Of a stretch of DNA of 64,000 bases, positions 1-64,000 are shown one piece after another. Position numbers and translations under genes: made by a program. The stretch is taken from the sequence record KC690136; one strand, 5' to 3'. The notes beneath the pieces are model-generated. The model saw nothing but the letters and a program-made list of their open reading frames with translations, searched no databases and had not been told where the DNA came from. Within the stretch, counting starts at the first letter, position 1. Each line of letters begins with the position of its first letter. This DNA is from Escherichia phage JES2013.

Positions 1-775
1 AGCTAATGCAGTCCTTAATTATCTCGGTATTCCGGAAGATCGGTGCGTGGGGGTACTTGGAGGCACAGGTAATTTCAGACTAGATCTTCCCATGCCGGAA
101 AGATATAAAGCCAACCGTAACAATACTCTTCGACCACTGCTGCTTGGAGATGCAAGACAGTATCTCCAAAAGCAGTATAATGCTCAAGTGATCAACGGTA
201 TCGAGGCTGATGACTGGTTAGCTATCCAGCAATTTGAAGGTTGGAACCACTACCAAAAAACAGGTAAGTTCAACAAGTTTATTATCTCTATTGATAAGGA
301 CCAAAGAACACTACCGGGGCTTGTGTTCGATCCCATGCGAAACGATAAGGGAGATTTTGTAAGGGAAACCCCTATGCTGATCGATAACGGTATGGGTAAC
401 ATCTTCATGAAGCCTAATGGAGAGGTTGGTGGTTACGGAATGCTGTTCTTCGGATACCAAATGCTGTGTGGTGACTCTGCTGACAACATCAAGCCGTATC
501 AAGGACTTATCGGTAAGGGTAAGTTCGGGGATGCCTCAGCATTCTACCTGCTGTCTCAGTGCAGCACTCCAAAGGAGATGTGGGTGGCTATTATTGATCA
601 GTACAAGAAGTGGTTCCCGAAAGGTGTTGTTAAGTATACTGATTTCAATGGTATTGATCGTAGAATTTCCGTAGGTCAGTGGATGAGTATAATTTTTGAC
701 TGTTTGTATATGAAGCGAACATTCAATGATCAAACAAAACTTGTTAACGTTCTTAGAAATGTTGGAGCAATTTGA
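1..775 (+). CDS. 5'-3' exonuclease / flap endonuclease (FEN, RNase H-like), 5'-partial
   Basis: Frame is open from window start; YKANR motif and H3TH-like GDSADNIKPYQGLIGKGK; stop TGA 773-775. Confidence 0.6.
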   Translation, partial: ANAVLNYLGIPEDRCVGVLGGTGNFRLDLPMPERYKANRNNTLRPLLLGDARQYLQKQYNAQVINGIEADDWLAIQQFEGWNHYQKTGKFNKFIISIDKDQRTLPGLVFDPMRNDKGDFVRETPMLIDNGMGNIFMKPNGEVGGYGMLFFGYQMLCGDSADNIKPYQGLIGKGKFGDASAFYLLSQCSTPKEMWVAIIDQYKKWFPKGVVKYTDFNGIDRRISVGQWMSIIFDCLYMKRTFNDQTKLVNVLRNVGAI

Positions 776-1107
776 TGACTAAAAACTCTGTAGATAGTGC
801 AATTATGGAAGCTGTTTTTGAGGATGATCATACAACAGGGGCCCTTAAAACAAAAAATACATTCGTTGTTGCCACAGGTATGTGGCGGTTGTATGAAGAT
901 GACACCATTTCATACATCCTGTACACAGATGATTACGCAGATGACCGTGTATGGTCTGCTGTTTTAAAAGAGGATTGTGAGTTGATTGAGGGCGAGCGGT
1001 TATGCATGTTCACCAGTGTGGAAACAGATGTTAAGCTTTGCTCTCTCGTCTTGTTCAAAGATAAGGCTTATGCTCCTGATGAAGGAGAGGAGGATGAGGA
1101 AGCATGA
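775..1107 (+). CDS. hypothetical acidic protein
   Basis: ATG overlaps upstream stop (TGATG); GGAG RBS; acidic C-terminus. Confidence 0.45.
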   Translation: MTKNSVDSAIMEAVFEDDHTTGALKTKNTFVVATGMWRLYEDDTISYILYTDDYADDRVWSAVLKEDCELIEGERLCMFTSVETDVKLCSLVLFKDKAYAPDEGEEDEEA

Positions 1108-1733
1108 GAGAGCGTCTATTATCCATAGACCAGTCGTTGACACACACAGCTTGCGTTGTATGGGACGATGGAAAGCCTGTTCACAAGGTTGTGTTACGAA
1201 CTCAAAGCTCATCTGCAAAAGAGAAGAAACCAGGGACGGTTTCTTTTGCAACAGCTGCTGAGCGTATTGACTGGATCTGCAAACAGGTCAGATATTATAT
1301 CCACACGCACGGCGTTGACACCGTGGTTATGGAAGGGCTTTCCTTTGGATCACGCGGGGATGCCACACGTGAACTGGCTGGGTTGTTTTACGGTCTTGAA
1401 GTTATGCTTTGGGATGCTTTGGCTGATTGTGAAAATGACGGCCTGTTTAAGGTCCACACAGTGACACCAACAACTGCCAAAAAGTTTGCTCGTAGTCATC
1501 TTCCTGAGGAACTTGCTTTTGAGGAGAAGAAAAAGCTTGACAAAAAGACAGGTAAAGAGCATACTGTGAAGAAACCTGTTACGATGGATAAAAAGTTGAT
1601 GGTTAAGGCCTGCGAAGTATCTGAACCTGGGTTCCTAGACGGGATCAATTTGGTACAAGGTAAGGCCGATCTCGCAGATGCTTATTGGATAGGCAGGGCG
1701 CATCTGGAGGGATTATCGCAAAGCGTAAAATAA
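1104..1733 (+). CDS. putative RuvC-like (RNase H-fold) nuclease
   Basis: ATGA overlap with upstream stop; purine-rich RBS; weak resemblance to RuvC-type resolvases (SIDQSLTHTACVVWD ... VVMEGLSFG). Confidence 0.35.
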   Translation: MRERLLSIDQSLTHTACVVWDDGKPVHKVVLRTQSSSAKEKKPGTVSFATAAERIDWICKQVRYYIHTHGVDTVVMEGLSFGSRGDATRELAGLFYGLEVMLWDALADCENDGLFKVHTVTPTTAKKFARSHLPEELAFEEKKKLDKKTGKEHTVKKPVTMDKKLMVKACEVSEPGFLDGINLVQGKADLADAYWIGRAHLEGLSQSVK

Positions 1734-2290
1734 GAAAGAAAGCTGTCAAAGCACCCGTTCATAACGGGTGGCTAAAAGATTCTAAGGACATAGCCAACTT
1801 TCGAAAAGAATTGTCAGAGGAGCAGGATGGTCTTGATCCGATCTTGTGCGAGCCACTTCGTAAGCCTTGTTTAGATCATGATCATCTGACTGGTCGTTGC
1901 AGGGGTGTTTTGTCTCAGTGCACTAATACCTTTGAGGGGTATGTGCTTAAATACTGGATGAAATACTGTAACGAGTATACAGATTGCAGTTTATCAGAGG
2001 CGTTGCGCCGGATGGCTGACTATTTGGAGAAAGACTACAGCGACTTCCCGCTCCACAAAAACTACAGAGATGATATGACAAAGTTCTTGAGGAGATGCTC
2101 TAAAGCTACGATCATTGCACGAGCAGAATCAGATCTCAATCTTGTCATTAATCCAGAGTGCACCAAGCATGAGGCTATTGAGCTCTACATGCAGGAGTTT
2201 ATAAAGAAAACTGAGGAGAGAGATTTCTATGGGGATGAAAAAGGTATTCAATCCTTGCGACTCAGTCCTGATCAGGATGAAATACCGTAA
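1685..2290 (+). CDS. Endonuclease VII-like junction-resolving nuclease
   Basis: CLDHDHLTGRCRGVLSQCTN matches the T4 endo VII core (LDHDH...G..RG.LC..CN); exact start uncertain. Confidence 0.6.
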   Translation: MDRQGASGGIIAKRKIRKKAVKAPVHNGWLKDSKDIANFRKELSEEQDGLDPILCEPLRKPCLDHDHLTGRCRGVLSQCTNTFEGYVLKYWMKYCNEYTDCSLSEALRRMADYLEKDYSDFPLHKNYRDDMTKFLRRCSKATIIARAESDLNLVINPECTKHEAIELYMQEFIKKTEERDFYGDEKGIQSLRLSPDQDEIP

Positions 2291-2450
2291 CTGGAAAGGT
2301 GTTGTTGCAGATCGCTGCGTTACTGAGCCCAATTTATGGTTTGGCTCTACAGAGTATCATAAAGAAGAGCAGTGGTTGATGCGTGCCTTCGATGTAGACA
2401 AGGGCGAATATCGTGACTTCGCTTTAAAAGACATTCTTCAGTTTTACTAA
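2277..2450 (+). CDS. hypothetical small protein
   Basis: Internal ATG of track ORF 2229-2450 chosen to limit overlap with upstream gene. Confidence 0.3.
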   Translation: MKYRNWKGVVADRCVTEPNLWFGSTEYHKEEQWLMRAFDVDKGEYRDFALKDILQFY

Positions 2451-2462
2451 GGAATCTTAACG

Positions 2463-3446
2463 ATGATGACAAAGTTAACTCTTGAGCAAATTTTAACACT
2501 AAAGCAACAAGGATACACTAATAGACAAATTGCTCGTGAATTTTTAGGCCGTGAGTCACGTGAGAGCTGGATCCGACTACAGCTTAAACGTGCACAAGAG
2601 AATATGTCAGAGATTGTAGGAGAAGCAACGGAGCGCTTCCTTGAAGAGCACAAAGGTGCTAAAGTTTGGGTGTATGATACAGAGACATCCCCAACAAACG
2701 GCTGGTTCTTTGGGCACTATAAGACCAACATTCAAACCTGTGGTATTGAAGTTATGCCCTATATGCTAACTTTCGCAGGTAAGTGGTTAGACAGCCCTAG
2801 TGTGGTTGACTGCGCTCTTCCAGATTACAAAATGTGGGATGAGGATATTCACAATGATCTCGAATTGATTCAGGATTTGTGGTATTATCTGGATAAATGC
2901 GATGTCGCAGTAGCCCACAATTCAGGTTTTGACTGCGGGTGGGCCAACCAACGATTTGCATTTCACGGGTTGCCTCCAACAAGCCCCTACAAAGATGTTG
3001 ACACCCTTAAAATGATCAAAAAGGCATTCCGTTTGAATGCAAACACTTTGGAGTATGCATGCAAATACTTCCAACTGGCCCGACAGAAACTTATTGATCA
3101 CACATTTGAAATGTGGATCAAGTGTGTCCATGGTGATCTTGAGGCATTTAAACAGATGCGGGAGTATAATGTTGGTGATATCCTGTCTCTGGAAGGACTG
3201 TATTTGCTGGCTCGCCCGTTTGCTAAGCAGCACCCAAACATGTCATTGTACTACCAGGACGAGGAGCCAAAGGTTCGTTGCCCACGCTGTGGTGGAGAAC
3301 ACCTTCACGAGGAAGAAGCTTTGGCATATACTCAGCTGAGTGCATTTAAAACATACCGCTGTGAAGGTTGTGGATCTGTTGTTCGTGATCGTAACAACAT
3401 CCGTACCCGAGAAGAGATGAAAAACACCCTGATTCAGATAATCTAA
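2463..3446 (+). CDS. DEDD-family 3'-5' exonuclease with C-terminal zinc ribbon
   Basis: Exo motif I YDTETS, motif II AHNSGFDCGW; C-terminal CPRCGG...CEGCGS. Confidence 0.6.
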   Translation: MMTKLTLEQILTLKQQGYTNRQIAREFLGRESRESWIRLQLKRAQENMSEIVGEATERFLEEHKGAKVWVYDTETSPTNGWFFGHYKTNIQTCGIEVMPYMLTFAGKWLDSPSVVDCALPDYKMWDEDIHNDLELIQDLWYYLDKCDVAVAHNSGFDCGWANQRFAFHGLPPTSPYKDVDTLKMIKKAFRLNANTLEYACKYFQLARQKLIDHTFEMWIKCVHGDLEAFKQMREYNVGDILSLEGLYLLARPFAKQHPNMSLYYQDEEPKVRCPRCGGEHLHEEEALAYTQLSAFKTYRCEGCGSVVRDRNNIRTREEMKNTLIQII

Positions 3447-3454
3447 CAAGTATA

Positions 3455-3482
3455 GGGAGGCGCAAGCCTCCCTTTTCCTTTT
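3455..3482 (+). terminator. intrinsic terminator (GNRA-loop hairpin + T-run)
   Basis: GGGAGGC-GCAA-GCCTCCC followed by TTTTCCTTTT, directly after exonuclease stop. Confidence 0.7.
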
Positions 3483-3491
3483 GGAGGCACT

Positions 3492-4310
3492 TTGAGTAAG
3501 AAAGAGTCCAACGACAAATATTACACAAACCCTGAGTATGCAGAATATCTTGTTGGTAAAGTAAAAGATAAGTATGGGAATTGTGCATACGTTGAGCCTT
3601 CTGCTGGAAGAGGTTCTTTTTCAAAACTATTTTCAGAGATACTGTCGTACGATTTAGTACCAGATCCTGAATTTGAAGGACCAACACCGTGCATTCAGGC
3701 AAACTTCTTGGAGGTGCACCCCAAGGCAGATGTCTTCATAGGTAACCCACCGTTTGGTAAGAATTCATCTTTAGCTTGCAAATTCTTTAACCATTGTGCA
3801 TCATTGCTAGAGCTTGGCGGGGCTATAGCCTTCATCTTGCCACGGACATTTGAAAAAATATTTTTTTCAAACAAACTGGACATGTCTATGCACCTTGTCT
3901 ACAGCGAAAGGTGCCCTAAGAACTCGTTTTTACTTAATGGCAAACCTTATGACGTGCCATGTGTTTTCCAAATTTGGGAGAAAAAGGCGTGCAATAGGGA
4001 TCCTGTAGATATTGGAGAGAATAAGTTATTTTCTTTTAGCACACCGGATGACTACGACTTCTGTGTAAGACGTGTTGGGTATAACGCTGGAAAAGTATTG
4101 GGTGATGATGATCCAAAATCTGAAGAATCTACATATTTCATAAAATCTTTAGTTGACGGTGTTGACAGAGTGTTTGCTGAATGCTATTCTTCTTTTCAAG
4201 AAGAAGCAGGTAAGACTGCTGGAATGAAGAGTATAGGCAAGAAAGAACTACAATACATTTTGGAGACCCGGTATGATCAAAAGCATAGACTTGACCAAAG
4301 AACTTACTGA
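3492..4310 (+). CDS. DNA N6-adenine methyltransferase (gamma-class-like)
   Basis: TTG start; motif I EPSAGRGSF then motif IV NPPF. Confidence 0.55.
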   Translation: MSKKESNDKYYTNPEYAEYLVGKVKDKYGNCAYVEPSAGRGSFSKLFSEILSYDLVPDPEFEGPTPCIQANFLEVHPKADVFIGNPPFGKNSSLACKFFNHCASLLELGGAIAFILPRTFEKIFFSNKLDMSMHLVYSERCPKNSFLLNGKPYDVPCVFQIWEKKACNRDPVDIGENKLFSFSTPDDYDFCVRRVGYNAGKVLGDDDPKSEESTYFIKSLVDGVDRVFAECYSSFQEEAGKTAGMKSIGKKELQYILETRYDQKHRLDQRTY

Positions 4311-4731
4311 TGCAAAAGCTTTTGGTGAGACAGCGGTACAAAGAGGCCAGGCTATGGGACTGGCACTACCTTTCGTCTTAAAAGAGCACTTTACAGATTT
4401 TCAACTTATCAAGGGTGATAAGGGAATTCTTATCCTGGAGCATAAGTTGAGTAAGAAACGCTATAAAGTTGTTTTTAATTCTAAAGCTCCAACAAAACTG
4501 GGATTCAGAACTTACAATCTTAACCCATCCTACACTAAGGGTGTAGGAAGAGTAGAACAACAGCATTTCAGTGCTAGAGCTTCTTTAGCTCCCTTGATGC
4601 TAAATTTTTCAGGGGTGGCTTTAGGATACCTTGACAAGAAAAGAGTTCTTCATGTCCGTTTCACAGACTTTGTAACGCTTTTAGCTAACAATGAGGTAGA
4701 TGAAAAGGGACGTGTAAAAACAAACTTCTAA
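4273..4731 (+). CDS. hypothetical protein
   Basis: Track ORF on coding strand; start uncertain (overlaps MTase end). Confidence 0.4.
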   Translation: MIKSIDLTKELTDAKAFGETAVQRGQAMGLALPFVLKEHFTDFQLIKGDKGILILEHKLSKKRYKVVFNSKAPTKLGFRTYNLNPSYTKGVGRVEQQHFSARASLAPLMLNFSGVALGYLDKKRVLHVRFTDFVTLLANNEVDEKGRVKTNF

Positions 4732-4746
4732 TAACGCATAGTATGA

Positions 4747-4950
4747 TTGGAGACCGCAATGACACTAAAGTTAACAGTTCCAGACAGCTTTTCAGAAAAC
4801 TTTATCCCAGAAATGATGGATAAGATGCGATCATTGCTTGATCAGATTGAAGAGGCTGTTTGGGAAGACGATGCTGTAGTGGCTAACGAGCTGGTAGATA
4901 AGTGTAAAAGTATTATTGATGCAGTTGAAGAATACCACGGAGGTTTTTGA
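4747..4950 (+). CDS. hypothetical small acidic protein
   Basis: GGAG RBS upstream; ATGA overlap with next gene. Confidence 0.45.
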   Translation: METAMTLKLTVPDSFSENFIPEMMDKMRSLLDQIEEAVWEDDAVVANELVDKCKSIIDAVEEYHGGF

Positions 4951-5564
4951 TGGATATTATTGTTCTTAACGCCCCACCTAGTAGTGGTAAGGATCACATT
5001 GCAGATCTCTTGTTGGAAGCTATTCCTAACTCACACCATCGTGAGGTTAAGGAGATGCTCTTCAGCGTGGCAATTAAGGCAGCTGGTGTAACTCCTCAAC
5101 TCTGGAATGCACTTTATGACCGCCACTACAAAGAAGAGCCTTGCCCTTTCTTAATGATAGACGGTAAGCATGTTTCTCCGCGAGAGTGGATGATCCATTG
5201 TAGTGAAAATCTGATTAAACCTATCTTTGGTGAAGATGCTTTCGGTAAGGCCGCAGTCACATCCTTGAAGAAAGATTTCCCTAAAGGTAAAGGGGTTGTT
5301 GTTTACTCCGATGGTGGATTCAAAGAGGAGCTGGCATGCCTTAGTGAGTACGCATACAGCACAGGTGGAGATCTGTTGTTGTTCCGTATTCACCGTGTTG
5401 GATATGACTGGGGAAATGATTCCAGAACCTATCTAAGTCTGGAAAAGAACGGAATAAAAGGGATTGAGTTCGATGTTGTAAATCCTGAAGGTGCACCTTG
5501 GGAATGTGCATCGGAGATTGTGTGCAAGTATATTGATGCTAAAGAGGCCCAAGAAGAATGTTAA
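4947..5564 (+). CDS. deoxynucleoside monophosphate kinase (T4 gp1-like P-loop kinase)
   Basis: N-terminal P-loop NAPPSSGKDHIAD resembles T4 dNMP kinase SGKDT. Confidence 0.45.
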   Translation: MMDIIVLNAPPSSGKDHIADLLLEAIPNSHHREVKEMLFSVAIKAAGVTPQLWNALYDRHYKEEPCPFLMIDGKHVSPREWMIHCSENLIKPIFGEDAFGKAAVTSLKKDFPKGKGVVVYSDGGFKEELACLSEYAYSTGGDLLLFRIHRVGYDWGNDSRTYLSLEKNGIKGIEFDVVNPEGAPWECASEIVCKYIDAKEAQEEC

Positions 5565-6152
5565 TCGGAATTGATGTAGATTTGACACTGGTAGATTCAG
5601 GAACAGCATGGTGGGAGTGGTTGGAGCGTTTGTATGGTCCAGCCAGTAAGACAGTCGTTAAACCTTCTAATGGGCTGATGTATTACGATCTGTCAAAGTA
5701 TTGGCCTGATCGCCCCAAAGAAAACATCATAGGACCTTTTGATTTCTGGAGTGATCCGTTCCTCTACGACTTTCTTAAGCCTGAAGAGGGGGGCTATTGA
5801 GGTTATGAAAGATTTGGTGGCTCGCGGTCACAAGCTCGCATTTATCTCGGTATGCAAGAAAGGTCACCTTGCATCTAAATCAAGGTTCTTAAAGCGTTGG
5901 ACCAGTGATTTTATGGATCTGGATGATCACACCCAGGGTCACGGCTTCTACGCCACACATTTTAAAGGAAATGTGGCTGTAGATGTTATAATTGACGACA
6001 GGCATGAATACCTGAACCAATTCGCTTCACGACCTGAAGTTATTAAAATCCTAAAAGATACGCCTTATGAGCAATTTGAGGAGTTAAAGGTCAGTGTTGA
6101 CTATACCGCTGATAGCTGGTATAAAATAGGAAAGTTTTTAGAAGGTATTTGA
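5558..6152 (+). CDS. 5'(3')-deoxyribonucleotidase (NT5C/HAD family), reading frame broken at G6 homopolymer 5788-5793
   Basis: Track ORFs 5558-5800 and 5739-6152 in different frames; DVDLT motif I in the first, K...W and DVIIDD in the second; removing one G restores LKPEEGAIEVM. Confidence 0.5.
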
Positions 6153-6153
6153 A

Positions 6154-6354
6154 ATGGGCAGATGTTCTAAAGGTGGCGATCCTGTAGTCAGATACGGTGA
6201 CTGGCTAGAGGTGTATGATCTGGGAGGTAAGCTAGTGTATGCCTCCAGGATCACCCAAGATATGTGCTCTGACATGTTTAACAGATACCTTGCATTTAAG
6301 GCCAACATAAACCCAGACGAAATTTCCAAAATTAAAACAAGGAGAGCTAAATAA
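6154..6354 (+). CDS. hypothetical small protein
   Basis: Track ORF; stop overlaps thyX start (TAATG). Confidence 0.4.
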   Translation: MGRCSKGGDPVVRYGDWLEVYDLGGKLVYASRITQDMCSDMFNRYLAFKANINPDEISKIKTRRAK

Positions 6355-7337
6355 TGCTAAAACTGTGCACTGCAAAGATTATTGCTGACAGCATTTCCGA
6401 GAAAGGTAAGCGTATCACCACTTTTGAACTAGAGTATCCTCGAATTATTCACTCAGAGCTTATGACGCACCGAGTGTTCAGCCGAAACGCCATGTCTTCC
6501 CGTGCAGTGCCTGTCGGCAAGATGCTGCAACAGATTGTGGAGAATCCGGCAATGCCAGTTCGCTTCGGTGTAAATAAGCGAGGGATGGAAGATGGTGGGG
6601 AACACGATCAAAAGATCCGTGTAGAGTACACTGACATGGAGTTAACTCCTGAAGAGTTTTGGAAAGAAGCTGCAAAAAACGCCGCTTGGCATGCAGAGAA
6701 GTTCGCCCTTGCTGGTTACCATAAGCAAGTATGTAACCGTTTAGTGGAGCCGTTTCAGCGCATGAAAACAGTTGTAACAAGCACAGAGTGGAATAATTTC
6801 TTCCATCTCCGTTGCTGGCACGATGCTGACCCTACTATTCAGATGTTAGCGAATTGCATGTGGGAGGCTCTTATGAATAGCACTCCTGAAATCCTTAAAC
6901 CTGGTCAATGGCACACACCATATGTAGAGCACGTTTATTTGGACGGCGAGTTTAACTATGCTGTACGTGACACAGAAGGAAAGCTTTGCATTCTCGATAC
7001 TGGAGAAGCTCTGTCTATTAGTGCTAGTTGCTGTGCACAAGTATCTTATCGAAATATTGACAGCACGTTTGAAAAGGCAGACAGTGTGGCTAAAAAACTA
7101 ATTGGTGGGGATCGTATTCATGCAAGCCCTTACGAGCACCAGGCAACACCTATGGATCATGATAACGCAATGGAACGTTTAAACTACTACCTGTCTTCAT
7201 GTGAAATCACACAAGACATTAGTACTTGGCAGGAAGGTGTAACCCATCAAGACCGTGATGGTAAATTCTGGTCTGCCAACTTTTGTGGGTGGGTTCAGCA
7301 CAGACAGCTGCTTAATAACCACTTCGTGAAAGGTTAA
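6354..7337 (+). CDS. thyX: flavin-dependent thymidylate synthase ThyX
   Basis: ThyX-like signature HRVFSRNAMSSRAVP; AGGAGAG RBS. Confidence 0.6.
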   Translation: MLKLCTAKIIADSISEKGKRITTFELEYPRIIHSELMTHRVFSRNAMSSRAVPVGKMLQQIVENPAMPVRFGVNKRGMEDGGEHDQKIRVEYTDMELTPEEFWKEAAKNAAWHAEKFALAGYHKQVCNRLVEPFQRMKTVVTSTEWNNFFHLRCWHDADPTIQMLANCMWEALMNSTPEILKPGQWHTPYVEHVYLDGEFNYAVRDTEGKLCILDTGEALSISASCCAQVSYRNIDSTFEKADSVAKKLIGGDRIHASPYEHQATPMDHDNAMERLNYYLSSCEITQDISTWQEGVTHQDRDGKFWSANFCGWVQHRQLLNNHFVKG

Positions 7338-7367
7338 TCCTATCACAGCGATAGGTAACTTTTGTGT

Positions 7368-7396
7368 TGACTAATAGTATCAGATAATCTATAATA
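7368..7396 (+). promoter_or_regulatory. sigma70-type promoter
   Basis: TTGACT (7368-7373), 17-nt spacer, TATAAT (7391-7396). Confidence 0.6.
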
Positions 7397-7444
7397 ATGG
7401 CTCACTTTGTTAGTGAGCCAGAAATGGAGACAGATATGAGTAAT

Positions 7445-7897
7445 GTTATGATTCCTAAAAAGACATTTATTTCAGTTACTTTGGATTTCCTATCTACCGT
7501 TCCCGGGTTTAACGTTCGCACACGAAACGGTCTCCGAGCTGCACTCTTTGCCGTAGGGTTTGATTTAAAAAGTATTGATGTTCTTCGTGGAAAAAACGTT
7601 CGATGCAAAAATAAGCCAACACATTATCGAAAGGCAGATGTATTTGCTGGTGTCATGCGTGCAGACTTTAGATACCCGCAAATGTATAACGGTGTAGATA
7701 TTTTAGATGTAGATAAAGCACCCGGTGAGGCAATGCTTGTTCAAGATCTTCCGTATGATATCCCTGTGGAGGATCGTGTTAATGTAAGAAAGTATACAAA
7801 ACAATCTGAAAAGGCTGAAGATATTCATATTGTTGATGAACCTTTCAATTTTGAAGATCTGCATCGCCTGGAAAAATTATTCGGTATTGAAAGCTAA
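7445..7897 (+). CDS. hypothetical protein
   Basis: Start moved to ATG 7445 (GGAG RBS) because the track start 7397 abuts the -10 box. Confidence 0.45.
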   Translation, partial: VMIPKKTFISVTLDFLSTVPGFNVRTRNGLRAALFAVGFDLKSIDVLRGKNVRCKNKPTHYRKADVFAGVMRADFRYPQMYNGVDILDVDKAPGEAMLVQDLPYDIPVEDRVNVRKYTKQSEKAEDIHIVDEPFNFEDLHRLEKLFGIES

Positions 7898-7907
7898 GGT
7901 GGTGAAG

Positions 7908-8138
7908 ATGAGTCATAACTCCAAGTGGAAGGATCTTGGTTTTGCAAGTCGGGCAGAGTATGTTGGTTGGCTTTGGTTCAATGGCCTGACAAACGATATT
8001 AAAATGTATGATGATGTCTATTATGACGAGTATACAGGTAAAATTATAAATATCTCTGTAGAAGAGGATACTTTTATCCAGCAAGATACTGATACCTGCC
8101 TTGATAAATACGTTAGTGAAGTGGAGGAAGCAAATTGA
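7908..8138 (+). CDS. hypothetical small protein
   Basis: AAGGTGG RBS then ATG 7908; internal start of track ORF 7830-8138. Confidence 0.45.
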   Translation: MSHNSKWKDLGFASRAEYVGWLWFNGLTNDIKMYDDVYYDEYTGKIINISVEEDTFIQQDTDTCLDKYVSEVEEAN

Positions 8139-10450
8139 TCACCAAGGTAATTAAAAGCAACGGATGTGAAGTGGCATTCGATCCAGAACGTTTAAATAAG
8201 GCAGCTATTTTCGGTGACGACGGTAACGGCAATTGGTCACACATTGCACTGGATGCATACAAACGACTGTATGATGGATGTACAACCAAAGAAGTTAACC
8301 AAGCTATCATAGACTCCTGTGTTAGCCGTAAAGACGAAGCACATTCCCGTATGGCTGGTCGTGTTCTTATTGGTCAGATTTATAAAGAGGCTTTTGGAGG
8401 GTTTACAAAGATCCCTTCCTTACCATCATTTTACAATACCATGGTTGAGAAAGGGTATTGGGAGGATATGGGATATAGCTTTACCGAGCTAAACACTTTA
8501 GACGCTGTTATTGACCACAGTAAAGATCTCGGTTATGGCTATGCAGTCCTTAAACAGTTTCGCGACAAATACGGGATCAAGGATACTCTTAAAGACACCT
8601 TGTTTGAATCTCCCCAGATGATGTTTATGGGGATAGCAATGGCTGTCATGAAGAATATGCCGAAAGAACGTCGTATCAACGATGTTGTAAAATTATACAC
8701 TTATCTGTCCGACTTAAAGATCAATGCCCCAACACCGTACTTAAACGGGCTGCGCACAGGTAAGACAGGGTATGCATCTTGTTGTGTAATAAAAGCTGAC
8801 GATACAGCAAAATCTATTGGTGTGGCACGTGAAGTTGCGTACACAATGACGGTTAACCAAGCAGGTATCGGCTACTATTTATCATCAAGATCTGCAGGCG
8901 ATGGTGTTCGTGGTAACACTATTAAACACATGGGTAAGATTCCATATTATCGAGGTATTGATGCTGGGGTTAAGGAGAACAGACAACAATCACGTGGCGG
9001 TTCTGCAACAGTATCATTCCTTGCACTAGACCCACAGATTGATGAGCTAATCCGTTTGAGAAACCCTATGACTGTTGCTTCAAAAAGAATCAACACCATG
9101 GACTACTCTATAGGTATTAACAGGTCGTTTATCAACCGTGTGGCTAAGAATTTAGATTGGATGCTTGTTTCTTATAAGCACGCGCCTCAACTGCATGAAG
9201 GTATCTTCACCATGTCTATGGAGGAGTTTGATGCAGAGGTTGATCGTATCGCTAAAGATGACAGTATTCCTAAAACATGGATCCGAGCTAGAGATCTTGC
9301 TGTTGAGCTGATCACGCAGCGTACCGAAGTGGGAAGGCTGTACGTATACTGGACAGATGAGATGAATAGACATACACCTTTTAAAGATGTGATCTATTCA
9401 AGTAACCTGTGTGCAGAAATAGCCCTCCCGACAAAAGGCTATTCAGATATGCGTAATATCTTCAAGTACGATGTTGATGATGGTGAGGTTGCATTGTGCT
9501 TCCTGTCATCTCTTGTAGCTGGAAGGGTTACCCCAGAGGAGTATGAGGATGTTGCATACTATACGGTGCTTATGATTGACAATGTTATGGAAATCATGAC
9601 ATATCCATATGAAAATATGGAGAGCACTGTTAAAAAACGCAGATCCATCGGGGTTGGCCTTACCAATGTTGCACATTTTATTGCCAGCCACAAGGTTACT
9701 TACGGATCTCCTGAAAGTAAACAGCTTGTTCACGATCTTGCAGAACTTCACAGCTACAGCTTGCATAAGGCAAGTTTACGGTTGGCAAAAGAGCGTGGTG
9801 TCTGCGAGTGGATGCATAAAACAAAATATCCAGAAGGTTGGTTACCAATCGACACCTATAACAAAGAGGTAGATAGCGTGGTGAAAGATCCTTCTCTTAA
9901 ACAGGATTGGGAAGGGTTACGTAAAGAAATCATTGAAAATGGTGGGCTACGTAATAGCGTTCTTGAAGCATATATGCCTAATGAAAGCTCTTCGCTGGCA
10001 ACAAACACCACTAATGGGGTTTATCCTGTCCGTGAGCACATCATCTTTAAAAAATCGCCACAAGGGCAGGTGCTGTTTATCGTTCCTGACTATGATGAGT
10101 TGAAAGAGTATTACACCTCGGCTTGGGACGTTGATACTAACGACATGATCGATATGTATGCTGTGATTCAAAAATTCACAGGTCAGGCAATCAGCGCGGA
10201 TTTATACATAGACTACACCAAGTTGAAAGATGGTAAAATTTCAATGAAGGAGCAGCTAGGGTACCTTATCCGTGCCACTAAATTTGGGATGAAGACATGG
10301 TATTATTTAAACTCTAGGGTTGGTGCTGGTGACTCCTTGGCAGAGGAACTTCATGCCAAGAAACAGGCTGAAGATGAAACCAGAAAGAACTACCCTTTGA
10401 TTGCAGATAGTTCAGTTGAAGATCCGTATTGCGAAAGCTGTGCACTATAA
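8135..10450 (+). CDS. nrdA: ribonucleotide reductase class Ia large subunit NrdA
   Basis: TTG start with GGAGG RBS; N-terminal ATP-cone; active-site NLCAEI; 771 aa. Confidence 0.9.
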   Translation: MITKVIKSNGCEVAFDPERLNKAAIFGDDGNGNWSHIALDAYKRLYDGCTTKEVNQAIIDSCVSRKDEAHSRMAGRVLIGQIYKEAFGGFTKIPSLPSFYNTMVEKGYWEDMGYSFTELNTLDAVIDHSKDLGYGYAVLKQFRDKYGIKDTLKDTLFESPQMMFMGIAMAVMKNMPKERRINDVVKLYTYLSDLKINAPTPYLNGLRTGKTGYASCCVIKADDTAKSIGVAREVAYTMTVNQAGIGYYLSSRSAGDGVRGNTIKHMGKIPYYRGIDAGVKENRQQSRGGSATVSFLALDPQIDELIRLRNPMTVASKRINTMDYSIGINRSFINRVAKNLDWMLVSYKHAPQLHEGIFTMSMEEFDAEVDRIAKDDSIPKTWIRARDLAVELITQRTEVGRLYVYWTDEMNRHTPFKDVIYSSNLCAEIALPTKGYSDMRNIFKYDVDDGEVALCFLSSLVAGRVTPEEYEDVAYYTVLMIDNVMEIMTYPYENMESTVKKRRSIGVGLTNVAHFIASHKVTYGSPESKQLVHDLAELHSYSLHKASLRLAKERGVCEWMHKTKYPEGWLPIDTYNKEVDSVVKDPSLKQDWEGLRKEIIENGGLRNSVLEAYMPNESSSLATNTTNGVYPVREHIIFKKSPQGQVLFIVPDYDELKEYYTSAWDVDTNDMIDMYAVIQKFTGQAISADLYIDYTKLKDGKISMKEQLGYLIRATKFGMKTWYYLNSRVGAGDSLAEELHAKKQAEDETRKNYPLIADSSVEDPYCESCAL

Positions 10451-10457
10451 TTTTAAA

Positions 10458-10476
10458 GGGGCTTCGGCCCCATTTT
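10458..10476 (+). terminator. short hairpin (UUCG tetraloop) + T-run between nrdA and nrdB
   Basis: GGGGC-TTCG-GCCCC followed by ATTTT. Confidence 0.4.
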
Positions 10477-10488
10477 AGAGGTAGAATA

Positions 10489-11577
10489 ATGGCTGTATTT
10501 AATGCTGAGAACACCGCTCATAAAACTGGTGACTATCCGCTGTTTCTGGGACAGCAAATGGGTATGTACGACTCTATCAACAAAAAATATCCACAACTGT
10601 TCGAACTGTACAAAAAACAAAAAGAACAAGACTGGGCAGAGGATGAAGTGGATTTGTCGCAATCTATTTCAGATTTTGTAACATGCTCCAAGTCAACTTA
10701 TGATGTGATGGTGCAGACCTTGATGTGGCAATGGGAGGCTGATAGCGTTGCGGCAAGATCGATCATCTGCCTCTTTTCACCATTCATCACTAATAGTGAG
10801 CTTTTCACTCTATTGATGAAACAGTCAGAGATTGAAGTTCTTCACGCACTAACTTACTCAGAGATTGTTAGACAATGCCTCCCCAATGCCCGTGAGATTA
10901 TAGAAGAGATTCAGGAAAACCAAAACGTTCTGAGCAGATCTGGCGTTATTGTCAAATACATGCAAGAGCTTGAGGTTATTGGTGCAAAATACCGACTGGA
11001 TCCTTCTAGTGTTGAAGAAGATATTGTGCGGAAATGCATTCTTAGAGCGCTTTTTGCACTTTTAGCCCTGGAAAGTATTGAGTTTATTGCAAGTTTTGCA
11101 TGCACTTTCGCAGTAGCTGAACAGGGTATTTTTGTTCAGGTGGCGCAGCTTGTTCAAAAAATCATGCTTGACGAAATGCTACATTCGAAAGGTGATTTTG
11201 CCATCATTGATATCCTGCTTAATGATCCGGCATGGGAGAAAAGCTTCCTTGAGATAAAAGGGGAGTTAAAAGAGATTCTTGATGAAGTACGAACCAAAGA
11301 GTACGGTTGGAGTGACTATATTTTCAGCGAAGGAAGAGCGATTATAGGTCTTAACTCACCGTTGCTTAAAGAATGGGTTGACTATAACTGCTCACCGATT
11401 TATGATTACTACGGCATCGACAAAGACTTTGTGCCGCCAACAAAGGACCCTCTACCGTTTATGCAGGTGTGGATGAAACCTTCATTGCAACAGACGGCGA
11501 ACCAAGAAATGTCGAACACTGACTACCGCGTCAACACAACTGTTAATGACGCTGAAGAAGAAATTTGGGAGTTTTAA
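10489..11577 (+). CDS. nrdB: ribonucleotide reductase small subunit NrdB
   Basis: Operon position after nrdA; ATG 10489 after GAGG RBS; ferritin-like E/H-rich protein. Confidence 0.85.
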   Translation: MAVFNAENTAHKTGDYPLFLGQQMGMYDSINKKYPQLFELYKKQKEQDWAEDEVDLSQSISDFVTCSKSTYDVMVQTLMWQWEADSVAARSIICLFSPFITNSELFTLLMKQSEIEVLHALTYSEIVRQCLPNAREIIEEIQENQNVLSRSGVIVKYMQELEVIGAKYRLDPSSVEEDIVRKCILRALFALLALESIEFIASFACTFAVAEQGIFVQVAQLVQKIMLDEMLHSKGDFAIIDILLNDPAWEKSFLEIKGELKEILDEVRTKEYGWSDYIFSEGRAIIGLNSPLLKEWVDYNCSPIYDYYGIDKDFVPPTKDPLPFMQVWMKPSLQQTANQEMSNTDYRVNTTVNDAEEEIWEF

Positions 11578-11580
11578 TAC

Positions 11581-11859
11581 ATGAGCTGTGAAAAATCTTT
11601 TTTCTTTATTATTTACGGTAAAGATAACTGCCCACATTGTGTAAGAGCAAAAGAATTTGCAGTCAGTAAAGGTCTGCCTTTTGTATATAAGACACTTGGC
11701 GAGGGTTACACAAAAGAAGAGCTTATCGAGAAGTGCAGTCCAATCGTACCCAGAACGTTGCCGCAGATCTTCTTAGAAAGCAATCTTGAAAGTGTCCATA
11801 TAGGCGGTGCCGACGATTTCATCTCTTTTGTTAAGAATGGTTTTGGAGAGAAAAAGTGA
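11581..11859 (+). CDS. glutaredoxin-like protein (RNR reductant)
   Basis: CPHC active site; TLPQIF...GGADDF glutaredoxin signature. Confidence 0.7.
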   Translation: MSCEKSFFFIIYGKDNCPHCVRAKEFAVSKGLPFVYKTLGEGYTKEELIEKCSPIVPRTLPQIFLESNLESVHIGGADDFISFVKNGFGEKK

Positions 11860-13979
11860 AAGTTGTAAAACGGGACGGTAGAGAAGAGGTCTATAACGGA
11901 ATTAAGGTGATCAAGGCGGCAGAGTCCGCCTTACTTGAGTCTGGACATACTGAAGAAGAAGCTTACCGGATCGCCTGCGCGGTTAATGAAGTTGTTGCTA
12001 ACAATCTACCAACCGACCAGTGCACGATCTCTGTAAAAAATATCCATATCCTTGTTGAAGACGCTCTTATGGATATGGGTTTAAAATGTGCAGCCAGAGA
12101 ATACATCCAGTATAGGCAGACAAGAGATAATAACAGAGAGGCAGGTGGAAAACTGCTTGCAGATATTAGTGGCTTCTTGGATCGCACTTGTGATGAATTT
12201 ACAAAAGAAAACGCAAATAAGCCTACCAATCATGTACACACTCATCGTGACCTGCTTGCAGGCATCCTTAGCAAACACCTTGCATCAACACAGATCCTGC
12301 CAGACCGTGTCTCAGAAGAGCACAATAAAGGCTTCATCCATGTGCATGATCTTGACTACTTGATCAGTCCGTTAACAAACTGTTGTTTGGTAAATTATCC
12401 AGATATGTTGGAAAACGGATTCAACATTGGCAACGCCCATGTCAGTAAGCCGAAGTCAATAGGGGTTGCAACAACAATCCTTAGCCAAATCTCTAGTGCA
12501 GTAGCTAGTGCTCAATATGGAGGTCAGACTATGAGCCATATTGATCATTATCTGGCACAGTATGCTGAGGCGACCTATGAGAAGAATCTTAAATTTTGCC
12601 AGGAACACTGGTTGCCAGATGCTGAGACTGTTGCAATGCAAATGACAGATAAAGACGTATTTGACAGCATGCAGACTTTGCTCTATCAAATCAATACGTT
12701 AACCTCTGTCAACGGGCAAACTCCATTCATCACATTAAGTTTAGGACTGGATACCTCGGTCTTTGGTAGAATGATTACCAAAAACTACTTGAAAGTCCAC
12801 AAAATGGGTCTTGGTGAAGAACGTATCACACCTGTGTTCCCTAAAGTGCTGTTCTTCCTAGAAGAGGGTGTCAACATGAGCCCTGGAGATCCCAACTATG
12901 ATTTGAAACGATTAGCTCTGGAATGCTCTGCAGAGCGGATTTATCCTGACTTTGTTTCTGTTCCACTAAATCGTAAAGTGACAGGCTCGACAGATGGCAA
13001 AGTAACGAGCATGGGTTGCCGGAGTTTTCTTAGCAAATACAATGACTTGGAAACAGGCGAGGAGAAATACCTTGGTAGATTTAACTTAGGCGTTGTTAGC
13101 CTTAACCTGCCAATGATTGCGGCAAAAGCTAAAACGGAAGGTGTTGATTTCTTTGCAGTTCTTGACGAATACCTGGATCTTGCATACGAGGCTCACCTTG
13201 TAAGGGTTAACCGTCTAAAAGGAACAAAGGCAGGGCAGAACCCTATCATGTGGTGTGAAGGCGCTCTTGCTCGCCTGGATCCTGAAGAGAGTATTGATAA
13301 ACTCTTCTATGACGGGTACGCTTCCATCAGTATTGGGTATATTGGTGTGTATGAAACCTGTCAGATTTTGGGCAGGGAGGGTGACAAGGCTTTAGCTCTT
13401 GGAATACTCCAGCACATGAGAGATGCTTGTGAGCGATACAAGAAGGAAAGTAGACTAGCGTTTAGCTTGTACGGCACCCCTTCTGAGAGTCTATGCTATA
13501 AAGCTGCAACCTGTCTGGATCGTGAATATCCTGAAGTGTTGAAGCATGAGCATGAATACCTCACCAACAGTTTCCATCAGCCAGTATGGATAAATAGCTC
13601 TCCTTTTGATAAGTGGGAATACGAGGAAGGTTTTGCTATGATCTCCTCTGGTGGCAACATCGGATACGTAGAGACACCAAATCTGAAAAACAACTTAGAT
13701 GCTTTAGAGGCTCTTGTTGACTTCGGGTATAAACACATTATGTATTTTGGTATCAACCAGCCTGTGGATAAATGTCTTAAGTGTGGTTTCTCTGGTGAGT
13801 TCAGTGCAACAGCTAAGGGATTCGTATGCCCGGAGTGTGGAAACCATGAAGAGGGAACGATCAGTGTGATCAGACGTGTATCCGGGTACCTGTCTAGTCC
13901 AAACTCCCGTCCTTACAATAAAGGTAAGCAAGCGGAAGTTATAGAACGGGTTAAGCACTACGGAAGTTGTGGTTGCTGA
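11856..13979 (+). CDS. nrdD: anaerobic ribonucleoside-triphosphate reductase NrdD
   Basis: C-terminal glycyl-radical motif RVSGYL and CPECG zinc site; 707 aa. Confidence 0.85.
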   Translation: MKVVKRDGREEVYNGIKVIKAAESALLESGHTEEEAYRIACAVNEVVANNLPTDQCTISVKNIHILVEDALMDMGLKCAAREYIQYRQTRDNNREAGGKLLADISGFLDRTCDEFTKENANKPTNHVHTHRDLLAGILSKHLASTQILPDRVSEEHNKGFIHVHDLDYLISPLTNCCLVNYPDMLENGFNIGNAHVSKPKSIGVATTILSQISSAVASAQYGGQTMSHIDHYLAQYAEATYEKNLKFCQEHWLPDAETVAMQMTDKDVFDSMQTLLYQINTLTSVNGQTPFITLSLGLDTSVFGRMITKNYLKVHKMGLGEERITPVFPKVLFFLEEGVNMSPGDPNYDLKRLALECSAERIYPDFVSVPLNRKVTGSTDGKVTSMGCRSFLSKYNDLETGEEKYLGRFNLGVVSLNLPMIAAKAKTEGVDFFAVLDEYLDLAYEAHLVRVNRLKGTKAGQNPIMWCEGALARLDPEESIDKLFYDGYASISIGYIGVYETCQILGREGDKALALGILQHMRDACERYKKESRLAFSLYGTPSESLCYKAATCLDREYPEVLKHEHEYLTNSFHQPVWINSSPFDKWEYEEGFAMISSGGNIGYVETPNLKNNLDALEALVDFGYKHIMYFGINQPVDKCLKCGFSGEFSATAKGFVCPECGNHEEGTISVIRRVSGYLSSPNSRPYNKGKQAEVIERVKHYGSCGC

Positions 13980-14042
13980 TACTTGACAAAAGCCACAAGG
14001 ATGTGGCATATTATTGACACACAGTGAGCTAGGAGGTACAGT

Positions 14043-14159
14043 ATGTCTACAGGTATTTATAAAATTTGCAAGTGTGGTTGTCGTTGCAATCTTCGTTGGT
14101 GCAAGGCACTGGACGATTTTATTTGGCATTGCCCTAAATGTGATGCGGAGTATCTATGA
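14043..14159 (+). CDS. small Cys-rich zinc-ribbon protein (38 aa)
   Basis: AGGAGG RBS 6 nt before ATG; CKCGCRC...CPKC; stop overlaps nrdG ATG. Confidence 0.4.
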   Translation: MSTGIYKICKCGCRCNLRWCKALDDFIWHCPKCDAEYL

Positions 14160-14629
14160 ATATTGCCGGATACACAGAAATATCTTACACCGAAGGGCCA
14201 GGTATTAGAACTGCCTTATGGGTATCTGGGTGCCCACACGCTTGCCCTGGTTGCTTTAATCAGGCATTTTGGTCAAAAGATAAGGGGAGAGAGTTTACTG
14301 AAGAAGACTTGCAAAAAATCTTGTCAGATTTAGATAACCCGTCTGTGTGCGGTATCTCTCTGCTGGGTGGAGAACCCTTAGCATACTATAATGAGCCAGA
14401 TATTATTAGCCTGATGGAGAAAATTAAGGAAAAATTTGGTGACAAGAAAACTATTCTTGTATATACTGGGTTCACATTTGACCATATCTCTAGTGATGTT
14501 CTTAAACTGGCTGATATCATCATTGACGGTAAGTATGTAAAAGATTTACCAACCAAGAAACCGTTCCGAGGCAGTGATAACCAAAGAATGTTTAAAAAAG
14601 TATCAGGCGGTTGGGTCCAGGTAGACTAG
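14156..14629 (+). CDS. nrdG: anaerobic RNR activating enzyme NrdG (radical SAM)
   Basis: CxxxCxxC motif GCPHACPGC; directly downstream of nrdD. Confidence 0.85.
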   Translation: MNIAGYTEISYTEGPGIRTALWVSGCPHACPGCFNQAFWSKDKGREFTEEDLQKILSDLDNPSVCGISLLGGEPLAYYNEPDIISLMEKIKEKFGDKKTILVYTGFTFDHISSDVLKLADIIIDGKYVKDLPTKKPFRGSDNQRMFKKVSGGWVQVD

Positions 14630-14632
14630 CTG

Positions 14633-14662
14633 TTGACAAAGCTTTGTTTAGATAGGTATAAT
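14633..14662 (+). promoter_or_regulatory. sigma70-type promoter
   Basis: TTGACA (14633-14638), 18-nt spacer, TATAAT (14657-14662). Confidence 0.6.
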
Positions 14663-14694
14663 TATCGTAAAATGAAAGCAGAGGAGGTGCCAAA

Positions 14695-14805
14695 TGGCTA
14701 AAAAAGCCTTGAAGAAGGCGTACAAAAAAGAAATTGCGCTTGAGCTCAAGAAAAAACACAAGCGTGAAAAGAAACATCATGAGGATGAAGAGGGGGTGCA
14801 ACAGT
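14695..14805 (+). CDS. small lysine-rich peptide (36 aa)
   Basis: GAGGAGG RBS then ATG 14695; MAKKALKKAYKKEIALELKKKHKREKKHHEDEEGVQQ. Confidence 0.4.
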
Positions 14806-15154
14806 GACACAAGAACGTATCGATTTGGCTAATAAGTTTGTAGATCTCATTTTGCCACGGTTAGTTACTCAACATGCAGACGCTATTTCTACTAATCTTG
14901 ATGGCTTACGCCTAATGCTGAATCGCACAGATGACCCTCGTATTCGGGCTGATTTAGAAGCCTCTGCCAACAAACTGGAAAAGTTCTTGCAAGTAGACAC
15001 GCAAGAAGCCTTACACAAGATTATGGTGGAAGGTTTCTCTAAAGAATTTACCATTAAAGAGCTTAAGGAGCTGATCCACCAAGAAGAGATGAATATCCGA
15101 GTTCAGGCTGTTGCAAGCAGCATGGAAGCGGCTATTGAAAAACTGTTGCAGTAA
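14804..15154 (+). CDS. hypothetical protein
   Basis: GTG start overlapping upstream stop; GAGGGGG RBS. Confidence 0.45.
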   Translation: MTQERIDLANKFVDLILPRLVTQHADAISTNLDGLRLMLNRTDDPRIRADLEASANKLEKFLQVDTQEALHKIMVEGFSKEFTIKELKELIHQEEMNIRVQAVASSMEAAIEKLLQ

Positions 15155-15192
15155 AAGTACTTGGCACATCTCAATCTGAAAGGAGTCCCAAC

Positions 15193-15981
15193 ATGGGTCG
15201 AGCTAAAGAAACAAAACGCATGCGTGATGAAGCTAGAGAGGCTCGCAAATCTGATCGCCTGCGTAAGGCTGCTGAGAAATTTGCTGACGAAAGAGAGCAC
15301 ACCGCTCCAGCTCTCCGACCAATGAATAAGAAGCAGCAAAAGTATCTTGATTATCTAGGGTCACGTAAGATTATCATTGTAAACGGTGTGTTTGGATCTG
15401 GTAAGACATTCATGGCATCTGCCTATGCAGGTGATCTTCTGCGTAAGAACGAGATTGATAAGATCATTGTTGCACGTCCTTACGTTCAGACAGGAAAGAC
15501 TTCAGGATTTAAACCTGGAAATGCAATGCAGAAACTGTGGCCCTATCTTCGAAGCATGATGGACACGATTTGTCGTCGTGTTGGCAAAGGTGCTTTTGCC
15601 GCAATGCTGGGAGACGGTCAGAACAGCCGTATCGAGATTTGTGAGGTTGAAAGCATTCGTGGTCGTAGTTTCGATGAGCGATGCTTTGTCCTGATTGACG
15701 AGGCACAGCAAACTAACCCTGAAGAAATGTTGTCAATTATCACAAGGATCTCTGATCAGGCCACCCTTGTAATTATGGGCGATAATAGCCAACGTGACAT
15801 CCCTGGTAAATCTGGCCTTGCATGGGTGACGGATTTCTTTACTCGTCATCCAGATCCTGAGGTTGGAATGATCAGCTTTGATAGTCCAGACGATGTTGTT
15901 CGTTCCGGGTTGGGTCGTCAGATTGCACTCAATCTTATTGAGGATCGTGCAAATCATATTTGGACCCCTGTTTCCGAGTAA
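15193..15981 (+). CDS. phoH: PhoH-like ATPase
   Basis: Walker A GVFGSGKT in PhoH context; GGAG RBS. Confidence 0.75.
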   Translation: MGRAKETKRMRDEAREARKSDRLRKAAEKFADEREHTAPALRPMNKKQQKYLDYLGSRKIIIVNGVFGSGKTFMASAYAGDLLRKNEIDKIIVARPYVQTGKTSGFKPGNAMQKLWPYLRSMMDTICRRVGKGAFAAMLGDGQNSRIEICEVESIRGRSFDERCFVLIDEAQQTNPEEMLSIITRISDQATLVIMGDNSQRDIPGKSGLAWVTDFFTRHPDPEVGMISFDSPDDVVRSGLGRQIALNLIEDRANHIWTPVSE

Positions 15982-16025
15982 TACAGAAGGGTGGTTATTC
16001 CACCCTTAGATATCTAAAACAGTTG

Positions 16026-16054
16026 TTGACAAACAGGTAAGATTTAGATATTAT
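16026..16054 (+). promoter_or_regulatory. sigma70-type promoter
   Basis: TTGACA (16026-16031), 17-nt spacer, TATTAT (16049-16054). Confidence 0.6.
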
Positions 16055-16084
16055 TACCGGACAAGACAAGGAGAAGGAGATAGT

Positions 16085-16396
16085 ATGGCTACAATACAAG
16101 AGAGACTGAATAAAATATACTGCCTGTTTGTCTATAACGGCGAGACAATTTTGGCAAATAAAGGATCCAAGAATGTGTGGATCAAGGACAGGGGTGGTAA
16201 TATAATCAACTTAGCGTTGCTACGTGAGCGCCGACACAGATTCTTTATCGAGTCTCGGATTATTGAAAGCAGCACCTGCTACAGAACAGGCGATAAAGTA
16301 ATTGTTGACAATGATACGTGGTATGTGGTAGACTGGCAATCATTGAGCTGTGATGCTTCTGACAATCGTAAGTATTCCCTAGTGATTGCTAAATAA
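16085..16396 (+). CDS. hypothetical protein
   Basis: AAGGAGAAGGAGA RBS then ATG. Confidence 0.5.
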   Translation: MATIQERLNKIYCLFVYNGETILANKGSKNVWIKDRGGNIINLALLRERRHRFFIESRIIESSTCYRTGDKVIVDNDTWYVVDWQSLSCDASDNRKYSLVIAK

Positions 16397-16456
16397 AGGT
16401 AAATGTGAATCAGGTTTAAATAAATAGCTTTCAACTTCCAATATTAAGGATTTCTC

Positions 16457-17506
16457 ATGAATTTAACACCTCGCAGCACCATGGTACACGGCATGAAAGA
16501 AAAACAGAACGGTTTCGAACCTATGAGTAATAAAATGTTTGGTATGCCGGGTGGTATTATGGAAACATACAGCTACCCAACACCTGTTGTTGACCACGTT
16601 CTTTATATCGACGATTTGGAAGACTTACAAGATCATATGTCTCGTCTGCAGACGATCCGTATGGCTCAGCCGGAAGAAAGCATTCGGGTGATCATCAATA
16701 GCCCTGGGGGTTGCGTGCACATTGCAATGGCTTATCTGCAGGCATTCCGCGAGTCTCAGGCAAGCGTTGTTGCACATGCTGAAGGGATGTGCTGCTCTGC
16801 TGGAACAATCTTATGGCTTGGTTGTAAAGAACGTACTGTGGCTCCGGACACAGAGTTTATGTTCCACTACTATCAAGGTGGCACTTATGGTAACGGTGTG
16901 AACATGAATACTCAGGTCAGCTACTGGAAAAAACGTTTTGAACGCCTGATCGAAAAATACTACGGTGGGGTGCTGACAGAAGATGAGATCGCATCCATCA
17001 CAGCTGGTGGCGAAGTGTGGTTGGACGGAGAAGAGCTGGCAGCACGCACTGGAGCTATTATTCTGGATGAAGGCAACATACAACGCATCCAGAACGGACA
17101 AAAACCGAAAAAGCTTCTGGCAAAAGGTGATGAAGAAGGCGTGTTAGGTGAAGCAGGTCTTCCGGAGATTCACCAGTGCACATCTTTAGATGAGTTAGTT
17201 CATGCTGTTGAATCTGCAAAAGCGGGTGGTTCGAAAGGTGATGTTCACACTGTGTTCCTGAATCTGCAGATGGAAAGTGGCGAGACCGTCAGAATTGCCC
17301 TGGGTGAGATTACTTCAGAAGATCTGCAGAGATTCTCTGTCGTTGAACTTCAGGATATTCTGTCTCAATTGAAGACTACTCTGAACGGCGGTGAAGAGGT
17401 TAAGGTGAAAGATAAGACGCGCAAGCGTCTGGTGGACAATATTATTAAAACAGCAAAAGAGCTCAATGAAAAAATCCTGGGTGCAGGAATTGTCGAAGAA
17501 GCTTAA
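16457..17506 (+). CDS. ClpP-like serine protease (S14 family) with C-terminal extension
   Basis: INSPGG motif, Ser in CCSAGT, His in MFHYYQGG, aligning with ClpP catalytic residues. Confidence 0.6.
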   Translation: MNLTPRSTMVHGMKEKQNGFEPMSNKMFGMPGGIMETYSYPTPVVDHVLYIDDLEDLQDHMSRLQTIRMAQPEESIRVIINSPGGCVHIAMAYLQAFRESQASVVAHAEGMCCSAGTILWLGCKERTVAPDTEFMFHYYQGGTYGNGVNMNTQVSYWKKRFERLIEKYYGGVLTEDEIASITAGGEVWLDGEELAARTGAIILDEGNIQRIQNGQKPKKLLAKGDEEGVLGEAGLPEIHQCTSLDELVHAVESAKAGGSKGDVHTVFLNLQMESGETVRIALGEITSEDLQRFSVVELQDILSQLKTTLNGGEEVKVKDKTRKRLVDNIIKTAKELNEKILGAGIVEEA

Positions 17507-17517
17507 ACATTAATTCT

Positions 17518-17541
17518 AAAGCCCTCTTCGGAGGGCTTTTA
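17518..17541 (+). terminator. intrinsic terminator
   Basis: GCCCTC-TTCG-GAGGGC followed by TTTT. Confidence 0.65.
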
Positions 17542-17557
17542 TGATCTGGAGATTTGC

Positions 17558-18091
17558 ATGACTTGTGCTAGAAAACCTGATGAACAACGTAACGCCTACG
17601 ATGAGTATGTGACACCGGAGTGGTGTGCAGAAGGGCTGTATGACCTTATTCCGTTCCCAGAAGACTGGACCTACTTAGAGCCTTGCAGGAATAGTGCCTC
17701 AGGTGTGTTCTACTCCCGTATGCCGTTAGGATCTGCATGGGGAGAAATCCAAGAAGGTGTTGACTATCTGAATACAGAATACAACCATGTTGACTGTATT
17801 ATCACCAACCCGCCGTACAGCCTGGCTCGTGAGTTTGTGGACAAGGCGTTGAAAGATGCCGACGTAGTTATTATGCTTTTGCGTCTTAATTTTCTGGAAA
17901 GCAAGGCCAGATTTGAATGGTGGCTTGATAATGCACCTACCACTGTGATCACAATATCTAAGCGCCCGTCATTCCAATCCAATGGTAGAACGGATGGGCA
18001 GGCATATGCATATTTTGTATGGGACAAGAAAAACCGTCTAGACTTGCCGCCATTTATGTGGTTGGCACCACCAGAGGCAGATTTGAAATGA
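17558..18091 (+). CDS. small DNA N6-adenine methyltransferase-like protein
   Basis: Motif IV NPPY (CIITNPPYSLA); 177 aa. Confidence 0.45.
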   Translation: MTCARKPDEQRNAYDEYVTPEWCAEGLYDLIPFPEDWTYLEPCRNSASGVFYSRMPLGSAWGEIQEGVDYLNTEYNHVDCIITNPPYSLAREFVDKALKDADVVIMLLRLNFLESKARFEWWLDNAPTTVITISKRPSFQSNGRTDGQAYAYFVWDKKNRLDLPPFMWLAPPEADLK

Positions 18092-18372
18092 AAATGAGTG
18101 CTAAGGACAAGTTGCACCAGTTAGCGCTAAAACGTCCTGTAACGCTCCCTGACGAGCTTAACTCCATTTATGATGCGATTGTAGGGGAGATACAAAATAA
18201 AGCGTTAGCAGGCTTTCTGGGATGCGGATTTTCGATAAATCTACCCTCACATCTCTCAGATTACTTCCCGCATATTGTTGGGGATTTGAGGGCAGGAGGT
18301 CTGCAGGTAGATGTTGTTGGCATCTCTCCAGAGAAAAATAACACGGTTGCCTACTTGACAGTAACCTGGTAG
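18088..18372 (+). CDS. hypothetical protein
   Basis: ATGA overlap with MTase stop. Confidence 0.4.
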   Translation: MKMSAKDKLHQLALKRPVTLPDELNSIYDAIVGEIQNKALAGFLGCGFSINLPSHLSDYFPHIVGDLRAGGLQVDVVGISPEKNNTVAYLTVTW

Positions 18373-18407
18373 TTATGTATTGTTGTTCTCAACAAGGGGG
18401 GTCATTT

Positions 18408-18647
18408 ATGTACAAGTCATTTTCAATTTACTCAAGACAGGCGAAACACTACACAGAGATCCTGATTACTCAGAAAAAATCTGTAGAAGGTGAGTGGGAA
18501 TATCACCATAAAATGTTGCGTCCAGATTGGGTTTTTGATAGACTTATTGCTATGATCCCTCTTGGAGAAGTATACCCTCTGACAGGTCATAGGGATGCTT
18601 GGGATTTAATTGATTACATAGATTCATTTAAGGAGCCCAGTGTATGA
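18408..18647 (+). CDS. hypothetical protein
   Basis: AGGGGGG RBS then ATG 18408. Confidence 0.4.
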   Translation: MYKSFSIYSRQAKHYTEILITQKKSVEGEWEYHHKMLRPDWVFDRLIAMIPLGEVYPLTGHRDAWDLIDYIDSFKEPSV

Positions 18648-19042
18648 AGATTGAGATCACTAAAGAAGGTAAGAAAGTGTCTGGAGACTATGCAACAGTA
18701 ATTCGAGATTTAATGTTTGAAACCACCAAGTTCGGCACATCTAAAGTTGGTCAAACGGTGAGTGTGCAAGGTAATATCACCTCAGGAGAGAAGATAATCA
18801 TCGTGATCAAAGGACAAGATCCTGTGGAAGGAACAGTGGGCCGAGGAGGCTACCTGTGCATTTCTGAAGAACCGCGCATGCTGGTTGCTGATGACTCCAC
18901 AGGTAAAAAGCGGGTATGTAACACTGACGAGGTGATGATTATCTATCCAGTCAACCCAGATGATCCTGCAACATGGATTGTGGGGAATGAAATCTTCTCT
19001 TTAGAAGAGTTATCATTCCCAGCTCCGCGCTCTGTTCAGTAA
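18644..19042 (+). CDS. hypothetical protein
   Basis: Track ORF; ATGA overlap with upstream gene. Confidence 0.45.
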   Translation: MKIEITKEGKKVSGDYATVIRDLMFETTKFGTSKVGQTVSVQGNITSGEKIIIVIKGQDPVEGTVGRGGYLCISEEPRMLVADDSTGKKRVCNTDEVMIIYPVNPDDPATWIVGNEIFSLEELSFPAPRSVQ

Positions 19043-19081
19043 TAATTTATCTTACCAGGGACGGTAGAAGTAGGAGGTAGC

Positions 19082-19315
19082 ATGAAAGTTAAATTTCTTA
19101 CAGATTTAGGGTACCCTTCCTTGGTTGACTGCGTTGGTAAAATTGTGGAAGCAAAACGACTATCTGCAAACGATAATGTTGTCATGGTTAAGGGAAAAGA
19201 TTTACTATCTGCAGGTGCAGAGTCTGGCAGGATCTCTCCTGACTATACGTATTACCTGTCTTTAAGTAATCTACCAGAACGAGGCGGCAAAGGCCTTGAA
19301 GTTGTGGAGGAGTGA
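19082..19315 (+). CDS. small acidic protein, MKVK family paralog
   Basis: AGGAGG RBS; MKVKFL start; KGKDLLSAGA and C-terminal EVVEE shared with paralogs. Confidence 0.5.
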   Translation: MKVKFLTDLGYPSLVDCVGKIVEAKRLSANDNVVMVKGKDLLSAGAESGRISPDYTYYLSLSNLPERGGKGLEVVEE

Positions 19316-19839
19316 CAGGTATGCTACTGGTTGATTGGAAAGATTTTTATGGCGATAAAGACCCGAAAGCATTTATATATAAGCCTTGGAGATACTCAGA
19401 GAGTCAAATTGCTGCAATAAACCTTACAGCAAAGCGCCGAAAAATTATTGAAAGTAAATATAGATACGCCCAGCTAGTGGCTGGTGTTTCTCCACAGGTA
19501 GAGGGTTTTGTACTTAAACTGTACGAAAAGTTTATGAATTACGATTTGTCATTCGTGAAGGTGGGCGAGGATTTATCCCCTGGTAACAACGTAACTCGTT
19601 GGAAAGTTTCGTGTGACAAAAAACTCCCGATCAGTATTGAGGTGTGTCGATACTGGGGGTATCATGATTGTGGATTGTATGACTACCATGATGTGGAAAT
19701 AAAGCCACGCAATCATCTAAGCGACACAGAAAAAGATTACTTGAAGCATGTGATTCTTTCCATGTTTGGAGGGTATATCACAGAGAAAAATAGCGAAGAC
19801 AGAGTATCCTTTCTTAACAGTTTGAACCAGGAGATGTAA
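19312..19839 (+). CDS. hypothetical protein
   Basis: Track ORF, translationally coupled. Confidence 0.45.
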   Translation: MTGMLLVDWKDFYGDKDPKAFIYKPWRYSESQIAAINLTAKRRKIIESKYRYAQLVAGVSPQVEGFVLKLYEKFMNYDLSFVKVGEDLSPGNNVTRWKVSCDKKLPISIEVCRYWGYHDCGLYDYHDVEIKPRNHLSDTEKDYLKHVILSMFGGYITEKNSEDRVSFLNSLNQEM

Positions 19840-19840
19840 T

Positions 19841-20077
19841 ATGGCCATAGATACTGTGTTGGTTTGGTATTGCGCATTGACCTTTCTGACAATGGTTGTT
19901 TTAGCAACTCTTTGCATCATATCTTGTAGAAAAATTAAGTTTGACGACTTTATAACTATAATCACTGCCGCACCTTTTTGGCCTGTCGTTCTCTTCATTG
20001 TTGTTATGTGCTTGGTAGATCACTGTAAAACCGTCAGAAAAATGAAGGAGGCAGATAAGAATGGTAACAGTGACTGA
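19841..20077 (+). CDS. small membrane protein
   Basis: Two hydrophobic segments. Confidence 0.45.
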   Translation: MAIDTVLVWYCALTFLTMVVLATLCIISCRKIKFDDFITIITAAPFWPVVLFIVVMCLVDHCKTVRKMKEADKNGNSD

Positions 20078-20192
20078 AACTGTTTATACTGTTCTTAGGG
20101 AGATTGCATTCTATACAGACCTTAGTTCAGTATCTTCATGGGAAAAGAGTGTGTATTTAAAATGGTGCGTGAAATTAGAGGGGACCTTCTAA
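20061..20192 (+). CDS. hypothetical small protein (43 aa)
   Basis: AAGGAGG RBS 9 nt before ATG 20061. Confidence 0.3.
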   Translation: MVTVTETVYTVLREIAFYTDLSSVSSWEKSVYLKWCVKLEGTF

Positions 20193-20308
20193 TGTTTCAA
20201 GCCATGTTTATTGAAATGCTCTCCGGAGTATTACTGCTGGTAGCCATTTTGGGTGGTGCGGCACTAATGTATAATTATCTTGAAAAAGGAGACAGCAATG
20301 GTAAAAAA
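20192..20308 (+). CDS. small hydrophobic peptide (38 aa)
   Basis: GAGGGGA RBS then ATG 20192; one predicted TM helix. Confidence 0.3.
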
Positions 20309-20483
20309 TAAATCTTTAGAGCAGGCTGAAAACCTTCTCCACGAGCTGGTAAAGGAGTGGAAAGTTGAATACTCAGATTTTAATGCACGAGAGGGTGAAG
20401 ATTATTGGCCTACGGAGCGCTCAGAGGGTGAATGGTATCAAGATTTTATAGAGTGGTTATATCAGACGTGCGATGAGGGGTGA
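20298..20483 (+). CDS. hypothetical small acidic protein
   Basis: AAGGAG RBS then ATG 20298. Confidence 0.4.
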   Translation: MVKNKSLEQAENLLHELVKEWKVEYSDFNAREGEDYWPTERSEGEWYQDFIEWLYQTCDEG

Positions 20484-20941
20484 CGATGTTTGTTAAATAT
20501 GTAAAAACGTGCCTCAACAGCCTTGGCAGAGAGCATTGGTACACCTTGCTTGAAAAAGGAGAGATTTTAACAAAATCTGGAAAGATAACTTTGATACCTC
20601 TTGACAGTAAAGACCCGTCACTACTTGTTATAGATGATTACGTTACAGGTGTGACGTTCGAGGTCTCTGTGGAGAGGTTAATACGCAGAGCTGGCGGCCC
20701 TTGTGATCAAAGAGAGTATGTTTTCGATTCCGTTACAGAGAGGGATCATCCGTCTTTAATGTTCAGGATGGTAATCAGAGATATGAGGTCATCTATAGAT
20801 AGGATCGTAAAGGACATTAAGGAACCTTTTAGAGTAAAAGTTAAGAAGTTTTTTGATTCTAAGATTAACATACTTGCCGTTGTGCTAGGCGTAATTCAAC
20901 TTCTGTTAATTTTGCACTATTTTGAACTGTTGTCTAAGTAG
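20480..20941 (+). CDS. hypothetical protein with C-terminal TM helix
   Basis: Track ORF; hydrophobic C-terminus. Confidence 0.45.
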   Translation: MTMFVKYVKTCLNSLGREHWYTLLEKGEILTKSGKITLIPLDSKDPSLLVIDDYVTGVTFEVSVERLIRRAGGPCDQREYVFDSVTERDHPSLMFRMVIRDMRSSIDRIVKDIKEPFRVKVKKFFDSKINILAVVLGVIQLLLILHYFELLSK

Positions 20942-21001
20942 TGTGCAACAAGGCACAAAGGATGTGCCATAATTAAACAAATTAAGAAAGAGGTAGAGAG
21001 A

Positions 21002-21349
21002 ATGTCAAAGATTAAATCGATATTAATGTGGGTAGCTGTTGTGGCTTTTATAGGGTACTGGGTTTGGGAAACTGAATTAAAAGATATCGGATATACCAGT
21101 CTTGAGAGCAAGGCGTGCATTGGCATAACCGATGCGTTCAGGCAAAACGCTATGGATCACGAATGTGTTGATGCAGATATAGATGAGAAACTGTCTAAGG
21201 ACAAAGATTTTTACCATGGGCATGCTTTGCTTGATAGTGGTGACACTGTAGAGTTCTGGTCGTGGTTCCGTGAAGATGGAACAATAAAAACAGCAGTAAA
21301 GATCTCTAACAAAGAGTTAATGCTGTTGCAGCAGAAGGAGGCTCAATGA
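21002..21349 (+). CDS. membrane-anchored hypothetical protein
   Basis: AGAGGTAGAGAGA RBS; N-terminal TM helix. Confidence 0.5.
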   Translation: MSKIKSILMWVAVVAFIGYWVWETELKDIGYTSLESKACIGITDAFRQNAMDHECVDADIDEKLSKDKDFYHGHALLDSGDTVEFWSWFREDGTIKTAVKISNKELMLLQQKEAQ

Positions 21350-21633
21350 TCTGGATATCCTATACTGATGGCACCATGCTGTATACTGCAGGTACCCGAT
21401 ATGAGGTTCAGGAGGACGATAAAAAATTTATCGTAAAAACATTTGACAAGGACGACAACCTTTTGCTAGAATTGACTTACAAGGTTGGAGAGGTATCCGA
21501 TATCCAATTGGATTGTGGTCATAAAGATAATCCACTCAAAAAACCTGGAATAGGCAAGGCTTCAGAAGAACGTTTGTCTCGTATTGCAGAAAGCGTTTCT
21601 CCCCAAAAATCTAAGAAGAGGAGTAGAAAATGA
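21346..21633 (+). CDS. hypothetical protein
   Basis: ATGA overlap with upstream gene. Confidence 0.45.
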   Translation: MIWISYTDGTMLYTAGTRYEVQEDDKKFIVKTFDKDDNLLLELTYKVGEVSDIQLDCGHKDNPLKKPGIGKASEERLSRIAESVSPQKSKKRSRK

Positions 21634-21830
21634 GTGACAAAATTCTTAAATTTAATACCTACTATGAGAATGATTTGAACGATCTGTATTATATAGTGCG
21701 TAGCGAAAACCCGAATGTAGTACTGTTTTGCCGAGAACCTTTCAAAGGAGAGGAGATTGAATCTACCATGAATGTGGATCAGATTTCACACCTGCTGCTC
21801 CTTGGATCATTAAAAGAGGCTGTATTCTAA
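21630..21830 (+). CDS. hypothetical protein
   Basis: Translationally coupled. Confidence 0.45.
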   Translation: MSDKILKFNTYYENDLNDLYYIVRSENPNVVLFCREPFKGEEIESTMNVDQISHLLLLGSLKEAVF

Positions 21831-21849
21831 ACCAGGGTGGAGGGTTTTT

Positions 21850-22035
21850 ATGAAGCACTATTGTCTGTCTGGTAGAATGGGTGCAGATTGTGATTGGGTT
21901 TTCTTAAAACTTGTCAGTATTCGAGAGTTCATTCCAGAGGAAGAGCAAGAAAGTGAGCTGATGTCATGGATCAACCATTACGGTAACACTTTTCGGCATG
22001 TTAAGGTGGAAGAGTTGCCAAGCGAGGCTGATTGA
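21850..22035 (+). CDS. hypothetical protein
   Basis: Track ORF. Confidence 0.4.
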   Translation: MKHYCLSGRMGADCDWVFLKLVSIREFIPEEEQESELMSWINHYGNTFRHVKVEELPSEAD

Positions 22036-22130
22036 CTATGATTGCATCAATATTAACGTTTATGGGTGGCGTGGCATTCGGATTCATTGTTTGCCTGTTT
22101 ATAGTGATTATGTCTATGCGAGGCTGAATT

Positions 22131-22424
22131 ATGAAACTTTTTGAGTGGTTTAAAAAGTTTAAATATAAAGCTGTAGCCATCGTGCCGTGGTCCATTCAGT
22201 GGGTGGACGATGAGGGATTACCAATTCCAGGTGATAAAGACACGGGATACTGGATCATGCTTGAGAACGGGTTCGGTAAACGGAAATATTCCTGCACGGA
22301 TACCTCAGGAGCATCTTTTAGGAGAATTCCTGGGTATAAATGTATGATTGTGTGGAAGATGTCTGGTGTACCTCCGGCCAATGCACAATATCTTACTACC
22401 AATCCAACCACAGAAGAGGACTAA
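22131..22424 (+). CDS. hypothetical protein
   Basis: Track ORF. Confidence 0.45.
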   Translation: MKLFEWFKKFKYKAVAIVPWSIQWVDDEGLPIPGDKDTGYWIMLENGFGKRKYSCTDTSGASFRRIPGYKCMIVWKMSGVPPANAQYLTTNPTTEED

Positions 22425-22427
22425 GTA

Positions 22428-22709
22428 ATGAAAAAGATTTGCGATACAGATGTGGAGTTCAAGGTGTGTAGTAAGGAGACCTATTGGGAAGTGAGACAAA
22501 AGGTATATTTGTTTGGACTTATCCCATATTGGTCTAAATTCTACTGGGGAGCAGATGAATTAGGGAGATATGCCACCAAAGCTATGGCGCTTATAGGTAT
22601 AGCTGAATATATTGCTGCTAGGGACAGGGCTGGAAAAACCTGCTACTACACTGCTGACGAGATTCGTAACAGTGTTTACGTCCCCCAACCACCTGAAGGA
22701 GACCGTTGA
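22428..22709 (+). CDS. hypothetical protein
   Basis: Track ORF. Confidence 0.45.
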   Translation: MKKICDTDVEFKVCSKETYWEVRQKVYLFGLIPYWSKFYWGADELGRYATKAMALIGIAEYIAARDRAGKTCYYTADEIRNSVYVPQPPEGDR

Positions 22710-22933
22710 TGAAAGTTAAAGTTTTAGATTCAAGCTTCTATATTGGTCAGGAGCCTTTAGTGGGTAAAGTGTTTACCGCTGTCCCTAACGAAGATTATCC
22801 TGATCTTTTAAAAATAAAGGGCGCAGATCTTATTGCCGCTGGTGCATCTCAGGACTGCTTTGACAGCCAGTGGACCTACAACTTTGCCCTAGGTGAGGAT
22901 GTAGAGATAGTGGAGGATGATCATGAAGGTTAA
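22706..22933 (+). CDS. small acidic protein, MKVK family paralog
   Basis: MMKVKVLDSSFYIGQ...IKGADLIAAGA...EIVE; closest paralog is the next gene. Confidence 0.55.
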   Translation: MMKVKVLDSSFYIGQEPLVGKVFTAVPNEDYPDLLKIKGADLIAAGASQDCFDSQWTYNFALGEDVEIVEDDHEG

Positions 22934-23177
22934 AATTCTTGACTCTAACGTCTACTTGGGGCAATCCTTCCTGAAAGGAAAGGTCATCCCTGCGGTATAC
23001 TTTGAAGGGTTGCCGTGGGATGATCCTGTGCGGCAACATCACAGTTATGTAGGCCACAACGTGGTGTTTATCTTAGGATCAGACCTGATCACCGCTGGTG
23101 CACCTGAATATTATTTCGGGGAAGAGTCCTATTATGCCTTTGGGGTAGGGTCAGATGCAGATATTGTAGAGCTGTGA
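22917..23177 (+). CDS. small acidic protein, MKVK family paralog
   Basis: MIMKVKILDSNVYLGQ...LGSDLITAGA...DIVE. Confidence 0.55.
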   Translation: MIMKVKILDSNVYLGQSFLKGKVIPAVYFEGLPWDDPVRQHHSYVGHNVVFILGSDLITAGAPEYYFGEESYYAFGVGSDADIVEL

Positions 23178-23189
23178 TGGGTAACCGTT

Positions 23190-23588
23190 GTGAAAAATAA
23201 ACTGTTCAAAGTTACAATGAAAATTCGCGGAGCTTGGAGCGTAAAGCAAGGGCGTATCCCAGAATTTGAGAAAGATTTCTACGTAGTCTCCACCTCGGAG
23301 GAGGCTGCATGCTGGCAGGCTGGCTATGCCTATGCAAGAACCTGGTACGAAGGATACCAGACTGGGGGCTATGACGGAGAAATTATCAGCAAGGGTGTAG
23401 AAGAAATTAATGTGTTGACAAGTGAAAAAGTTTTTGTTATAGTGCATCCAGATTCCAGAGTGAAGCATTACTGGAATGCCAGAACAAAAACTTGGACACC
23501 GTTTGCAGATTCTGCTACGCCACTTTTAAACCAGAAAGCTCTTGACTCTGCCCCAAGTTATGGGGTTGTTGAAGAAAAGCTAAACTGA
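23190..23588 (+). CDS. hypothetical protein (paralog of 25399-25794)
   Basis: VIVHPDSRVKHYWNARTKTWTP vs VMRHPHSNIAYYWDVLNNEWTP. Confidence 0.5.
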   Translation: MKNKLFKVTMKIRGAWSVKQGRIPEFEKDFYVVSTSEEAACWQAGYAYARTWYEGYQTGGYDGEIISKGVEEINVLTSEKVFVIVHPDSRVKHYWNARTKTWTPFADSATPLLNQKALDSAPSYGVVEEKLN

Positions 23589-23605
23589 AACAGTGAGGTG
23601 TCACC

Positions 23606-23896
23606 ATGATGGATTTAATTCTAAATATTGATAACGCAGAAGAATTTAAAGACGATGGTGTAACAAGCATGGGCAAACCATGCTCTGCTAAGGTTGACTC
23701 AAAATGGACCTACAAGTTTGACGGAGAGATCTTCGCAAATGATGAGAAGGTTGTAGATGCTGCAGCCATTTTAAACGCTCTAGGGTACGACCCTGTGAAT
23801 TCTTTGATCAAGGATCCTGTTGAGTTTGCAGAGTATGTTCGAAAAATGGCAGATCTTGCTGTGGATATTTTAAAAACTATCGACAACAAGCTGTAA
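23606..23896 (+). CDS. hypothetical protein
   Basis: Track ORF. Confidence 0.45.
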   Translation: MMDLILNIDNAEEFKDDGVTSMGKPCSAKVDSKWTYKFDGEIFANDEKVVDAAAILNALGYDPVNSLIKDPVEFAEYVRKMADLAVDILKTIDNKL

Positions 23897-23902
23897 AAAC
23901 TG

Positions 23903-23931
23903 TTGACACAACGCTTCAGATTTAGTATCAT
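23903..23931 (+). promoter_or_regulatory. sigma70-type promoter
   Basis: TTGACA (23903-23908), 17-nt spacer, TATCAT (23926-23931). Confidence 0.45.
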
Positions 23932-23978
23932 TGTTTTCAAAGAGGGTTTGGTTCCCTCTTCTTTAAAAGGAACATGTT

Positions 23979-24296
23979 GTGCAAATTGAAATCACTGGCA
24001 ACGTAGAGATCACTGAAGGTATGGTGTCTTTCATTTCCCACAAAATGTCTAAGCTGGAGCGTTTGCACCCCTCTGCCAACTATGCACGTGTGAGTGTAAA
24101 AGTTGAAAATGATCACCAGGAAGTCATGGCGTTCATTTTTGACACTTCCGGAAAAGAAGTTATTGCCAAAGCTAAAGGCAGTAACGCTTACGAGGCAACT
24201 GACCGTATGGTAGATGTTGCAGCACGTCAGTTGGCTAAATGCGGTGGAAAGAAAGGTAAAGGGAAAGGCAAAGTAAAGATTGACTTTGGAGAATGA
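23979..24296 (+). CDS. hpf: ribosome hibernation promoting factor homolog (HPF/RaiA, S30AE family)
   Basis: GTG start; MQIEITGNVEITEG...KLE...VKVEN...ARQLAK aligns along its length with E. coli HPF MQLNITGNNVEITEA...KLE...LKVEK...ARQLTK; Lys/Gly-rich tail. Confidence 0.75.
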   Translation: MQIEITGNVEITEGMVSFISHKMSKLERLHPSANYARVSVKVENDHQEVMAFIFDTSGKEVIAKAKGSNAYEATDRMVDVAARQLAKCGGKKGKGKGKVKIDFGE

Positions 24297-24305
24297 GGTG
24301 CTACA

Positions 24306-24407
24306 ATGGGCGTGATTAAGAAATTAGTCCCAAATGTAGAGATTGCATGCTTTGAAATTATGTTTGCAATCGCAGTTGTAGTTAATGTGTTAGGTTACGG
24401 CTATTAA
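24306..24407 (+). CDS. small hydrophobic peptide (33 aa)
   Basis: GAGGTG RBS then ATG 24306; one TM helix. Confidence 0.3.
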   Translation: MGVIKKLVPNVEIACFEIMFAIAVVVNVLGYGY

Positions 24408-24433
24408 TATCAAATAATTGAGGAGACCTCTAA

Positions 24434-24703
24434 ATGAAAATTAAATTATTCAAAACTGAGCTGGCAGACAAAAACTGTGGACTGGTTGAAGGCATGATCG
24501 TTGAAGCACAACCAGTGGACTACATGAAGGTAGTTCGTGATGCCTTGGGTGAAGGCTTTGATCTGATGGAGCCAGCTCTGCGAGAAGATGTTATCGAGAT
24601 GGCTAAAAAGCACACACCTGAAGGCTTGGTGGTGTTTGTTGCACCGGGTAACGGAGAAGAGTTGATTGTAACTCCTGATGTGTATGAGATTGTAGAAGAG
24701 TAA
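24434..24703 (+). CDS. small acidic protein, MKVK family paralog
   Basis: MKIKLFK start, C-terminal YEIVEE; GAGGAG RBS. Confidence 0.5.
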   Translation: MKIKLFKTELADKNCGLVEGMIVEAQPVDYMKVVRDALGEGFDLMEPALREDVIEMAKKHTPEGLVVFVAPGNGEELIVTPDVYEIVEE

Positions 24704-24798
24704 TCCTGCTCGGATTAGCATACTTCTCTCAATAAAAAGAAAAGTTTGTAATTATTTGTGGGAAAGGAATCCCCATCTCTTGCCAGAGGTGATACTAT

Positions 24799-25062
24799 AT
24801 GATTGTTTATTTTAAAACTTCAGGTGGATACCCTGATTCTCAAAGCTTGATCGGAAAAACGTGCACAGCATACTCACCTCTTGATGAGGAGGTAAGCGAT
24901 ATTCTACGAGATATGTATCGGATTGATCCCCAAAAAGCTTTTGATCAAAACCTTGTATTTGTCAAGGGCTCAGACATGAAGTCTTTGGGAGCATTCCCTG
25001 AAGCAGATGATGATGCCGTTTATTCGTTCATGACTCCTTTTGAAGCTATGGTTGTTGGGTGA
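24799..25062 (+). CDS. small acidic protein, MKVK family paralog
   Basis: VFVKGSDMKSLGA motif shared with family. Confidence 0.5.
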   Translation: MIVYFKTSGGYPDSQSLIGKTCTAYSPLDEEVSDILRDMYRIDPQKAFDQNLVFVKGSDMKSLGAFPEADDDAVYSFMTPFEAMVVG

Positions 25063-25066
25063 GAAT

Positions 25067-25399
25067 ATGAAAGTACGATTTATTGGTGAAACAATTCCTG
25101 TGCATCTCCGGTCGCCTGAAGATTCTGCAGATCTTGCATCTCAGAAGGCGAGAGGTTATGATAAGAAAGTAATCTCAAACGCTGTAGAACTTGAGGCTAC
25201 TAGTTTACCTGACCCTGCCGCATTCTTTAATCATTATGGATACTATTTCAGCAATCTGATGAATATCGGTGAGCTTGTGTTTATTAGTGGTGGAGAAATT
25301 GTTAGCAAGCTTGGCGGCGATCCGGATGTCTTTCATGAAACCTGTCCTTTTGCATTTGTGGTAGGTTCAGATGTGGAAGTTATTGAGGAGGTGCGGTAA
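25067..25399 (+). CDS. small acidic protein, MKVK family paralog
   Basis: MKVRFIG start (internal ATG of track ORF 25040); C-terminal VEVIEEV. Confidence 0.5.
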   Translation: MKVRFIGETIPVHLRSPEDSADLASQKARGYDKKVISNAVELEATSLPDPAAFFNHYGYYFSNLMNIGELVFISGGEIVSKLGGDPDVFHETCPFAFVVGSDVEVIEEVR

Positions 25400-25794
25400 T
25401 GGTAAGACTATACCGTGTTGAGTATAGCTCAGATACTGTATACAACGTAAGAAGCAAAGATCGCAGCGACAGAGTGCAAGAAATGTATGTTCTTGCCGAC
25501 AGTCCGTTATCTGCAGCGTTCAAGGCAGGGTCTCTTGCATCTCGTTGGAAATTTGAAGGTGGATCTTTCTATGAAGAAACCCTTGAAGATTCTGTTGTTA
25601 TTTCTTCTGCAGAGGTTTCAGATGACTACGAAGGGAAAAAGTTCGTAATGCGGCACCCACACAGCAACATTGCGTACTACTGGGATGTTCTGAACAACGA
25701 GTGGACCCCAGATCTTCAGAAGGCCACTGTGCTAACACCGTTTTTGGCAGATAAGTTTCCACCAGAAGGTAATTTATCCGCACTGTTTCAGTAA
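25399..25794 (+). CDS. hypothetical protein (paralog of 23190-23588)
   Basis: Shared HP.S...YW...N.WTP core. Confidence 0.5.
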   Translation: MVRLYRVEYSSDTVYNVRSKDRSDRVQEMYVLADSPLSAAFKAGSLASRWKFEGGSFYEETLEDSVVISSAEVSDDYEGKKFVMRHPHSNIAYYWDVLNNEWTPDLQKATVLTPFLADKFPPEGNLSALFQ

Positions 25795-25812
25795 TTTTCT
25801 TGCACACAGGTG

Positions 25813-25841
25813 TTGACAACGCCAACCCTGTGTGAAATAAT
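25813..25841 (+). promoter_or_regulatory. promoter-like element flanked by an 8-bp inverted repeat
   Basis: TTGACA 25813-25818 with AATAAT about 17 nt downstream; CACACAGG (25803-25810) / CCTGTGTG (25827-25834) bracket the -35 box. Confidence 0.4.
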
Positions 25842-25870
25842 ACCTTCATCTTAACAAGACAGGAGACCGA

Positions 25871-26131
25871 TTGATGAAGATTAAATTGAAAAACCTTGAA
25901 ACGGCAGAGATTCAGGACGGTGTGGATTTCCGTTCTAAAGATGGTGACATCTTAGAGGTAAATATTCCAACCTACGAGCTGATCAAAGGTTTTGGCAACG
26001 TCCCCGAGGAAGGTATCGCAGACGTTCTTATAATGTTAATCGTTAGTGGGACAGTGTTCTTGGGGGAAGGTGAGAACGCTATTGCAATCCCAAGCCATTT
26101 TTATGAAGTAGTTGACGAAGAGGCGCTGTAA
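25871..26131 (+). CDS. small acidic protein, MKVK family paralog
   Basis: MMKIKLKNL start, C-terminal EVVDEEAL. Confidence 0.5.
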   Translation: MMKIKLKNLETAEIQDGVDFRSKDGDILEVNIPTYELIKGFGNVPEEGIADVLIMLIVSGTVFLGEGENAIAIPSHFYEVVDEEAL

Positions 26132-26482
26132 ATGAAAGTAGAAATTACTGGTTTTGATGTGAATGTGGTTCCGGAAGATATTTTAGCTAAACTCCCGGAA
26201 GGTTTTGGTAACGGTGTTGTGGTGGATGCTGTTCCTCCTACCAAAGACATTCTGCTGCAGTATGGTGTAGCAGAGGAAGATGTTGATAAAGTTCTTACAA
26301 TGATGGCAATCGATCGTGTTGTCGTTGTTAAAGGTCTCGATAATTTTGAGAGTGATCCTCTGATTATTCGTGGAGATGACTACAAAATCATCGATAATGA
26401 AGGCCAAGAGTTCTATGAGCCTTGTGCAGAAGATATTCTTAACTTATTACTGGAAGCAGGCACCGAAGAGGAGGACGAATAA
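26132..26482 (+). CDS. small acidic protein
   Basis: MKVEITG start, acidic C-terminus EEEDE. Confidence 0.5.
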   Translation: MKVEITGFDVNVVPEDILAKLPEGFGNGVVVDAVPPTKDILLQYGVAEEDVDKVLTMMAIDRVVVVKGLDNFESDPLIIRGDDYKIIDNEGQEFYEPCAEDILNLLLEAGTEEEDE

Positions 26483-26811
26483 TGAAGATTGACCCGTTAC
26501 TGAAGGCTCGTGCAGAAAAAGCGTACACCATTAAGCTGACCAACCTGGTTCCTACTTGTCATCCAGATGTAGGTTGGCCCGAAGGTTTGGTGGAGGGAAC
26601 TGTAACAGCTGCATACCTTCCTAACATCAAATACCTCATGGAGATCTTAGAGATGGATGAGGAAACTGCAGAACAGTTCCAGTTGGATATGAAACAGAGT
26701 GGGACTCTGGTTATTCACGGGTGGTATAATACTAAAGATGCAGAAGACCCTCTGGTAACTTCTAATCTGGCATATGAAATCTTAGGGCCTTTGAACCTGG
26801 AGGAAGACTAA
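26482..26811 (+). CDS. small acidic protein
   Basis: Track ORF, translationally coupled. Confidence 0.5.
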   Translation: MKIDPLLKARAEKAYTIKLTNLVPTCHPDVGWPEGLVEGTVTAAYLPNIKYLMEILEMDEETAEQFQLDMKQSGTLVIHGWYNTKDAEDPLVTSNLAYEILGPLNLEED

Positions 26812-27098
26812 TGAAAGATCTGGTTAAGATTAAGATTAAAGATACCAATGGGGAGCTCAGCCATTTTGGAATTAATGATGGTGACGAGCTGATCGCACAC
26901 CTGCCTACCAAGGAGGTTGTAAGCAAAGCAGTTGCCGGAGAAGAAGCTGCAATGCAGGCTGCAGGTGTGGATGAAAACTATGTAGCTATGTGCATGTGCC
27001 GAGATCAGGTTGTTCTGTATAAAGCGTATCGACCAAACGGAGCCACGGAGTGGCTTGTATTCCGACCCGAAGGATATGAAATCTTAGAGGCACTATGA
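26811..27098 (+). CDS. small acidic protein
   Basis: Track ORF, translationally coupled. Confidence 0.5.
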   Translation: MKDLVKIKIKDTNGELSHFGINDGDELIAHLPTKEVVSKAVAGEEAAMQAAGVDENYVAMCMCRDQVVLYKAYRPNGATEWLVFRPEGYEILEAL

Positions 27099-27187
27099 TA
27101 AATCTTGCCAAGGTTGCAACGGCACTGTTAATTATTTGCTGGTCAGTAACCTTAACACTGTGTCTTGTATTTCAGTGAGGTGCTTGT

Positions 27188-27451
27188 ATGAACATCCTGA
27201 TGTGGGTTATAGCAGTGGCGTTTGTTGCATGTTTTTGCTGCTGGGTTGCGGTGAGGATTTCTGTAGCTACCCTTCGGAAGTTGGGGTTCTCAGAATGGGA
27301 TATTAATATCCTTTCTTTTCGCAATGAGACAATATCAGCCGCCCTGCTTTGTAAGAAATTCAAGTGGGAACCTTGTGAGGTCATGAACTATCTAAGAACG
27401 GGAGATATCCCTGAAAGATTTAAAAAAGTTCTTGACGGTAAGGATAAATGA
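27188..27451 (+). CDS. small membrane protein
   Basis: GTGAGGTG RBS; N-terminal TM helix. Confidence 0.45.
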   Translation: MNILMWVIAVAFVACFCCWVAVRISVATLRKLGFSEWDINILSFRNETISAALLCKKFKWEPCEVMNYLRTGDIPERFKKVLDGKDK

Positions 27452-27479
27452 TAGTATAGTGACTAACAAGAGGTGAGGA

Positions 27480-27620
27480 ATGACAGATTTTACTGAAGCT
27501 TTAATGATGGCCTTGTCTGTTTTAGCGCTATCGGTGTGTTTTGGGGCGTTATTCACATCTCTGGTTAAAGTTTTACATACAGTATTATTACCCAAGGAGC
27601 GCAGTAATGACGAAGATTGA
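27480..27620 (+). CDS. small hydrophobic protein (46 aa)
   Basis: AGAGGTGAGGA RBS then ATG 27480; one TM helix. Confidence 0.3.
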   Translation: MTDFTEALMMALSVLALSVCFGALFTSLVKVLHTVLLPKERSNDED

Positions 27621-27858
27621 CTTGAATGCTGGCGACCATGTTGTTGTCAAATGCATCGGAGATTATCTTGGATTCACAATCGGCAATACTTACGAGGCGG
27701 TAGTGGCGAAGGTTTATCATGATAAAGTCCTCAGTCTTGTATTTGACTGCGATGATGATGGGGATGACCGATACGTCTGTGAGGTGCTGGCACGAGACGA
27801 TAGTGAAGACCAGAAATTCCTGGTTATTGAACTGAACGGTATTTTTGTAGAACGTTAA
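27607..27858 (+). CDS. small acidic protein
   Basis: ATG 27607 (internal start of track ORF 27541); AAGGAG RBS. Confidence 0.45.
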   Translation: MTKIDLNAGDHVVVKCIGDYLGFTIGNTYEAVVAKVYHDKVLSLVFDCDDDGDDRYVCEVLARDDSEDQKFLVIELNGIFVER

Positions 27859-27886
27859 TTTAAAACAACATAAGGAGACTCTTACT

Positions 27887-28192
27887 ATGGCTAAATCTAA
27901 AGTTGAACTGTTCACCTCTCTTCCTTCTGACACTGCAGAGCGTGATCGCCTTCGCAAAACAATCGAAGAACTGGTGGAACTCCAACTTCAGATTAAAGAT
28001 CTGAAAGATGCCATCAAGGATATCATTCTTGTTGAGAAGCAGGATCATCTGTATTCTCCTAAATTCATCAAATCTCTGGTGGCTACCGAGTTCGATATTC
28101 GATATGAGGCTGAAAAACGTCGAGCTAAAATCGAAGAAGAGGTTGAGCACATGTCCGAGGCAGACATTCTGTTCAAACGCTCTGTAGAATAA
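27887..28192 (+). CDS. hypothetical coiled-coil protein
   Basis: AAGGAG RBS; followed by terminator. Confidence 0.5.
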   Translation: MAKSKVELFTSLPSDTAERDRLRKTIEELVELQLQIKDLKDAIKDIILVEKQDHLYSPKFIKSLVATEFDIRYEAEKRRAKIEEEVEHMSEADILFKRSVE

Positions 28193-28200
28193 TGACAAAG

Positions 28201-28225
28201 AGAGGGGCTTGGGCCCCTCTTTTTA
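28201..28225 (+). terminator. intrinsic terminator
   Basis: AGAGGGGC-TTGG-GCCCCTCT followed by TTTTT. Confidence 0.7.
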
Positions 28226-28247
28226 CTATCTATGAAGGAGATTTGAG

Positions 28248-28574
28248 ATGGGTATACCGATCACTGTAAAAGAATTGAATGAACGTGATGCAGGTGGTCT
28301 ATGGCCTGCACGAAAAATACGCTGCGTCTACATGAAAGAGAACCTTGAACATCTTGATCAACAGATCAAGGTCGGTGATATTTTCGAGGTCTTCTATTCC
28401 AATCGTCGCAACTGGGAAACCATTCAGCCTTCTGGTTTTGTTCTTGCCAAACTTGACACTGGAGAAGTGATTATCCCAGGGTTGGATATTGTCTTCGAAA
28501 TTATCCAGGAGTGGGATCCGGATAAGATTAGATATGAAGAGTTATTCGGTGAAGGTATTATCAAACCTGTGTGA
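28248..28574 (+). CDS. hypothetical protein
   Basis: GAAGGAG RBS. Confidence 0.5.
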   Translation: MGIPITVKELNERDAGGLWPARKIRCVYMKENLEHLDQQIKVGDIFEVFYSNRRNWETIQPSGFVLAKLDTGEVIIPGLDIVFEIIQEWDPDKIRYEELFGEGIIKPV

Positions 28575-28582
28575 GGTGGATT

Positions 28583-28882
28583 ATGTCTACAAAGACGGCT
28601 AAATACTCCTACATGCCATCAACCTCTGCAGAGGTAGATTTTAGTTTCGATGTGTTTCCACTGTTTGAGGTGGTTCTGGCATACCCAACAATACTATCTA
28701 CTCCGGAATCACTTGTGCCTGTTAAGTTGCAGAACGCCATGCATTCTATGCACTACAACAATAAATGCAGGCACAGATGGTGTCAGGACGAGGAAAAAGA
28801 TCTGGATAGTTTGAGAGATTTTGACAGTCACCTTTTGACACCTTTCAGCTACTCCAACCTTGATAAGCCATCATGGGTATAG
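28583..28882 (+). CDS. hypothetical protein
   Basis: GAGGTGG RBS then ATG 28583 (internal start of track ORF 28571). Confidence 0.4.
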   Translation: MSTKTAKYSYMPSTSAEVDFSFDVFPLFEVVLAYPTILSTPESLVPVKLQNAMHSMHYNNKCRHRWCQDEEKDLDSLRDFDSHLLTPFSYSNLDKPSWV

Positions 28883-28906
28883 CAAAATATCAAATTTAAG
28901 ACACCT

Positions 28907-28933
28907 AGGACGCTCTGTGGCGTCCTTTTCTTT
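28907..28933 (+). terminator. intrinsic terminator
   Basis: AGGACGC-TCTGTG-GCGTCCT followed by TTTTCTTT. Confidence 0.65.
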
Positions 28934-29095
28934 ATCTGGTGCACGATTGCATACCTTGGACAGATAATCTCCTTACAGAGCGTTTAAGAGCTTCCTACAA
29001 ACAACTCTCTTTTTCGAGCGTAGCGAGAACGCACGTCCGTTTTGACCAAAATCACCATACGCTCGGATTTTAACCAAACCCTCGCGGCGTTTCTG

Positions 29096-29124
29096 TTGAC
29101 ACATTGCCGCTCCAGTGATAATAT
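29096..29124 (+). promoter_or_regulatory. sigma70-type promoter
   Basis: TTGACA (29096-29101), 16-17-nt spacer, GATAAT/TAATAT. Confidence 0.5.
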
Positions 29125-29144
29125 CCACACATCATTTGGAGAAT

Positions 29145-29246
29145 ATGGAATACACAATGAAAACATTGTCCGAAGTTTTAGTGGTGATCCTGATGATCAT
29201 TACGTCCATAGCGGCTGTTGCCGGAATACTCACGGGTGGAACATGA
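29145..29246 (+). CDS. small hydrophobic peptide (33 aa)
   Basis: GGAG RBS then ATG 29145; MEYTMKTLSEVLVVILMIITSIAAVAGILTGGT. Confidence 0.35.
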   Translation: MEYTMKTLSEVLVVILMIITSIAAVAGILTGGT

Positions 29247-29455
29247 TCAACACACATGCATCTGAAGAGACATCAAAAGGAGTGACTATATGTCCCTTGG
29301 CTGAGCCAGTGAAAGAGGAAAACTTCGATTCTGAAGATTCTCCATCTTCGCTCCAGGTAGACCCTGAGGCTGATGACCTAACGTGGGAAGACATCGTAGA
29401 TATCTGGTTCTCTGTTATGCCTGAGCACGAAGAGTTCAGGGGTGGTAGACTATGA
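29243..29455 (+). CDS. small acidic protein (70 aa)
   Basis: Internal ATG of track ORF 29042-29455; the upstream part overlaps a promoter and the small peptide gene. Confidence 0.3.
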   Translation: MINTHASEETSKGVTICPLAEPVKEENFDSEDSPSSLQVDPEADDLTWEDIVDIWFSVMPEHEEFRGGRL

Positions 29456-29495
29456 AGCACCGAGCCCACACAAGTTCCTCATGCTAAAGCATGGC

Positions 29496-30682
29496 CTGAA
29501 GAGGCAAACGTGCATAATTCCTGTGCATCGGAACGTATGAAACCTTGTTCACACTCTCATTTCCAGAGGAGATTTTATGAAGATAGAAATATTTGGTGGA
29601 GCTGACAACACTCGTGGCCTGATTTACCTTGAATTCGATGAATCATACCTACCAGAGGTGTTAAATATAGACTCTGTTGCGGAGGCTTTGGGAGTAAACC
29701 CTAAAGAACTCCACTCTTGTGCTGAGATCGATGGTTGGGAAGAGACCATGAACATTGATTTCAGTGAAGTAGAGGATGAACCGCTGGACTGACACACAAT
29801 TAGCTGCCCGGCTAAAGTGCTGGAAGCACCTATAACACATCTTTCAACTAAATTTCCCACCACAACAATCACTTACCTCCCATACATGACTGTTTGCTTG
29901 TTTAGTGAGCAGTCATGCCTTGACATTCTTGCCTATCCTGATAAAATTAAGTTCTTCTCTTTTCTTTTACCGAGTAATTCGGGTTTTCTGTTCTCTTCGG
30001 TTTGAAGGGGTATGGAGATACACCTGAGTGAACAGGGTGAACAACCGAACATTTGGCTATGGCATTAGCATGGCGAAGCGGACGGGTGACGAAAGAGGGG
30101 CCGGAGGACACCAGTCACTGCCATATGGTATATGGGTGATAACCTGAAGAGTCTGAATAAGTGTTTAAGTACCAGTCAGAGGAAAAGGTGAATGGTAGCC
30201 GAAGGGGGAGGGGGGTTTCTTGTATCTTTAATTTGTATATTATGTATACACTTGTAAACCAATCTCATTTGAATTTGTTTACCACACAAAGTGGATAGAG
30301 ACAAATATTACCTATTAAACTTGAATTATTTATAGAAAATACCACAACACTACTTAAGTCTTTGATTTTACACACAAATCCTGCAGATATTCACCCTCCA
30401 TATTTAACATACTTGTAACATATTCCATACTCTACCTGCCCGATCAATTCACCCAACTACATCCCCATATTTTCCCTGTCTGTACTACCCCTGCCCCGCC
30501 GGGAGTCCCGTCATATCTGGCTTTCCAGCAAATATCACACCCACAAATATCATTGCCTGAAGAGGGTTTCGTCCCATAATACATGCCTTACCTGAAGAGC
30601 GCTTCATATACCCCGTAAATTTTTTAATTGACCCCCTCCCCGCCGCCGGAGGGGTCGGCTTTTCCCACACAGACCTGAAGAG
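29496..30682. repeat. five dispersed copies of 9-mer CCTGAAGAG
   Basis: Exact copies at 29496, 30143, 30556, 30591, 30674. Confidence 0.5.
29577..29792 (+). CDS. small acidic protein
   Basis: GAGGAG RBS; MKIEIFGG start; last gene of the + block. Confidence 0.5.
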   Translation: MKIEIFGGADNTRGLIYLEFDESYLPEVLNIDSVAEALGVNPKELHSCAEIDGWEETMNIDFSEVEDEPLD

Positions 30683-31210
30683 TCAGCCAGAAATATCTGA
30701 ATGGACCCAATTCTGCCCTGTTATGAGCCGTAGCGACTGGAGTGCTGCCAGGCGGACGAAATGGGAATACTTCTCATTCTTATAACAATTCTCAAATATC
30801 GAGGCAGTGAGGCAAATTAATAGGTAAGGCCGTTCACATAGTGGCACAACATTTGCAGTCTATCTGATGTGGTTGAATGAGAATACCTATCATTGTGAGA
30901 ATAGTTATCATTACGGGCAATTTAACATAATACCCATTATGCGCACCACTGGCGATACATACAGGGATTGATAACATGAGTTACTGTTTACGCATATAAC
31001 AATTATATTTCTTATCATTTGTGTGGGATATAGTTAGCAGCCGATAGATTAGATATTGACCTGCGGACTTCTGACCGTCTAGACGTCTAAACGCCCACAC
31101 AACAAGGCTTATACATACATCGCTGAATGTAAACATGGCCGCAAAAATGCTACCATACAAGATTGTAAATTTTTCATGCAGCACTTGACAAAGAGGAGAA
31201 AAACTTGTCT

Positions 31211-31440
31211 GACACTTTAGACATACTGGTGACACAATATGACACTTTAGACTTAATTGACATGCCTGACTGTTTACGCTGTCACTATTCGCGCTATTAC
31301 TATTCACTCCCTTTACTGTTCACGCTCTTACTGTTTACATGCTTAATGGTTTACATGCTTAATAGACTGCATGTCTAATAGTTTACATAGCTAACTGTTC
31401 ACATACTTATCATTTACATGATTGACTGTTTACACAGAGA
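31211..31440. repeat. iteron-like array: GACACTTTAGAC x2, about 8 copies of TGTT(T/C)ACA, 16-bp tandem GTTTACATGCTTAAT
   Basis: Direct repeats read in sequence (31211-31222, 31241-31252; 31273-31435). Confidence 0.55.
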
Positions 31441-31447
31441 TGATAAG

Positions 31448-31731
31448 CCATGACATTCGTTTGCATGACAATAATTAACAAGATAACAATTGACAAGCTA
31501 ACAGCCAACAAGCTGACAATTAACTTGTTTACAATAGATGACATAATATAAAAGCAGGGCAACTATTAGAAGATCTATAGTTGCCTTGCTTGTTATGTCA
31601 TGATTAACTAAATACAAGGCAACTATGATCTGATTAATAGTTTGCAAACAAACTATCACGGGGGTGATGGTTACTGCTTTTATATTATGTCGCGACTCCG
31701 TCGCGCCATGCCATTCGTTTGCATAGTTGCC
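31448..31731. repeat. GGCAACTAT inverted/direct repeats and duplicated GCCATG(A/C)CATTCGTTTGCAT
   Basis: Palindrome GGCAACTAT-N10-ATAGTTGCC (31558-31586); further copies at 31618, 31723; 19-bp repeat at 31448-31466 and 31706-31724. Confidence 0.5.
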
Positions 31732-32340
31732 TTATTGTTACAGATAAAATAATTGTATTGTTAATTATTTCTTATCTTTCTATTAGTCATCTAATGATTC
31801 CAGTCAATATAGTAATGTACAGTAAACATTAGACGACTAAAGATTTATCTGCTTATAATAACTTACCGTGACAATTTCGGACTGTTTACGAAAAATGTTG
31901 GCACCTAAGCTGATTTATGTTATGCAGTTTACACGAATAATTATTTTATGCAGGTATTGACTATTCCATTATTCTATGGTTGGAATAAATACTTAGCAGA
32001 CTATAGAATGGTGAGCGTACGTAAATTCTGAGATCTGGCGGCTATAGTTATACTCGATTTTTCACGTAGAGCACGCTTTTGTGGTTATGTAAGTGTATGA
32101 CTTATAAAGATTTTTAGTTGTTGACAAGACACTGAAGATATGCATCAGGTTAAATTTTGTGCAATAGCTGCATTACGTGCAATTTTGGAAGGAAAAACGG
32201 GTAAAAATAGCCCTGCTACCACACAATGAAAAGTTATGCAATAGTTATTTTACATGTATATTTGTACAGTGTGTGGGGTTGATGGCTCGTCAATTATTCC
32301 ACTTGCCAGGTAGGGCCGTTTATGGTAGGGGGAAGATCAG

Positions 32341-32367
32341 ACAAAAAGAAAGGGGCCTAAGCCCCTT
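32341..32367 (-). terminator. intrinsic terminator ending the - strand block
   Basis: Minus strand: AAGGGGC-TTAG-GCCCCTT followed by TCTTTTTGT, just after stop of 32386-32805. Confidence 0.65.
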
Positions 32368-32385
32368 GATAATTCAGTTAAAAAA

Positions 32386-32805
32386 TTATAATGATTCGTA
32401 TATTTCAAAAATCCGATTTGCCAGGTCGTTACGGTACCGGAATTTTTCATCACGTTTGATCATAAGATCTTTATAGCCGTACTCTTTAAGCACTTCATTA
32501 ACTTTATGGCGGCACACCTTCATATTATCCTGAGCGTCACCAATAAACCTGTTGCTATGGTGCATGGCTTTAATTTCTTCTTCCAGGACCAGGGCAACTA
32601 TGCGGACCGGATCAAGCTGATAGGCGGTAACATCAATGCGGCATTGTAAACGGCTTTTTACGTCTGCCACCGGATATACTGCAACCTCTTCCCCGTCAAC
32701 ATTGACAATAATTAGTTTACCATCGATTTCGAATCCTTTCGCCGCCGGACCGTGACAAAAAGCGTTATCAAAGCTATATGCCGGATTATTAGATTTAATG
32801 TTCAT
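32386..32805 (-). CDS. hypothetical protein
   Basis: Track ORF; AGAGGTAAAAACACC RBS; last gene of - block. Confidence 0.5.
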   Translation of the reverse strand: MNIKSNNPAYSFDNAFCHGPAAKGFEIDGKLIIVNVDGEEVAVYPVADVKSRLQCRIDVTAYQLDPVRIVALVLEEEIKAMHHSNRFIGDAQDNMKVCRHKVNEVLKEYGYKDLMIKRDEKFRYRNDLANRIFEIYESL

Positions 32806-32854
32806 GGTGTTTTTACCTCTTAGTTAATTTTCTTACAACTTCCCTTTAAAAAAG

Positions 32855-32883
32855 AATATAGCAAAACTGCCGATCCTTGTCAA
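32855..32883 (-). promoter_or_regulatory. sigma70-type promoter (minus strand)
   Basis: Minus strand TTGACA (32883-32878), 17-nt spacer, TATATT (32860-32855). Confidence 0.5.
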
Positions 32884-32950
32884 TAAGGATAGCATAATTT
32901 TTATGTGATCAAGGGGCTTTATTGCCCCCCTGACCATGTAACTTGTTGTA

Positions 32951-33214
32951 TTATTTGTTATTCATCCAGTTTTCCCAAGCTGCCTGATAATCTGCTTCAC
33001 TGCGGCGGATCTCTTCTTGCTCTTCAAGTCGGATCTCTTCTTCCAGGTACCCCAGGATATCGGCTTTTTTGGTCTGGCGTAACATCCAATCATCTTTTTT
33101 ACGGGTAAAGATCTTATATGCTTTCTCGCAAACCTCTTTTTTGCTACCTTTTTGGACTTCAAGAACTTTGTAGGCCATGTACTGAACTAGTTTGAGCTGA
33201 TCAAGACGTTTCAT
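32951..33214 (-). CDS. hypothetical Lys/Glu-rich protein
   Basis: Track ORF. Confidence 0.45.
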   Translation of the reverse strand: MKRLDQLKLVQYMAYKVLEVQKGSKKEVCEKAYKIFTRKKDDWMLRQTKKADILGYLEEEIRLEEQEEIRRSEADYQAAWENWMNNK

Positions 33215-33274
33215 GATGTTTACCTCTTTATGCGGTTCTGATTAGTGGGCCTTTTGGCCCGTGTCATTATCTTA

Positions 33275-33547
33275 TTACTTATGGCGGCAGAATTCAAGCG
33301 TTTTTAATTGATAATCTTCCTCAGCCTGGAGTACGACCGCCTCGATCATTTCGTTGGCATTGTTAAAGCCATAACCTTTAGCGAAATCATCCGCGCCACC
33401 TTCGTGATCATGTTCTGCGTTCATCGCTTCCACAAAATGGAATTCCAAATTGTTGAGGTAGGGGCTTGATGTTCCGTCCTCTTTTTCGATGAGATCCCAA
33501 ATAGCATTAAAACGTGATTCTACTTCTTGATTAATCCAGCTTGACAC
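33275..33547 (-). CDS. hypothetical acidic protein
   Basis: Track ORF. Confidence 0.45.
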   Translation of the reverse strand: MSSWINQEVESRFNAIWDLIEKEDGTSSPYLNNLEFHFVEAMNAEHDHEGGADDFAKGYGFNNANEMIEAVVLQAEEDYQLKTLEFCRHK

Positions 33548-33758
33548 AGTGTTTTCCTCTCTTCTGGTTGTTGTGTGGGCACTTTTGCCCCTTCAAGATA
33601 AATGTTACCCCACCCCATGGCAGATGTCAACGGTTTTTATAGTTCTTATATGACAGGCAGGCCCGGTGATTGTCTCCCCCCGTCGCCAGGTGCCTGCCGT
33701 GAAACAAGTATAACAAAAAACAGGACCATTGCAAGCCCTGTTTTGTAGTTTATAAATA

Positions 33759-33950
33759 TTATATTTTTTCGCCTATGTAGTCCGGTCGGTTTTTCTCTGT
33801 CATGCGCTTTAGCAATTCTTGCATGTTGCTTATGGCTTGTAGTGTATCCCCTTCCAGGCTTGAATCGACATAATCAGGATCGTCTATGACCTTTCTATGA
33901 TTATGATAACGCAGTACCGCCAATACCTTTCTGACTTGTTCGATATTCAT
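33759..33950 (-). CDS. hypothetical small protein
   Basis: Track ORF. Confidence 0.4.
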   Translation of the reverse strand: MNIEQVRKVLAVLRYHNHRKVIDDPDYVDSSLEGDTLQAISNMQELLKRMTEKNRPDYIGEKI

Positions 33951-34099
33951 TTTTACCGCTCTTTAAAACAAGGTGCCAACCGTTTCCAATAGATCACTGA
34001 CTGCCAGGACAATACCGATCAGCACATATCTAACCATAAGGGGAAAGAGCGCCAATATTGCCACCACAATCCCCAAGGTGATAATTATCTTTCTCATGG

Positions 34100-34393
34100 T
34101 TAACGGTTCACGTAAGTTTTCCCGTTCACGGTTATGGGCAGATCCTCCAGGTCTGGATCTTCCTTAAGGTCGCGAGCAAGCTCACCGCACCGGATACCCT
34201 CGAATCCGTAGTACTCTGTTGTGCCGTCCTTAAAAGTTTTAGCGGCAAGGCATAAGCGATAAGTAACCCCGATTTGATTGACGGCATGAATATCCGTTAG
34301 ATTAACCTCTTTTGCCAGCTCTTTAGCCATTACAGGCGCATTAAGTCCAACAACCAGGGCAACCACTGCGATCATCTTTTTCATTGTGTCCAT
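34100..34393 (-). CDS. secreted/periplasmic small protein
   Basis: N-terminal signal peptide MKKMIAVVALVVGLNAPVMA. Confidence 0.5.
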   Translation of the reverse strand: MDTMKKMIAVVALVVGLNAPVMAKELAKEVNLTDIHAVNQIGVTYRLCLAAKTFKDGTTEYYGFEGIRCGELARDLKEDPDLEDLPITVNGKTYVNR

Positions 34394-34475
34394 CCTCTTT
34401 CTGCTACGTTTAAGGCGGCGGTAACCGCCTGTTTATGCTTTGTTGGTTAATTTTCGGGTATAGGTATAAATTAAA

Positions 34476-34691
34476 CTATGCTGTACGCTCAACTATAACA
34501 ACGGCTTGAGGGATCTCACCTTCAACCACTATCAAGGCTTTTTTCTGCGTGATAGATATCTTTACCCGCTTCAGCGTGGCGGTAAAATCTTTCATTTCGT
34601 CACGTGGTGTTTTAGTGCAATACCAGATCTCAGGCTTGCCGATCTGTAAGTTGCGTAAAAATTCTGTTTTGCCTGTTTTGTTAGTGATCAT
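34476..34691 (-). CDS. hypothetical small protein
   Basis: Track ORF. Confidence 0.4.
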   Translation of the reverse strand: MITNKTGKTEFLRNLQIGKPEIWYCTKTPRDEMKDFTATLKRVKISITQKKALIVVEGEIPQAVVIVERTA

Positions 34692-34700
34692 TTGGCAACC

Positions 34701-34805
34701 TCACCCGATACCGTTGGAAGACAAGATCGCATTAGCCATGGTTGCAATCAGGCCAATACCCAGGGCAATAACCAAGATCACTGCATCGATTAATTTCTGT
34801 TTCAT
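34701..34805 (-). CDS. small hydrophobic peptide (34 aa)
   Basis: ATG at 34805; single TM helix; weak RBS. Confidence 0.25.
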   Translation of the reverse strand: MKQKLIDAVILVIALGIGLIATMANAILSSNGIG

Positions 34806-34882
34806 GGTGTTTATTCTCTTCTGTTAGTAACCTTATTCATGGGGCCGCTACCACAGCCCCAAGGTAAGGCAGCTATGTGCTT

Positions 34883-35128
34883 TTAGTGTTTCATTCCAAC
34901 CATCGCGGCACGGATCGCCGTAGTGCTGTACTTGAAGCCGTCCGGGGTCTTATCTTGTCCGGTTAGCTCCAGAAAAAGCATCATATCCCGCGCCGCATCA
35001 TTACGATTAGCATTGGCGTTAATAAAGCCTTGGGCCAACCGGTACAATGACTCATCGTTATTAATCCAAAGGCTTACATTCCAATGAGTTTTGTTTTTGT
35101 AACCGTTATAACCTTTATTGCTTTTCAT
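34883..35128 (-). CDS. hypothetical protein
   Basis: Track ORF; AGAGGTAAACACC RBS. Confidence 0.45.
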   Translation of the reverse strand: MKSNKGYNGYKNKTHWNVSLWINNDESLYRLAQGFINANANRNDAARDMMLFLELTGQDKTPDGFKYSTTAIRAAMVGMKH

Positions 35129-35219
35129 GGTGTTTACCTCTTCTTTGTTCCAGGTGGCGGATCATTCTACCACCTTATGTATTATGCTTTGTTAGATGGT
35201 TGTTTGTTGTCAAACTATT

Positions 35220-35399
35220 TTACCGATAATCATCATATGCTTTATTTACCTGGCGAATATAACATTCAAAAGCCAAATCAATAGATTTATATTCACGGAT
35301 ATACTCACCATAGGAAACCACATACATTTCTATAGCTTCCTCATATGCGAGGAGAATAGAATCTAAGCCTACGATCTCAGTCTTTGCAATAATAGCCAT
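35220..35399 (-). CDS. hypothetical small protein (59 aa)
   Basis: AGAGGA RBS then ATG 35399; just under the track's 60-aa cutoff. Confidence 0.4.
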   Translation of the reverse strand: MAIIAKTEIVGLDSILLAYEEAIEMYVVSYGEYIREYKSIDLAFECYIRQVNKAYDDYR

Positions 35400-35475
35400 G
35401 ATTTTTTATCCTCTTTGTGGTTGGTGGGGTTCGTTGCCCCCTTTGATTTATATATTACAGTCTTATATGGTCATG

Positions 35476-35709
35476 TCAACTATTTTCAAAAAATTTTTCT
35501 GCTGTGATATTCTTCCCGGTAGGGTTCGCTACTTTCAAAATTTTATCATGCACTGGACGCCCAAAAGAATAAGCGCCGTACACAGTAAACCAATAATCGC
35601 CGTCAGGTTGTACTATTACTGCCGCATATGGTACGCCTTTTTCGTTTTTGCTGACAAAATAGATCACGTTGCCATTAATAGCCTCGGCGCGTTTAATTTG
35701 TTCCATCAT
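35476..35709 (-). CDS. hypothetical protein
   Basis: Track ORF. Confidence 0.45.
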   Translation of the reverse strand: MMEQIKRAEAINGNVIYFVSKNEKGVPYAAVIVQPDGDYWFTVYGAYSFGRPVHDKILKVANPTGKNITAEKFFENS

Positions 35710-35765
35710 GATGATTTGCCTCTCTTTATTTTCATAATTGGGGGGCCTTTTCGGCCCCGCCAGGT

Positions 35766-36116
35766 TTATTTATTGATAGCGTGCAGCGGGAAAGGTACGC
35801 CAGGTTGATAGATAACCTTTACAACCTCATCAGGACAAAAGAAGTTGCAGAACTCACCGCAATAGGCCTCATCCTCTTTCAACTCTTCATCAACATACTC
35901 AAAAAAGTAGTCGATGCTTGGATAATCTTGACCAGGGTTATAATCAACCATAGTGAGGACCAGTTCAAGATCATTGCGGATGATATGCATACCAGCTTTT
36001 AAATACTTCGCTTCCATTTTTACTACATCGCCAGCGGTAACAATAGCCATGGTTTTAACTCCTGTTTCTGTTAATGATTGGAGGCATAACCCCCCTCGAC
36101 AACTCTTATTATCCAT
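35766..36116 (-). CDS. hypothetical protein
   Basis: Track ORF. Confidence 0.45.
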   Translation of the reverse strand: MDNKSCRGGLCLQSLTETGVKTMAIVTAGDVVKMEAKYLKAGMHIIRNDLELVLTMVDYNPGQDYPSIDYFFEYVDEELKEDEAYCGEFCNFFCPDEVVKVIYQPGVPFPLHAINK

Positions 36117-36275
36117 ATTGTAGGGCTTGATGCAAGTACTTCTTTAAAAAATTTTTAAGTGCCTTGGAGGCCGCTGTAACGCCAAAATAATAAAGGCCAT
36201 GCAACCGCATAGCCTTTATGTGATTATATCGCTGCAGGCCCTGCTAGGGGCCTTATTTTGCATCATTTGCCGGAA

Positions 36276-36584
36276 CTATACAGAGAAAACATCGTTCACA
36301 ATAGCGATCACAATGCCGCCCACCTTGTCACGGTCAACAATGCACAAATCACCATAGATCATGTGGTAGTCTGGATGATCTTTCACGGAATAGTCAATGA
36401 GCGTTTTCTTGTCGTCCAGCTTTGTAACTTCCATTCTCATAACGATATGAGAATCATCAAAGGCATTATTCCGAAAAGTCATAGCCTGACCACCAGGGCA
36501 CCCAGTGATCTCCACTTCCACACCGTCTACGATCTGACCATCAAAGAAATAAAGATTATTAGCCAGGATAAACATGTTTATCAC
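36276..36584 (-). CDS. hypothetical protein
   Basis: AAGGAG RBS before ATG 36584. Confidence 0.5.
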   Translation of the reverse strand: MINMFILANNLYFFDGQIVDGVEVEITGCPGGQAMTFRNNAFDDSHIVMRMEVTKLDDKKTLIDYSVKDHPDYHMIYGDLCIVDRDKVGGIVIAIVNDVFSV

Positions 36585-36623
36585 TCCTTGTTAACTGCGT
36601 GTTATTTTACCACGATTAAAATT

Positions 36624-36668
36624 TACTTTACTGATGGCCCTGGCGTCAAGGCCATCTAAAAATAAATT
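36624..36668 (-). repeat. 45-47-bp repeat with hairpin GATGGCC...GGCCATC, copy A
   Basis: TTTACTTTACTGATGGCCCTGGCGTCAAGGCCATCTAAAAATAAA; directly after stop of 36668-36868. Confidence 0.6.
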
Positions 36669-36868
36669 TACAGGCCTACAATCTCTTTGATTCGTTTAAC
36701 TGCTGCCTCAGCGCCTTGGGGGTAGAAATTATGGTAACCGATCACGCGAGTGATACTAATCGCAGTTTGATGATCTTCATAATAGCCCTTGAAGATTTCT
36801 TGACCGTCAATCAGCACGGCAATTTTTTCTTCTTTTTTGAAGTTAATAACGCGGATATTGTTGCTCAT
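36668..36868 (-). CDS. hypothetical small protein
   Basis: Track ORF. Confidence 0.45.
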   Translation of the reverse strand: MSNNIRVINFKKEEKIAVLIDGQEIFKGYYEDHQTAISITRVIGYHNFYPQGAEAAVKRIKEIVGL

Positions 36869-37009
36869 TTTGTTTCTCCTTTCTGGTTTTTGTGTTGGTG
36901 GGGATTAGCTCCCCGTTGATTATTATTATCCATATTTCGGACCGGATTGCAACACCCCGGAAGAAAAATTTTTTGAAAAAGTTAGGCCCCCAGGGATCGG
37001 GGGCCGTTA

Positions 37010-37129
37010 TCAGTTACTTACAGCGATAAAATACATCCCTACGCCTAACAATATTTCAAGGGCGATGATCTCAAGCCATACCATAACCCGGCGCACCTTA
37101 TCGGTGCGGGGCTTATCCTTGGTTGTCAT
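37010..37129 (-). CDS. small membrane peptide (39 aa)
   Basis: GGGGGAG RBS then ATG 37129; C-terminal TM helix. Confidence 0.3.
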   Translation of the reverse strand: MTTKDKPRTDKVRRVMVWLEIIALEILLGVGMYFIAVSN

Positions 37130-37371
37130 CGTCTCCCCCTTTCATCCTGGTAGTAGTGACGTGGTTTACAATGGCCCCCAGGAGTACCATCACCACGCAC
37201 ATCACAAGAAAAATTATCTCTGTCGTTGTTCGATCCATTGTTATAAAATTCCTTAAGATCAGGCCTGAAAATAAAGCGTTCGTTATTGAATCCATCACGC
37301 CAGGCGGCTGGCTTCAAATCTTCATCAAAGGGATTAATTAACGTGGTATTATTTAAACGGCTGGCCCACAT
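37126..37371 (-). CDS. hypothetical Asn/Asp-rich protein
   Basis: ATG 37371 (internal to track ORF 37126-37389). Confidence 0.35.
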   Translation of the reverse strand: MWASRLNNTTLINPFDEDLKPAAWRDGFNNERFIFRPDLKEFYNNGSNNDRDNFSCDVRGDGTPGGHCKPRHYYQDERGRR

Positions 37372-37720
37372 ATTTTCTATTCCTCTCAAATAGGCGATCC
37401 GCCTCAGTTAAACAAATCTCATGGGCGTGATCTCTGGTTTTAGCTTCATCGAAAACCTGTTGTGCAAGGCTGCAGCGTAGGGAGACTGGAAGATCACTAT
37501 AATAGGCGTTGACAAATGTTTGCGCGTCATACAGGTCGGAAAATACTTTACCCTTTCTATTATCGCCTTTGTCAACAATTGCAAGGATAACAAGTACAAT
37601 AGTTGCAACCACCCCCAGGAAAATAGATATAATAAACCATAAAAAGGCGGATCTACCCATCTTGCCAGCGATCCAGGCGTTAAACAAGGCAACTAATACG
37701 GCCAAAATAATAAATTCCAT
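37349..37720 (-). CDS. membrane protein (two TM helices)
   Basis: AAGAGGT RBS then ATG 37720 (MEFIILAVLVALF). Confidence 0.5.
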   Translation of the reverse strand: MEFIILAVLVALFNAWIAGKMGRSAFLWFIISIFLGVVATIVLVILAIVDKGDNRKGKVFSDLYDAQTFVNAYYSDLPVSLRCSLAQQVFDEAKTRDHAHEICLTEADRLFERNRKYVGQPFK

Positions 37721-37784
37721 TCTATGTACCTCTTTTGCAGTTCTGTTTAACAATAAGGCGGCAAATATGCCGCCTGTTACCTGA

Positions 37785-38165
37785 TTAAAAATTATCGCCG
37801 TAAATCTTTCCGCTTTCTGCCCACACCACCACGCGGGGCATACTATCCCACACGTCTTGTTTTAGATTGAGCGCGTGCAATTCTTCGGTGGTGCCCATAC
37901 CAGGCACGGGCTGATTGTATACTGCAAAACGACCACCTGCATAATCATAGGCCAGGGTTAAATCACACTGAATCATCTTTTTGATCATGGCGTTGAGCAT
38001 AGCGTTAGCCGCATACTGGTCACGTTTTAAAGGCAACTCTTTGATTAGTTTGCGATAGTTTTCAATGTGATCGCACACTGTTTCACGTGGAAGATCTTTC
38101 ATATCCTCGCGAAAGGTAACCAGGTTAAACATAACGGTGTCAATAGCTTTAGTAGTGTTTTTCAT
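37785..38165 (-). CDS. hypothetical protein
   Basis: AAGAGGAAAA RBS; 5' hairpin upstream. Confidence 0.5.
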   Translation of the reverse strand: MKNTTKAIDTVMFNLVTFREDMKDLPRETVCDHIENYRKLIKELPLKRDQYAANAMLNAMIKKMIQCDLTLAYDYAGGRFAVYNQPVPGMGTTEELHALNLKQDVWDSMPRVVVWAESGKIYGDNF

Positions 38166-38256
38166 AATGTTTTCCTCTTTGTTTTGTGTGGGGCAAACGT
38201 CTTGCCCCCCCTTGAGTTTTAATATAGCAAGTTTTTAGATTATTGCAACACTTTAT

Positions 38257-38880
38257 TTATGAAAAACTCATCTCTCCATATTCATCCACATCAAACCGCC
38301 AATCATTGGCCTCAATAAGGCCGATCAGGTTTTCGGTAGTGAACTGTTCTAGATAGGCCTCCTCCAGGTCTACGTAAACCTTGCGGGATAGCTCCCGTAC
38401 CGTCTCGGTGATCAGCTCTTCCAGGTCTTCCACTTTGTTTTCTTGTTTGGCGGTCAGATCTAGCCAGGTGGTATCAATGTATCCGCTTACAGTGTTTTCA
38501 TGGCTGTAATGGCTGTACTTGTCGCGTTCAATACTGGCTGATAACTCGCCATCGTGCATTGTGCCAAACAAGTGACGAATTGATCGGAACTTGGTCAGGG
38601 CCTTTACTTTACGCAAGAATTTTTCTAAATCCACGTTTTCAGCACTGATTGACGCGCCGTCACCCTGGCACCAAAAGCCGGACCAATGTACATCGGTATC
38701 TTCAAGGCCGTACTCTGGAAAAACTTGCTCTTTATAATATTCAATTACACTTTCTGCGAAAAAATCCTCTCCGCTGTGTTCTTCTCTTTCGCGGACCATT
38801 TCAATAGCTTTTTCTTTTTGTTCGTCGGTCAGCACGTCGAAAGATAAATTGCAACCTGTGGTAATGTTAACGGTGGTCAT
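38257..38880 (-). CDS. hypothetical acidic protein
   Basis: Track ORF; promoter and 5' hairpin upstream. Confidence 0.5.
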   Translation of the reverse strand: MTTVNITTGCNLSFDVLTDEQKEKAIEMVREREEHSGEDFFAESVIEYYKEQVFPEYGLEDTDVHWSGFWCQGDGASISAENVDLEKFLRKVKALTKFRSIRHLFGTMHDGELSASIERDKYSHYSHENTVSGYIDTTWLDLTAKQENKVEDLEELITETVRELSRKVYVDLEEAYLEQFTTENLIGLIEANDWRFDVDEYGEMSFS

Positions 38881-38937
38881 GATATTTTCTCCTGTTTTCT
38901 TTGTTAGTGGCGGGAAGTTTTCCCGCCTGTGTTTTTA

Positions 38938-38965
38938 ATTATACTTATTGAGATTTACTTGTCAA
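38938..38965 (-). promoter_or_regulatory. sigma70-type promoter (minus strand)
   Basis: Minus strand TTGACA (38965-38960), 16-nt spacer, TATAAT (38943-38938); 5' hairpin 38909-38927 follows. Confidence 0.55.
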
Positions 38966-39215
38966 CACTATTTTTTAAATTATTGTGGCGCAAAATGTTT
39001 AAAATCTCTTCAACGTCATCAACACGGCGGCAATTTTTAAACGCTACCAATTGCCCCATGATTTTAATCACTGGGCGGCCTTGCCAGTGCCCCTGGAGAA
39101 AGCGCGCCTTGACTTTATCAGTGGAACTATCACGCCACCAAACGGCCTTGTTATTGCAGTAGTAAAAATTATTCAGGACAATATCAACTTTATCAAAATT
39201 TTTTAATTTACGCAT
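38955..39215 (-). CDS. hypothetical protein
   Basis: Track ORF. Confidence 0.45.
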   Translation of the reverse strand: MRKLKNFDKVDIVLNNFYYCNNKAVWWRDSSTDKVKARFLQGHWQGRPVIKIMGQLVAFKNCRRVDDVEEILNILRHNNLKNSVDK

Positions 39216-39250
39216 AGTGTTTACTCCTTCCTTCTTGCTTTGATGTGGTT

Positions 39251-39279
39251 AGTATATCCGGACTATTCCAAGGTGTCAA
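39251..39279 (-). promoter_or_regulatory. sigma70-type promoter (minus strand)
   Basis: Minus strand TTGACA (39279-39274), 17-nt spacer, TATACT (39256-39251). Confidence 0.45.
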
Positions 39280-39460
39280 GCTTTAAATAAAATCACTGTC
39301 AATGATATTTTTAACACCATAAAACGGCCCTGGGTGATGTTTTCAGGCTAAGAAAGGGGATTGCATAGGTAGGGGCTTTTGTGGCGTTTGTGGGGCCAAC
39401 CAGGGGCGCTATTCGTAGGATAGAAATAAAAAGCCCCGCACAATGGCGGGGCGTTGGTTG

Positions 39461-39658
39461 TTATTTGTCTTTATGGCGGTATCGTTCCGCTTGTCGTTCA
39501 CGTTCCAAAAGTAGGCCCGGCAATTTACGATCATAATGATTCCGCCAGATCTTCCCAAATCTTTTTGGCTTATTCAGTTTATTGTTGCGCTGGCGGCGTT
39601 CCGGCAACTCTTCGGAATCATGAGATCGCTTTACAATTTTCTCAAAATTAATCTTCAT
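39461..39658 (-). CDS. small basic protein
   Basis: Track ORF; Arg/Lys-rich. Confidence 0.4.
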   Translation of the reverse strand: MKINFEKIVKRSHDSEELPERRQRNNKLNKPKRFGKIWRNHYDRKLPGLLLERERQAERYRHKDK

Positions 39659-40020
39659 ATATTCCCACCCTTGCTAACTTCAATATTGGCCTGAATCGCC
39701 CGGATACGGCGTTTTATAACCTCCTGATCCGTGCAATCGTATCCCCAAAAGTCTACAATTTTCGCGCCGCCAGCTTTTAAGCGGTATAATGTTTCTTGCA
39801 TTTTGTAAGCTGGGATCGGTCGCGGTGTTACCTGGTCGCCTTTTTCATCCTTGTACTTGATTATGTAGTCCTCGTTGTCGTTGAATACCCAAAAAGGGTA
39901 CTCTGTAAGGGCGTTGCTTTCTTTTTCGTTTTTAGATTGGATCTTGTTTACAATTAAAGCCGTAGCAATAGCGCCAATAATAAAACTAGCCCCGCTGATC
40001 ATGTTACTTTCTCCTTTCAT
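39655..40020 (-). CDS. membrane-anchored protein
   Basis: N-terminal TM helix. Confidence 0.45.
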   Translation of the reverse strand: MKGESNMISGASFIIGAIATALIVNKIQSKNEKESNALTEYPFWVFNDNEDYIIKYKDEKGDQVTPRPIPAYKMQETLYRLKAGGAKIVDFWGYDCTDQEVIKRRIRAIQANIEVSKGGNI

Positions 40021-40077
40021 TGTGTTGATAAACTATCTTTATAGATGGCCCTGTTACCAGGACCACCGAAAAAATAA

Positions 40078-40323
40078 CTATTTCACAATGCCTACAAAAC
40101 AGATCCCGCCTTCACCTATATAGGCAATATCGGTAATTTTATAATTTGTCAAGATCCGCGTGTTCAGATCATTAATAAAATCGGTCATCGCGTTGGTGTA
40201 GTTGTCTTCCGTGTCTAAGGCATAATCCCAGGTGTAAACCTTTTTACGTCCGAAGCCTTTTACCATGATACGGGCGCTTTTGGTGTTGGTAGGGGCATAA
40301 TATTTGGTGATTAGTGCTGCCAT
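40078..40323 (-). CDS. hypothetical protein
   Basis: Track ORF; GAGGAG RBS. Confidence 0.45.
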   Translation of the reverse strand: MAALITKYYAPTNTKSARIMVKGFGRKKVYTWDYALDTEDNYTNAMTDFINDLNTRILTNYKITDIAYIGEGGICFVGIVK

Positions 40324-40366
40324 GGTTTTAACTCCTCTGAATTAGTTCAGTGTTAACAGTATAAAG

Positions 40367-40413
40367 TTTACTTTATTGATGGCCCTGAAGTCAAGGCCAT
40401 CTAAAAATAAACT
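40367..40413 (-). repeat. 47-bp repeat with hairpin GATGGCC...GGCCATC, copy B
   Basis: TTTACTTTATTGATGGCCCTGAAGTCAAGGCCATCTAAAAATAAACT; directly after stop of 40413-40754. Confidence 0.6.
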
Positions 40414-40754
40414 TACTCGTTTTCTTCCAGCTCCGCAAGCTCTTCTTTTGCTTCTTCTAACTCTGTCTGTAGTTCCTGGTATTCTTCATCGTCCTCAATA
40501 TCCAGGCTGTCGATGTAGTCGCTAAATCCGCAGCGGTAAGCGATAGGATCTAGCTCCTTGAGGATACGCGACGGAAGAAAAGAAATGTTTCCGATCATAA
40601 TTTCGCCGTAGATCTCGTCTAACCATTCATCATAGTTTTCGTCGTACTTGTCCTCGTCGATTTCAAAGTTATCGATCTTGTTCTCAAGGTCTGCGATCTG
40701 TTTTTTCAGCGCGGCGATCTGCATAGCTTTTTCTGCGGCGGTCATAGTAGTCAT
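40413..40754 (-). CDS. highly acidic coiled-coil protein
   Basis: Track ORF; Asp/Glu-rich. Confidence 0.5.
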   Translation of the reverse strand: MTTMTAAEKAMQIAALKKQIADLENKIDNFEIDEDKYDENYDEWLDEIYGEIMIGNISFLPSRILKELDPIAYRCGFSDYIDSLDIEDDEEYQELQTELEEAKEELAELEENE

Positions 40755-40805
40755 GGTGTTTTCTCCTTTTGTGTGCTCTGGGAAGTTTTCCCGTTTACGT
40801 GTTTA

Positions 40806-40833
40806 AGTATAGCGATCTAAGTTAGTTTGTCAA
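40806..40833 (-). promoter_or_regulatory. sigma70-type promoter (minus strand)
   Basis: Minus strand TTGACA (40833-40828), 16-nt spacer, TATACT (40811-40806); hairpin 40780-40792 in 5' UTR. Confidence 0.45.
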
Positions 40834-40953
40834 TTAAAAATTTAAGAAAAATTTTGCAAAACTGTTAGCGCTACTCATTAACATTTGCGCCAGGATGTAA
40901 CCAATGATGCAAACGATAATAGTTACCTTTGTGTGCTGGCGTGTAGTACTCAT
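40834..40953 (-). CDS. small membrane peptide (39 aa)
   Basis: ATG 40953; MSTTRQHTKVTIIVCIIGYILAQMLMSSANSFAKFFLNF. Confidence 0.3.
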   Translation of the reverse strand: MSTTRQHTKVTIIVCIIGYILAQMLMSSANSFAKFFLNF

Positions 40954-40987
40954 CTTTAAGCCCCCCTTTCCGCTCAACTGTGGTTAG

Positions 40988-41034
40988 TTTACTTTATTGA
41001 TGGCCCTGGAGTCAAGGCCATCTAAAAATAAACT
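40988..41034 (-). repeat. 47-bp repeat with hairpin GATGGCC...GGCCATC, copy C
   Basis: Near-identical to copy B (one mismatch in loop); directly after stop of 41034-41429. Confidence 0.6.
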
Positions 41035-41429
41035 CAGTACGTTTTCAGTACTTTCCCGTCCAACCTGTCTAACTGAATCTCAATAGCTGCAGAAAACCTA
41101 TTGTAAACCACATCGCCCAAGGAGTCCAGCCAATCTATAACGTTATACACCTGCTCTTTATTCTTGCAAGTCCGGATCCGTTTCATTACGTAAGACGGAT
41201 CAATATTAGTACTCCCGTTGTTGTGGTCATGCGCCTGGCCTGCTGCACTGGTTATAGATTTTACAACCACCTGAAAGGGCTTTAAGGTGCCTTTTGCGTT
41301 CATCTCACGCGCTTTTGCGGCGCGGTTGTTATATGTTACACAACGGCGGCAAATGTTGAATAAATGCATGTCAATAATTTTTTCATCGTTTGCCAGTTCG
41401 TTCATGATGCGGCGTACGTTCTTATTCAT
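41034..41429 (-). CDS. hypothetical protein
   Basis: Track ORF; 5' hairpin 41447-41464 upstream. Confidence 0.5.
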   Translation of the reverse strand: MNKNVRRIMNELANDEKIIDMHLFNICRRCVTYNNRAAKAREMNAKGTLKPFQVVVKSITSAAGQAHDHNNGSTNIDPSYVMKRIRTCKNKEQVYNVIDWLDSLGDVVYNRFSAAIEIQLDRLDGKVLKTY

Positions 41430-41512
41430 AGCTTTTCCTCTGTGTTGGCGGGATGTTTCCCGCCTTTTGTGTCTAGTTTACTTGAATTTTGCAGCGTGTC
41501 AATAATTTTTTT

Positions 41513-41911
41513 TTATTCGTGGGCACATGTTACAATGTGCTTTTTATAGCCCAGGTGGGCAGCAAGTGCCGCCAAAAACTCATCTTCATAGATCCAGCCG
41601 TTGGCAGTGATCCCCATAGCATTTAATGCGCTCTCAAGTGCTGCGTTAGCTTTATCATAACCGTGACCGCTCGCCTTGCCGCCAGTATAACCGTACTTAT
41701 TGTTCTTGTTGTCGTGTATCCAAAAAACGCAGTAGTTAGTGTTACCGCTGGCGGCGGCATAGTACCGGATCTCCGCTACTTCGTGCAAATTATTATCATC
41801 GTCCAGGCCAACCAGATTATAAGCCTTGTAAAATCCACGATCACGGCGGCAGTTCTTGACATCAGAAAAAGAGAAGTCGGCATTGTCAAAATTAAAGGTT
41901 GTGGTTTTCAT
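41513..41911 (-). CDS. hypothetical protein
   Basis: Track ORF. Confidence 0.5.
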   Translation of the reverse strand: MKTTTFNFDNADFSFSDVKNCRRDRGFYKAYNLVGLDDDNNLHEVAEIRYYAAASGNTNYCVFWIHDNKNNKYGYTGGKASGHGYDKANAALESALNAMGITANGWIYEDEFLAALAAHLGYKKHIVTCAHE

Positions 41912-41975
41912 GATTTTATCCTCTTAGTGTCTTTTGTGATTTCAGTATATTTTGTGTCGGGGCGTATGTCAATAC

Positions 41976-42173
41976 TTATTTTTTATTAAACCAGTGATTG
42001 ATCTGACCTTTTGTCAGGGCGCAACGATTAAGCTGTTGCAGGGTATAGCTATGACCGCGACGAAATTTATAAAGGCCTTGCCCGTTGTTGATGGTTACAT
42101 CCACCAGGCAAACCACTTGATCGGTGACCACCTGGCGAGTGTTGCGACGTACTTTGATTCCGTATGCGTTCAT
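41976..42173 (-). CDS. hypothetical small protein
   Basis: Track ORF. Confidence 0.4.
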   Translation of the reverse strand: MNAYGIKVRRNTRQVVTDQVVCLVDVTINNGQGLYKFRRGHSYTLQQLNRCALTKGQINHWFNKK

Positions 42174-42251
42174 GATTTTTTATCCTCTCTGTTAATTAGT
42201 GTGGTGTTGTTCACCTTGCGAGGATAAGAATAACAAGAACTGTCCGAGCTG

Positions 42252-42413
42252 TCAACCATTAGTTAAAATTATTTTTGCCCCTGCCAGGTTAACCATCATT
42301 TTTTCGTACTCTTCTTTATGTTCCAACGCTCCCGCCATAGCCTTTTCAACCAGGGCGATAGCCTCAGCGTCATTAATAGCTACATTTTCCAGGGGGATCA
42401 TATTACCTTTCAT
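42252..42413 (-). CDS. hypothetical small protein (53 aa)
   Basis: GGAGGTAC RBS then ATG 42413. Confidence 0.4.
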   Translation of the reverse strand: MKGNMIPLENVAINDAEAIALVEKAMAGALEHKEEYEKMMVNLAGAKIILTNG

Positions 42414-42945
42414 TTTTGTACCTCCCCTTCAATTGTTACCTATCCTATAGCATAGGCCCACCAGGTTTACAAGCCTTCATTCTCTCCTGCCTGGTCAGTT
42501 AGGTCCTGCCAGGCTGGCCCCGCCAGGTTGCAGCGGTTAGCGCATCAGGTTAGAAAAATTTTTTGAAAAGTGTTGACAGCGGCCCCGCCAGGTGGCACAA
42601 TATACCTATCGAAAGGACGGCAGGCACCGGTGACGGGGGAGGCAACCACCGGGGATGGACGCTGCATAAAATGAGAACGGTTATCATTATCATTTAAAAA
42701 TTTATGCAAAAAATCCTTGCTTTCTTTGTCCTGTGTGATACTATAATAACAAGCCGGGGCAACAGGGGCCGGGAGACAATCACCGGGCCTGCCCGTTATT
42801 CTGCAAACGAGAATGATTATCATTCAAAATTCTAAATGAGAACTCCTCGCATTTAATAAATTTAATTAGCATGCTAATTACCCTCCGTAACAATTTCCTA
42901 TAAAACAGTATCCCATAAAATATTTCCATATAGAAATTTTAAAAA

Positions 42946-43387
42946 TCCATTTCTGAAAACGAAAAATCGATTTCGTCCCCAAAAATTTCAGGTCGAGATC
43001 CGGAACGATTTCCAGAAAATCCGATTTAGAAAACGAAAAACAGATCGAGTACTGAGAAATTTATCGAGAAAAATTTTCAGAAAATTCAATCTTTGAAACG
43101 AAAAACAGATCGAGTACCTGGAAAGCTGCACTGCAACTTCAAGATAGTGGTTAGATTATTACCATAAAAGGTCAAGGGTAAGTGGAGGAAGTTCTAGTAG
43201 AAGGATGTGAGCATGTGTGGGAAATCTATAATGGTGGCCTGGAATATGGTGCAAACGATAGGATGAGTTATTCAGCTTGTCGCGCCTACTCTGAAAAATC
43301 CATTTTAGTTTTCGATCCATTTTCTGATTTTCTAAGAATTTTAAAATATCCAGCCCGGTGAAATATCAAAAGGAGGAAATCCATTTT
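42946..43387. repeat. iteron-like repeats: ATCCATTT(T/C) x4 and 23-bp direct repeat GAAA(A)CGAAAAACAGATCGAGTAC x2 plus a partial copy
   Basis: Copies at 42946, 43298, 43316, 43379; 43029-43052 and 43095-43117; partial 42955-42971. Confidence 0.55.
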
Positions 43388-43429
43388 AGAAATCCCCCTT
43401 ATACTTGATATGCCAGGAATTTTCAAGTA

Positions 43430-43759
43430 TCAGTTGTCTTTGTTTTTAGGTTTGTACATGCGCAGAGGTATGGTCTTTGTAACATTCCATTTCCTCAACC
43501 CTTCCCAGCTCCAGTTGTGGGCGTGGTATCCGGTTATGCATGCACTACTGGAGTGATCGTAAGCATAAGAGAACGCTAAGCGCACCAGGTGGGGCCAGTC
43601 CTTCCATGGTTGTGGACCGTAAGCTTTTCTCCAACACCGACACAAACTAAATGTCTCAAGGATAGGAAGGATAACAAACCCATACACTGTCACCAAAATA
43701 GTCAGTGCAATGATTGTCAGGAACACATACCCTGCAGTTGAAATGATGATCTCTGTCAT
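43430..43759 (-). CDS. membrane protein
   Basis: N-terminal TM helix. Confidence 0.45.
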   Translation of the reverse strand: MTEIIISTAGYVFLTIIALTILVTVYGFVILPILETFSLCRCWRKAYGPQPWKDWPHLVRLAFSYAYDHSSSACITGYHAHNWSWEGLRKWNVTKTIPLRMYKPKNKDN

Positions 43760-43959
43760 TTGTCGTCCCCTTTCTTACGGATATAGATGTGAGAACCTGC
43801 CTGTATATAAATTTCTCGACCATCTTCTGCGAAGATGTGGAATACACGGTCACCTTCGTACTCAATACGAGATATCTTCATAATGGTCTTTCCACCTGGG
43901 ATACGGATCTCGTCCCCCACAGCGATGTTCCATGCAGATTTAAGCTTAAACATCTGCAC
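43756..43959 (-). CDS. hypothetical small protein
   Basis: Track ORF. Confidence 0.45.
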   Translation of the reverse strand: MQMFKLKSAWNIAVGDEIRIPGGKTIMKISRIEYEGDRVFHIFAEDGREIYIQAGSHIYIRKKGDDK

Positions 43960-44191
43960 CCTCCTTTGGGAACTTGAACTCTGGCATAGCCATATACGCT
44001 ACAACAGGGTTGTGATCAAAGTAGAACTGACCGTTAATTATCCCGGTTTTACTCACATAGTTACCAGATCCTGCAAGAACAACCTCGCAAGCTCCGAAAT
44101 CTACATTGCCATCCTCATCAGCCATGGCTACGATATACTTTCCTAGAGGCATGTTTTTAACGCCGTCTACAAATGTCCACCCTTTGTTCAT
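43946..44191 (-). CDS. hypothetical protein
   Basis: Track ORF. Confidence 0.45.
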   Translation of the reverse strand: MNKGWTFVDGVKNMPLGKYIVAMADEDGNVDFGACEVVLAGSGNYVSKTGIINGQFYFDHNPVVAYMAMPEFKFPKEGADV

Positions 44192-44211
44192 ACTTTATCT
44201 CCTGCACTTTC

Positions 44212-44544
44212 TTAAGGTAACCAGTAAACAATCTCGCCTTTCAGCTTCATGTCGTTTCCAACATAAATTTCCCAGCCATCCATCTTAGCAACTGTAGGCC
44301 CAAAGTCATCCGCACCCCTTACCTCTTTCCAGGCTCCGTAGTCAGGTTGCCAGATATAGAATCCACCTTCTTTGTCCCATGCTCCGTACACTACGTTTAA
44401 CAGGTTTCCCATTGCAACAATGGTGGGCCGTGGGAATAATACATCTACAGATGCGCCACAATTTCGGGTATCTTTTAAGTTGCAATCCCAAAAGATGTCT
44501 GCCAGTGTGGCGGCGATAGCTTTACGTCTTTCCAATGTTACCAT
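44212..44544 (-). CDS. hypothetical protein
   Basis: Track ORF. Confidence 0.45.
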   Translation of the reverse strand: MVTLERRKAIAATLADIFWDCNLKDTRNCGASVDVLFPRPTIVAMGNLLNVVYGAWDKEGGFYIWQPDYGAWKEVRGADDFGPTVAKMDGWEIYVGNDMKLKGEIVYWLP

Positions 44545-44554
44545 GGCACGATAC

Positions 44555-44746
44555 TCACTTGTTGTTAATAAGTTCTAAAACTTTCTGTCTTACTTTGTCA
44601 AGGTCTGTTGATTCAAAAACTGTGCGATATCCCCAACTTTGCCCATAGGAGTGACTGCAATCTCCGTAGCACCATTGCTCAATTTGATAGTATTCAAGGA
44701 AGGGGTGCTGTCTAACTATGATGCCATCCCGGTTAAAAATTACCAT
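44555..44746 (-). CDS. hypothetical small protein
   Basis: Track ORF. Confidence 0.4.
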   Translation of the reverse strand: MVIFNRDGIIVRQHPFLEYYQIEQWCYGDCSHSYGQSWGYRTVFESTDLDKVRQKVLELINNK

Positions 44747-44809
44747 AATACGTCGCTCTCTGTTAGTCTGTGCGTATATTATACACTGTAGTTTTCAGAT
44801 GTCAATCTT

Positions 44810-45061
44810 TTACAGGTTACTCCAGTATACTCGGCATTTACATTTCGGGCAATGAGGCTCTTTTATGTAATAACCATCAGTCTTTGGAACACTTTTTGGT
44901 GCAGTTTTAAGATTGTACCGAGTAAAACACCGGAAGCAGGTTACCTCTCCAACCTGTTGATCGTTTATCCACTCGCCAGAGTAAAGCTCTCTCTTGTTTC
45001 TCATAATTCTCTCCCAAATCCTCTGCAATCTTATACCAAAATCTCCAGCCAGAAAGCACAC
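44810..45061 (-). CDS. small zinc-ribbon protein
   Basis: CFRC...CPKCKC; start may be internal. Confidence 0.4.
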   Translation of the reverse strand: MCFLAGDFGIRLQRIWERIMRNKRELYSGEWINDQQVGEVTCFRCFTRYNLKTAPKSVPKTDGYYIKEPHCPKCKCRVYWSNL

Positions 45062-45254
45062 GGGAACACTTTGATGATTGAATCTTTACCTGGTTCAGCA
45101 GTTCTTTTTCCGTAGGGTAGGTAGAAATACCCTCCTGCAGATTCGAACACAGCCCCTTCGGTTGTATCTATCACAGCCAGAATTAAGATTTTAGTCTCCA
45201 TAGTGCTCCCTCTCTCAATCGTTGTGGTGACTATACCATCTCAAAAACCCGCTG

Positions 45255-45752
45255 TCAACACTTTTTGTACTCCACCACGATAATATTCATATCAAAAGTG
45301 GCAAGGTTAATAACGTCCTCTACGTGCTCCCACTTCAAACCGCCTATGCCGCACCCGATCTTAGGGATGTAGAATGGTAAAGTCGATCCACTGAATACCT
45401 CATTGACTAGCTCAAAGCCTTTCAGGATTGAGAAATATTCAGCATTAGGTCCTGGGTAGAACTGAGTATACAGATTGATTCCGTAGACAATACCTCTCGG
45501 AGATAAGTGCTCCCATCGGGAGAACGCACCCAGTTTACTTAGGCAACCGTGTCTGGTCTCTTTGTCAGCTGCCAATGCTTGAGGGAACTCACGGGCAATC
45601 TGTTTTGCTATCCCCTTGCCCATTGTGTGGAAGCAGTTACAACCGTGGATCAGGTGACCAGCACCGCTCTTAAAAAGGGAGATTAAATCTCCCTCTACAG
45701 TATCAATAATCACGGTATGCCAGCTCCTCTTCCGCAATTTCAAAAAACTCAT
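45255..45752 (-). CDS. macrodomain-like protein (TARG1/DarG-type ADP-ribose hydrolase candidate)
   Basis: HGCNCFHTMGKGIAKQIAREFP resembles the NC..MG.GIA...F motif of TARG1/DarG macrodomains; start chosen at internal ATG 45752. Confidence 0.4.
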   Translation of the reverse strand: MSFLKLRKRSWHTVIIDTVEGDLISLFKSGAGHLIHGCNCFHTMGKGIAKQIAREFPQALAADKETRHGCLSKLGAFSRWEHLSPRGIVYGINLYTQFYPGPNAEYFSILKGFELVNEVFSGSTLPFYIPKIGCGIGGLKWEHVEDVINLATFDMNIIVVEYKKC

Positions 45753-46128
45753 CCCAACCTTGTGGCATATTTGAGTTGCCGAAGTGGCTTTCATAGTAAA
45801 GGTTCTCACCACTTGGGAGATAGAAATCTGTTACCTCGTAGAATCCACAATCGTCGCACTCGCCTTCTTCAAACTTGGCCTCAACCTTAATACCGAGGAA
45901 GGTGAAAAGTTTATGAATATCTTCAGTTTCGAACTCCCAGTGAATGTTGTTTTCCGCATCGGTGTAGAACTGGATCAGCAGACCATTGTCCAGTTTACCA
46001 AAATACTCTGTGAAGTAACTTCCTTCCCAGAAATCTCTATGACAAATAATATCCATGCGTTTGCCCATAATAATGGTGTGAGCGTTTTGGGCATCGTCGC
46101 GAATCAGTTTTGGCATTTCATAGATCAT
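45703..46128 (-). CDS. hypothetical protein
   Basis: Track ORF. Confidence 0.45.
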   Translation of the reverse strand: MIYEMPKLIRDDAQNAHTIIMGKRMDIICHRDFWEGSYFTEYFGKLDNGLLIQFYTDAENNIHWEFETEDIHKLFTFLGIKVEAKFEEGECDDCGFYEVTDFYLPSGENLYYESHFGNSNMPQGWDEFFEIAEEELAYRDY

Positions 46129-46196
46129 CTTAGTTCTCCGGGTTCAACAGGTGGTGGTGCTACAGGAAGATCATAAAACATAGCTATCACAGTCTC

Positions 46197-46394
46197 TTAC
46201 ACAGGAATTGCTTCAAACAGGCCGTTATCTATACCGTCCTTCAGATAGAGATTATATTCTATATCGGTATCTGTATAAAGGGCAGCATCCAGCATTCTAT
46301 CTGTGAGTCCATCCATTGGGTGGAGAAACCACCACCCACGCCAGTCAAAGTAACAGCCTGGTGCATCTTCTCTTACACGGATTCGATAAATCAT
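46197..46394 (-). CDS. hypothetical small protein
   Basis: Track ORF. Confidence 0.4.
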   Translation of the reverse strand: MIYRIRVREDAPGCYFDWRGWWFLHPMDGLTDRMLDAALYTDTDIEYNLYLKDGIDNGLFEAIPV

Positions 46395-46490
46395 GGGCAG
46401 TGGCCTCCTGTTAGTTATACATCCCAGTTTTCTTCGTTCATCGCGTCCTCCCGTTATATGAAGTTATAATTGCACACCTTTCAACCTGTG

Positions 46491-46907
46491 TCAACAGAAA
46501 ACTTCAACAAATTCTTCCACAGTTTTAATGTCGTGGGAAAAAGGTTTACGGCTATAACGGGCAATAGCACTATCAACCACCGCCCGGTACTCCAAATCTT
46601 CAGAATATTTCATGAAGCATTGCAGCGTCTCTGGGCAGATAGCTAAATAGCTCCACCACCCCTCTTCAGATTGGTAGTCGAATCCCATACTCTCCAACCA
46701 TGAAGCATATACTCCTGCACCCTCTAGCCAGTGGGTATTTTCATCAAGAAATTTATTCACCGACATGTGTGCTTCCAGGCACTCGTCAAGCTCTTTTCCG
46801 TTAACCAGCCATGCACTGACTGTGGCGCATCCGAGGTCTACAGATTGAGTTGACAGGTTGTATTGGTCATAGTTCTCAGGTTTAACAATGATATCTTCTA
46901 ATGTCAT
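46491..46907 (-). CDS. hypothetical protein
   Basis: Track ORF. Confidence 0.45.
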   Translation of the reverse strand: MTLEDIIVKPENYDQYNLSTQSVDLGCATVSAWLVNGKELDECLEAHMSVNKFLDENTHWLEGAGVYASWLESMGFDYQSEEGWWSYLAICPETLQCFMKYSEDLEYRAVVDSAIARYSRKPFSHDIKTVEEFVEVFC

Positions 46908-46969
46908 TTTTCAGATCTCCTTATACAAAAATGCCCCACCCTTTCGGGCAGGGCTATGTCAGTTAGGTG

Positions 46970-47593
46970 CTAAAAGTATTCATAGAGGTATCCATCGGGA
47001 GCTGGAATTTTTTCATGAATGTAGTAATCAACACATATTCCGGTTTCTCTTCTACAAGAATTGTGGGATACCCATTCTTTAAGAACGTTGCCATTCATGT
47101 CCAGCCTCCTTACATTTTTACACCGTCTACCGCTGGTGCTTCTATGCAACAGAATATCCTCCGTCTGCTTGTCTTTATTTTCTCCCCAGGTCGTTAAACG
47201 GATATTATCAAAAGAGTACCCTTTGAAATCATCTATCCTGTCACAAGAAGGCTTTTTCCTTTTGTCGTATCCGCTGGCTACCCACTGGTCATACAACTCT
47301 TTGTAACCGTTCAGGTATAGCCACTCCTTAAACTCTTTTTTGGTGTAAGTCGGAGGAGGGTGACCTCTTTGCTTGCTGTTGCACTTTTGAGCCTTGTACA
47401 ACACGCGTATTACACCTTTTTCTGAAGAGTCGTGGGAAAACTGGTCAGCCTCCCTACTGGCCTTCTTACAACACTCTTTGCACTTATTAAGATGACCGTC
47501 AGACATCTTTGGGTGTTTGTAGAACTCGGAGAGGTTTTTCACCTCTCCGCACTTGATGCATCTCTTACAATGCGTAGATTCTACTTTTGCCAT
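46970..47593 (-). CDS. HNH-like endonuclease with N-terminal zinc finger (degenerate DRID motif)
   Basis: CKRCIKCG...KCKEC; [23 protein letters not shown] resembles HNH_3 DHID...N.RL.T..EN. Confidence 0.4.
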
Positions 47594-48836
47594 ATTGCAG
47601 ACCTACCGGAGCGAAAGGAATGTCATCACAGAAGTCATACTGTGCTGGATTCTGATCCATCGGGTCATCTTCCTCATCATTTACAGGAGGAGCGTCTACA
47701 GTGTTTTGCTGTGGAGCTGTTTCCTGTTTGGCAGCCTGAGGTTCTTGATGGTCAGTTGACCCAGCACCGTTCTTGATCCAATCGTACAACGGCTCAGCCA
47801 GATTAGTCAAGACATCTTTTGCTTCTGCAGTAATTGCCGCTGCAAAATCATCAACTTTCGTTTTCTTGTCAATACGGCGACAAGCGTTCAACACCGCATT
47901 ACCGACACTGGCACCTACTTCATCTTCAGTTCGGTTGGTGGCTTGAGCATACTCTTTCTTAAGCTCAATGGTGACTACGTGCAGTGTTTTAGCCACGCCC
48001 AGTGGGTCGTCTACCTTAAACCCGCGATCCAGGATGATCTGCAACGCATTGATGCTATGCCCCGTTTCCACACCGATAGGGTCGTAAGAGGATTTACGCT
48101 TGCCACCAGAGCCTTGAGTGCCGTTCTCTGCCTTAGGAGGATAGGCCTTGAAACCACTGATAATGTTTCCGGTGTCTTTGTCAACAATGGCTGCAACACG
48201 ACCACCTACCACCAGGTCTTTAAGCTGCTCATCAGTTACAACCATAGCACCTTCGCCAATCTTGTGGTCATTAACAGTAACCACGTTGCCAACAATCTGA
48301 GTCACATCACCATAGATGCGTAAAACGTCCTGATTGGCATTCTGCTGAGGTTTCTGCTTCTGGCCTTGTGATTGTGCACCTTGTTGCTGTTTTTGCTGCT
48401 GAGTCGCTGCTGGAGCCTCTCCTGCACCCAGCTTAACCATCTTAGCCAGTGAGCCCTTGTAATAGGTCTTACCGTTATGCTCGTTTGCCTTCAAAGGGAT
48501 ATTTACGATCCATCCTGGCGTTACGGTTTCCCACTTGTCATCAATCTTAACAGAGACAGAGTCTTGATGACCTGGTTTAAGCAGCTTATCACCCATGCTG
48601 ATCCAGACTTCTTCACCACCTTGAAGCAGGTTATCAGAGGAATCCAGTTCAGAAATCAGTAAAGAGATGGTGTGGCTGGATTCAATTTTCTTACCTTGCC
48701 ACACAGTGGTTTTAATACCTGTTGTAGGATCAGCACCTTTGATAGGCTTGATGCTAACACGTTTAATCATGCCGTGAGCCAGTAAAACAGTTTCACGCGG
48801 ATTCATTGGGTTAGCGAATTGTTGAATAACGCTCAT
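47565..48836 (-). CDS. putative ssDNA-binding protein (SSB-like DDIPF motif, Gln-rich linker)
   Basis: YDFCDDIPF near C-terminus resembles SSB acidic tail; long Q-rich segment. Confidence 0.3.
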
Positions 48837-49201
48837 TATTTGTCTCCTTGTTCTTCGTTAGTGCTTGCCGTGTGTGCGAACCCTGCTTGAATTAATTTGT
48901 CCTGAACTTGAGCCAACAGGCCCATTGCAAAACTTGTGGTCCCAGAGAGGGCCATCAGCATATCCCGTTGTTGAGCTACCCAACCTAAGGCATAGTCCAA
49001 ACGACGATATTTTTCTTCTTCACGCAAAGCTTGGAATAATTGTTCAGCCTCTGGCTGTTGTGTGAGCTCCTGAAGTCTTCCCATGAAAGAAGAAAGCACT
49101 AGCAAAAGAGACACTTGATCTTTACTTAACCCTAAGAAAAATTCTTGAGGTTGTTCTTGCTCGTTCATCGCAACCGACTCTTGATCGTTCATTTGTTCCA
49201 T
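48836..49201 (-). CDS. hypothetical protein
   Basis: Track ORF, coupled to upstream gene. Confidence 0.45.
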   Translation of the reverse strand: MEQMNDQESVAMNEQEQPQEFFLGLSKDQVSLLLVLSSFMGRLQELTQQPEAEQLFQALREEEKYRRLDYALGWVAQQRDMLMALSGTTSFAMGLLAQVQDKLIQAGFAHTASTNEEQGDK

Positions 49202-49284
49202 TATGGAATCTCCGATTTTATTTGAACAACATAGAAGGAGACACTATTTTAGCATCCCCTTCTGTAAATTACAATAGGTATTTG

Positions 49285-49530
49285 TTAGCCAATCACTTCG
49301 AAAGTTCCCCAATTCCCGTCCAGCAGGCAGGTGATCGGATCCCCATCGTCGTCAAAGATTTCAAAGTTTTCAGCATCCAGGATGTGGCCCTCGAACACAA
49401 TACTTTCGTCGCCACCACCAGAGATAACAGCGTATTCCTTACCTTGAGTCAAGTTTTGACACCCTTTGCCACCAAAACCTACTTCAACACAACGTACTTT
49501 CTGTCCTGCGCGAGCAACTACTTCAGTCAT
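49285..49530 (-). CDS. hypothetical small protein
   Basis: Track ORF. Confidence 0.45.
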   Translation of the reverse strand: MTEVVARAGQKVRCVEVGFGGKGCQNLTQGKEYAVISGGGDESIVFEGHILDAENFEIFDDDGDPITCLLDGNWGTFEVIG

Positions 49531-49547
49531 CTTAAGGTCTCCTGATA

Positions 49548-49868
49548 TTAATCGTCAAGTTCAAAATAGATTTTAACAGCTTCATCGAAGATTGGAATCC
49601 CGATGTTGTTGATAAGCTGCCAAACTACCATATCTTTACCTGGATCTGGGAGAATGTCAACCTTTCTCCATGCGCTGTATACCCAGTTCGGACCGCCTTC
49701 TGCACTAACTGGCAGATTTTCACCAGCCTCCTGTAGATACTTATACAGCAAAAGATATTCTGGATACTCCAGAACACTGTCCTCTGTAGTATATAGCAGT
49801 TCACGGTATACTTTTAAGAACCCTGCTGGGGTGATGTTTTCAGTCTTCATTTGCTGCTTCTCCTGCAT
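49548..49868 (-). CDS. hypothetical protein
   Basis: Track ORF. Confidence 0.45.
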   Translation of the reverse strand: MQEKQQMKTENITPAGFLKVYRELLYTTEDSVLEYPEYLLLYKYLQEAGENLPVSAEGGPNWVYSAWRKVDILPDPGKDMVVWQLINNIGIPIFDEAVKIYFELDD

Positions 49869-50229
49869 TCATCAGATCTGCCATAGCGTCACCCACGAAG
49901 AGAACAACCACATCGTTTACCGCGTCAGCATCATCTTTGTTGACGTTGCTGAATTTAGGACACACAGCAATAATCATATAGACACCGTTACCCACCTGAA
50001 CTGTCCGTGTGGTGCACATCATGGCGGTATTTGTGCCTTCTTTGAAGGCGAAGCCTTGAAGACGCTCCTCTAGAGTGTTACCGGTAGACTTCAGAAGCGC
50101 CAGCTCGTCCAAGGCATAGATGATATCTCCGGAAGTTAGTGTTGCCTTGCCATCAGACACCATAATCACTTCATCAGCACCGTCAAGCTTAGAGGCTTCA
50201 AAGATATCAATATCCCAAATATTTTTCAT
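49840..50229 (-). CDS. hypothetical protein
   Basis: Track ORF. Confidence 0.45.
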   Translation of the reverse strand: MKNIWDIDIFEASKLDGADEVIMVSDGKATLTSGDIIYALDELALLKSTGNTLEERLQGFAFKEGTNTAMMCTTRTVQVGNGVYMIIAVCPKFSNVNKDDADAVNDVVVLFVGDAMADLMNAGEAANED

Positions 50230-50561
50230 TACGCTTCCTCGTCGTCTAAGTAATCATCAAGAGAGGTGAAGATTTCACCGAAGTATTCTAAGATTTCTAG
50301 CTCACGTGTGGTGCAGCAAACATAATCGCCTTGGTCGTCCTTAATAGTGGCCTCTTTACCCAGAATATCTACTTCAAGTTCATCGTTCAACAGGACGGCC
50401 CCTGTGTAAACTTTGTCAGCTGTGCAGTCCCGAAAAGCAGAGTCCTTCTCCAGATAGTCTGGCTTAACCTTGGCTTTAATTCGTTGGTATTGTTTGGTCA
50501 TTGTTGTGGTCCCCTTTCGTTTTGATAGGACCATTGTATTAGGTCCTATCGCTGTTGTCAA
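50229..50561 (-). CDS. hypothetical protein (paralog of 50565-50819)
   Basis: KPDYLEKDSAFRDCTADKVY / IKDDQGDYVCCT vs KPECVANDRAFKDCTVGAIY / FKDDEGDSVWCT. Confidence 0.5.
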   Translation of the reverse strand: MTTAIGPNTMVLSKRKGTTTMTKQYQRIKAKVKPDYLEKDSAFRDCTADKVYTGAVLLNDELEVDILGKEATIKDDQGDYVCCTTRELEILEYFGEIFTSLDDYLDDEEA

Positions 50562-50564
50562 GTA

Positions 50565-50819
50565 TTAATGTTCAGGTTTTACAAAAACGACTTCATTAAC
50601 AGTGCACCAGACAGAGTCTCCTTCATCATCTTTAAAGGTAAGGCACTGTGCTGAGTTTTCCAGCTCATCGATCTCTTCTTGTGATAAAGGGGCCCCTTCT
50701 TCCAGAAGGGCTTTTACCAGAGGGTTCTCACAAAACTCTGCTTCATAAATTGCACCGACTGTGCAATCTTTAAAAGCTCGGTCATTTGCAACGCATTCTG
50801 GCTTCAAAGTAATTTTCAT
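50565..50819 (-). CDS. hypothetical protein (paralog of 50229-50561)
   Basis: See paralog. Confidence 0.5.
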   Translation of the reverse strand: MKITLKPECVANDRAFKDCTVGAIYEAEFCENPLVKALLEEGAPLSQEEIDELENSAQCLTFKDDEGDSVWCTVNEVVFVKPEH

Positions 50820-50895
50820 CTTGGCAGTCTCCTTAGTTATTTAAAAATCACCGATCTGTTTGTGTGAAGCATCTTATATCTAATCTTACTTCTTG

Positions 50896-51294
50896 TCAAT
50901 GGCTATTTTCAATCAGCCACACAGGGTCGAGGTAAATTTGTTGGCGTGTTGCCCAATGACAAACTTCATTGTACATCTGAATCTCTTTGTCCGTCAGTTC
51001 ACGAATAGGCTCATCTATACCCTCATTTTTGTGGTAATCCCAGTCGGCATCGATTTCCCACAGCCATGACTTGTTGTCACCACGCTTACGCACACAGAAG
51101 TCACCGGGACGGCCTGCCAATGCATTTAAGAACTCGTTCTCCGCTCGCTCTTGGAGAATACTAAGGAGCAAAACGTTAGAACATGACCGTAGAATATGCT
51201 TCAGCTCACAATCATCAATCTCAACTTCAATACGTTGTTTGACTGTGTGGGTACCTTTTACTAACATCCTACCTCCTCTAAACGAACTCTGCAA
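50896..51294 (-). CDS. hypothetical protein
   Basis: Track ORF. Confidence 0.45.
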   Translation of the reverse strand: MQSSFRGGRMLVKGTHTVKQRIEVEIDDCELKHILRSCSNVLLLSILQERAENEFLNALAGRPGDFCVRKRGDNKSWLWEIDADWDYHKNEGIDEPIRELTDKEIQMYNEVCHWATRQQIYLDPVWLIENSH

Positions 51295-51472
51295 GGGTTG
51301 TGTTGTTCACTGCACCGCAGTAAATGGAGTATCCCAGCCCATTAGAGTGCAGAAACCACGGCGTGCCGAAATTATCTTTCACGTAGACATCACCGTTGCT
51401 TGTAAAGGGCCAATATTCTTCACCAAGGGTGAAATACCTACTCATACCCTCAGCCAGATACTTTACTTTCAT
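51278..51472 (-). CDS. small protein, KDxxG..WF family
   Basis: KDNFGTPWFLHSNGLGYSIYCG...LAEFV; paralogous to next two genes. Confidence 0.45.
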   Translation of the reverse strand: MKVKYLAEGMSRYFTLGEEYWPFTSNGDVYVKDNFGTPWFLHSNGLGYSIYCGAVNNTTLAEFV

Positions 51473-51696
51473 AGGCCCTCTTCAACAGCTACAAACTTGG
51501 CAAGCAGGGTGGTTCCGTAGATATGATACTCACCGTTTGCCAGATGGGAGATAAACCAGGCAATCCCTTCCTCGTCTTTAATCATCTTGTTTGCACGATT
51601 TTTATCGTAATAAACCTCGTAGGTCTTTCCTTCTTTAAAGAATGACAGGTCTGTCATCTTTTCTTCTACAAAAGTAGCTTTAACCAAAGTTGTCAT
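51469..51696 (-). CDS. small protein, KDxxG..WF family
   Basis: KDEEGIAWFISHLANGEYHIYG...LAKFV. Confidence 0.45.
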   Translation of the reverse strand: MTTLVKATFVEEKMTDLSFFKEGKTYEVYYDKNRANKMIKDEEGIAWFISHLANGEYHIYGTTLLAKFVAVEEGL

Positions 51697-52067
51697 TGAT
51701 CGGTCTCCTTCTTGTTAAGTCTGAATACTGCAATAATAGCATTCCCAAGGTGCAGTGTCAAATCATTTCCAAGATACCACAACATTCCACGGTCATCTTT
51801 AATGAAAGGGTAACAATCTGGTGCCTTCCAGACATTGTACACTTTCCCAACCTGAAAGAAATCAGGCCCTGTTGGGATTTTGGTGCCAGGCCACACTTGG
51901 GATACCTGAACACACTCCACCTGCATAATAACAGGAATAGTCATGGATGTAAATGTTTTTGTTGGTTCTACTACCATAAAAGTCTCCTCTTTGCTTAACA
52001 GCACCTCCCTGTGCTGATAGTTTACATTAGTGACAATCACCCCAGTTACGACCACACAAGTATTCAC
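51693..52067 (-). CDS. small protein, KDxxG..WF family
   Basis: KDDRGMLWYLGNDLTLHLG. Confidence 0.4.
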   Translation of the reverse strand: MNTCVVVTGVIVTNVNYQHREVLLSKEETFMVVEPTKTFTSMTIPVIMQVECVQVSQVWPGTKIPTGPDFFQVGKVYNVWKAPDCYPFIKDDRGMLWYLGNDLTLHLGNAIIAVFRLNKKETDQ

Positions 52068-54804
52068 CTGTGATCTGGAACGGGACTCCCATCATTTTAG
52101 AAGCTTGCCAGAAGCAATGTACCACCATCTCGCCCACAGGGCTCCAGATAAGTTCAAGCTTTCCGTCATCGTTCAGGATAGGATCGTACACCGTGTTTCC
52201 GTCTCTGTCAACCACTTCGTTTCCGTTTTCATCCTTGCGTGCCTTTTTGTACTTATGACCGTCGAACACATGAAGTTTGGCCTCCTGCTCTGCCTTAAAT
52301 GCTTCCAATTCTTCAATTGTGTCGAAGGTGTACACAGTCTTATACTTCGGTGTGTCAGGTACTTGAAGCTGATATTCGTCATGGTAATAGATAATACGAC
52401 GAACACCTTCATCGTACCACCCACGCTTCACCATTTGGTGGTGCATAAGTATCCCAACTAAGTCACACAGCGATGCACCACCATTCTGTTGGTATGCATT
52501 AAGTAAAGAGTGTTTAGATCGGGTCCAGATGGCATGACCATCAAAAGAGTAGATAAACTTCTTACCCGTTGCTTCCCAGAATTTCTCCAGATCCTCTTTA
52601 CGCCCCTTAAGACCAGGGTTGGCATCCCAAAGTGCATCGATCACCCTTTGTCCCAACTCTGGAGAGATGTCCAGCATATCTGCAACTTTATCTTTTTGTG
52701 CCCCGTACATAACCCCATACGTGATAGGTTTACCGTCGTTACGAGACACCTCTCTGCCTGCTACTTTTGTATATGCCTCAGCATTGTTTTGGTGTGCGTC
52801 CCCGTTACTTACAACATCATAATACAAGCCGTTGTCGAACTCAAAGGCACCCCAAGCCCCGATAAGCTGCTCTAAGTTGGACCCGTCAATACCGATCTCA
52901 AAGTATCCTGGAGGAACACCCCACAAGCTACGCATCTCTTTACCCATAACCACTTTAGGAGAGGGTTTAGGCATGTTTGCACAAATACTGTGTTTCTGTC
53001 TGGAAGTGTTTGTTAATCCAGAGCTTTTAGCAGGAAGCTTATGGTCAATCTTCAAACGTGGGTGATTAAGAAGACCAGTGTCAACCTTATCCTCCTTGAT
53101 TGGATCAAGTACCGATCTGCGGTTTCGCAATGATAACCATAAGACGATATCTTTAGCCATCTCTCCGTTCAATTTTTCAAGATTCGGACACAGGTGTCCA
53201 AACGTATCTTTCAGTTGCGGAGAAGTAATAAGTGCCCTAGCTTTTCTACGTATTTTCCCGAATACTTCCTTTTTAATCCTTTCGGAGTTAGGAAAGCTTC
53301 GGAACTTGTGCACGGTTGTCTGGAACTTAGCATCAGTTTTGTTCCAGAAGTTGATAATTAGGTCACAATACTCTGACTCTAAAAGCTCGTCCATATATGC
53401 ATATACTCGTGCATCAACATCTGCATCAGGTAGAGCTTTCTTCTTGCTGTCTTTAGTTACATCCTTAGTTCTCCACATTGTCGGAAGCCAACCAGCACTG
53501 ATCAGGTATCGCTTAATGTCGTCCTGATTGCTGATTTTCATAGGTATCTTGCAGTCCGGCATTCGCTTCTGCTGTAGATCACTTATTGCCTGATCCATTA
53601 GCTCTTTAGGTAAAGGTTGTGGTGTGGAGGTGCCCTTAATATAACCTCTCAAGAAATCAGCCATCTTGTCGGGGTCTTTGCAGCCCATCTCTTCGCACCA
53701 TTTTATCCCCATCTTGCTGACATCTCCTGTGGAGGTAAATGCTCGCTTAGGCGGGGCTTTGAACTCTAAAGCGCTCATGTCTACAGGATAGCCAAGCTTA
53801 TCTTTTAACCATTTCCAACCATTATTGGAGATTGTCCCATCTTGGTTAAACGGCTTTTCAGGGAACTTGGGCCGCTGAGACATTGACAGCTCTTTTAAAG
53901 GTAGTTGTGGTTCAACACGATCAGCTATTTCTTTCATCCACGCATCACAACGGTCACGTAAAGCAATAGCTCCATCTATGTCAAAATACACACCCTGACG
54001 GGCCTGCAGCTCCATCAGGAAGTGCTGCAGCATGCCTCGGCGTAGTGCGTTCTTCCAGGTGATCTTCTTGAACCCTTTCGGCTTCTCTTTGGCAGGATCG
54101 TACATAAAGTTCTGCATGTCAGATTTGCCGTAGAATACACCTTTTGATTCCGCTACCAGCTCTTTCCAGAGCAGCTCCTGGATGATAACGTCCTCGAATA
54201 CACGATCCACATACTTCCACAATGGAAGATCGCGCCAGTCATCAATTTGAACTTTCTGGTTACCAAGGGCGTAGCCCCATGCCATAAGGCCGTGAGGACC
54301 AACAGGCTGCATTTTCTTAGTAACCGGGTTGAATACAGAGTCCGGACAACCTTTTGGTAAAGGGCGATCAGGCCACAAGATTCGGCTCATCGCCAACGTA
54401 TCAAACAGATTAACCTGGTGGTCGTTGATAGTCCCCATGCATTTAGGATCACGGAACATATCAAAATGAATACCGGATAATCTTTCCATCAGCATAAAGT
54501 CATAACTGTAGCAGTTATGGCAGTTCAAAGCTGTTGGTGACCAGTCGGAATTTCCTGTAAGCCAACCTTCCAACTCCGAAAAATCTGCTATGCGAACTTC
54601 AAAATCTTTATAAAGAGTTTTCTTTGCCAGAATAAAGTTCTTAGCCTTCTCTATATCCTCCTCGGAGTAGTGTGTGCGGTCATTTAGAGGAAGGAACAGC
54701 ATAAAACGGTTCTTATTCAGCTCTTTAAACAGGCCGCAATGATAATAAAGATCTGGGTCTTCCAAGAGCCCGGAGGCCTCCAGATCGAAGCACCAATTAC
54801 TCAT
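52027..54804 (-). CDS. DNA polymerase, family A, with 3'-5' exonuclease domain
   Basis: N-terminal FDLEASG (Exo I); motif B R..GK...YG..YG (RNDGKPITYGVMYG); motif C YYHDE; 925 aa. Confidence 0.85.
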   Translation of the reverse strand: MSNWCFDLEASGLLEDPDLYYHCGLFKELNKNRFMLFLPLNDRTHYSEEDIEKAKNFILAKKTLYKDFEVRIADFSELEGWLTGNSDWSPTALNCHNCYSYDFMLMERLSGIHFDMFRDPKCMGTINDHQVNLFDTLAMSRILWPDRPLPKGCPDSVFNPVTKKMQPVGPHGLMAWGYALGNQKVQIDDWRDLPLWKYVDRVFEDVIIQELLWKELVAESKGVFYGKSDMQNFMYDPAKEKPKGFKKITWKNALRRGMLQHFLMELQARQGVYFDIDGAIALRDRCDAWMKEIADRVEPQLPLKELSMSQRPKFPEKPFNQDGTISNNGWKWLKDKLGYPVDMSALEFKAPPKRAFTSTGDVSKMGIKWCEEMGCKDPDKMADFLRGYIKGTSTPQPLPKELMDQAISDLQQKRMPDCKIPMKISNQDDIKRYLISAGWLPTMWRTKDVTKDSKKKALPDADVDARVYAYMDELLESEYCDLIINFWNKTDAKFQTTVHKFRSFPNSERIKKEVFGKIRRKARALITSPQLKDTFGHLCPNLEKLNGEMAKDIVLWLSLRNRRSVLDPIKEDKVDTGLLNHPRLKIDHKLPAKSSGLTNTSRQKHSICANMPKPSPKVVMGKEMRSLWGVPPGYFEIGIDGSNLEQLIGAWGAFEFDNGLYYDVVSNGDAHQNNAEAYTKVAGREVSRNDGKPITYGVMYGAQKDKVADMLDISPELGQRVIDALWDANPGLKGRKEDLEKFWEATGKKFIYSFDGHAIWTRSKHSLLNAYQQNGGASLCDLVGILMHHQMVKRGWYDEGVRRIIYYHDEYQLQVPDTPKYKTVYTFDTIEELEAFKAEQEAKLHVFDGHKYKKARKDENGNEVVDRDGNTVYDPILNDDGKLELIWSPVGEMVVHCFWQASKMMGVPFQITGEYLCGRNWGDCH

Positions 54805-55535
54805 ACTGTCTCCTCCTGTGTCTTCTCAGCATTCTTTCTTGCAGCTATTGCATCGTCCCTGTTCTTGAAATACCCAAGGCATTTCCTTTTACCATCTACA
54901 TAAATTCTGGCTACCCATCTTTCATGGGTTTTATCCCAATTCACCCCTGAGCAACCGCTGGTGTTATTATACTGCACGGCTCTTCCACTCTTGTGCGAAA
55001 AACCATTATCTTCGAAGAACTTTCTTGCCCACTCTGCCTCTTCAAAAGTTCTGTACTGGCCTAGCCAGACCCTTTCACCTACAGAGTCTGTGCCTTGAGC
55101 TACCCACGCCTCTCTTTCTTCAGAATAGTGCACCCCGACCCTGCCAGATTTGTTGTTGCTACGAGGTATCTTGCAACTTTTCTTTTTGTTATCTGTAGGT
55201 TCGAGTAGTTGCAAATTTTGAATACTGTTGTCAGCCACACCACCTGTTTCCCTTATCTCCTTGATGTGGTCAACCTCATACCCTTCTGGTACAGGACCGT
55301 TAAACATTTCCCAGATTATAACGTGGGCACCTTTAGTGCAATGCTTTCCTAGACTAACCACAGGCCTGCCATCAGCATCTTGCCCCTTGTCAGCTCTGGA
55401 GCCTGCTGAAGTTTTAACATATCCTACACCGCTGCCTGCCAGAATGTCTATCTTCCAAAAAAGATTTTGACCGTCATACTCCAATATTTCTGACCACAAG
55501 TGATTGGCTACACAGTGATCTCTGAACTCGTTCAT
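54801..55535 (-). CDS. HNH homing endonuclease with AP2-type DNA-binding repeats
   Basis: HNH core EVDHIKEIRETGG...NLQLL; two AP2-like repeats (GVHYSEEREAWVAQ..., GVNWDKTHERWVARI...); sits between polymerase and primase-helicase. Confidence 0.6.
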   Translation of the reverse strand: MNEFRDHCVANHLWSEILEYDGQNLFWKIDILAGSGVGYVKTSAGSRADKGQDADGRPVVSLGKHCTKGAHVIIWEMFNGPVPEGYEVDHIKEIRETGGVADNSIQNLQLLEPTDNKKKSCKIPRSNNKSGRVGVHYSEEREAWVAQGTDSVGERVWLGQYRTFEEAEWARKFFEDNGFSHKSGRAVQYNNTSGCSGVNWDKTHERWVARIYVDGKRKCLGYFKNRDDAIAARKNAEKTQEETV

Positions 55536-55593
55536 AAAGTGTTCTCCTTAAAGGGGAGGCGGTTGTACTACCCCTCCCACTCTTTGTTAAACA

Positions 55594-57672
55594 TTAAAAA
55601 GGTGTTTCATCATCCTCAAAACCAGGAACATGGTCAGAGGACGGATCATCGTACTGGAGGTCTTCCTGCGTGTCAACAGGCTTAACAGTAGGAGTTACAA
55701 CCTTATCAGCCACAACCTTACCCATAGGTGTTTCTACAACTGCATGCTCCTGATCCTCAAACATAGCCTGAGGTCTCCAAACAACCTCCCCACCTTCTCC
55801 ATCTGTAAACATTTGCATTTCTTTGTCCCAGTACCAATTACTGGCATCATGGAACTTACCTGTATGTGGGTCCATAACCAAAGTGTCTGCAATACCTAAA
55901 GTTTTTGCTGGACGGTTTTTAAGACCTACCAGTCGGACACGCCCACGAGAACGATCCACCATTTCTTCGGCCTCGACACCTATGACTACCCAACTCAACT
56001 GTTCAAGCCCAGCCGATCCTCGCAAATTCTCTTTTCGCACAGGATACCAGAAAGGTAACGGGTTACCATCCTTGTCCTTAGGAGGCACAATCTCTGTACG
56101 TTTGAGGTGAGCGATCACCAAGATAAACACATTGAACTGCTTACAAAACGCAGCCAGCTGGGTCATAGCCATGTCCAGTTCTTTTCGCTCATCCTTAACA
56201 TTAAGCCCCGAAATTACCATGGACAGGTGATCCAGCACAATATAACGGCAATGGTACAGGCAAACCATTTGCTTAAGCTTGGTAATCAACTCGTCCACCG
56301 GAATAGACCCGAAATGTTTGAACACTTTGATTTTTCCAGCTTTTGCCCATGATTGGTGAATCTCTGCGTGTTCTTGATCAGTTAAAAACTGGCTAGGATC
56401 TTCAACAAACTCTTTAACATCAAACCCTAGCTGGTTTGCATACAAGGAGTTAATTGCTTCCTCTGGGTCCTCCTCAAGATGGATCATGCATAGACGATCA
56501 TCCTCTTCATAGTCATCGGCCTTCGGGCATGTCGGGTCCATCAAGTATCTTGCAATACAATGTTCCAGTTTTTTAGCTACAGTTGTTTTACCGCCCCCTG
56601 ATGGCCCTGTAAGCATTACGAGTGTCCCTTTGTGCAAGCCTTTTAGCATTTTTTGCAGTTTTGGAAACTCTGCGCTGATATCTACCCCGTTGGAAGTCTT
56701 TTTCCGCAAAGATTCGATAGAGAAGTCTTCTAAATCCGACACAGCATCAGGCACATACTTAACAGGATGCCGGAACATGTTTACAATATCTTCCAGCTTT
56801 TTAGCCTTTAGCATGTCACGGATATCTTTTACACCGTCAGGATCGTTTACCTCACCGGGGTATTCTACGTGGTAAACGTTATCAGCCATCAAAAATGCTG
56901 CGATATTGTGCGTGGCCTCAACACCTTTAATGACGTGTTTTTGCTTCTCTACCTCGTTAGCTGCATCGTTATCCATTGCCAGCACAACTGTTCCATAGCT
57001 ACGGATAAACTTCTCATTGTTTGCAAAAGTATCTACTGCGTTTGCACATCCACAGTTAATTCCAACAAAAGGCAGGCATGGTTTTCCTGCCAGATCGCCA
57101 CCGTTGATAACTGCATCGATCCCGTCCTGGACCTCTTTAGCCCACTGTTTCACCTTTGCCGGGGCTTTAGCGTTGGTGAGAATCCCTTTTACTTGTATCT
57201 GATATGCAGCCTGCCATGCTGCAATAACATCACCTTCTCCCTCACAAACGTTAATCTGCTTACGGTTGTTGGAAGATGCACACAGCTTTTGACCAAACAT
57301 CTGAGAGTTAGCCTTTACTATGCCAACAACGGAGAAATGGCCTCTTTGCTCTTTAGGAATCGTCCAGTCACGCTTTTTGAAACCGGACAGATTTCCGTAG
57401 CGGTCGTAATATGGGAAATATGTTGCAGTGACTGTCACACCATCTTCTTGGGATAATGCTGATCGCACACCAAAATATTGTGCAGCCATCAGACCGATAT
57501 TTTGTTGTGGGACAGGGACAATTTTAGTATTTTCTAAAACAGTCTCTACAGTTTCAACTTCTTTTTCATCACGATAGTCTCGTTTCACACTTCCCCCACT
57601 TTTATACTTAGTTGCTTTCGGGTTTGGCTCACCGAAACGGTTGTATGCAGATGCCATAAATTTACTTCCCAT
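55594..57672 (-). CDS. bifunctional primase-helicase (Toprim + DnaB-like helicase)
   Basis: Toprim-like EGEGD; Walker A GPSGGGKTT in C-terminal half; 692 aa. Confidence 0.7.
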   Translation of the reverse strand: MGSKFMASAYNRFGEPNPKATKYKSGGSVKRDYRDEKEVETVETVLENTKIVPVPQQNIGLMAAQYFGVRSALSQEDGVTVTATYFPYYDRYGNLSGFKKRDWTIPKEQRGHFSVVGIVKANSQMFGQKLCASSNNRKQINVCEGEGDVIAAWQAAYQIQVKGILTNAKAPAKVKQWAKEVQDGIDAVINGGDLAGKPCLPFVGINCGCANAVDTFANNEKFIRSYGTVVLAMDNDAANEVEKQKHVIKGVEATHNIAAFLMADNVYHVEYPGEVNDPDGVKDIRDMLKAKKLEDIVNMFRHPVKYVPDAVSDLEDFSIESLRKKTSNGVDISAEFPKLQKMLKGLHKGTLVMLTGPSGGGKTTVAKKLEHCIARYLMDPTCPKADDYEEDDRLCMIHLEEDPEEAINSLYANQLGFDVKEFVEDPSQFLTDQEHAEIHQSWAKAGKIKVFKHFGSIPVDELITKLKQMVCLYHCRYIVLDHLSMVISGLNVKDERKELDMAMTQLAAFCKQFNVFILVIAHLKRTEIVPPKDKDGNPLPFWYPVRKENLRGSAGLEQLSWVVIGVEAEEMVDRSRGRVRLVGLKNRPAKTLGIADTLVMDPHTGKFHDASNWYWDKEMQMFTDGEGGEVVWRPQAMFEDQEHAVVETPMGKVVADKVVTPTVKPVDTQEDLQYDDPSSDHVPGFEDDETPF

Positions 57673-58456
57673 TAATTCTGCTCCTTACTACAGGCTCGTT
57701 TGCTAAGAATACGGCTTTTGCCCAGCCACGTGGTGTGAGGCTTCGAATCATCTTCGTTCTTGCACTCTTTCCACCCAGCTTGGCGTGTTGCATGGAATAC
57801 CCGCTAACCACGTCAACTATTTGCGGGACAGGTTTTGTGGCCGGGATTATAAATCCATTACCTATCCAGCCGCAAGTTATTTTTGGATAGGCATCACGTG
57901 GAGCTATAAATTCAGGAAACCATGGGTTTACATCATCTTCCGGTAAATACCCGCCATAGTCAGAAGGATGAAAACGGTAATCAGGTTTGCGCCACAGTGT
58001 GGACATAACACCTACAGGATTCTCTACATGCCACGGGCAATCGTAAATCTCTCCCAGCTCTTCCGCAACCCGAGCATCCCTTACAGCATTAATTTGGATC
58101 ATGGGGTCCTTAGCCAGCTTTTTCTTAAAATGTGCAGCACCTGATACCGCTAAATGCGTGCACGGAGGAAATGCAAGAATAAAGTCTGGAGCTGGGTACA
58201 TGCAAAAAGTTTCCTGAGGGAACCATGGGTCAATCCAATAATCCACATAGTGAATGTTGGGATGATCGGTTATCACCTCTGCATAACTGCCGTGATCAGC
58301 ACCTTCTGCATTAAAGCACAGGCACAGATACCCAGCTTTTGCCCAGTCAATGACTGCACCACCAGATCCGTCAAATAGGCTCCACACAACACCTTTGTGG
58401 TAGTGTTCTTTGTAGATAAATTTCAATTTGCTGTCTCCTAATGCAAAAAGCCCCAC
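57662..58456 (-). CDS. DNA cytosine-C5 methyltransferase-like protein
   Basis: Motif I FDGSGG, motif IV PPCTHLAVSG (catalytic Cys), motif VI HVENPVG, in canonical order. Confidence 0.45.
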   Translation of the reverse strand: MGLFALGDSKLKFIYKEHYHKGVVWSLFDGSGGAVIDWAKAGYLCLCFNAEGADHGSYAEVITDHPNIHYVDYWIDPWFPQETFCMYPAPDFILAFPPCTHLAVSGAAHFKKKLAKDPMIQINAVRDARVAEELGEIYDCPWHVENPVGVMSTLWRKPDYRFHPSDYGGYLPEDDVNPWFPEFIAPRDAYPKITCGWIGNGFIIPATKPVPQIVDVVSGYSMQHAKLGGKSARTKMIRSLTPRGWAKAVFLANEPVVRSRINGK

Positions 58457-58477
58457 CCTTTCGGGCAGGGCCTAGTG

Positions 58478-58960
58478 TTAAACCCGGATACCTATTGTAT
58501 ACTCGGTGGATACCAATGTCAAATCTAAATTTAAAATTTCTTGCATCTCATAATATGCGTCCAGGGTGAGATACATTTCCCCATCCTTTTCTACATACTT
58601 GTCCAAGTGCTTGAGGCATTTCGGATAACTATCGAGTGCAGCTTTCAGACACTCAAACTCTGTGCTGTTGATGAGTCCTTCCATCTTGGCTACCCGTTCT
58701 GGGGTAACGATAGCACTGTAGTGAGATTTAGCTTCCTGAATGCAATGGGTCCAAGCATCAACTTTCTCTTCGAAAAGCCCGAAGAATTTCTTTTTGGTGA
58801 GCTTCAGATTCTTTAAGTGCTTAAGCACTCGGTTGCCGATCACAGCCACATCACGAAACTTAAGGATCACTTTGTCGATATCCTCGCGGCCTATTTTCAC
58901 AAAGCAAGCCTCACACATTTCAGGAGCTGCGTAACCTACTTTCCACATAAAATCTGACAT
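58478..58960 (-). CDS. hypothetical protein
   Basis: Track ORF. Confidence 0.45.
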   Translation of the reverse strand: MSDFMWKVGYAAPEMCEACFVKIGREDIDKVILKFRDVAVIGNRVLKHLKNLKLTKKKFFGLFEEKVDAWTHCIQEAKSHYSAIVTPERVAKMEGLINSTEFECLKAALDSYPKCLKHLDKYVEKDGEMYLTLDAYYEMQEILNLDLTLVSTEYTIGIRV

Positions 58961-58972
58961 AACACTATCTCC

Positions 58973-59371
58973 TTATTCTTCCTGAAAAGCAACGATATCA
59001 TATGAACTTGCAGACGATCCTGGTGAAGAATGACTCCAGTCTAGGTCATCAGAGTAGTCAGCGTACTGTGCACCACTACGTAGTTTATATTTTACCCACT
59101 TACCTGGTGCAGGGTTTTCACCACCTTCCCATACTTCCCAGCCTTCTGGCAGGCCGTCCTGGGAATAGTCATCCACCTCACTAATAATCTTAGGGTTTGG
59201 CACCAAGATCCCTGCAGGCTCTTCCTTCCGGATAAGTGTCCACACAACGTAGGTGTCTGAGCAGGCGCATGATAGCAAAGTATATCCACTATTCAGAACT
59301 TCTGCAAGCTCTTTTTCAGCATCTTCCAATTTGGTTAAGTGGTATTGGAGAATCTTCACACCTGTAATCAT
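58973..59371 (-). CDS. hypothetical protein
   Basis: Track ORF. Confidence 0.45.
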   Translation of the reverse strand: MITGVKILQYHLTKLEDAEKELAEVLNSGYTLLSCACSDTYVVWTLIRKEEPAGILVPNPKIISEVDDYSQDGLPEGWEVWEGGENPAPGKWVKYKLRSGAQYADYSDDLDWSHSSPGSSASSYDIVAFQEE

Positions 59372-59715
59372 CAGAAACCTCCCACTTCTTCGGCAAATGC
59401 AGCTGCTGTCGTCGCTGCATCCAGATAGGACTCTAGTTCACGGGCTGCACGTTTGTAAATTGAGTGGCGAATATCGTTTGGCAGTTGGTGGAAGTCCACC
59501 TCTTCACCGTTGTGGTAAACATGCACATCAGTGATCTGTCTAAATCCGTAATAGTCAACATCAGAATCACGGCACTCCGGGTCTGGCAACTGGACAACTG
59601 CCTGAGCTTCTACAGTGAACATATCGTCAAGTTCGAAATCGATTTCAAAAGTGTATGGTTTATAACGTTTCATCATTTGATTGTACTCTTTATTGATCAG
59701 ACTTATCTTTCGCAA
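59371..59715 (-). CDS. hypothetical protein
   Basis: Track ORF. Confidence 0.45.
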   Translation of the reverse strand: MRKISLINKEYNQMMKRYKPYTFEIDFELDDMFTVEAQAVVQLPDPECRDSDVDYYGFRQITDVHVYHNGEEVDFHQLPNDIRHSIYKRAARELESYLDAATTAAAFAEEVGGF

Positions 59716-61015
59716 TTAAGGTCGGGGCAAGTTTGTAATAACGGAAGCCACCACCACCTTGCCAGTTTACAGACTTAGAAATACCACCTTGATCTTCCCC
59801 ATCGATCACTTTTTCCAAGCGCGGAATAATATGGGTATGGCAATGATCACCAATCTCGATGGAGATCCAACGTCTTTTCATCTTGTGAGCTACAGCGGCA
59901 GTAGTTCCCGAACCACCGAATGAATCCAATACCAAATCACCTTCTCGCGTACACATTTCGAAAATCCGCTTCAAAAGCGCTTCTGGTTTTTTCCCATTTT
60001 TGAAACTAACGCCGCCTTCATTTGCTATTCCATTCCAACTAATGTCTGTCCAAACATCAGTTATTAGTTCCGCAGGTTGCATATCACCGTCAATTTCCAA
60101 AAGCCTGTTGGAGTAAAAGACCATTTGCCTACCATTTGCGATATAAAATCCTTCAACATCCTCATTTGGATGTACATAAACCTTATCCCTATCTTTCTTT
60201 GACTTCTCTATAGTTTCTTTTCTCTTTATTTTAGCACCACCACCAATTGCAACAGATTGAAATACACGTTCTGCATTATCAATTGCAAATTGTGCTAATT
60301 CATCATCGAATGTGTCAGGCAGTTTTTTCTTGGCTTCTTTTGCATCTTTATAGCCATTGGCCTTTGCAAACGCATCGGCAATACCGCACCACGTCCAATT
60401 TTTATAATGATCATCCGGGTTTAATAGGTATTTGTTATATCCGGTATCATACCCTTTAGGTATATAGATTTTGTTAAGCGGTTTCTGGGTGCGATCTTTT
60501 GCATATACAAGCAAAAAGTTTGCTGTGGAGAAAACTGTGGCTCCTGTTGCCTTAAATCCCGAAGGGGAATTTGTGGTCATCGATATGGTATTTAACTGAT
60601 TTGCACGACCAAAAATCTCGTCCATCAAAACTTTTAAATACGCCATTTCGCAATCATCTAAGTGAACGAATATTACCCCGTCATCACTTAGAAGATTACG
60701 AATTATTTCTAACCTATCCCTCATTAAGCCCAACCAAATGGAATGCTCCAGACTATCATCGTAGTGCTCAAAAGCCCTCCCGGTGTTGAATGGTGGGTCT
60801 ATGTAAACACACTTCACTTTGCCTGCGTACTCTTGCTCTAGCGCCTTCAATGCTAATAAGTTATCTCCAAAAATCAGCTTATTATCAAAAATATCGTTTT
60901 CGGTAACTCTCTGGCTGTGGTAAGACTTACTCGAATCTTCTAACAAAATGTGCGGCTCTAATTTTTTGCGCTCGTTTTTACCTATCCAGGTAAGTTCTAA
61001 TTTGGTTTTGCTCAT
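59690..61015 (-). CDS. DNA methyltransferase, beta-class (N6-adenine or N4-cytosine)
   Basis: Motif IV DPPF (VYIDPPFNTG) precedes motif I FGGSGTT. Confidence 0.7.
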   Translation of the reverse strand: MSKTKLELTWIGKNERKKLEPHILLEDSSKSYHSQRVTENDIFDNKLIFGDNLLALKALEQEYAGKVKCVYIDPPFNTGRAFEHYDDSLEHSIWLGLMRDRLEIIRNLLSDDGVIFVHLDDCEMAYLKVLMDEIFGRANQLNTISMTTNSPSGFKATGATVFSTANFLLVYAKDRTQKPLNKIYIPKGYDTGYNKYLLNPDDHYKNWTWCGIADAFAKANGYKDAKEAKKKLPDTFDDELAQFAIDNAERVFQSVAIGGGAKIKRKETIEKSKKDRDKVYVHPNEDVEGFYIANGRQMVFYSNRLLEIDGDMQPAELITDVWTDISWNGIANEGGVSFKNGKKPEALLKRIFEMCTREGDLVLDSFGGSGTTAAVAHKMKRRWISIEIGDHCHTHIIPRLEKVIDGEDQGGISKSVNWQGGGGFRYYKLAPTLIAKDKSDQ

Positions 61016-61076
61016 CGTTTGGTGCTCTCCTTAGTTTTTTGTGGGGAGGAGGCCTCCCCTTTATACTCACATCTTA

Positions 61077-61418
61077 CTACTCAAGGTCTTCAGAGTCAAG
61101 CTCAAAAAGAATCAAACTGTGCATGCCTGCAGAGAGATCAACACACCCTGCAACAATAAGGGTCTGATAGTAAGGTTCAGCACCCTCGATGTCTTCGTTA
61201 AAATCCACAACAAGGTAGTCACCTTTGTTAAAGGTGTATTTGTCCGATGTGAATGCAAAACCTGCCCAGTCCCCTACTGCAGGATCTTTATCAGTCACCT
61301 TTGTTAGCAGTAGATCTTTTTCACGAGATCTTTTAGTAAAATCGTGAATCACAACATCCTTCTCTTCAGGAGTTGGATTGCCACACACGTAGTTAACGAT
61401 ATTTCTCCACAAACTCAT
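61077..61418 (-). CDS. hypothetical protein
   Basis: Track ORF. Confidence 0.45.
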   Translation of the reverse strand: MSLWRNIVNYVCGNPTPEEKDVVIHDFTKRSREKDLLLTKVTDKDPAVGDWAGFAFTSDKYTFNKGDYLVVDFNEDIEGAEPYYQTLIVAGCVDLSAGMHSLILFELDSEDLE

Positions 61419-62785
61419 ACGTCCCCCTCTTCGGCTCTGGTTTCAAAATCTTTCCTGACAATTTTGTCTAAGTCAGGGAATGTTGTATTGTAAAACTCTA
61501 CGACTCGCGGGTCAACAATAATGTCAACTTCTCTTAGTGGACGCAACAAGTTTATTCCTTGTATTGTCTTAACTCTGCTCAAAGCGACATACGTCATCCC
61601 AGGAGAGAAAGCTCCGTTCTTTCCAAGGTCTAGGTTGTAACAATCTAGCGTAAGTCCTTGACTTTTATGAGATGTTACGGCGTACCCAGATTTCAGAGGA
61701 AGTTGCTTGTATGACCCAATCACTACCCTCTCTATAAACTTCTCCATCTTCCTTTCTGCAATGTTGTATCTCTGAGATGGCTTATACTCGTTATTCTCCC
61801 ACAACCTCTGCTCTATGTCAACCTGTGTTCCATCTTCAAGCTCTACCACCACCGCCTTGTTCTTAAATTTAACAATTGTGGCACGTGTTCCGTTAACATA
61901 ATAAGGTACTTTGTGCGTCGGGTCAACATCGTTGGCGGTTATCATAACTTTCATGCCAATTTTCAACTTCATCTCCTGCTCAACTGGCAGGGTGGAGGGA
62001 AACTTACCCTTCATTTCCCCAGTGTATACCTTCTCCGGGGCGTTGATGGCATCATAGAACCTTCTGTTCACTTCCTCTGCTTGTTTGTTGGTGGCGCAAA
62101 TTGTGAGAGCGTCTGTTGGTACACCGCCTTTGTAACAGCGAGCATTAAGTTCTGCTACAACCTCTTTTATGCGACGACCCTCACGAACACAGTTGAGCAT
62201 TGTGGCAAATCGAATAGACTCCTGTCGGAACTGATCTATTAGGGCTATGTTGTGGAGGTCAAGCTCTTTCCAAGATTCGGTATAGCAACACAGGTCTGTA
62301 TGGTAGAAGTTGAAGTAGGCTTCCTTCTCCATAGAAGAGACAACAGGAGGTGCCTGGTAAAAATCGCCAAACAATATGACCTGTATGCCTCCGAAAGGTT
62401 TGTCATTTTTTCGAAGGAAGCGAAGTTTCCTATCCATCTCTATAAACTTATCAGCACGGATCATAGAGATTTCATCGATAATCAGGATGGTAAATGCCTT
62501 GCTTTTCAAAGGCTTTGCTGTTTTTGCCCTTATTGCGGTCCAGTCTGACTCCATGCTCACACCTGCTGCAAGATCGAAGGTTCGGTGTGCTGTTGCTCCA
62601 TTAACGTTTAAAGCGGCTACCCCTGTCGGGGCAACCGTTATGCAAGAGTCTCCATACATTGACTGGATCATGTTGATGAGGTACGTCTTCCCACAACCTG
62701 CGGGTCCTGAAACGAAGACATTCTCACCGCTCATGATTGCAACGAGGGCAGCATCTGTGCCTACATCATACTGCCCTTTTTCCAT
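61415..62785 (-). CDS. SF1 DNA helicase (Pif1/RecD/Dda-like)
   Basis: Walker A GPAGCGKTY; Walker B IIDEISM; C-terminal SQGLTLD. Confidence 0.7.
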   Translation of the reverse strand: MEKGQYDVGTDAALVAIMSGENVFVSGPAGCGKTYLINMIQSMYGDSCITVAPTGVAALNVNGATAHRTFDLAAGVSMESDWTAIRAKTAKPLKSKAFTILIIDEISMIRADKFIEMDRKLRFLRKNDKPFGGIQVILFGDFYQAPPVVSSMEKEAYFNFYHTDLCCYTESWKELDLHNIALIDQFRQESIRFATMLNCVREGRRIKEVVAELNARCYKGGVPTDALTICATNKQAEEVNRRFYDAINAPEKVYTGEMKGKFPSTLPVEQEMKLKIGMKVMITANDVDPTHKVPYYVNGTRATIVKFKNKAVVVELEDGTQVDIEQRLWENNEYKPSQRYNIAERKMEKFIERVVIGSYKQLPLKSGYAVTSHKSQGLTLDCYNLDLGKNGAFSPGMTYVALSRVKTIQGINLLRPLREVDIIVDPRVVEFYNTTFPDLDKIVRKDFETRAEEGDV

Positions 62786-63990
62786 TACGCCTCCTCGTAA
62801 AGAATGTCGATAGTGTTACCGTCTCGGTCAACCACGTATTCAATCGGGTCTCCGTCCTTGCGTGCTTCCGGAGCTACCACAATCTCATAGCGGCATGCAC
62901 GGCACTTAGCGCTATTGTGTTGGTATGGCACACTAACCACATCTGCAGGGTCAACCATGACAGTCATTACAGTGCCGTAGCTCTTCGCATACTCTTTGCT
63001 GGCGCAGTGTAAGCCATAGGAGCACGCAGCTTCAGGATCATCCTCTACAAAGTTACGAGGCATGGATACAAAAGCACCTTGGTATTGTGGGACTTTACCA
63101 CTGTGCCAATCCACCCACTTGCTACCGTTAAACTGAACCCCTTTGTAGCAAATGATTCGACCATCTTCTGCAATCTGAATATCATTGGCCTGCATAAAAT
63201 CGTAGAGCATGTTTACAGATTTTGCAGAAGGATTGCGTAGCAGGCGAACGAGGAATTTCACATAGCGGTCATCCAGCGTTCCGTCTGCATAATCTTTCTC
63301 AATTTTCTTTGCAATGGTGGATCGCATCTCTACACCGTAGTAGTAGAGCTTACCATCTTTCATGATCAGGTTGTCTGCAAGTGTGGTGAACTCATTCTTG
63401 CGTTCCAGCCAGACAAGGATTTCACCAATTGCCTCGTCATATTCCTGAACAGAGATATGGTCGAAGACTTTCTGGTAAACTTCCTCACTTTCGCTGCGGC
63501 GAATTTCAAAAATGCCTTCGTTGCAGGTGATCTGGAGGAGTTCACCACAAATAACTACCAAAGGCTCGATGCTTCGAGTCTGTTGCTGAGACACACTGCT
63601 CACCACCTCCAGCACCGGATCTTTGACTTCTACTAAAGGTTCTTCTGACTTGATTGCTACCCCAGTGAACCCCACACCGTGAACAACACACAGTGGGTAT
63701 ACCACGCCCCAACGTTTAACGGAACCTTCGCCTAAATCTAAGATCATAGCGTACTTACCGTTATCTTCCAGACCGTATCGAAATAAACGGGCCTCTTCGC
63801 GGGTTTCAAAATCCTCACGGGTGTAGCAGACGCTGTCACGGTCAGGATCGAACAACTCTGGGGCACCAACTGCCAGTGTCCAGGTTGTGTCGCCTTTCTC
63901 AATGGCACATGTGAAACCCTTCTTCTCAAGTTCTGCACGGCGGTCTCGTGCTTCTTTACGGGTTTTGAAATGTTCGTAGATGAAAATCAT
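62785..63990 (-). CDS. hypothetical protein (401 aa), first gene of replication block in window
   Basis: GGAG RBS 6 nt before ATG 63990; no motif recognised with confidence. Confidence 0.5.
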   Translation of the reverse strand: MIFIYEHFKTRKEARDRRAELEKKGFTCAIEKGDTTWTLAVGAPELFDPDRDSVCYTREDFETREEARLFRYGLEDNGKYAMILDLGEGSVKRWGVVYPLCVVHGVGFTGVAIKSEEPLVEVKDPVLEVVSSVSQQQTRSIEPLVVICGELLQITCNEGIFEIRRSESEEVYQKVFDHISVQEYDEAIGEILVWLERKNEFTTLADNLIMKDGKLYYYGVEMRSTIAKKIEKDYADGTLDDRYVKFLVRLLRNPSAKSVNMLYDFMQANDIQIAEDGRIICYKGVQFNGSKWVDWHSGKVPQYQGAFVSMPRNFVEDDPEAACSYGLHCASKEYAKSYGTVMTVMVDPADVVSVPYQHNSAKCRACRYEIVVAPEARKDGDPIEYVVDRDGNTIDILYEEA

Positions 63991-64000
63991 CTTGGTCTCC

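What the first reader, a model, noticed from the sequence alone, without database searches (positions are those of the whole stretch)
31211..31440. Iteron-like array (TGTTTACA repeats)
GACACTTTAGAC occurs twice (31211, 31241). About eight copies of (C)TGTT(T/C)ACA follow at roughly 15-30 bp spacing, including a 16-bp tandem GTTTACATGCTTAAT x2. This is the classic architecture of a replication origin or a regulator-binding array.
Basis: partly seen in the sequence, partly recalled or inferred. Interest (0 to 1): 0.65.

Follow-up and report, generated by a model that had tools for sequence, protein, structure and literature searches.

The report
Repeat array beside phage terminal repeat
The flagged repeats are real and sit exactly at the inner edge of the 459-bp terminal repeat of an rV5-like E. 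coli phage, so they are more likely a protein-binding platform for genome-end processing than a classical replication origin, although no experiment has tested either role.

Summary
The window is an rV5-like phage (Vequintavirus, identical here to O157 typing phage 4). The region holds two tandem arrays. There are about 5 TGACA units with a 10-20 nt period at 31210-31270. There are 11 units of 14-17 nt with core (C)TGTTYAC at 31262-31440, all on one strand. This cluster is unique in the window and in a complete relative genome.

Phages with defined ends (Gotham, EdH4, bov11CS3, Aya) place the 459-bp direct terminal repeat (DTR) at window 30751-31209. The arrays therefore start at the first base after the end-generating cut.

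Across 15 genomes the flanks are conserved, but the arrays vary from 133 to 237 nt (4-11 class-B units) while keeping the core. Related genera (KPP-1, ICP1) share the DTR-boundary sequences (KPP-1 both, ICP1 the right one) and a structured element in the same place. They have no arrays.

T7 and T3 show the same design, with CCTAAAG arrays beside their terminal repeats.

My best reading (confidence 0.4) is a multimeric protein-binding platform acting in end cutting and repeat duplication. An iteron origin (0.25) is not excluded, because ICP1 shows a late replication start in the homologous region. This is a new variant of a known kind and of moderate interest.

The parts
30751..31209 (.). Direct terminal repeat (DTR, 459 bp), present once in this collapsed assembly. 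The left cut is at 30750|30751 (…GCTGCCA|GGCGGACGA…). The right cut is at 31209|31210 (…AAAACTTGTC|TGACAC…).
   Evidence: Base 1 of Gotham and EdH4 aligns to 30751 and their last base to 31209. Gotham annotates repeat_region 1-459 and 136567-137025. Terminal repeats of 459 and 458 bp are reported in PMC7471380 and PMC6563267. bov11CS3 starts at 30751 and EcoIv14a_Aya ends at 31209. Length is invariant at 459-460 nt in 13 genomes.
31210..31270 (+). Class A repeats: TGACAYWWT-type units starting at 31210, 31230, 31240, 31258 and 31267. The first unit begins at the first base after the DTR. TGTC|T|GACA forms a small palindrome across the cut.
   Evidence: All 15 genomes read CTTGTC|TGACAY at the boundary and then carry 3-7 such units.
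31262..31440 (+). The last unit is TTGACTGTTTACAC (31421-31434).
   Evidence: TRF finds periods of 15 and 16. Families D1-D5 are, the segmentation and the information profile. Relatives have 4-11 units. The cluster is unique in the window and in Gotham.
31125..31138 (-). A single inverted copy of the class B core (CCATGTTTACATTC on the - strand), inside the DTR about 75 nt from the right cut.
   Evidence: match at 31128 on the - strand.
31447..31468 (+). Conserved box GCCATGMCATTCGTTTGCATGA, repeated at 31705-31724. The two copies bracket the class C array and the palindrome.
   Evidence: Direct repeat D11. Conserved in all 15 genomes.
31473..31535 (+). Class C array: 15-nt units AATTRACAAGNTAAC, 3.5-4 copies here and 0-6 in relatives.
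31540..31691 (.). Large branched palindrome. It has an 18-bp perfect closing stem and internal hairpins built from four alternating AAGGCAACTAT copies. It is the most conserved block of the non-coding region.
   Evidence: I1, I10, I21. DNA fold gives -46.8 kcal/mol with z -8.7, and RNA fold z -8.5. Mean identity is 97.9% against 95.5% for the neighbouring gene. KPP-1 has a counterpart with different sequence at the same distance from its DTR (z -9.7).
31741..31850 (.). The most AT-rich stretch of the region (24-30% G+C).
30760..30912 (+). Three copies of the dyad-like motif (A/T)(A/G)TG(A/G)GAATAnnT(A/C)TCATT inside the DTR (30760-30778, 30876-30894, 30894-30912). Related motifs occur in the terminal regions of KPP-1, FKP3 and ICP1.
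   Evidence: (D6, D8). Window to FKP3 gives E 0.008 and ICP1 to FKP3 gives E 2.6e-7. The tandem pair underlies the 34-nt 'repeat_region' annotated in naswa and magaca.
32350..32367 (-). Intrinsic terminator that ends the leftward gene block. It marks the right limit of the non-coding terminal region; a + strand terminator-like site lies at 29970-29982 on the other side.
   Evidence: A terminator is annotated at the homologous place in Gotham, EdH4 and Murica.

Best explanation
The array is a cis-acting, multi-copy protein-binding platform. It belongs to the non-coding 'terminal control region' of an rV5-like phage and sits exactly at the inner edge of the left terminal repeat.

Proposed mechanism: in the replicated concatemer, each junction holds one copy of the 459-bp repeat. 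A phage protein binds cooperatively to the same-orientation TGACA and TGTTYAC units. This could be the still unidentified small terminase or an accessory end-processing factor. The resulting nucleoprotein complex positions the cut or nick at 31209|31210 and helps the repeat to be copied, so that both daughter ends carry it. This is a T7-type mechanism.

Shown: the position, anatomy, uniqueness and evolutionary behaviour of the array.

Inferred: that a protein binds it, and that the complex acts in end cutting and repeat duplication.
For: 1. The array starts at the first base after the DTR right boundary, which was mapped with four independent end-defined genomes.
2. The boundary context AAAGAGGAGRAAAACTTGTC|TGACAY is invariant in 15 genomes.
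3. The cluster is unique in 64 kb and in a whole 137-kb genome. It is therefore a single cis site, not a dispersed regulatory motif.
4. Units share one orientation and a conserved core with free spacers. They cannot be coding, because total lengths (133, 139, 141, 164, 187, 190, 196, 206, 207, 211, 237 nt) do not differ by multiples of 3. They match no Rfam family and have no unusual fold (z -1.15).
5. The region is insulated from transcription by terminators on both sides.
6. T7 and T3 show the same design. T7 has its terminal repeat at 1-160 and a CCTAAAG array at 174-340. T3 has its repeat at 1-231 and then only 4-5 copies, so copy number varies there too.
7. KPP-1, a relative with conserved DTR boundaries, was assigned T7-type packaging by PhageTerm (PMC9862379).
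8. It is a general principle that terminase cuts next to a small-subunit binding site (PMC3896407; PMC11417361).
Against: - The arrays are absent from related genera that keep DTR-boundary sequences. KPP-1 keeps both boundaries and a single TTGACAGTTTACAC; ICP1 keeps the right boundary and has no array. An essential recognition element would be expected to persist.
- In ICP1 the packaging determinant shared with PLE satellites lies inside the 489-bp segment between the read-start peaks. That corresponds to the inside of the repeat, not beyond it.
- The array is the least conserved block of the region.
- The 15-16 nt period puts successive sites on opposite helix faces.
- Unlike T7, arrays flank only one side of the repeat.
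- No binding protein is known. The function of the T7 arrays is, to my knowledge, also unresolved.
Confidence: 0.4

Rival explanations
1. Iteron-type replication origin. A phage initiator binds the repeats, melts the adjacent AT-rich or palindromic DNA and starts replication. A variant is a late, rolling-circle-type start beside the genome end.
For: - Same-orientation repeats are followed by 30% G+C DNA, a strongly structured and highly conserved palindrome (z -8.7) and a 24% G+C stretch.
- The phage has a T7-like PolA and primase-helicase replisome.
- In ICP1 the closest homologues of the rV5 polymerase are found. There, late-infection coverage peaks at the homologous ORF-less terminal region and was read as a rolling-circle origin next to the packaging site (PMC7145576).
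Against: - No initiator gene lies next to the array, and no DnaA or IHF boxes lie in it.
- Copy number ranges from 4 to 11, and the arrays are missing in KPP-1 and ICP1, the phage in which the late origin was actually seen.
- The conserved palindrome is a better origin candidate than the arrays.
- The GC-skew minimum is near 99 kb and the ends are at the maximum. Both arms are transcribed towards the ends, as expected for forks arriving there rather than leaving. This is confounded with transcription, as the rV5 paper notes.
- The early theta origin of ICP1 is internal, near 60 kb.
Confidence: 0.25
2. Largely neutral expansion. One ancestral functional site (TTGACWGTTTACAC, and likewise TGACA) was amplified by slippage or unequal exchange in recombination-prone DNA next to the genome end. 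The extra copies are dispensable or only modulatory.
For: - KPP-1 has a single copy of the terminal unit at a comparable position.
- Three different arrays (A, B, C) fill the gaps between conserved blocks, and all vary in copy number between phages whose flanks are more than 90% identical.
- Differences between relatives are mostly whole-unit gains and losses.
Against: - The core stays conserved while the spacers drift (the core positions were partly fixed by my unit-finding rule).
- Every one of 15 genomes keeps at least 4 class B units and at least 3 class A units.
- T7 and T3 independently keep arrays at the same place.
Confidence: 0.2
3. Binding array for a transcription regulator or RNA polymerase. 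Examples are control of a small RNA that starts at the palindrome, or a sink for host polymerase through the -35-like TTTACA/TTGACA hexamers.
For: - Each unit contains a -35-like hexamer.
- A promoter-like site (TTAACT-16-TGnCATAAT, 31520-31547) and a terminator-like hairpin (31651-31672) bracket the structured element.
- In ICP1 a TGTTTACAC lies about 40 nt upstream of gp2.
Against: - No -10 element is correctly spaced from any unit (and inspection of the sequence).
- No gene lies downstream on the + strand; the neighbouring genes converge on the region.
- The motif is not found at other promoters in the genome.
- There is no Rfam match.
Confidence: 0.08

Closest known systems
Short-repeat arrays flanking the terminal repeat of T7-group phages (called SRL/SRR by Dunn and Studier 1983; that name is from memory, the sequences were checked here)
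   Same: - A short core (7 nt) is repeated in one orientation at a 12-17 nt period.
- The array starts within a few nucleotides of the inner boundary of a short exact terminal repeat. T7 has its repeat at 1-160 and its array at 174-340.
- Copy number differs between relatives: T7 has about 12 copies and T3 4-5.
- The array lies in promoter-poor, non-coding end DNA.
   Different: - The phage lineage is unrelated (a myovirus using host RNA polymerase) and the motif is unrelated.
- Arrays lie on one side of the repeat only. T7 has the same heptamer on both sides and inside the repeat.
- There are two or three different unit classes here.
- The repeat is 459 bp, against 160-231 bp.
- The function of the T7 arrays is itself not established, as far as I know.
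Lambda cosB (gpNu1 R-sites next to cosN) and pac sites with repeated small-terminase boxes (P1, SPP1, SF6); established knowledge, with the general principle quoted in PMC3896407 and PMC11417361
   Same: A set of repeated short sites lies immediately beside the terminase cut, at the start of the chromosome's left arm. Such sites are expected to assemble a multimeric DNA-binding protein.
   Different: - No binding has been shown, and the small terminase of this phage group is unidentified.
- The number of sites is unstable.
- The sites are absent in sister genera.
- In ICP1 the experimentally important 14 bp lies inside the repeat-equivalent segment.
Iteron origins (lambda ori, and P1, R6K or pSC101-type plasmid origins); established knowledge
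   Same: Direct repeats with a conserved core lie next to AT-rich DNA.
   Different: There is no adjacent initiator gene and there are no DnaA or IHF sites. The period is 15-16 nt rather than about 22 nt, so the sites are not helically phased. Copy number is variable. The location is at a physical genome end, at a GC-skew maximum.
ORF-less terminal region of Vibrio phage ICP1 (packaging site plus a putative late rolling-circle origin; PMC7145576, PMC11417361)
   Same: - It is a homologous region. A chain of local similarity links the window, FKP3 and ICP1 through the AATGAGAAT…ATCAT motif.
- The right-boundary sequences are similar.
- The read-start peaks are about 460 nt apart.
- A cluster of hairpins lies to the right of the repeat.
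   Different: ICP1 has no tandem arrays. Its flanking genes diverge from the region rather than converge on it. Its authors interpret its packaging as headful.

Membership tests
Iteron-type replication origin | Three or more same-orientation repeats with a conserved core | tested here: met
   11 class B units on the + strand.
Iteron-type replication origin | Repeats phased with the DNA helix (about 11 or 22 bp) and stable in number among close relatives | tested here: not met
   The period is 15-16 nt. Relatives carry 4-11 units.
Iteron-type replication origin | Adjacent AT-rich unwinding element | tested here: inconclusive
   G+C is 30-32% directly to the right. The lowest value (24%) lies 300 nt away at 31750-31849.
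Iteron-type replication origin | Cognate initiator gene next to or around the repeats, or host DnaA/IHF sites | tested here: not met
   No annotated or conserved ORF lies between about 30000 and 32386. There is no DnaA or IHF consensus in 31200-31850.
Iteron-type replication origin | Replication starts there (marker frequency, 2D gels, autonomous replication) | not testable with these tools
   Only indirect evidence exists. The ICP1 late coverage peak lies in the homologous region. The GC-skew maximum is at the ends.
Terminal-repeat-flanking short-repeat arrays (T7 type) | Array begins within a few nucleotides of the boundary of an exact short terminal repeat | tested here: met
   The DTR ends at 31209 and the first unit starts at 31210. 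In T7 the distance is 14 nt.
Terminal-repeat-flanking short-repeat arrays (T7 type) | Short core repeated in one orientation at a 12-17 nt period, with variable copy number between relatives | tested here: met
Terminal-repeat-flanking short-repeat arrays (T7 type) | The same motif arrayed on both sides of the repeat | tested here: not met
   To the left of the DTR there is only a dispersed and different motif, CCTGAAGAG, in 4-5 copies. T7 has CCTAAAG on both sides.
Terminal-repeat-flanking short-repeat arrays (T7 type) | Common descent with the T7-group arrays | tested here: not met
   The motif is unrelated and the virus family is unrelated (Vequintavirinae against Autographiviridae). This is an analogue, not a member.
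Terminase recognition site (cosB/pac type) | Lies next to the terminase cut | tested here: met
Terminase recognition site (cosB/pac type) | Conserved among phages with homologous packaging machinery | tested here: inconclusive
   The core is conserved within the genus. The arrays are absent in Mydovirus KPP-1 and in ICP1, and only one unit is shared with KPP-1.
Terminase recognition site (cosB/pac type) | Bound by the small terminase and needed for cutting or packaging | not testable with these tools
   The small terminase of this phage group is not identified (PMC11417361).

The most novel reading that the evidence does not exclude
Vequintavirinae, phi92-like phages and ICP1-like vibriophages may share one ancient non-coding 'terminal control module'. 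It would consist of a roughly 460-bp repeat with conserved boundaries, a dyad motif inside it and a structured palindrome about 320 nt beyond it. In this module, end cutting, copying of the repeat and the late switch of replication would be one coupled reaction. The Vequintavirus arrays would be a genus-specific, fast-evolving multimerisation platform that tunes this reaction, for example by setting specificity so that co-infecting relatives or satellites cannot use each other's ends.
Probability: 0.15. Interest if true: 0.7.

Novelty: new variant of a known kind. Interest (0 to 1): 0.45.

Why it matters
rV5-like phages are widely used in E. coli O157 typing, biocontrol and therapy cocktails, yet their packaging signal, small terminase and origins are unknown. 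The 2013 genome paper simply drew this region as a 'non-coding' box and assumed a circularly permuted genome.

Placing a unique, evolvable repeat array exactly at the terminal-repeat boundary gives a concrete, small target (about 230 bp) for three kinds of experiment: finding the end-processing protein, engineering packaging-competent vectors, and testing whether end processing and late replication are coupled as suggested for ICP1. It also shows that the T7-style 'repeat array beside the terminal repeat' layout arose in an unrelated myovirus lineage, which argues that the layout itself is functional.

Tried and rejected
- **Coding reading.** ORFs 31205-31378 (+) and 30981-31307 (-) overlap the array. 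I rejected them because array lengths among relatives differ by non-multiples of 3 and by whole 15-16 nt units.
- **Structured RNA.** There is no Rfam match above noise in 29500-32900. The array itself does not fold better than shuffles (z -1.15).
- **Sigma-70 promoter cluster.** The units carry -35-like hexamers, but none has a -10 at 16-18 nt.
- **Host-factor sites.** There are no DnaA or IHF consensus sites in the array, and GATC is depleted there.
- **More distant nucleotide relatives of the region.** A blastn 'distant' search found only the same genus.
- **IMG/VR scan for three phased GTTYAC units.** It returned 120+ unrelated hits, mostly giant-virus tandem repeats, and was uninformative.
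- **Link from the conserved AATGAGAATCATTC motif to the 14 bp shared by ICP1 and PLE satellites.** A scan of bacterial genomes gave only chance matches and no Vibrio cholerae hit. The PLE sequence is not in the phage collection and the 14-mer is not printed in the paper. This remains open.
- **Literature on the function of the T7 arrays, or on any origin or packaging site of rV5-like phages.** Nothing is held in the library. The T7/T3 comparison therefore rests on their sequences, which I read directly.
- **FKP3.** The start of its record carries an assembly duplication, so it could not be used to define ends.

Full report
**1. Observation.** The sequence at 31211-31440 is as described. GACACTTTAGAC occurs twice (31211, 31241) and nowhere else in the window without mismatch. 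The 16-nt tandem GTTTACATGCTTAAT is at 31333-31364.

The strict octamer TGTTYACA is present only three times inside the interval. Tandem Repeats Finder nevertheless reports arrays with 15- and 16-nt periods over 31269-31388. My segmentation gives 11 head-to-tail units of 14-17 nt from 31262 to 31440. Nine of them carry the TTYAC core.

Upstream, from 31210, there are about five TGACA-type units with a 10-20 nt period. The degenerate core RTTYACR occurs 9 times on one strand within 300 nt, whereas no other 300-nt stretch of the window has more than 2. In the complete genome of a relative the figures are 5 against 2. The feature is real and non-random.

**2. What the window is.** The 2 kb around the finding is 100% identical to E. 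coli O157 typing phage 4, and 90-95% identical to more than 110 rV5-like phages of the genus Vequintavirus.

The array lies in a stretch of about 2.4 kb without conserved ORFs, between two converging gene blocks. Genes on the + strand end near 30000, and genes on the - strand begin at 32386. Terminator-like hairpins lie on both sides. The 2013 rV5 paper drew this stretch as a 'non-coding' box, treated the genome as circularly permuted and found no origin.

**3. The missing context: the genome ends.** Later papers report terminal repeats of 458-459 bp for Vequintavirus phages Gotham, EdH4 and HdK5.

Aligning the ends of the Gotham and EdH4 records to the window places their first base at 30751 and their last base at 31209. 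Gotham annotates the repeat at both ends. Two further records agree: bov11CS3 begins at 30751 and EcoIv14a_Aya ends at 31209.

The direct terminal repeat (DTR) is therefore window 30751-31209, present once because the assembly is collapsed. The first repeat unit of the finding starts at 31210, the first base of the unique left arm. The boundary reads AAAACTTGTC|TGACAC, a small TGTC-T-GACA palindrome, and it is invariant in 15 genomes.

**4. Comparative anatomy.** In 15 genomes the last 20 nt of the DTR and a 22-nt box to the right (GCCATGMCATTCGTTTGCATGA) are conserved. The interval between them ranges from 133 to 237 nt. It always consists of 3-7 TGACA units followed by 4-11 TGTTYAC units in the same orientation.

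Among 58 distinct units, the positions flanking the core carry information (A at -3 gives 1.3 bits; T, C/T, T and G at -5, -2, -1 and 0 give 0.6-0.8 bits). Five spacer positions carry almost none. The caveat is that positions 1-5 were fixed or restricted by my search rule.

Block by block:

| Block | Length | Mean identity | Indels |
|---|---|---|---|
| DTR | 459-460 nt | 93.9% | none |
| Neighbouring gene (ORF164) | 420 nt | 95.5% | none |
| Block holding a 150-nt palindrome (31536-31740) | 205-238 nt | 97.9% | few |
| Arrays A+B | 196-237 nt in the 5 genomes this extraction could align (133-237 nt across all 15) | about 82% where alignable | many |

The arrays are therefore the fast-evolving part of an otherwise strongly constrained non-coding region, yet their core and their presence are maintained.

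**5. Other elements of the region.**
- Inside the DTR there are three copies of a dyad-like motif, TGAGAATAnnTATCATT.
- To the left of the DTR there are 4-5 copies of CCTGAAGAG.
- To the right of the arrays there is a second variable 15-nt array (0-6 copies).
- Next comes the palindrome at 31540-31691 (DNA fold z -8.7), bracketed by a 20-nt direct repeat.
- Beyond that lies the most AT-rich DNA of the region (24% G+C).
- No Rfam family matches, and there are no DnaA or IHF boxes in the arrays.

**6. Other genera.** Klebsiella phage KPP-1 (Mydovirus) has a published DTR of 514 bp and T7-type packaging by PhageTerm. It shows the same converging gene layout. Both DTR boundaries are recognisably conserved: …TGCTA|GACGGAC… and …GAATTGTGT|TTAGCAAT…. 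It also has a branched palindrome of different sequence at the same distance from the boundary (z -9.7). It has no tandem arrays. Only one TTGACAGTTTACAC matches the last unit of the window array.

Vibrio phage ICP1 has an ORF-less 1.3-kb terminal region. Its read-start peaks are at 431 and 891, which is 460 nt apart. Its right boundary resembles that of KPP-1, it carries related dyad motifs and it has a hairpin cluster. A chain of significant local similarity links the window, FKP3 and ICP1. ICP1 also has no arrays. The arrays are therefore a Vequintavirus-specific elaboration within a much older terminal module.

**7. Experimental anchor.** For ICP1, time-resolved sequencing showed an early bidirectional origin near 60 kb. 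It also showed a late coverage peak, read as a rolling-circle start, at the terminal ORF-less region next to the packaging site (PMC7145576).

A 14-bp sequence within the 489-bp segment holding the packaging site is shared with PLE satellites and is required for their transduction. The small terminase is unidentified (PMC11417361).

By homology, the terminal region of rV5-like phages probably carries both packaging and late-replication functions. The only mapped packaging determinant, however, lies inside the repeat-equivalent segment rather than where the arrays are.

**8. Analogue in T7 and T3.** Reading T7 directly, the terminal repeat is 1-160, followed at 174-340 by about 12 CCTAAAG units at a 13-nt period. 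The same heptamer lies to the left of the right-end repeat. T3 has only 4-5 copies after its 231-bp repeat. A short-repeat array of variable copy number abutting a short exact terminal repeat is therefore a recurring design in two unrelated phage lineages.

**9. Weighing the explanations.**

*End processing (0.4).* The exact abutment to the cut, the uniqueness, the uniform orientation, the maintained core and the T7/T3 parallel favour a protein-binding platform that acts in end cutting and repeat duplication. Its absence from sister genera, its poor conservation and the ICP1 mapping argue that it is accessory rather than the primary recognition site.

*Iteron origin (0.25).* The nearby AT-rich DNA, the palindrome and the ICP1 late start keep this reading alive. 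It lacks an initiator gene, host-factor boxes, helical phasing and stable copy number. The GC-skew extremum at the ends has the polarity of a terminus, although skew here follows transcription. If an origin exists in this region, the invariant palindrome is the better candidate.

*Neutral expansion of a single ancestral site (0.2), and a transcriptional role (0.08).* Both remain possible.

**10. Verdict.** This is a binding-type repeat array. Its defining property is its position at the terminal-repeat boundary, not a demonstrated origin.

It is a new variant of a known kind of feature, the terminus-flanking repeat array. I found no description of it for this phage group in the literature I could search. 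Interest is moderate: the mechanism is open but directly testable on a 230-bp target.

Noticed in passing
window 31540-31691 (block 31536-31740); L023 2839-3043: A 150-nt branched palindrome with an 18-bp perfect closing stem (fold z about -8.7) is the most conserved block of the non-coding region, at 97.9% identity, above the neighbouring gene. Klebsiella phage KPP-1 has a counterpart with different sequence at the same distance from its terminal repeat, so both arms changed together. It is a candidate origin, hairpin-priming or small-RNA element. A promoter-like site (31520-31547) and a terminator-like hairpin (31651-31672) bracket it.
   Followed up: partly
L145 (ICP1_2006_E) 431-891: The published read-start peaks of ICP1 (431 on the + strand, 891 on the - strand) are 460 nt apart. 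The 891 boundary (…GCAAGTTGT|TAAGCAATAAG) resembles the terminal-repeat boundary of KPP-1. ICP1 may therefore have a terminal repeat of about 460 bp like the rV5-like phages, rather than the headful packaging predicted in the paper.
   Followed up: partly
window 30760-30778, 30876-30894, 30894-30912; L145 755-806 and 1264-1280; L266 540-571; L023 2413-2432: A dyad-like motif (AATGAGAATA..TATCATT) recurs in the terminal regions of four phage genera (E 2.6e-7 for ICP1 against FKP3). In ICP1 it lies inside the 489-bp segment that holds the packaging site. It could be the packaging recognition element, but I could not check whether it is the 14 bp shared with PLE satellites.
   Followed up: partly
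window 29495, 30143, 30556, 30591, 30674: Five exact + strand copies of CCTGAAGAG lie in the 1.2 kb left of the terminal repeat. One of them (ACCTGAAGnGTCAGCC) is also conserved left of the KPP-1 repeat (L023 1698-1714).
   Followed up: no
window 31473-31535: A third tandem array (15-nt AATTRACAAGNTAAC) is present in 0-6 copies among relatives. In some genomes it is replaced or interrupted by a GC-rich hairpin insert (CGCTGGCTATGCCAGGTGACC…).
   Followed up: partly
window 59753-64000 and 28941-38300 versus KP869102: The deposited 'partial genome' of O157 typing phage 4 (141,707 bp) is not collinear with the window. Its segment just left of the region matches window 59753-64000, so the contigs of the record appear to be ordered differently.
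   Followed up: no
phage collection hits MG0656xx: About 19 records named 'Campylobacter phage' and flagged UNVERIFIED are 93% identical to this E. coli Vequintavirus region. They are probably mislabelled or contaminant genomes.
   Followed up: no
whole window; 29800-32400: GATC is frequent in the window (359 sites, about one per 178 nt) but depleted in the non-coding terminal region (5 sites where about 15 are expected). The phage carries DNA methylase genes.
   Followed up: no
L266 1-316 and 501-816 (Klebsiella phage FKP3): The start of the record contains a 316-nt duplication 500 nt apart. This looks like an assembly artefact of a terminal repeat.
   Followed up: no

What the first reader, a model, noticed from the sequence alone, without database searches (positions are those of the whole stretch)
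31448..31731. Palindromes and duplicated 19-bp element next to the iterons
GGCAACTAT-N10-ATAGTTGCC forms a 28-bp palindrome centred on AGATCT (31558-31586), with further GGCAACTAT/ATAGTTGCC copies at 31618 and 31723. GCCATG(A/C)CATTCGTTTGCAT occurs at 31448 and 31706, and GTCGCGAC is a self-complementary 8-mer at about 31690. These look like operator or resolution-type sites.
Basis: seen in the sequence. Interest (0 to 1): 0.5.

Follow-up and report, generated by a model that had tools for sequence, protein, structure and literature searches.

The report
Conserved stem-loop module beside phage genome end
The palindromes and the duplicated 20-bp element are real, and they belong to a hairpin-rich non-coding module that sits a few hundred bases inside the physical end of this rV5-like phage genome and is conserved in layout across the whole phage subfamily, so it is more likely a signal for handling the DNA ends than a gene-regulation operator.

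Summary
All the motifs exist within 1 bp of the stated coordinates and occur far more often than chance. The window is an rV5-like coliphage (Vequintavirus).

Records with defined ends place a 459-bp direct terminal repeat at window 30751-31209. The "iterons" start at the first base after it, and the finding lies 238-536 bp inside the left genome end.

The GGCAACTAT palindromes sit inside a perfect 18-nt long-range inverted repeat (31540-57 / 31674-91). Next to it is a GC-rich block (31688-31707, minus strand).

Block plus inverted repeat recur in the 12 Vequintavirinae sequences examined, from at least four named genera. The arms are always perfect but differ in sequence. Of 18 pairs, 11 changed on both sides and none on one side.

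In the Klebsiella phage KPP-1, whose terminal repeat is published, the module lies at the same distance and orientation from the repeat.

The 20-bp duplication also has lineage-specific counterparts in other genera.

I found no Rfam match, no recombinase and no dispersed copies. Only one record, FV3, lacks the module, through a deletion between the two 20-bp repeats.

My best reading is a DNA-level, terminus-proximal cis element for concatemer processing, packaging or replication (confidence about 0.45). A small structured RNA is the main rival.

The parts
30751..31209 (.). Direct terminal repeat (DTR, 459 bp) that marks the physical genome ends. This is context, not part of the finding.
   Evidence: The first 459 bp of HdK5 record MK373780 equal its last 459 bp, and they map to window 30751-31209. 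Korf et al. 2019 report 458-bp terminal redundancies for HdK5 and EdH4. The YN3 record also starts at 30751, and the Pr121LW and Aya records are opened at 31210. The boundary sequences are identical in 14 aligned relatives.
31210..31446 (+). Short-repeat arrays that abut the inner DTR boundary: TGACAC-type repeats from 31210 to about 31260, then TGTTTAC-type "iterons".
   Evidence: families D1-D7, D17. This is the most variable stretch of the gap. V18-type records lack the TGTTTAC units but keep the TGACAC repeats.
31447..31466 (+). Left copy of the 20-bp direct repeat, GCCATGACATTCGTTTGCAT.
   Evidence: (D11). It is the left endpoint of the FV3 deletion.
31467..31539 (.). Variable ACAA-rich spacer. 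In many relatives it is replaced by a module of GC-rich hairpins.
   Evidence: Alignment of 17 relatives.
31540..31557 (.). Distal arm of the long-range inverted repeat (GACATAATATAAAAGCAG).
   Evidence: (I1). Covariation across genera is shown.
31555..31588 (.). Palindrome 1 (hairpin A): CAGGGCAACTAT, a 10-nt loop that contains GATC, then ATAGTTGCCTTG. These are sites 1 and 2.
   Evidence: (I8). The Murica annotators called it a minus-strand terminator. The loop varies in relatives while the arms do not.
31589..31614 (.). Variable spacer, or apical loop in the extended-hairpin fold. A 33-nt insertion sits here in rV5, phita32 and C7.
31615..31646 (.). Palindrome 2: CAAGGCAACTAT (site 3), a 10-11-nt spacer that contains GATC, then the degenerate right arm ATAGTTTGC.
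   Evidence: (D9, I20).
31651..31672 (.). Hairpin B, AACTATCAC-GGGG-GTGATGGTT, directly before the proximal arm.
   Evidence: flags it as terminator-like on the plus strand. It appears in the folds. It is invariant in relatives.
31674..31691 (.). Proximal arm of the long-range inverted repeat (CTGCTTTTATATTATGTC).
   Evidence: (I1).
31688..31707 (-). Subfamily-conserved GC-rich block. It reads GGCGCGACGGAGTCGCGACA on the minus strand. It contains GTCGCGAC (31689-96) and the local hairpin CGCGAC-TCC-GTCGCG (31691-31705).
   Evidence: It is homologous to GGCGCGA(C/G)CGTAG(G/C)GAGCGACA in LTH01, A5-4, PVP-SE1, EspYZU15, Av-05, TH18, KPP-1 and IMG/VR contigs.
31705..31724 (+). Right copy of the 20-bp direct repeat, GCCATGCCATTCGTTTGCAT. 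It abuts the block.
   Evidence: (D11). Analogous lineage-specific direct repeats are anchored at the block in other genera.
31723..31734 (-). Site 4 (ATAGTTGCCTTA), which lies outside the inverted repeat. It has extended 19-nt complementarity to site 3.
   Evidence: (I6).

Best explanation
The finding is the Vequintavirus version of a conserved, hairpin-rich, non-coding module that acts in cis at the DNA level next to the genome terminus.

Anatomy, which is shown:
- a 459-bp direct terminal repeat (30751-31209);
- short-repeat arrays that abut it;
- then a module made of a perfect 18-bp long-range inverted repeat closing about 116 nt of inner hairpins (the GGCAACTAT palindromes and hairpin B);
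- a sequence-conserved GC-rich block immediately outside the proximal arm;
- a 20-bp direct repeat bracketing the whole.

Mechanism, which is inferred. When this DNA becomes single-stranded during replication or concatemer processing, the inverted repeat snaps back into a branched stem-loop. A conserved phage protein, most plausibly terminase or a replication or processing factor, recognises the adjacent block. Together they help generate or duplicate the terminal repeat, or start packaging or replication at the left end. This would be analogous to the short repeats and the hairpin-forming palindrome next to the T7 terminal repeat.

The genus-specific GGCAACTAT units and the 20-bp repeats would be structural or accessory protein-binding parts of this module. 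They would not be operators of a gene.
For: 1. Position. The module lies 330 nt (distal arm) to 479 nt (block) inside the DTR boundary. In KPP-1 the DTR is published at 116316-116829 and packaging is called T7-type by PhageTerm. There the same block, on the same strand, lies 507 nt from the DTR end, and a perfect 21-nt inverted repeat starts 308 nt from it.
2. In 12 sequences from at least four named genera the block is always followed by a perfect 16-21-nt inverted repeat enclosing 71-188 nt.
3. Covariation. Of 18 pairs, 11 changed on both sides and 0 on one side only. 99.4% of cells are paired, 0 of 500 shuffles reach this, and slid controls give 28-52%. With no G.T/A.C states the repeat is equally perfect on both strands. 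That fits DNA pairing or arm-to-arm copying better than an RNA read from one strand.
4. Both strands fold equally well as ssDNA, with z = -11.6 and -9.9. KPP-1 folds likewise, z = -10.3.
5. In an 80-84%-identity relative the core is about 95% identical, and 31650-31745 shows no change.
6. No promoter is conserved upstream of the block in the different genera (my reading of the sequences). The block is not a repeated promoter motif within the window.
7. The only natural loss, in FV3, is a deletion exactly between the flanking 20-bp direct repeats. From general knowledge, that is the classic outcome of hairpin-stimulated slippage.
8. The module is single-copy and phage-restricted.
Against: - FV3, a published viable phage, lacks both arms, all inner palindromes and nearly the whole block. 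Either the module is not essential for plaque formation or the FV3 record carries a cloning or assembly deletion. I could not tell which.
- Termini are documented for only two genera, Vequintavirus and Mydovirus. One paper reports a PhageTerm headful call for another Vequintavirus, and the rV5 paper assumed circular permutation.
- The distance from the DTR to the module is not fixed within the genus. V18-type phages have about 110 nt there instead of 330.
- There is no direct evidence of protein binding, hairpin ends or a packaging role.
- The T7 analogy rests on my memory of Chung, Nardone and Hinkle 1990 and Dunn and Studier 1983. I did not verify it here.
- Perfect Watson-Crick covariation does not by itself exclude an RNA stem.
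Confidence: 0.45

Rival explanations
1. The module is a small structured non-coding RNA gene of about 105-190 nt. The inverted repeat would be its closing stem, the palindromes its inner helices, and the conserved block its 5' leader (minus strand) or 3' tail (plus strand).
For: - RNA folds are very stable on both strands, with z = -8.6, -7.4 and -7.8.
- The stem covaries.
- In Vequintavirus the distal arm carries an extended -10 (TGACATAAT). Hairpin B plus CTGCTTTTATATT looks like a plus-strand terminator.
- On the minus strand hairpin A is followed by TTTTATATTAT, and the Murica annotators called it a terminator.
- Each arm in every genus contains a -10-like CAyWAT.
- C-rich CCCCUCC-type segments follow the proximal arm in several genera.
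- Dispensability in FV3 would be unsurprising for an accessory RNA.
Against: - No Rfam family matches at E<=1.
- No -35/-10 pair is conserved across genera on either strand. The TG of the extended -10 is not conserved outside Vequintavirus (my reading).
- The stem shows no G.U state in 180 cells.
- Stability is strand-symmetric, so no strand can be assigned.
- I found no transcriptome study for the subfamily.
Confidence: 0.25
2. The four CARGGCAACTAT units, and perhaps the 20-bp repeats, would be binding sites for a phage or host DNA-binding protein. That protein would regulate something locally, for example by looping between sites 1/2 and 3/4.
For: - Four copies of a 12-mer occur in alternating orientation, strongly above chance.
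- Site 4 lies outside the inverted repeat, so it is not needed for the closing stem.
- The arms are invariant while the loops vary.
- Direct repeats cannot pair, so the 20-bp duplicates, and their lineage-specific analogues in other genera, are best explained as protein sites.
- This reading is compatible with the best explanation as a sub-component.
Against: - There is no adjacent regulated gene or conserved promoter. The module sits in an ORF-free gap between convergent terminators.
- The neighbouring ORFs have no recognisable DNA-binding domain.
- The motif is absent from the homologous module of other genera.
- The half-site geometry of 9 bp, 10-bp spacer and 9 bp is equally well explained as a hairpin.
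Confidence: 0.12
3. The hairpins would be back-up bidirectional transcription terminators or insulators. They would keep read-through from the two convergent gene blocks out of the terminal-repeat region.
For: - Each arm is A-rich on one strand and T-rich on the other, and it is immediately preceded by a stable hairpin when read from either side. I saw this in TP4, KPP-1, Av-05 and LTH01.
- The Murica and Alma records annotate a terminator here.
- The rV5 authors expected bidirectional terminators between genes 163 and 164 and did not find them.
Against: - Canonical terminators already follow the last gene on each side, at about 30636-30665 (+) and 32350-32367 (-).
- A terminator role does not explain the 26-nt sequence-conserved block, the long-range perfect inverted repeat or the direct repeats.
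Confidence: 0.08
4. The segment would be a selfish or mobile insertion (MITE-like, with inverted ends and a 20-bp target duplication), or else a site-specific recombination (res/dif-type) locus.
For: The segment 31467-31704 is bracketed by 20-bp direct repeats. FV3 looks like an empty site. The segment also has inverted repeats near its ends.
Against: - It is single-copy in the window.
- It is absent from 5,426 E. coli genomes. Its only plasmid hit is a 137.6-kb record that is probably the phage itself.
- It lies at a fixed position relative to the DTR in different genera.
- The homologous block is present in all genera examined, so the module is ancestral rather than inserted.
- No recombinase is reported for rV5.
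- All 3 metagenome alleles are occupied.
Confidence: 0.04

Closest known systems
Phage T7/T3 concatemer-junction region: the terminal repeat, the flanking short-repeat arrays SRL/SRR, pacB/pacC, and the hairpin-forming palindrome proposed to prime duplication of the terminal repeat. From memory (Dunn and Studier 1983; Chung, Nardone and Hinkle 1990; Fujisawa and Morita 1997); not verified here.
   Same: Both have a short exact DTR, and PhageTerm calls KPP-1 packaging T7-type. Both have arrays of short repeats starting at the inner DTR boundary. Both have a palindromic or inverted-repeat element within a few hundred bp that could snap back. In both, the region is non-coding.
   Different: There is no sequence similarity. 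The host phage is a 137-kb myovirus rather than a T7-like podovirus. Here the stem closes a 71-188-nt branched insert and is coupled to a 26-nt conserved block. No functional data exist, and one natural isolate record (FV3) lacks the module.
Single-strand initiation or priming signals (ssi/pas, G4-type origins) and other ssDNA stem-loop origins. From memory.
   Same: Both are branched ssDNA stem-loops of about 100-200 nt. Structure is conserved more than sequence, and a short recognised sequence lies beside the structure.
   Different: Those elements act on ssDNA replicons or on lagging strands of plasmids. No link to PriA or DnaG was tested here. The location at a DTR terminus is not typical of them.
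phi29 pRNA gene, a structured packaging RNA encoded near the left genome end. From memory.
   Same: Both are terminus-proximal structured elements of about 120-175 nt in a non-coding stretch of a linear phage genome.
   Different: There is no Rfam hit, no conserved promoter and no evidence of transcription. The packaging motor class is unrelated.
Intrinsic (rho-independent) bidirectional terminators
   Same: Hairpins are flanked by an A-tract and a T-tract. The Murica and Alma records annotate the site as a terminator, and the scan flags hairpin B.
   Different: The long-range 18-bp repeat, the conserved block and the direct repeats have no role in termination. Primary terminators already exist on both sides.

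Membership tests
T7-type terminal-repeat processing/packaging region | Exact short direct terminal repeat with fixed ends | tested here: met
   The HdK5 record has identical 459-bp ends, which map to 30751-31209. Korf et al. 2019 report 458 bp. YN3, Pr121LW and Aya records open at the same boundaries. KPP-1 has a 514-bp DTR and is called T7-type. Read-level data for this particular phage were not available.
T7-type terminal-repeat processing/packaging region | Arrays of short repeats directly flanking the terminal repeat | tested here: met
   TGACAC-type and TGTTTAC-type repeats start at 31210, the first base after the DTR. No comparable array or inverted repeat was seen on the other side.
T7-type terminal-repeat processing/packaging region | Nearby palindrome able to form a snap-back hairpin | tested here: met
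   A perfect 18-bp inverted repeat with inner hairpins. ssDNA folding gives z = -11.6 and -9.9. The repeat covaries across genera.
T7-type terminal-repeat processing/packaging region | Required in cis for concatemer processing or packaging, with hairpin-ended intermediates | not testable with these tools
   This needs genetics or biochemistry. The FV3 record, which lacks the module, argues against strict essentiality if that record is correct.
Structured ncRNA gene | Match to a described RNA family | tested here: not met
   Rfam 15 gives nothing at E<=1 in 30000-33000 except a 21.9-bit miRNA chance hit, and nothing at gathering score in the whole window. ARAGORN finds nothing.
Structured ncRNA gene | Conserved promoter and terminator that define a transcript | tested here: inconclusive
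   Within Vequintavirus there is an extended -10 and terminator-like hairpins on both strands. My inspection found no promoter conserved across genera. No expression data were found.
Structured ncRNA gene | Covarying helices | tested here: met
   All changes are Watson-Crick to Watson-Crick with no wobble, which fits DNA pairing equally well.
Site-specific recombination site (res/dif/att) | Cognate serine or tyrosine recombinase encoded by the element | tested here: not met
   The rV5 genome paper never mentions integrase, recombinase or resolvase. Nine flanking ORFs have no significant Pfam domain. The whole genome was not scanned here.
Site-specific recombination site (res/dif/att) | Core of two inverted recombinase-binding arms around a 2-8-bp crossover spacer | tested here: not met
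   The arms are 9-12 bp around a 10-bp spacer, and the internal AGATCT is off-centre by 2 bp. The reference geometries are from memory.
Transcriptional operator | Repeated dyad sites that overlap or flank a promoter of a regulated gene | tested here: not met
   Dyad sites are present. There is no gene within about 650 bp, and the gap is bounded by convergent terminators.
Iteron-type replication origin accessory region | Iterons plus a cognate initiator, an AT-rich unwinding element and host-factor boxes | not tested
   Repeats and AT-rich DNA (33-35% GC) are present. No initiator was identified. The TGTTTAC repeats are missing in V18-type phages. GC skew turns here, but it tracks gene orientation.
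MITE-like mobile insertion | Multiple dispersed copies with terminal inverted repeats and target-site duplication | tested here: not met
   It is single-copy in the window. There is no hit in 5,426 E. coli genomes, and the one plasmid hit is a phage-sized record. The block is ancestral across genera.
Retron msr-msd | a1/a2 inverted repeats around a structured RNA, with an adjacent reverse transcriptase | tested here: not met
   The inverted-repeat architecture resembles a1/a2. No ORF adjoins the module, and the flanking ORFs have no RT domain.

The most novel reading that the evidence does not exclude
The block plus the covarying stem-loop would be the cis-acting signal that directs formation of the short direct terminal repeats in Vequintavirinae. 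It could work as a snap-back primer or terminase landing pad. More exotically, it could encode a terminus-proximal structured RNA that takes part in packaging. Either way it would be the first defined end-processing element for a large group of short-DTR myoviruses that are used in phage therapy.
Probability: 0.2. Interest if true: 0.7.

Novelty: new variant of a known kind. Interest (0 to 1): 0.5.

Why it matters
rV5-like phages (Vequintavirinae) are widely used as typing, biocontrol and therapy phages. Yet the rV5 genome paper labels this 1.7-2.6-kb gap only as "non-coding" and treats the genome as circularly permuted.

Placing the gap at the physical genome ends turns an anonymous repeat cluster into a concrete, mutable candidate for the packaging or end-replication signal. 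The candidate is a 26-nt block plus a stem kept perfectly complementary through at least 11 double substitutions across genera.

That has two practical uses. It matters for engineering these phages, because it shows where not to cut and what a transducing plasmid would need. It also matters for correct genome orientation and annotation.

If the module instead proves dispensable or transcribed, it would be a new phage ncRNA. Either outcome can be tested with standard experiments.

Tried and rejected
- Rfam (E-value mode on 3 kb, gathering mode on 64 kb) and ARAGORN found nothing.
- Literature. The rV5 paper gives only a "non-coding" label. I found no paper on an origin or on transcriptomics of Vequintavirinae. 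A search for T7 hairpin-processing papers returned only PacBio/AAV noise, so the T7 comparison rests on memory.
- Fifth CAGGGCAACTAT at 32590, inside the ORF164-like gene. It varies at wobble positions in relatives, and the gene is absent from several phages that keep the module. I treated it as chance.
- Block as a repeated phage promoter motif. The window has only this copy and one chance GGCGCGAC.
- A block-like CCGTAGCGAC just left of the DTR (about 30728). It is not conserved among Vequintaviruses, so I dropped it.
- Conserved pairing between the block-upstream segment and the insert (pseudoknot or alternative fold). It is present only in TP4, between site 4 and site 3, and not in other genera.
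- Termini of Seunavirus from SalP219 record ends. The 127-nt overlap is an assembler artefact that breaks at the inverted repeat, so it says nothing about the termini.
- Transfer of the DTR boundary motifs to other genera by fuzzy search failed.
- A metagenome scan for a second "empty" allele like FV3 found 3 contigs, all occupied.
- N4-type hairpin promoter (6-bp stem, GGA loop at 31691-31705). The hairpin is not conserved in the homologous block of other genera. From memory, these phages have no N4-like virion RNA polymerase. Rejected.
- Retron, MITE and res-site readings were rejected as set out in the membership table.
- Pfam and PHROGs on nine flanking ORFs gave only families of unknown function.

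Full report
**Identity and setting**

Window 30600-32400 is 100% identical to E. coli O157 typing phage 4 (KP869102). It is 89-95% identical to about 117 other rV5-like phages of the genus Vequintavirus.

The finding lies in an ORF-free gap. Plus-strand genes end upstream, with a terminator at about 30636-30665. Minus-strand genes end at 32386, with a terminator at 32350-32367. The rV5 genome paper shows this gap only as a box labelled "non-coding". It looked for bidirectional terminators between genes 163 and 164 and did not find them. It also treats the genome as circularly permuted.

**Checking the observation**

- GGCAACTAT occurs 5 times in 64 kb against 0.45 expected. Four copies lie within 177 bp, in alternating orientation.
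- The conserved unit is really the 12-mer CARGGCAACTAT.
- The duplicated element is a 20-mer at 31447 and 31705.
- AGATCT lies 2 bp off the centre of the palindrome.

- a perfect 18-nt inverted repeat at 31540-57 / 31674-91 that encloses the palindromes;
- a second, imperfect copy of the 28-bp palindrome;
- two further hairpins.

**Conservation within the genus**

I aligned 17 relatives. The stretch 31539-31745 is essentially invariant. Differences are confined to hairpin loops and the spacer 31589-31614, where rV5, phita32 and C7 carry a 33-nt insertion. In contrast, 31467-31538 and the iteron region are modular and variable.

A relative that is only 80-84% identical in the flanking genes (IMG/VR contig L019) is about 95% identical across the core. 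It shows no change at all in 31650-31745. The whole gap is more conserved than the neighbouring genes.

Two natural variants are informative.
- FV3 lacks everything between the two 20-bp repeats and keeps one repeat copy.
- V18-type phages lack the left repeat and all TGTTTAC iterons but keep the core.

All three metagenome contigs that carry the right-hand junction are "occupied".

**The genome ends are here**

Korf et al. 2019 state that the Vequintaviruses EdH4 and HdK5 have terminal redundancies of 458 bp. In the HdK5 record the first 459 bp equal the last 459 bp, and they map to window 30751-31209. An independent record (YN3) starts at exactly 30751. Two others (Pr121LW, Aya) are opened at exactly 31210. 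The boundary sequences are identical in all 14 aligned relatives.

So the "iterons" begin at the first base after the terminal repeat. The finding lies 238-536 bp inside the left end of the mature genome.

One paper reports a PhageTerm headful call for another Vequintavirus, so the literature is not unanimous.

**A subfamily-wide module**

More distant Vequintavirinae (LTH01, A5-4) have a gap at the same place. They share no GGCAACTAT, no 20-mer and no iterons with the window. They do share a GC-rich block of about 26 nt, followed by their own inverted repeat. The window's minus strand reads GGCGCGACGGAGTCGCGACA, and theirs reads GGCGCGACCGTAGGGAGCGACA.

A BLAST search with their module finds the block in Seunavirus, Avunavirus and other phages. 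An IMG/VR pattern scan adds more.

In all 12 sequences examined the block is followed at once by a perfect 16-21-nt inverted repeat enclosing 71-188 nt.

I counted pairs on an ungapped alignment of ten distinct arm pairs.
- 18 pairs were counted, and 7 of them are invariant.
- 11 pairs changed on both sides, and none changed on one side only.
- 99.4% of cells are paired.
- 0 of 500 shuffles reach the observed values, and slid controls give 28-52% paired.

One caveat applies. I located the arms by searching for complementarity, so the percentage paired is partly built in. The number of double changes among close relatives is not. Examples are CACGAGAG, CACGAGGG, CACGGGAG and CACTAGGG, each with a matching distal arm.

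Such fine-scale perfect compensation is not what two copies of a protein site would show. It indicates base pairing or arm-to-arm copying.

The proximal side is sequence-conserved: the block, the start of the arm, and GTAAC(C/T)C after the arm. The distal side is conserved only as its complement.

**Same place relative to the terminus in another genus**

For Klebsiella phage KPP-1 (Mydovirus) a 514-bp DTR at 116316-116829 and T7-type packaging are published. In that record:
- a perfect 21-nt inverted repeat starts 308 nt after the DTR end;
- the block lies 507 nt after the DTR end, on the same strand as in the window.

The window values are 330 and 479 nt. The sequences at the DTR boundaries are also similar.

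**The 20-bp duplication is also architectural**

In three lineages the roughly 18 nt immediately upstream of the block recur as a direct repeat further on. The sequence differs in each lineage. None was found in Av-05 or TH18. Direct repeats cannot pair, so they are best read as protein sites.

**Structure**

The window module folds into a closing stem, one long imperfect hairpin built from the GGCAACTAT units, and hairpin B.
- As RNA, z = -8.6 (plus strand) and -7.4 (minus strand).
- As ssDNA, z = -11.6 and -9.9.
- KPP-1 folds into a comparable branched structure, z = -10.3.

The strand symmetry and the absence of wobble pairs give no handle for choosing an RNA strand.

**Interpretation**

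I commit to a DNA-level, terminus-proximal cis element. It would be a snap-back stem-loop with an adjacent recognition block, serving generation or duplication of the terminal repeat, or initiation of packaging or replication at the left end. My confidence is about 0.45.

- Shown: the anatomy, the covariation, the position relative to the DTR in two genera, and the phage-restricted single-copy distribution.
- Inferred: single-strandedness, the recognising protein and the process served.

The analogy is to the T7 terminal-repeat region, with its flanking short repeats and a palindrome that forms hairpin ends. I recall this from the literature and could not verify it here (one search failed).

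The strongest counter-evidence is FV3. If its record is correct, the module is dispensable for growth.

**Rivals**

- A small structured RNA (0.25). Support comes from genus-level promoter-like and terminator-like features. Against it, there is no Rfam match, no promoter conserved across genera and no expression data.
- Protein-binding "operator" sites (0.12). This is plausible for the GGCAACTAT units and the 20-bp repeats as sub-components, but there is no gene to regulate.
- Back-up terminators or insulators (0.08).
- A mobile insertion or recombination site (0.04). This is contradicted by the distribution, the ancestry and the lack of a recombinase.

**Novelty and score**

In the held library I found no description of the block, the covarying repeat or their relation to the DTR. 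The kind of element, cis signals beside terminal repeats, is known. This version is undescribed and its function is unproven, so I rate it a new variant of a known kind with interest 0.5.

Noticed in passing
window 30751-31209: This 459-bp stretch is the direct terminal repeat, i.e. the physical genome ends, of this phage group. The rV5 reference paper and many records treat the genome as circularly permuted, and many records are opened at arbitrary points.
   Followed up: yes
window 29959-30608: An ORF-poor stretch that is 96-100% identical to a relative whose flanking genes are only 70-86% identical. It ends at the plus-strand terminator at about 30636-30665. It could be a conserved non-coding transcript or small unannotated genes; Murica annotates one 64-aa ORF here.
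   Followed up: no
window 31210-31446: TGACAC-type repeats start at the first base after the DTR, and their number varies between relatives. The TGTTTAC "iterons" are the least conserved part of the gap and are missing altogether in V18-type phages. That weakens their reading as essential origin iterons.
   Followed up: partly
window 30760-30778, 30876-30894, 30896-30912; L036 2714-2767 and 3297-3316: AATGAGAATnnTTATCATT-type repeats inside the DTR resemble a Fur box, a resemblance I draw from memory. Similar AATGAGAAT and AATGATAAGGATTATCATT units occur in the KPP-1 DTR and inside the inverted-repeat inserts of Seunavirus and Mydovirus.
   Followed up: no
window 32590-32601, within CDS 32386-32805 (-): A fifth exact CAGGGCAACTAT lies inside the ORF164-like gene. 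It is not conserved in phita32, FFH2 or V18, and the gene is absent from FV3, A141, APCEc02 and HdK5.
   Followed up: yes
L001 (KP869102) versus window: The "partial genome" record KP869102 is arranged differently from the window. Its bases 12110-16057 match window 60053-64000, and its bases 16451-25910 match window 28941-38400, at about 99.5%. The record is probably a scaffold of contigs in arbitrary order.
   Followed up: partly
L047/L048 (Salmonella phage SalP219, PP595732): The first 127 nt of the record repeat the last 127 nt, and the break falls exactly at the distal arm of the inverted repeat. This is an assembler overlap caused by the repeat, not a genome terminus.
   Followed up: yes
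PLSDB record CP057073 (137,565 bp): The only "plasmid" that carries the module is phage-sized and 87% identical to the query. It is probably a Vequintavirus genome deposited as a plasmid.
   Followed up: no
L031 (Av-05) 2491-2758: Av-05 and TH18 carry two distal copies of the arm. One is a 15-nt partner about 55 nt away, preceded by a GC-rich hairpin. The other is the perfect 18-nt partner 188 nt (Av-05) or 136 nt (TH18) away. The module can therefore be duplicated or nested.
   Followed up: no

What the first reader, a model, noticed from the sequence alone, without database searches (positions are those of the whole stretch)
33247..41464. Stereotyped promoter, GC hairpin, RBS layout upstream of many small early genes
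Short GC-rich stem-loops sit 20-30 nt upstream of start codons on the minus strand, at 33247-33260, 35740-35758, 36900-36914, 36985-37005, 38190-38208, 38909-38927, 40780-40792 and 41447-41464. Several lie just downstream of sigma70-like promoters (for example 38938-38965). This suggests 5'-terminal stabilising hairpins or processing sites.
Basis: partly seen in the sequence, partly recalled or inferred. Interest (0 to 1): 0.45.

Follow-up and report, generated by a model that had tools for sequence, protein, structure and literature searches.

The report
Promoter–hairpin–leader cassettes of early genes
In this rV5-like coliphage many small early genes are preceded by a repeated module (strong host-type promoter, GC hairpin about 10 bases later, U-poor leader, ribosome site) that resembles known mobile promoter/stem-loop cassettes of T4-like phages and known 5' mRNA-stabilising hairpins, so it is real and conserved but not a new kind of element.

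Summary
The window is an rV5-like phage (Vequintavirus, 97% to phage navn). All eight hairpins exist at the stated coordinates. GC hairpins are 2.3-fold over shuffles and concentrated in intergenic DNA. Five of the eight start 10-13 nt after the -10 of sigma70-type promoters, and five more such units were missed. One (33247) has only a weak promoter, one (35740) has none, and one (36985-37005) is an ordinary terminator. The hairpins are followed by A/C-rich, U-poor leaders, not U-tracts. In 14 relatives the stems persist while loops and sequences change, invert or are replaced. phi92-like and phAPEC8-like genomes carry the same layout. Indel breakpoints between relatives fall in these cassettes. 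Best reading: PeSL-like mobile promoter cassettes whose stem-loop is transcribed about 3 nt from the predicted 5' end and acts as a structure-only mRNA stabiliser. This function is inferred; no TSS or half-life data exist. Rivals are an attenuator, a DNA-level palindrome or operator, and a 3' barrier for the upstream cistron. It is a new member of known kinds, of modest interest.

The parts
41427..41502 (-). Cassette U41429: -35 TTGACA 41502-41497, 16-nt spacer, -10 TAAACT 41480-41475, 10-nt gap, hairpin 41464-41447 (GGCGGGA-AACA-TCCCGCC), leader AACACA, SD GAGG, ATG 41429
   Evidence: Fold -14.3 kcal/mol, z -4.8. In relatives the loop is inverted (AACA/ACA versus TGT) and the stem is kept.
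40752..40833 (-). Cassette U40754: TTGACA-16-TATACT, 13-nt gap, weak hairpin 40792-40780 (GGGAA-AAC-TTCCC), leader AGAGCACACAAA, SD AGGAG, ATG 40754
   Evidence: Fold only -5.9 kcal/mol, z -1.0. The hairpin is kept in all 15 relatives, including the phi92-like L021.
38878..38965 (-). Cassette U38880: TTGACA-16-TATAAT (12/12), 10-nt gap, hairpin 38927-38909 (GGCGGGAA-AAC-TTCCCGCC), leader ACTAACAAAGAAAAC, SD AGGAG, ATG 38880 (207-aa gene)
   Evidence: Fold -14.6 kcal/mol, z -5.4. The stem is conserved, with a C-to-T change giving G.U in L004.
38163..38248 (-). Cassette U38165: TTGCAA-16-TATATT (TG-extended), 12-nt gap (9-10 in relatives), hairpin 38208-38190 (GGGGCAAG-ACG-TTTGCCCC), leader ACACAAAACAAA, SD GAGG, ATG 38165
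   Evidence: z -2.75. L014 carries the exact reverse complement of the hairpin. L019 has a stem lengthened by changes on both arms.
36866..36952 (-). Cassette U36868: TTGCAA-16-GATAAT, 10-nt gap, hairpin 36914-36900 (GGGGA-GCTAA-TCCCC), leader ACCAACACAAAAACCAGAA, SD AGGAG, ATG 36868
   Evidence: z -2.7. Relatives have GGGGAG-ACA-CTCCCC or GGGGA-GACA-TCCCC instead.
36048..36135 (-).
   Evidence: It is weak in the window (z -0.3). Relatives carry GGGGG-GCGG-CCCCC or GGAGGT-GAT-GCCTCC at the same place, an A-T to G-C exchange in the stem.
35397..35479 (-).
   Evidence: z -1.7.
35126..35213 (-). Unit U35128: TTGACA with no good -10 at normal spacing (promoter uncertain), hairpin 35175-35152 (AGGTGGT...GCCACCT), leader GGAACAAAGAA, SD GAGG, ATG 35128
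   Evidence: In relatives the same position holds four other hairpins (GGCGGCA-ATGA-TGCCGCC; GCGGGAA-TAC-TTCCCGC; GGGGC-AAGC-GCCC; extended GGTGGTGG form), and the downstream gene differs.
33545..33630 (-).
   Evidence: z -0.9. The hairpin is kept in all 15 relatives.
42171..42255 (-).
   Evidence: (z -1.7). It is kept in relatives.
33212..33297 (-). Unit U33214: only an 8/12 promoter-like site (TTGAAT-17-TAAGAT) that overlaps the upstream stop codon, hairpin 33260-33247 (GGGCC-AAAA-GGCCC), leader, SD GAGG, ATG 33214
   Evidence: (z -2.9). The stem is invariant and the loop varies (AAAA, GAAA, GGGA) in relatives. The junction of the rV5 ORF166 insertion lies in its leader.
35740..35761 (-). 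Promoter-less intercistronic hairpin (GGCGGGGCC-GAAAA-GGCCCCCC), 32 nt before ATG 35709 and directly after the upstream stop codon
   Evidence: -19 kcal/mol, z -2.8. No promoter of 9/12 or better lies upstream. In L001 and L017 the lower stem is extended by an insertion that pairs with GGCGG.
34840..34861 (-). Promoter-less intercistronic hairpin (TGGGGCTGT-GGTA-GCGGCCCCA), 34 nt before ATG 34805
   Evidence: T-to-C changes in relatives turn G.U pairs into G-C pairs.
34413..34430 (-). Promoter-less intercistronic hairpin (AGGCGGT-TACC-GCCGCCT), 28 nt before ATG 34384
   Evidence: L018 and L014 carry its exact reverse complement.
36985..37005 (-). Intrinsic terminator of the upstream operon (GGCCCCCG-ATCCC-TGGGGGCC followed by TAACTTTTTC). 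It is not a leader hairpin.
   Evidence: It lies 116 nt upstream of ATG 36868 and upstream of the -35 at 36952.
40985..41036 (-). Second cassette type ('type B'), copy 1: a two-tier 20-21 bp hairpin whose loop holds TTGAC of a TTGACT-18-TAAACT promoter-like site
   Evidence: -25.1 kcal/mol, z -6.9; family D1.
40364..40415 (-). Type B copy 2
   Evidence: (z -7.6). The IMG/VR relative L003 has one chimeric copy that joins the left flank of copy 1 to the right flank of copy 2. The two genes between them are therefore gained or lost by recombination between copies.
40030..40081 (-). Type B copy 3 (variant). The -35 is lost, but both stem tiers are kept through G.U and G-C changes.
   Evidence: (-20.5 kcal/mol, z -5.1).
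36619..36670 (-). Type B copy 4
   Evidence: (z -6.7).

Best explanation
The features are repeated regulatory cassettes of the early-gene region of an rV5-like phage. In order, each holds an A/T-rich upstream stretch, a near-consensus sigma70 promoter (mostly with a 16-nt spacer) and about 10 nt with a pyrimidine-purine step at positions 7-8, the likely start site. Then come a GC-rich stem-loop of 5-9 bp, an A/C-rich and U/G-poor unstructured leader of 6-19 nt, a strong Shine-Dalgarno sequence and the start codon.

Shown:
- The layout and its excess over chance.
- Its conservation as a structure rather than a sequence in 14 Vequintavirus relatives.
- Its presence in phi92-like and phAPEC8-like genomes.
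- Gene gains, losses and replacements between relatives that break in these cassettes.

Inferred:
- Host RNA polymerase starts about 3 nt before the stem, so each early mRNA carries a 5'-proximal hairpin.
- This hairpin hinders access of RppH and the 5'-end sensor of RNase E, as for the ompA and T7 gene 10 leaders.
- The U-poor leader offers few RNase E sites and cannot pair with the ribosome site.
- Together these would give stable, well-translated early messages.

The cassettes are best seen as the rV5/phi92-group counterpart of the PeSL (promoter-early stem-loop) cassettes of T4-like phages. Like them, they also serve as homology patches for shuffling small genes.
For: - Identity: the window is a Vequintavirus (97.2% to phage navn). 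The region equals rV5 ORF164-198, small hypothetical genes on one strand.
- Excess: 62 GC hairpins against 27.4 +/- 4.7 in shuffles, with 29 in the 16% of sequence that is intergenic. Individual folds reach z -2.7 to -5.4 for the better ones.
- Geometry: nine cassettes have a -10-to-stem gap of 10-13 nt. Twelve cassettes from two phage subfamilies align almost without gaps from the -35 to the first stem base. Y7R8 occurs in 69 of 84 unique variants.
- Not terminators: the leaders are A 60%, C 26%, G 7%, U 6.6%, against a background of 32/20/23/25 (p 3e-9 for U). True terminators in the same region do carry T-runs.
- Structural constraint: 18% of stem columns vary, against 45% of loop columns (p 1e-4) and 28% of flank columns (p 0.01). 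Stems are kept through loop changes, three exact hairpin inversions, an A-T to G-C exchange (U36050), stem extensions made by changes on both arms (U38165 in L019, 35740 in L001) and outright replacement by other hairpins (U35128).
- Two leader classes: hairpin promoters have leaders about 20 nt longer. Seven of nine use a 16-nt spacer, whereas seven of eight hairpin-less promoters use 17 nt and have leaders with 0 to -4 kcal/mol.
- Other genera: in phi92-like L021 and L022, all 8 and 6 copies of the GCGGGAA-N-TTCCCGC hairpin sit directly after a TTGACA promoter, 9-13 nt after its apparent -10 where measured, and about 20 nt before an ATG. The same holds in phAPEC8-sized IMG/VR contigs.
- Recombination: breakpoints at 33211-33246, 34756-35205, 36263-36283, 39256-39297, 40413-40986 and 42276 fall in intergenic cassettes. 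There is one chimeric cassette in L003 and a leader junction for rV5 ORF166.
- Known mechanisms: 5' secondary structure stabilises mRNA because RppH and RNase E need single-stranded 5' ends (PMC3997798). The T7 gene 10 5' stem-loop raises mRNA level and expression (PMC6146998). For PeSL structure and shuffling see PMC2839356.
Against: - No TSS, 3'-end or half-life data exist for any rV5-like phage in the literature searched, so the 5' position of the hairpin rests on promoter geometry alone.
- The predicted unpaired 5' tail is 2-6 nt, most often 3. RppH-type enzymes need only about 2-3 unpaired nt (B. subtilis RppH; assumed similar for E. coli RppH), so protection may be partial.
- A simple stem-loop does not stop RNase E once it is scanning (PMC9943677).
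- About half of the strong promoters on the same strand lack a hairpin.
- Similar hairpins occur with no promoter at 35740, 34840 and 34413.
- Inversions and palindromy fit a DNA-level role equally well. The G.U versus A.C mismatch count (15 versus 7, not independent) does not settle which strand matters.
- In RB49, a PeSL stem-loop was shown experimentally to terminate transcription.
- Several window hairpins are weak (40780: z -1.0; 36080: z -0.3; 33577: z -0.9).
Confidence: 0.5

Rival explanations
1. The stem-loops are attenuators or terminators of read-through transcription from upstream promoters. This is the role proposed and partly shown for PeSL stem-loops in RB49/phi1. Each small gene would then be expressed mainly from its own promoter.
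For: The overall cassette matches PeSLs. One RB49 PeSL stem-loop reduced lacZ expression as strongly as rrnB T1. Hairpins also occur between genes without a promoter. Annotators of phage Murica marked some of these sites as terminators.
Against: The hairpins lie downstream of their own promoter, so they would attenuate that promoter's transcripts as well. No U-tract follows them: tails are 6.6% U. Real terminators in the same region have T-runs. In RB49 most stem-loops lie between the -35 and -10 and are followed by the U-containing -10 sequence, which is a different position.
Confidence: 0.15
2. The inverted repeats work at the DNA level. They could be palindromes that promote cassette recombination and mobility, or operators bound by a phage or host protein that shuts early promoters off. 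The RNA hairpin would be incidental.
For: Breakpoints between relatives fall in the cassettes, and one chimeric cassette exists. Three exact hairpin inversions are typical of palindrome dynamics. In phi92-like phages the same 21-nt palindrome GGCGGGAAATGGTTTCCCGCC recurs at about +4 to +24 of six to eight promoters, as an operator would. The wobble test does not favour the sense strand clearly.
Against: In the rV5-like genomes at least six unrelated stem sequences occupy the same position, so no single sequence-specific binder fits. The centre-to-centre spacing changes by 1 nt in the window copy of U41429 without loss of the element. G.U pairs are kept in several stems and in the type B variant. 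The fixed distance to the start site, the U-poor leader and the Shine-Dalgarno spacing point to a transcript-level design.
Confidence: 0.15
3. The hairpins are intercistronic 3' barriers. After endonucleolytic cleavage of polycistronic early RNA in the leader, the stem protects the upstream cistron from 3'-5' exonucleases. Under this reading, their position after the promoter says little about function.
For: The same kind of hairpin follows stop codons where no promoter is present (35740, 34840, 34413, 33247). Orientation does not matter, since inversions are tolerated. Terminators are few in the region, so read-through transcripts are likely.
Against: The leaders downstream are U-poor and so offer few RNase E sites for the required cleavage (the RNase E preference for U is from general knowledge). 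The -10-to-stem gap is tightly fixed at 10-13 nt in two phage subfamilies, which a 3' barrier does not need.
Confidence: 0.12
4. The stems are terminators for antisense (+ strand) transcription, because the A-rich 10 nt before each stem reads as a T-rich tail on the other strand.
For: The terminator scan flags the + strand versions of 38909, 41447, 34413, 36894 and 35426.
Against: Most tails are poor (TGTGTTTTT, CTTTGATTT, GTTGATTATT). In phi92-like cassettes the corresponding tail is CTATGTGATAA, which is not T-rich. No + strand genes or good + strand promoters lie in 32-62 kb.
Confidence: 0.03
5. The pattern is a chance by-product of G-runs and C-runs in intergenic DNA.
For: Some stems are short, and dinucleotide shuffles fold nearly as well (40780, 36080, 33577).
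Against: There is a 2.3-fold excess over shuffles with an intergenic concentration. The register is fixed. Structures are retained through sequence turnover in relatives.
Confidence: 0.01

Closest known systems
PeSL (promoter-early stem-loop) cassettes of T4-like phages RB49/phi1, PST and nt-1 (Arbiol et al. 2010, PMC2839356; Comeau et al. 2014, PMC4122927)
   Same: Both have an A/T-rich upstream region, a near-consensus sigma70 early promoter, a GC-rich (polyG/polyC) stem-loop, and a Shine-Dalgarno sequence and ATG at the 3' end. Both are repeated before many small genes of unknown function. Indels and replacements between close relatives break in the cassettes. The PeSL classification already includes stem-loops downstream of the -10 and overlapping the -35, which correspond to the two types seen here.
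   Different: The phage lineage differs (Vequintavirinae and Stephanstirmvirinae, not Straboviridae). In RB49 most stem-loops lie between the -35 and -10. Here the main type sits at a fixed 10-13 nt after the -10, inside the transcript, with a U-poor tail, so the terminator role shown for one RB49 PeSL is unlikely. Mini-circles were not and cannot be tested here.
5'-terminal stabilising stem-loops of E. coli mRNAs (ompA and papA leaders; Emory, Bouvet and Belasco 1992, as reviewed in PMC3997798)
   Same: Both are a simple hairpin very near the 5' end, upstream of an unstructured leader and ribosome site. Structure rather than sequence matters. The expected mechanism is blocked access of RppH and the RNase E 5' sensor.
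   Different: The position relative to the 5' end is only predicted here. The stems are shorter than ompA hp1. The element is multiplied as a cassette across many phage genes. The requirement for no more than about 2-4 unpaired 5' nt is from my own recollection of that literature, not from a text read here.
T7 gene 10 leader 5' stem-loop (used in pET vectors; PMC6146998 cites it as an mRNA stabiliser)
   Same: It is a phage leader that begins with a GGGAGA...UCCC-type hairpin, followed by an unstructured leader and a strong ribosome site. The stem-loop raises mRNA level and expression.
   Different: In T7 it follows a T7 RNA polymerase promoter and starts at +1. Here it follows host sigma70 promoters and starts at about +4.
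Intrinsic (rho-independent) terminators
   Same: Both have a GC-rich stem of 5-9 bp with a loop of 3-5 nt.
   Different: There is no U-tract. The only listed hairpin that qualifies is 36985-37005.
T7-type RNase III processing sites between early genes
   Same: The type B elements form stems of about 20-21 bp with an internal loop between genes.
   Different: The finding's own hairpins have only 5-9 bp, too short for RNase III. Cleavage of type B was not tested.

Membership tests
PeSL cassettes | Near-consensus sigma70 promoter | tested here: met
   Matches are 9-12 of 12 with 16-17 nt spacers in nine cassettes.
PeSL cassettes | A/T-rich stretch upstream of the -35 | tested here: met
   The 15 nt before the -35 are A/T-rich in the aligned cassettes.
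PeSL cassettes | Stable GC-rich stem-loop next to or overlapping the promoter | tested here: met
   Folds are -5.5 to -14.6 kcal/mol at a fixed position after the -10. Type B encloses the -35.
PeSL cassettes | Shine-Dalgarno and start codon at the 3' end of the motif | tested here: met
   The Shine-Dalgarno lies 6-19 nt after the stem and 7-10 nt before the start codon.
PeSL cassettes | Located among small, variable genes of unknown function | tested here: met
   All neighbouring genes are annotated as hypothetical in navn, rV5, Murica and Gotham.
PeSL cassettes | Indels or replacements between close relatives break in the cassettes | tested here: met
   Recurrent breakpoints fall in the cassettes. 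There is a chimeric type B copy in L003 and a leader junction for rV5 ORF166.
PeSL cassettes | Stem-loop acts as a transcription terminator or attenuator | not testable with these tools
   The sequence argues against it for the main type, because there is no U-tract, but activity was not measured.
PeSL cassettes | Described host lineage: T4-like myoviruses | tested here: not met
   The window is a Vequintavirus. The same cassettes occur in Justusliebigvirus and in phAPEC8-sized contigs.
5'-terminal mRNA stabiliser hairpin (ompA / T7 g10 type) | Stem begins within a few nt of the transcript 5' end | tested here: inconclusive
   The predicted unpaired tail is 2-6 nt (most often 3), from the -10 position and the Y7R8 step. 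No experimental TSS exists.
5'-terminal mRNA stabiliser hairpin (ompA / T7 g10 type) | Structure, not sequence, is what is conserved | tested here: met
   Stems are less variable than loops and flanks. Inversions, replacements and pair-preserving changes occur.
5'-terminal mRNA stabiliser hairpin (ompA / T7 g10 type) | Lengthens mRNA half-life through RppH / RNase E 5'-end dependence | not testable with these tools
   This needs rifampicin chase experiments with stem mutants in wild type, rppH and rne 5'-sensor strains.
Intrinsic terminator | U-rich tract directly after the stem | tested here: not met
   Tails are ACCAACAC-like, with 6.6% U overall. The feature is met only by 36985-37005.
RNase III site | About 20 bp or more of double-stranded RNA | tested here: not met
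   The stems have 5-9 bp. Only the separate type B elements reach 20-21 bp.
Lambda-type nut (boxA/boxB) antitermination site | Conserved boxB loop and adjacent boxA sequence | tested here: not met
   Loops differ between cassettes and invert between relatives. No shared boxA-like motif exists. There are no Rfam hits.
Operator for one sequence-specific regulator | The same half-site sequence at all regulated promoters | tested here: inconclusive
   It is not met across the rV5-like cassettes, which have at least six different stems. A GCGGGAA/TTCCCGC subfamily is shared by 2-3 rV5-like and 6-8 phi92-like promoters.

The most novel reading that the evidence does not exclude
The promoter-proximal hairpin could be more than a passive stabiliser. 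It could be a shared recognition mark of a mobile cassette family that spans Vequintavirinae and Stephanstirmvirinae. For example, it could be an RNA tag that lets the phage spare its own early messages while an Srd-like factor boosts RNase E against host mRNA (rV5 gp11 is annotated as an Srd homologue; for T4 Srd). Alternatively, it could be an operator or RNA site for a dedicated early shut-off protein. The near-identical GGCGGGAA(A)-N3-(T)TTCCCGCC stems at six to eight promoters of phi92-like phages do not exclude this.
Probability: 0.1. Interest if true: 0.65.

Novelty: new member of a known kind. Interest (0 to 1): 0.3.

Why it matters
If the reading is right, rV5-like, phi92-like and phAPEC8-like coliphages build their early genes from a compact, portable expression module: a strong promoter, a 5' hairpin, a U-poor leader and a strong ribosome site. 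The module also serves as the homology patch for swapping small genes. This extends the PeSL idea beyond T4-like phages. It also suggests that in some PeSL-type cassettes the stem-loop is a 5' mRNA stabiliser rather than a terminator. These phages are widely used as therapeutic and biocontrol candidates, and the cassettes mark where gene content is most likely to vary between isolates. The modules could also serve as natural parts for expression design. None of this overturns current understanding.

Tried and rejected
- Rfam scan of 31.5-43.5 kb at E up to 1 gave only three sub-threshold, unrelated hits.
- A strand test counting G.U against A.C mismatches in stems gave 15 versus 7, but the variants are not independent, so it is inconclusive.
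- MAFFT alignments of two orthologous hairpin sets for formal pair counting misplaced gaps in the G and C runs. I therefore used per-sequence folding and column variability instead.
- A search for relatives through the 207-aa downstream protein in IMG/VR found only two close loci. GenBank relatives were fetched instead.
- Literature searches for TSS maps or transcriptomes of Vequintavirinae or Stephanstirmvirinae found nothing relevant.
- RNase E scanning block by internal hairpins was rejected as a mechanism after reading that orthogonal stem-loops are readily bypassed.
- Lambda nut-like, RNase III and intrinsic-terminator readings were rejected for the main hairpin type on loop variability, stem length and lack of U-tracts.
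- N4-type hairpin promoters were considered only from memory and dropped, because clear sigma70 promoters are present and no virion RNA polymerase context is known for this group.

Full report
**Source of the window.** The 8.7-kb stretch matches 287 phage records. The best is Escherichia phage navn at 97.2% over its full length, and most others are Vequintavirus (rV5-like) genomes at 92-95%. In rV5 the region corresponds to ORF164-198, a run of small hypothetical genes on one strand. The rV5 genome paper lists sigma70-type promoters and terminators across the genome. It does not mention leader hairpins.

**Check of the observation.**
- All eight stem-loops are at the stated coordinates on the minus strand.
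- The example promoter at 38938-38965 is a perfect TTGACA-16-TATAAT.
- On the gene strand of 32-62 kb, hairpins with at least 5 pairs and at least 4 GC pairs number 62, against 27.4 +/- 4.7 in dinucleotide shuffles. Of these, 29 lie in the 16% of sequence that is intergenic.
- Five listed hairpins (41447, 40780, 38909, 38190, 36900) follow a promoter with normal geometry.
- 33247 has only an 8/12 promoter-like site, and 35740 has none.
- 36985-37005 is followed by a T-run, lies 116 nt before the next start and sits upstream of the next promoter. It is an ordinary terminator.
- Five further units of the same kind were missed: hairpins 36080, 35426, 33577, 42203 and 35152.

**Anatomy.**
- In nine cassettes the stem begins 10-13 nt after the -10 hexamer.
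- Positions 7-8 of that gap are pyrimidine-purine in 69 of 84 unique variants from the window and its relatives. This is the usual -1/+1 preference of E. coli RNA polymerase (general knowledge). The start site is therefore probably about 8 nt after the -10, leaving about 3 unpaired nt before the stem.
- After the stem comes a leader that is 60% A, 26% C, 7% G and 6.6% U, against a background of 32/20/23/25 (p 3e-9 for U depletion). A Shine-Dalgarno sequence follows, 7-10 nt before the start codon.
- Promoters on the same strand that lack a hairpin have leaders about 20 nt shorter, with no predicted structure. Most use a 17-nt spacer, whereas seven of the nine hairpin promoters use 16 nt. The hairpin cassettes therefore form a distinct promoter subfamily.
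- Twelve cassettes from this phage and a phi92-like phage align almost without gaps from the -35 to the first stem base.

**Conservation.** I fetched the homologous region from 14 relatives and aligned each unit.
- A hairpin is kept at the same place in nearly every case, while its sequence changes.
- Loops differ between relatives.
- Three hairpins appear as exact reverse complements in some genomes: U41429, U38165 and the one at 34413.
- U36050 alternates between GGAGG/CCTCC-type and GGGGG/CCCCC-type stems.
- U38165 in L019 and the 35740 hairpin in L001 are lengthened by changes on both arms.
- U35128 is replaced by four other hairpins where the downstream gene also differs.
- Over all units, 18% of stem columns vary, against 45% of loop columns (p 1e-4) and 28% of flanking columns (p 0.01).
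- A test of G.U against A.C mismatches, which could have told which strand matters, was not decisive.

**Other genera.**
- In two phi92-like genomes (Justusliebigvirus), all 8 and 6 copies of a GCGGGAA-N-TTCCCGC hairpin lie directly after a TTGACA promoter, 9-13 nt after its apparent -10 where measured, and about 20 nt before an ATG.
- A pattern scan of IMG/VR found the same promoter-hairpin combination in four large contigs: three of 97-153 kb that carry the phi92/phAPEC8-type hairpin, and the 137-kb Vequintavirus contig already fetched as L004. It also found two unrelated chance matches.

**Comparison with known systems.** The closest described elements are the PeSL cassettes of T4-like phages.
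- A PeSL has an A/T-rich stretch, a consensus early promoter, a polyG/polyC stem-loop, and then a Shine-Dalgarno sequence and ATG. PeSLs are repeated before small orphan genes and act as recombination sites.
- I read the RB49 region directly. Most of its stem-loops lie between the -35 and -10, and a few lie downstream of the -10 with a CA-rich leader, as here.
- The shuffling role holds here too. Alignment breakpoints between relatives recur at 33211-33246, 34756-35205, 36263-36283, 39256-39297, 40413-40986 and 42276, all in intergenic cassettes.
- One IMG/VR relative has a single chimeric copy of a second repeated element where the window has two copies flanking two genes. The extra rV5 ORF166 joins within the leader of the 33247 cassette.

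**Mechanism.**
- Both RppH and the 5' sensor of RNase E need a single-stranded 5' end, so 5' secondary structure stabilises E. coli mRNAs (review PMC3997798).
- The T7 gene 10 5' stem-loop is used for the same purpose (PMC6146998).
- The fixed register next to the predicted start, the absence of U-tracts, the U-poor leader and the structure-only conservation all fit this role.
- A simple stem-loop does not stop RNase E once it is scanning (PMC9943677), so the effect would depend on closeness to the 5' end. That closeness is predicted, not measured.
- The rV5 paper reports an Srd-like protein, and T4 Srd stimulates RNase E on host mRNA. This makes a protective 5' structure plausible but remains speculation.

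**Rivals.**
- An attenuator role, as shown for one RB49 PeSL stem-loop, is weakened by the position after the cassette's own promoter and by the lack of U-tracts.
- A DNA-level role (recombination palindrome or operator) fits the inversions and the repeated GGCGGGAA stem in phi92-like phages. It does not fit the many different stems in rV5-like genomes or the transcript-level design.
- A 3' barrier for upstream cistrons fits the promoter-less hairpins but not the fixed register.
- Antisense termination and chance are unlikely.

**Verdict.** It is a new lineage-level instance of two known things: PeSL-type mobile promoter cassettes and 5' stabilising hairpins. The function is inferred rather than shown.

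Noticed in passing
window 40985-41036, 40364-40415, 40030-40081, 36619-36670 (minus strand): There are four copies of a 52-nt two-tier hairpin: a 10-bp GC upper stem, a 2x3 internal loop and a 10-11 bp AU lower stem (-20 to -25 kcal/mol, z -5 to -7.6). The loop carries TTGAC of a TTGACT-18-TAAACT promoter-like site. No T-run follows. It could be an RNase III-type site or the PeSL subclass with the stem-loop over the -35. The variant copy loses the -35 but keeps both stems. Relative L003 has one chimeric copy in place of two copies plus two genes.
   Followed up: partly
window 41447-41464, 38190-38208, 34413-34430 compared with L004, L014, L018: Exact inversions (reverse complements) of whole hairpins occur between closely related genomes. 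The loop is flipped and the stem is kept. This looks like palindrome template switching.
   Followed up: partly
window 33650-33678 and 42771-42799: A 29-nt inverted repeat (93% complementary) lies 9.1 kb apart and brackets almost exactly the small-gene region. A third related copy lies near 42610-42660 on the + strand. The copy at 33.7 kb folds into a 7+5 bp hairpin (-23.8 kcal/mol, z -2.1), whereas the others do not fold better than shuffles. Its role is unknown.
   Followed up: partly
window about 42450-43300: This ORF-poor stretch has three imperfect repeats of about 62 nt (42924-43124, containing CTCGATCTGTTTTTCGTTT and GGATTTTCTGGAAATC-like motifs), a 16-pair AT-rich hairpin at 42986-42949 and GC-rich structured sequence at 42420-42550. 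It looks like an origin-like or regulatory non-coding region. There are no Rfam hits.
   Followed up: no
window 34883-35128 (81-aa gene): This small gene shares 84-86% nucleotide identity over about 235 nt with 320-370 kb jumbo coliphages and Salmonella phages, and also matches phAPEC8-like and phi92-like phages. This indicates exchange of single small genes across unrelated phage groups.
   Followed up: no
window about 28000-32400: Gene orientation switches from the + strand to the - strand here. Cumulative GC skew peaks at about 30 kb, and a 1.8-kb stretch (30585-32385) has no convincing minus-strand ORF.
   Followed up: no
window 61043-61059 and 55560-55590 (minus strand): Similar GC hairpins with an A-rich leader and a Shine-Dalgarno sequence occur before larger genes far from the listed region (for example GGGGAGG-CCT-CCTCCCC followed by ACAAAAAACTAAGGAG before ATG 61015), without a well-spaced promoter.
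   Followed up: no
GenBank records MG065677, MG065635, MG065646 (loci L014, L015, L017): Records labelled 'Campylobacter phage' (marked UNVERIFIED) are 92-94% identical to this E. coli Vequintavirus region. The host label looks doubtful.
   Followed up: no
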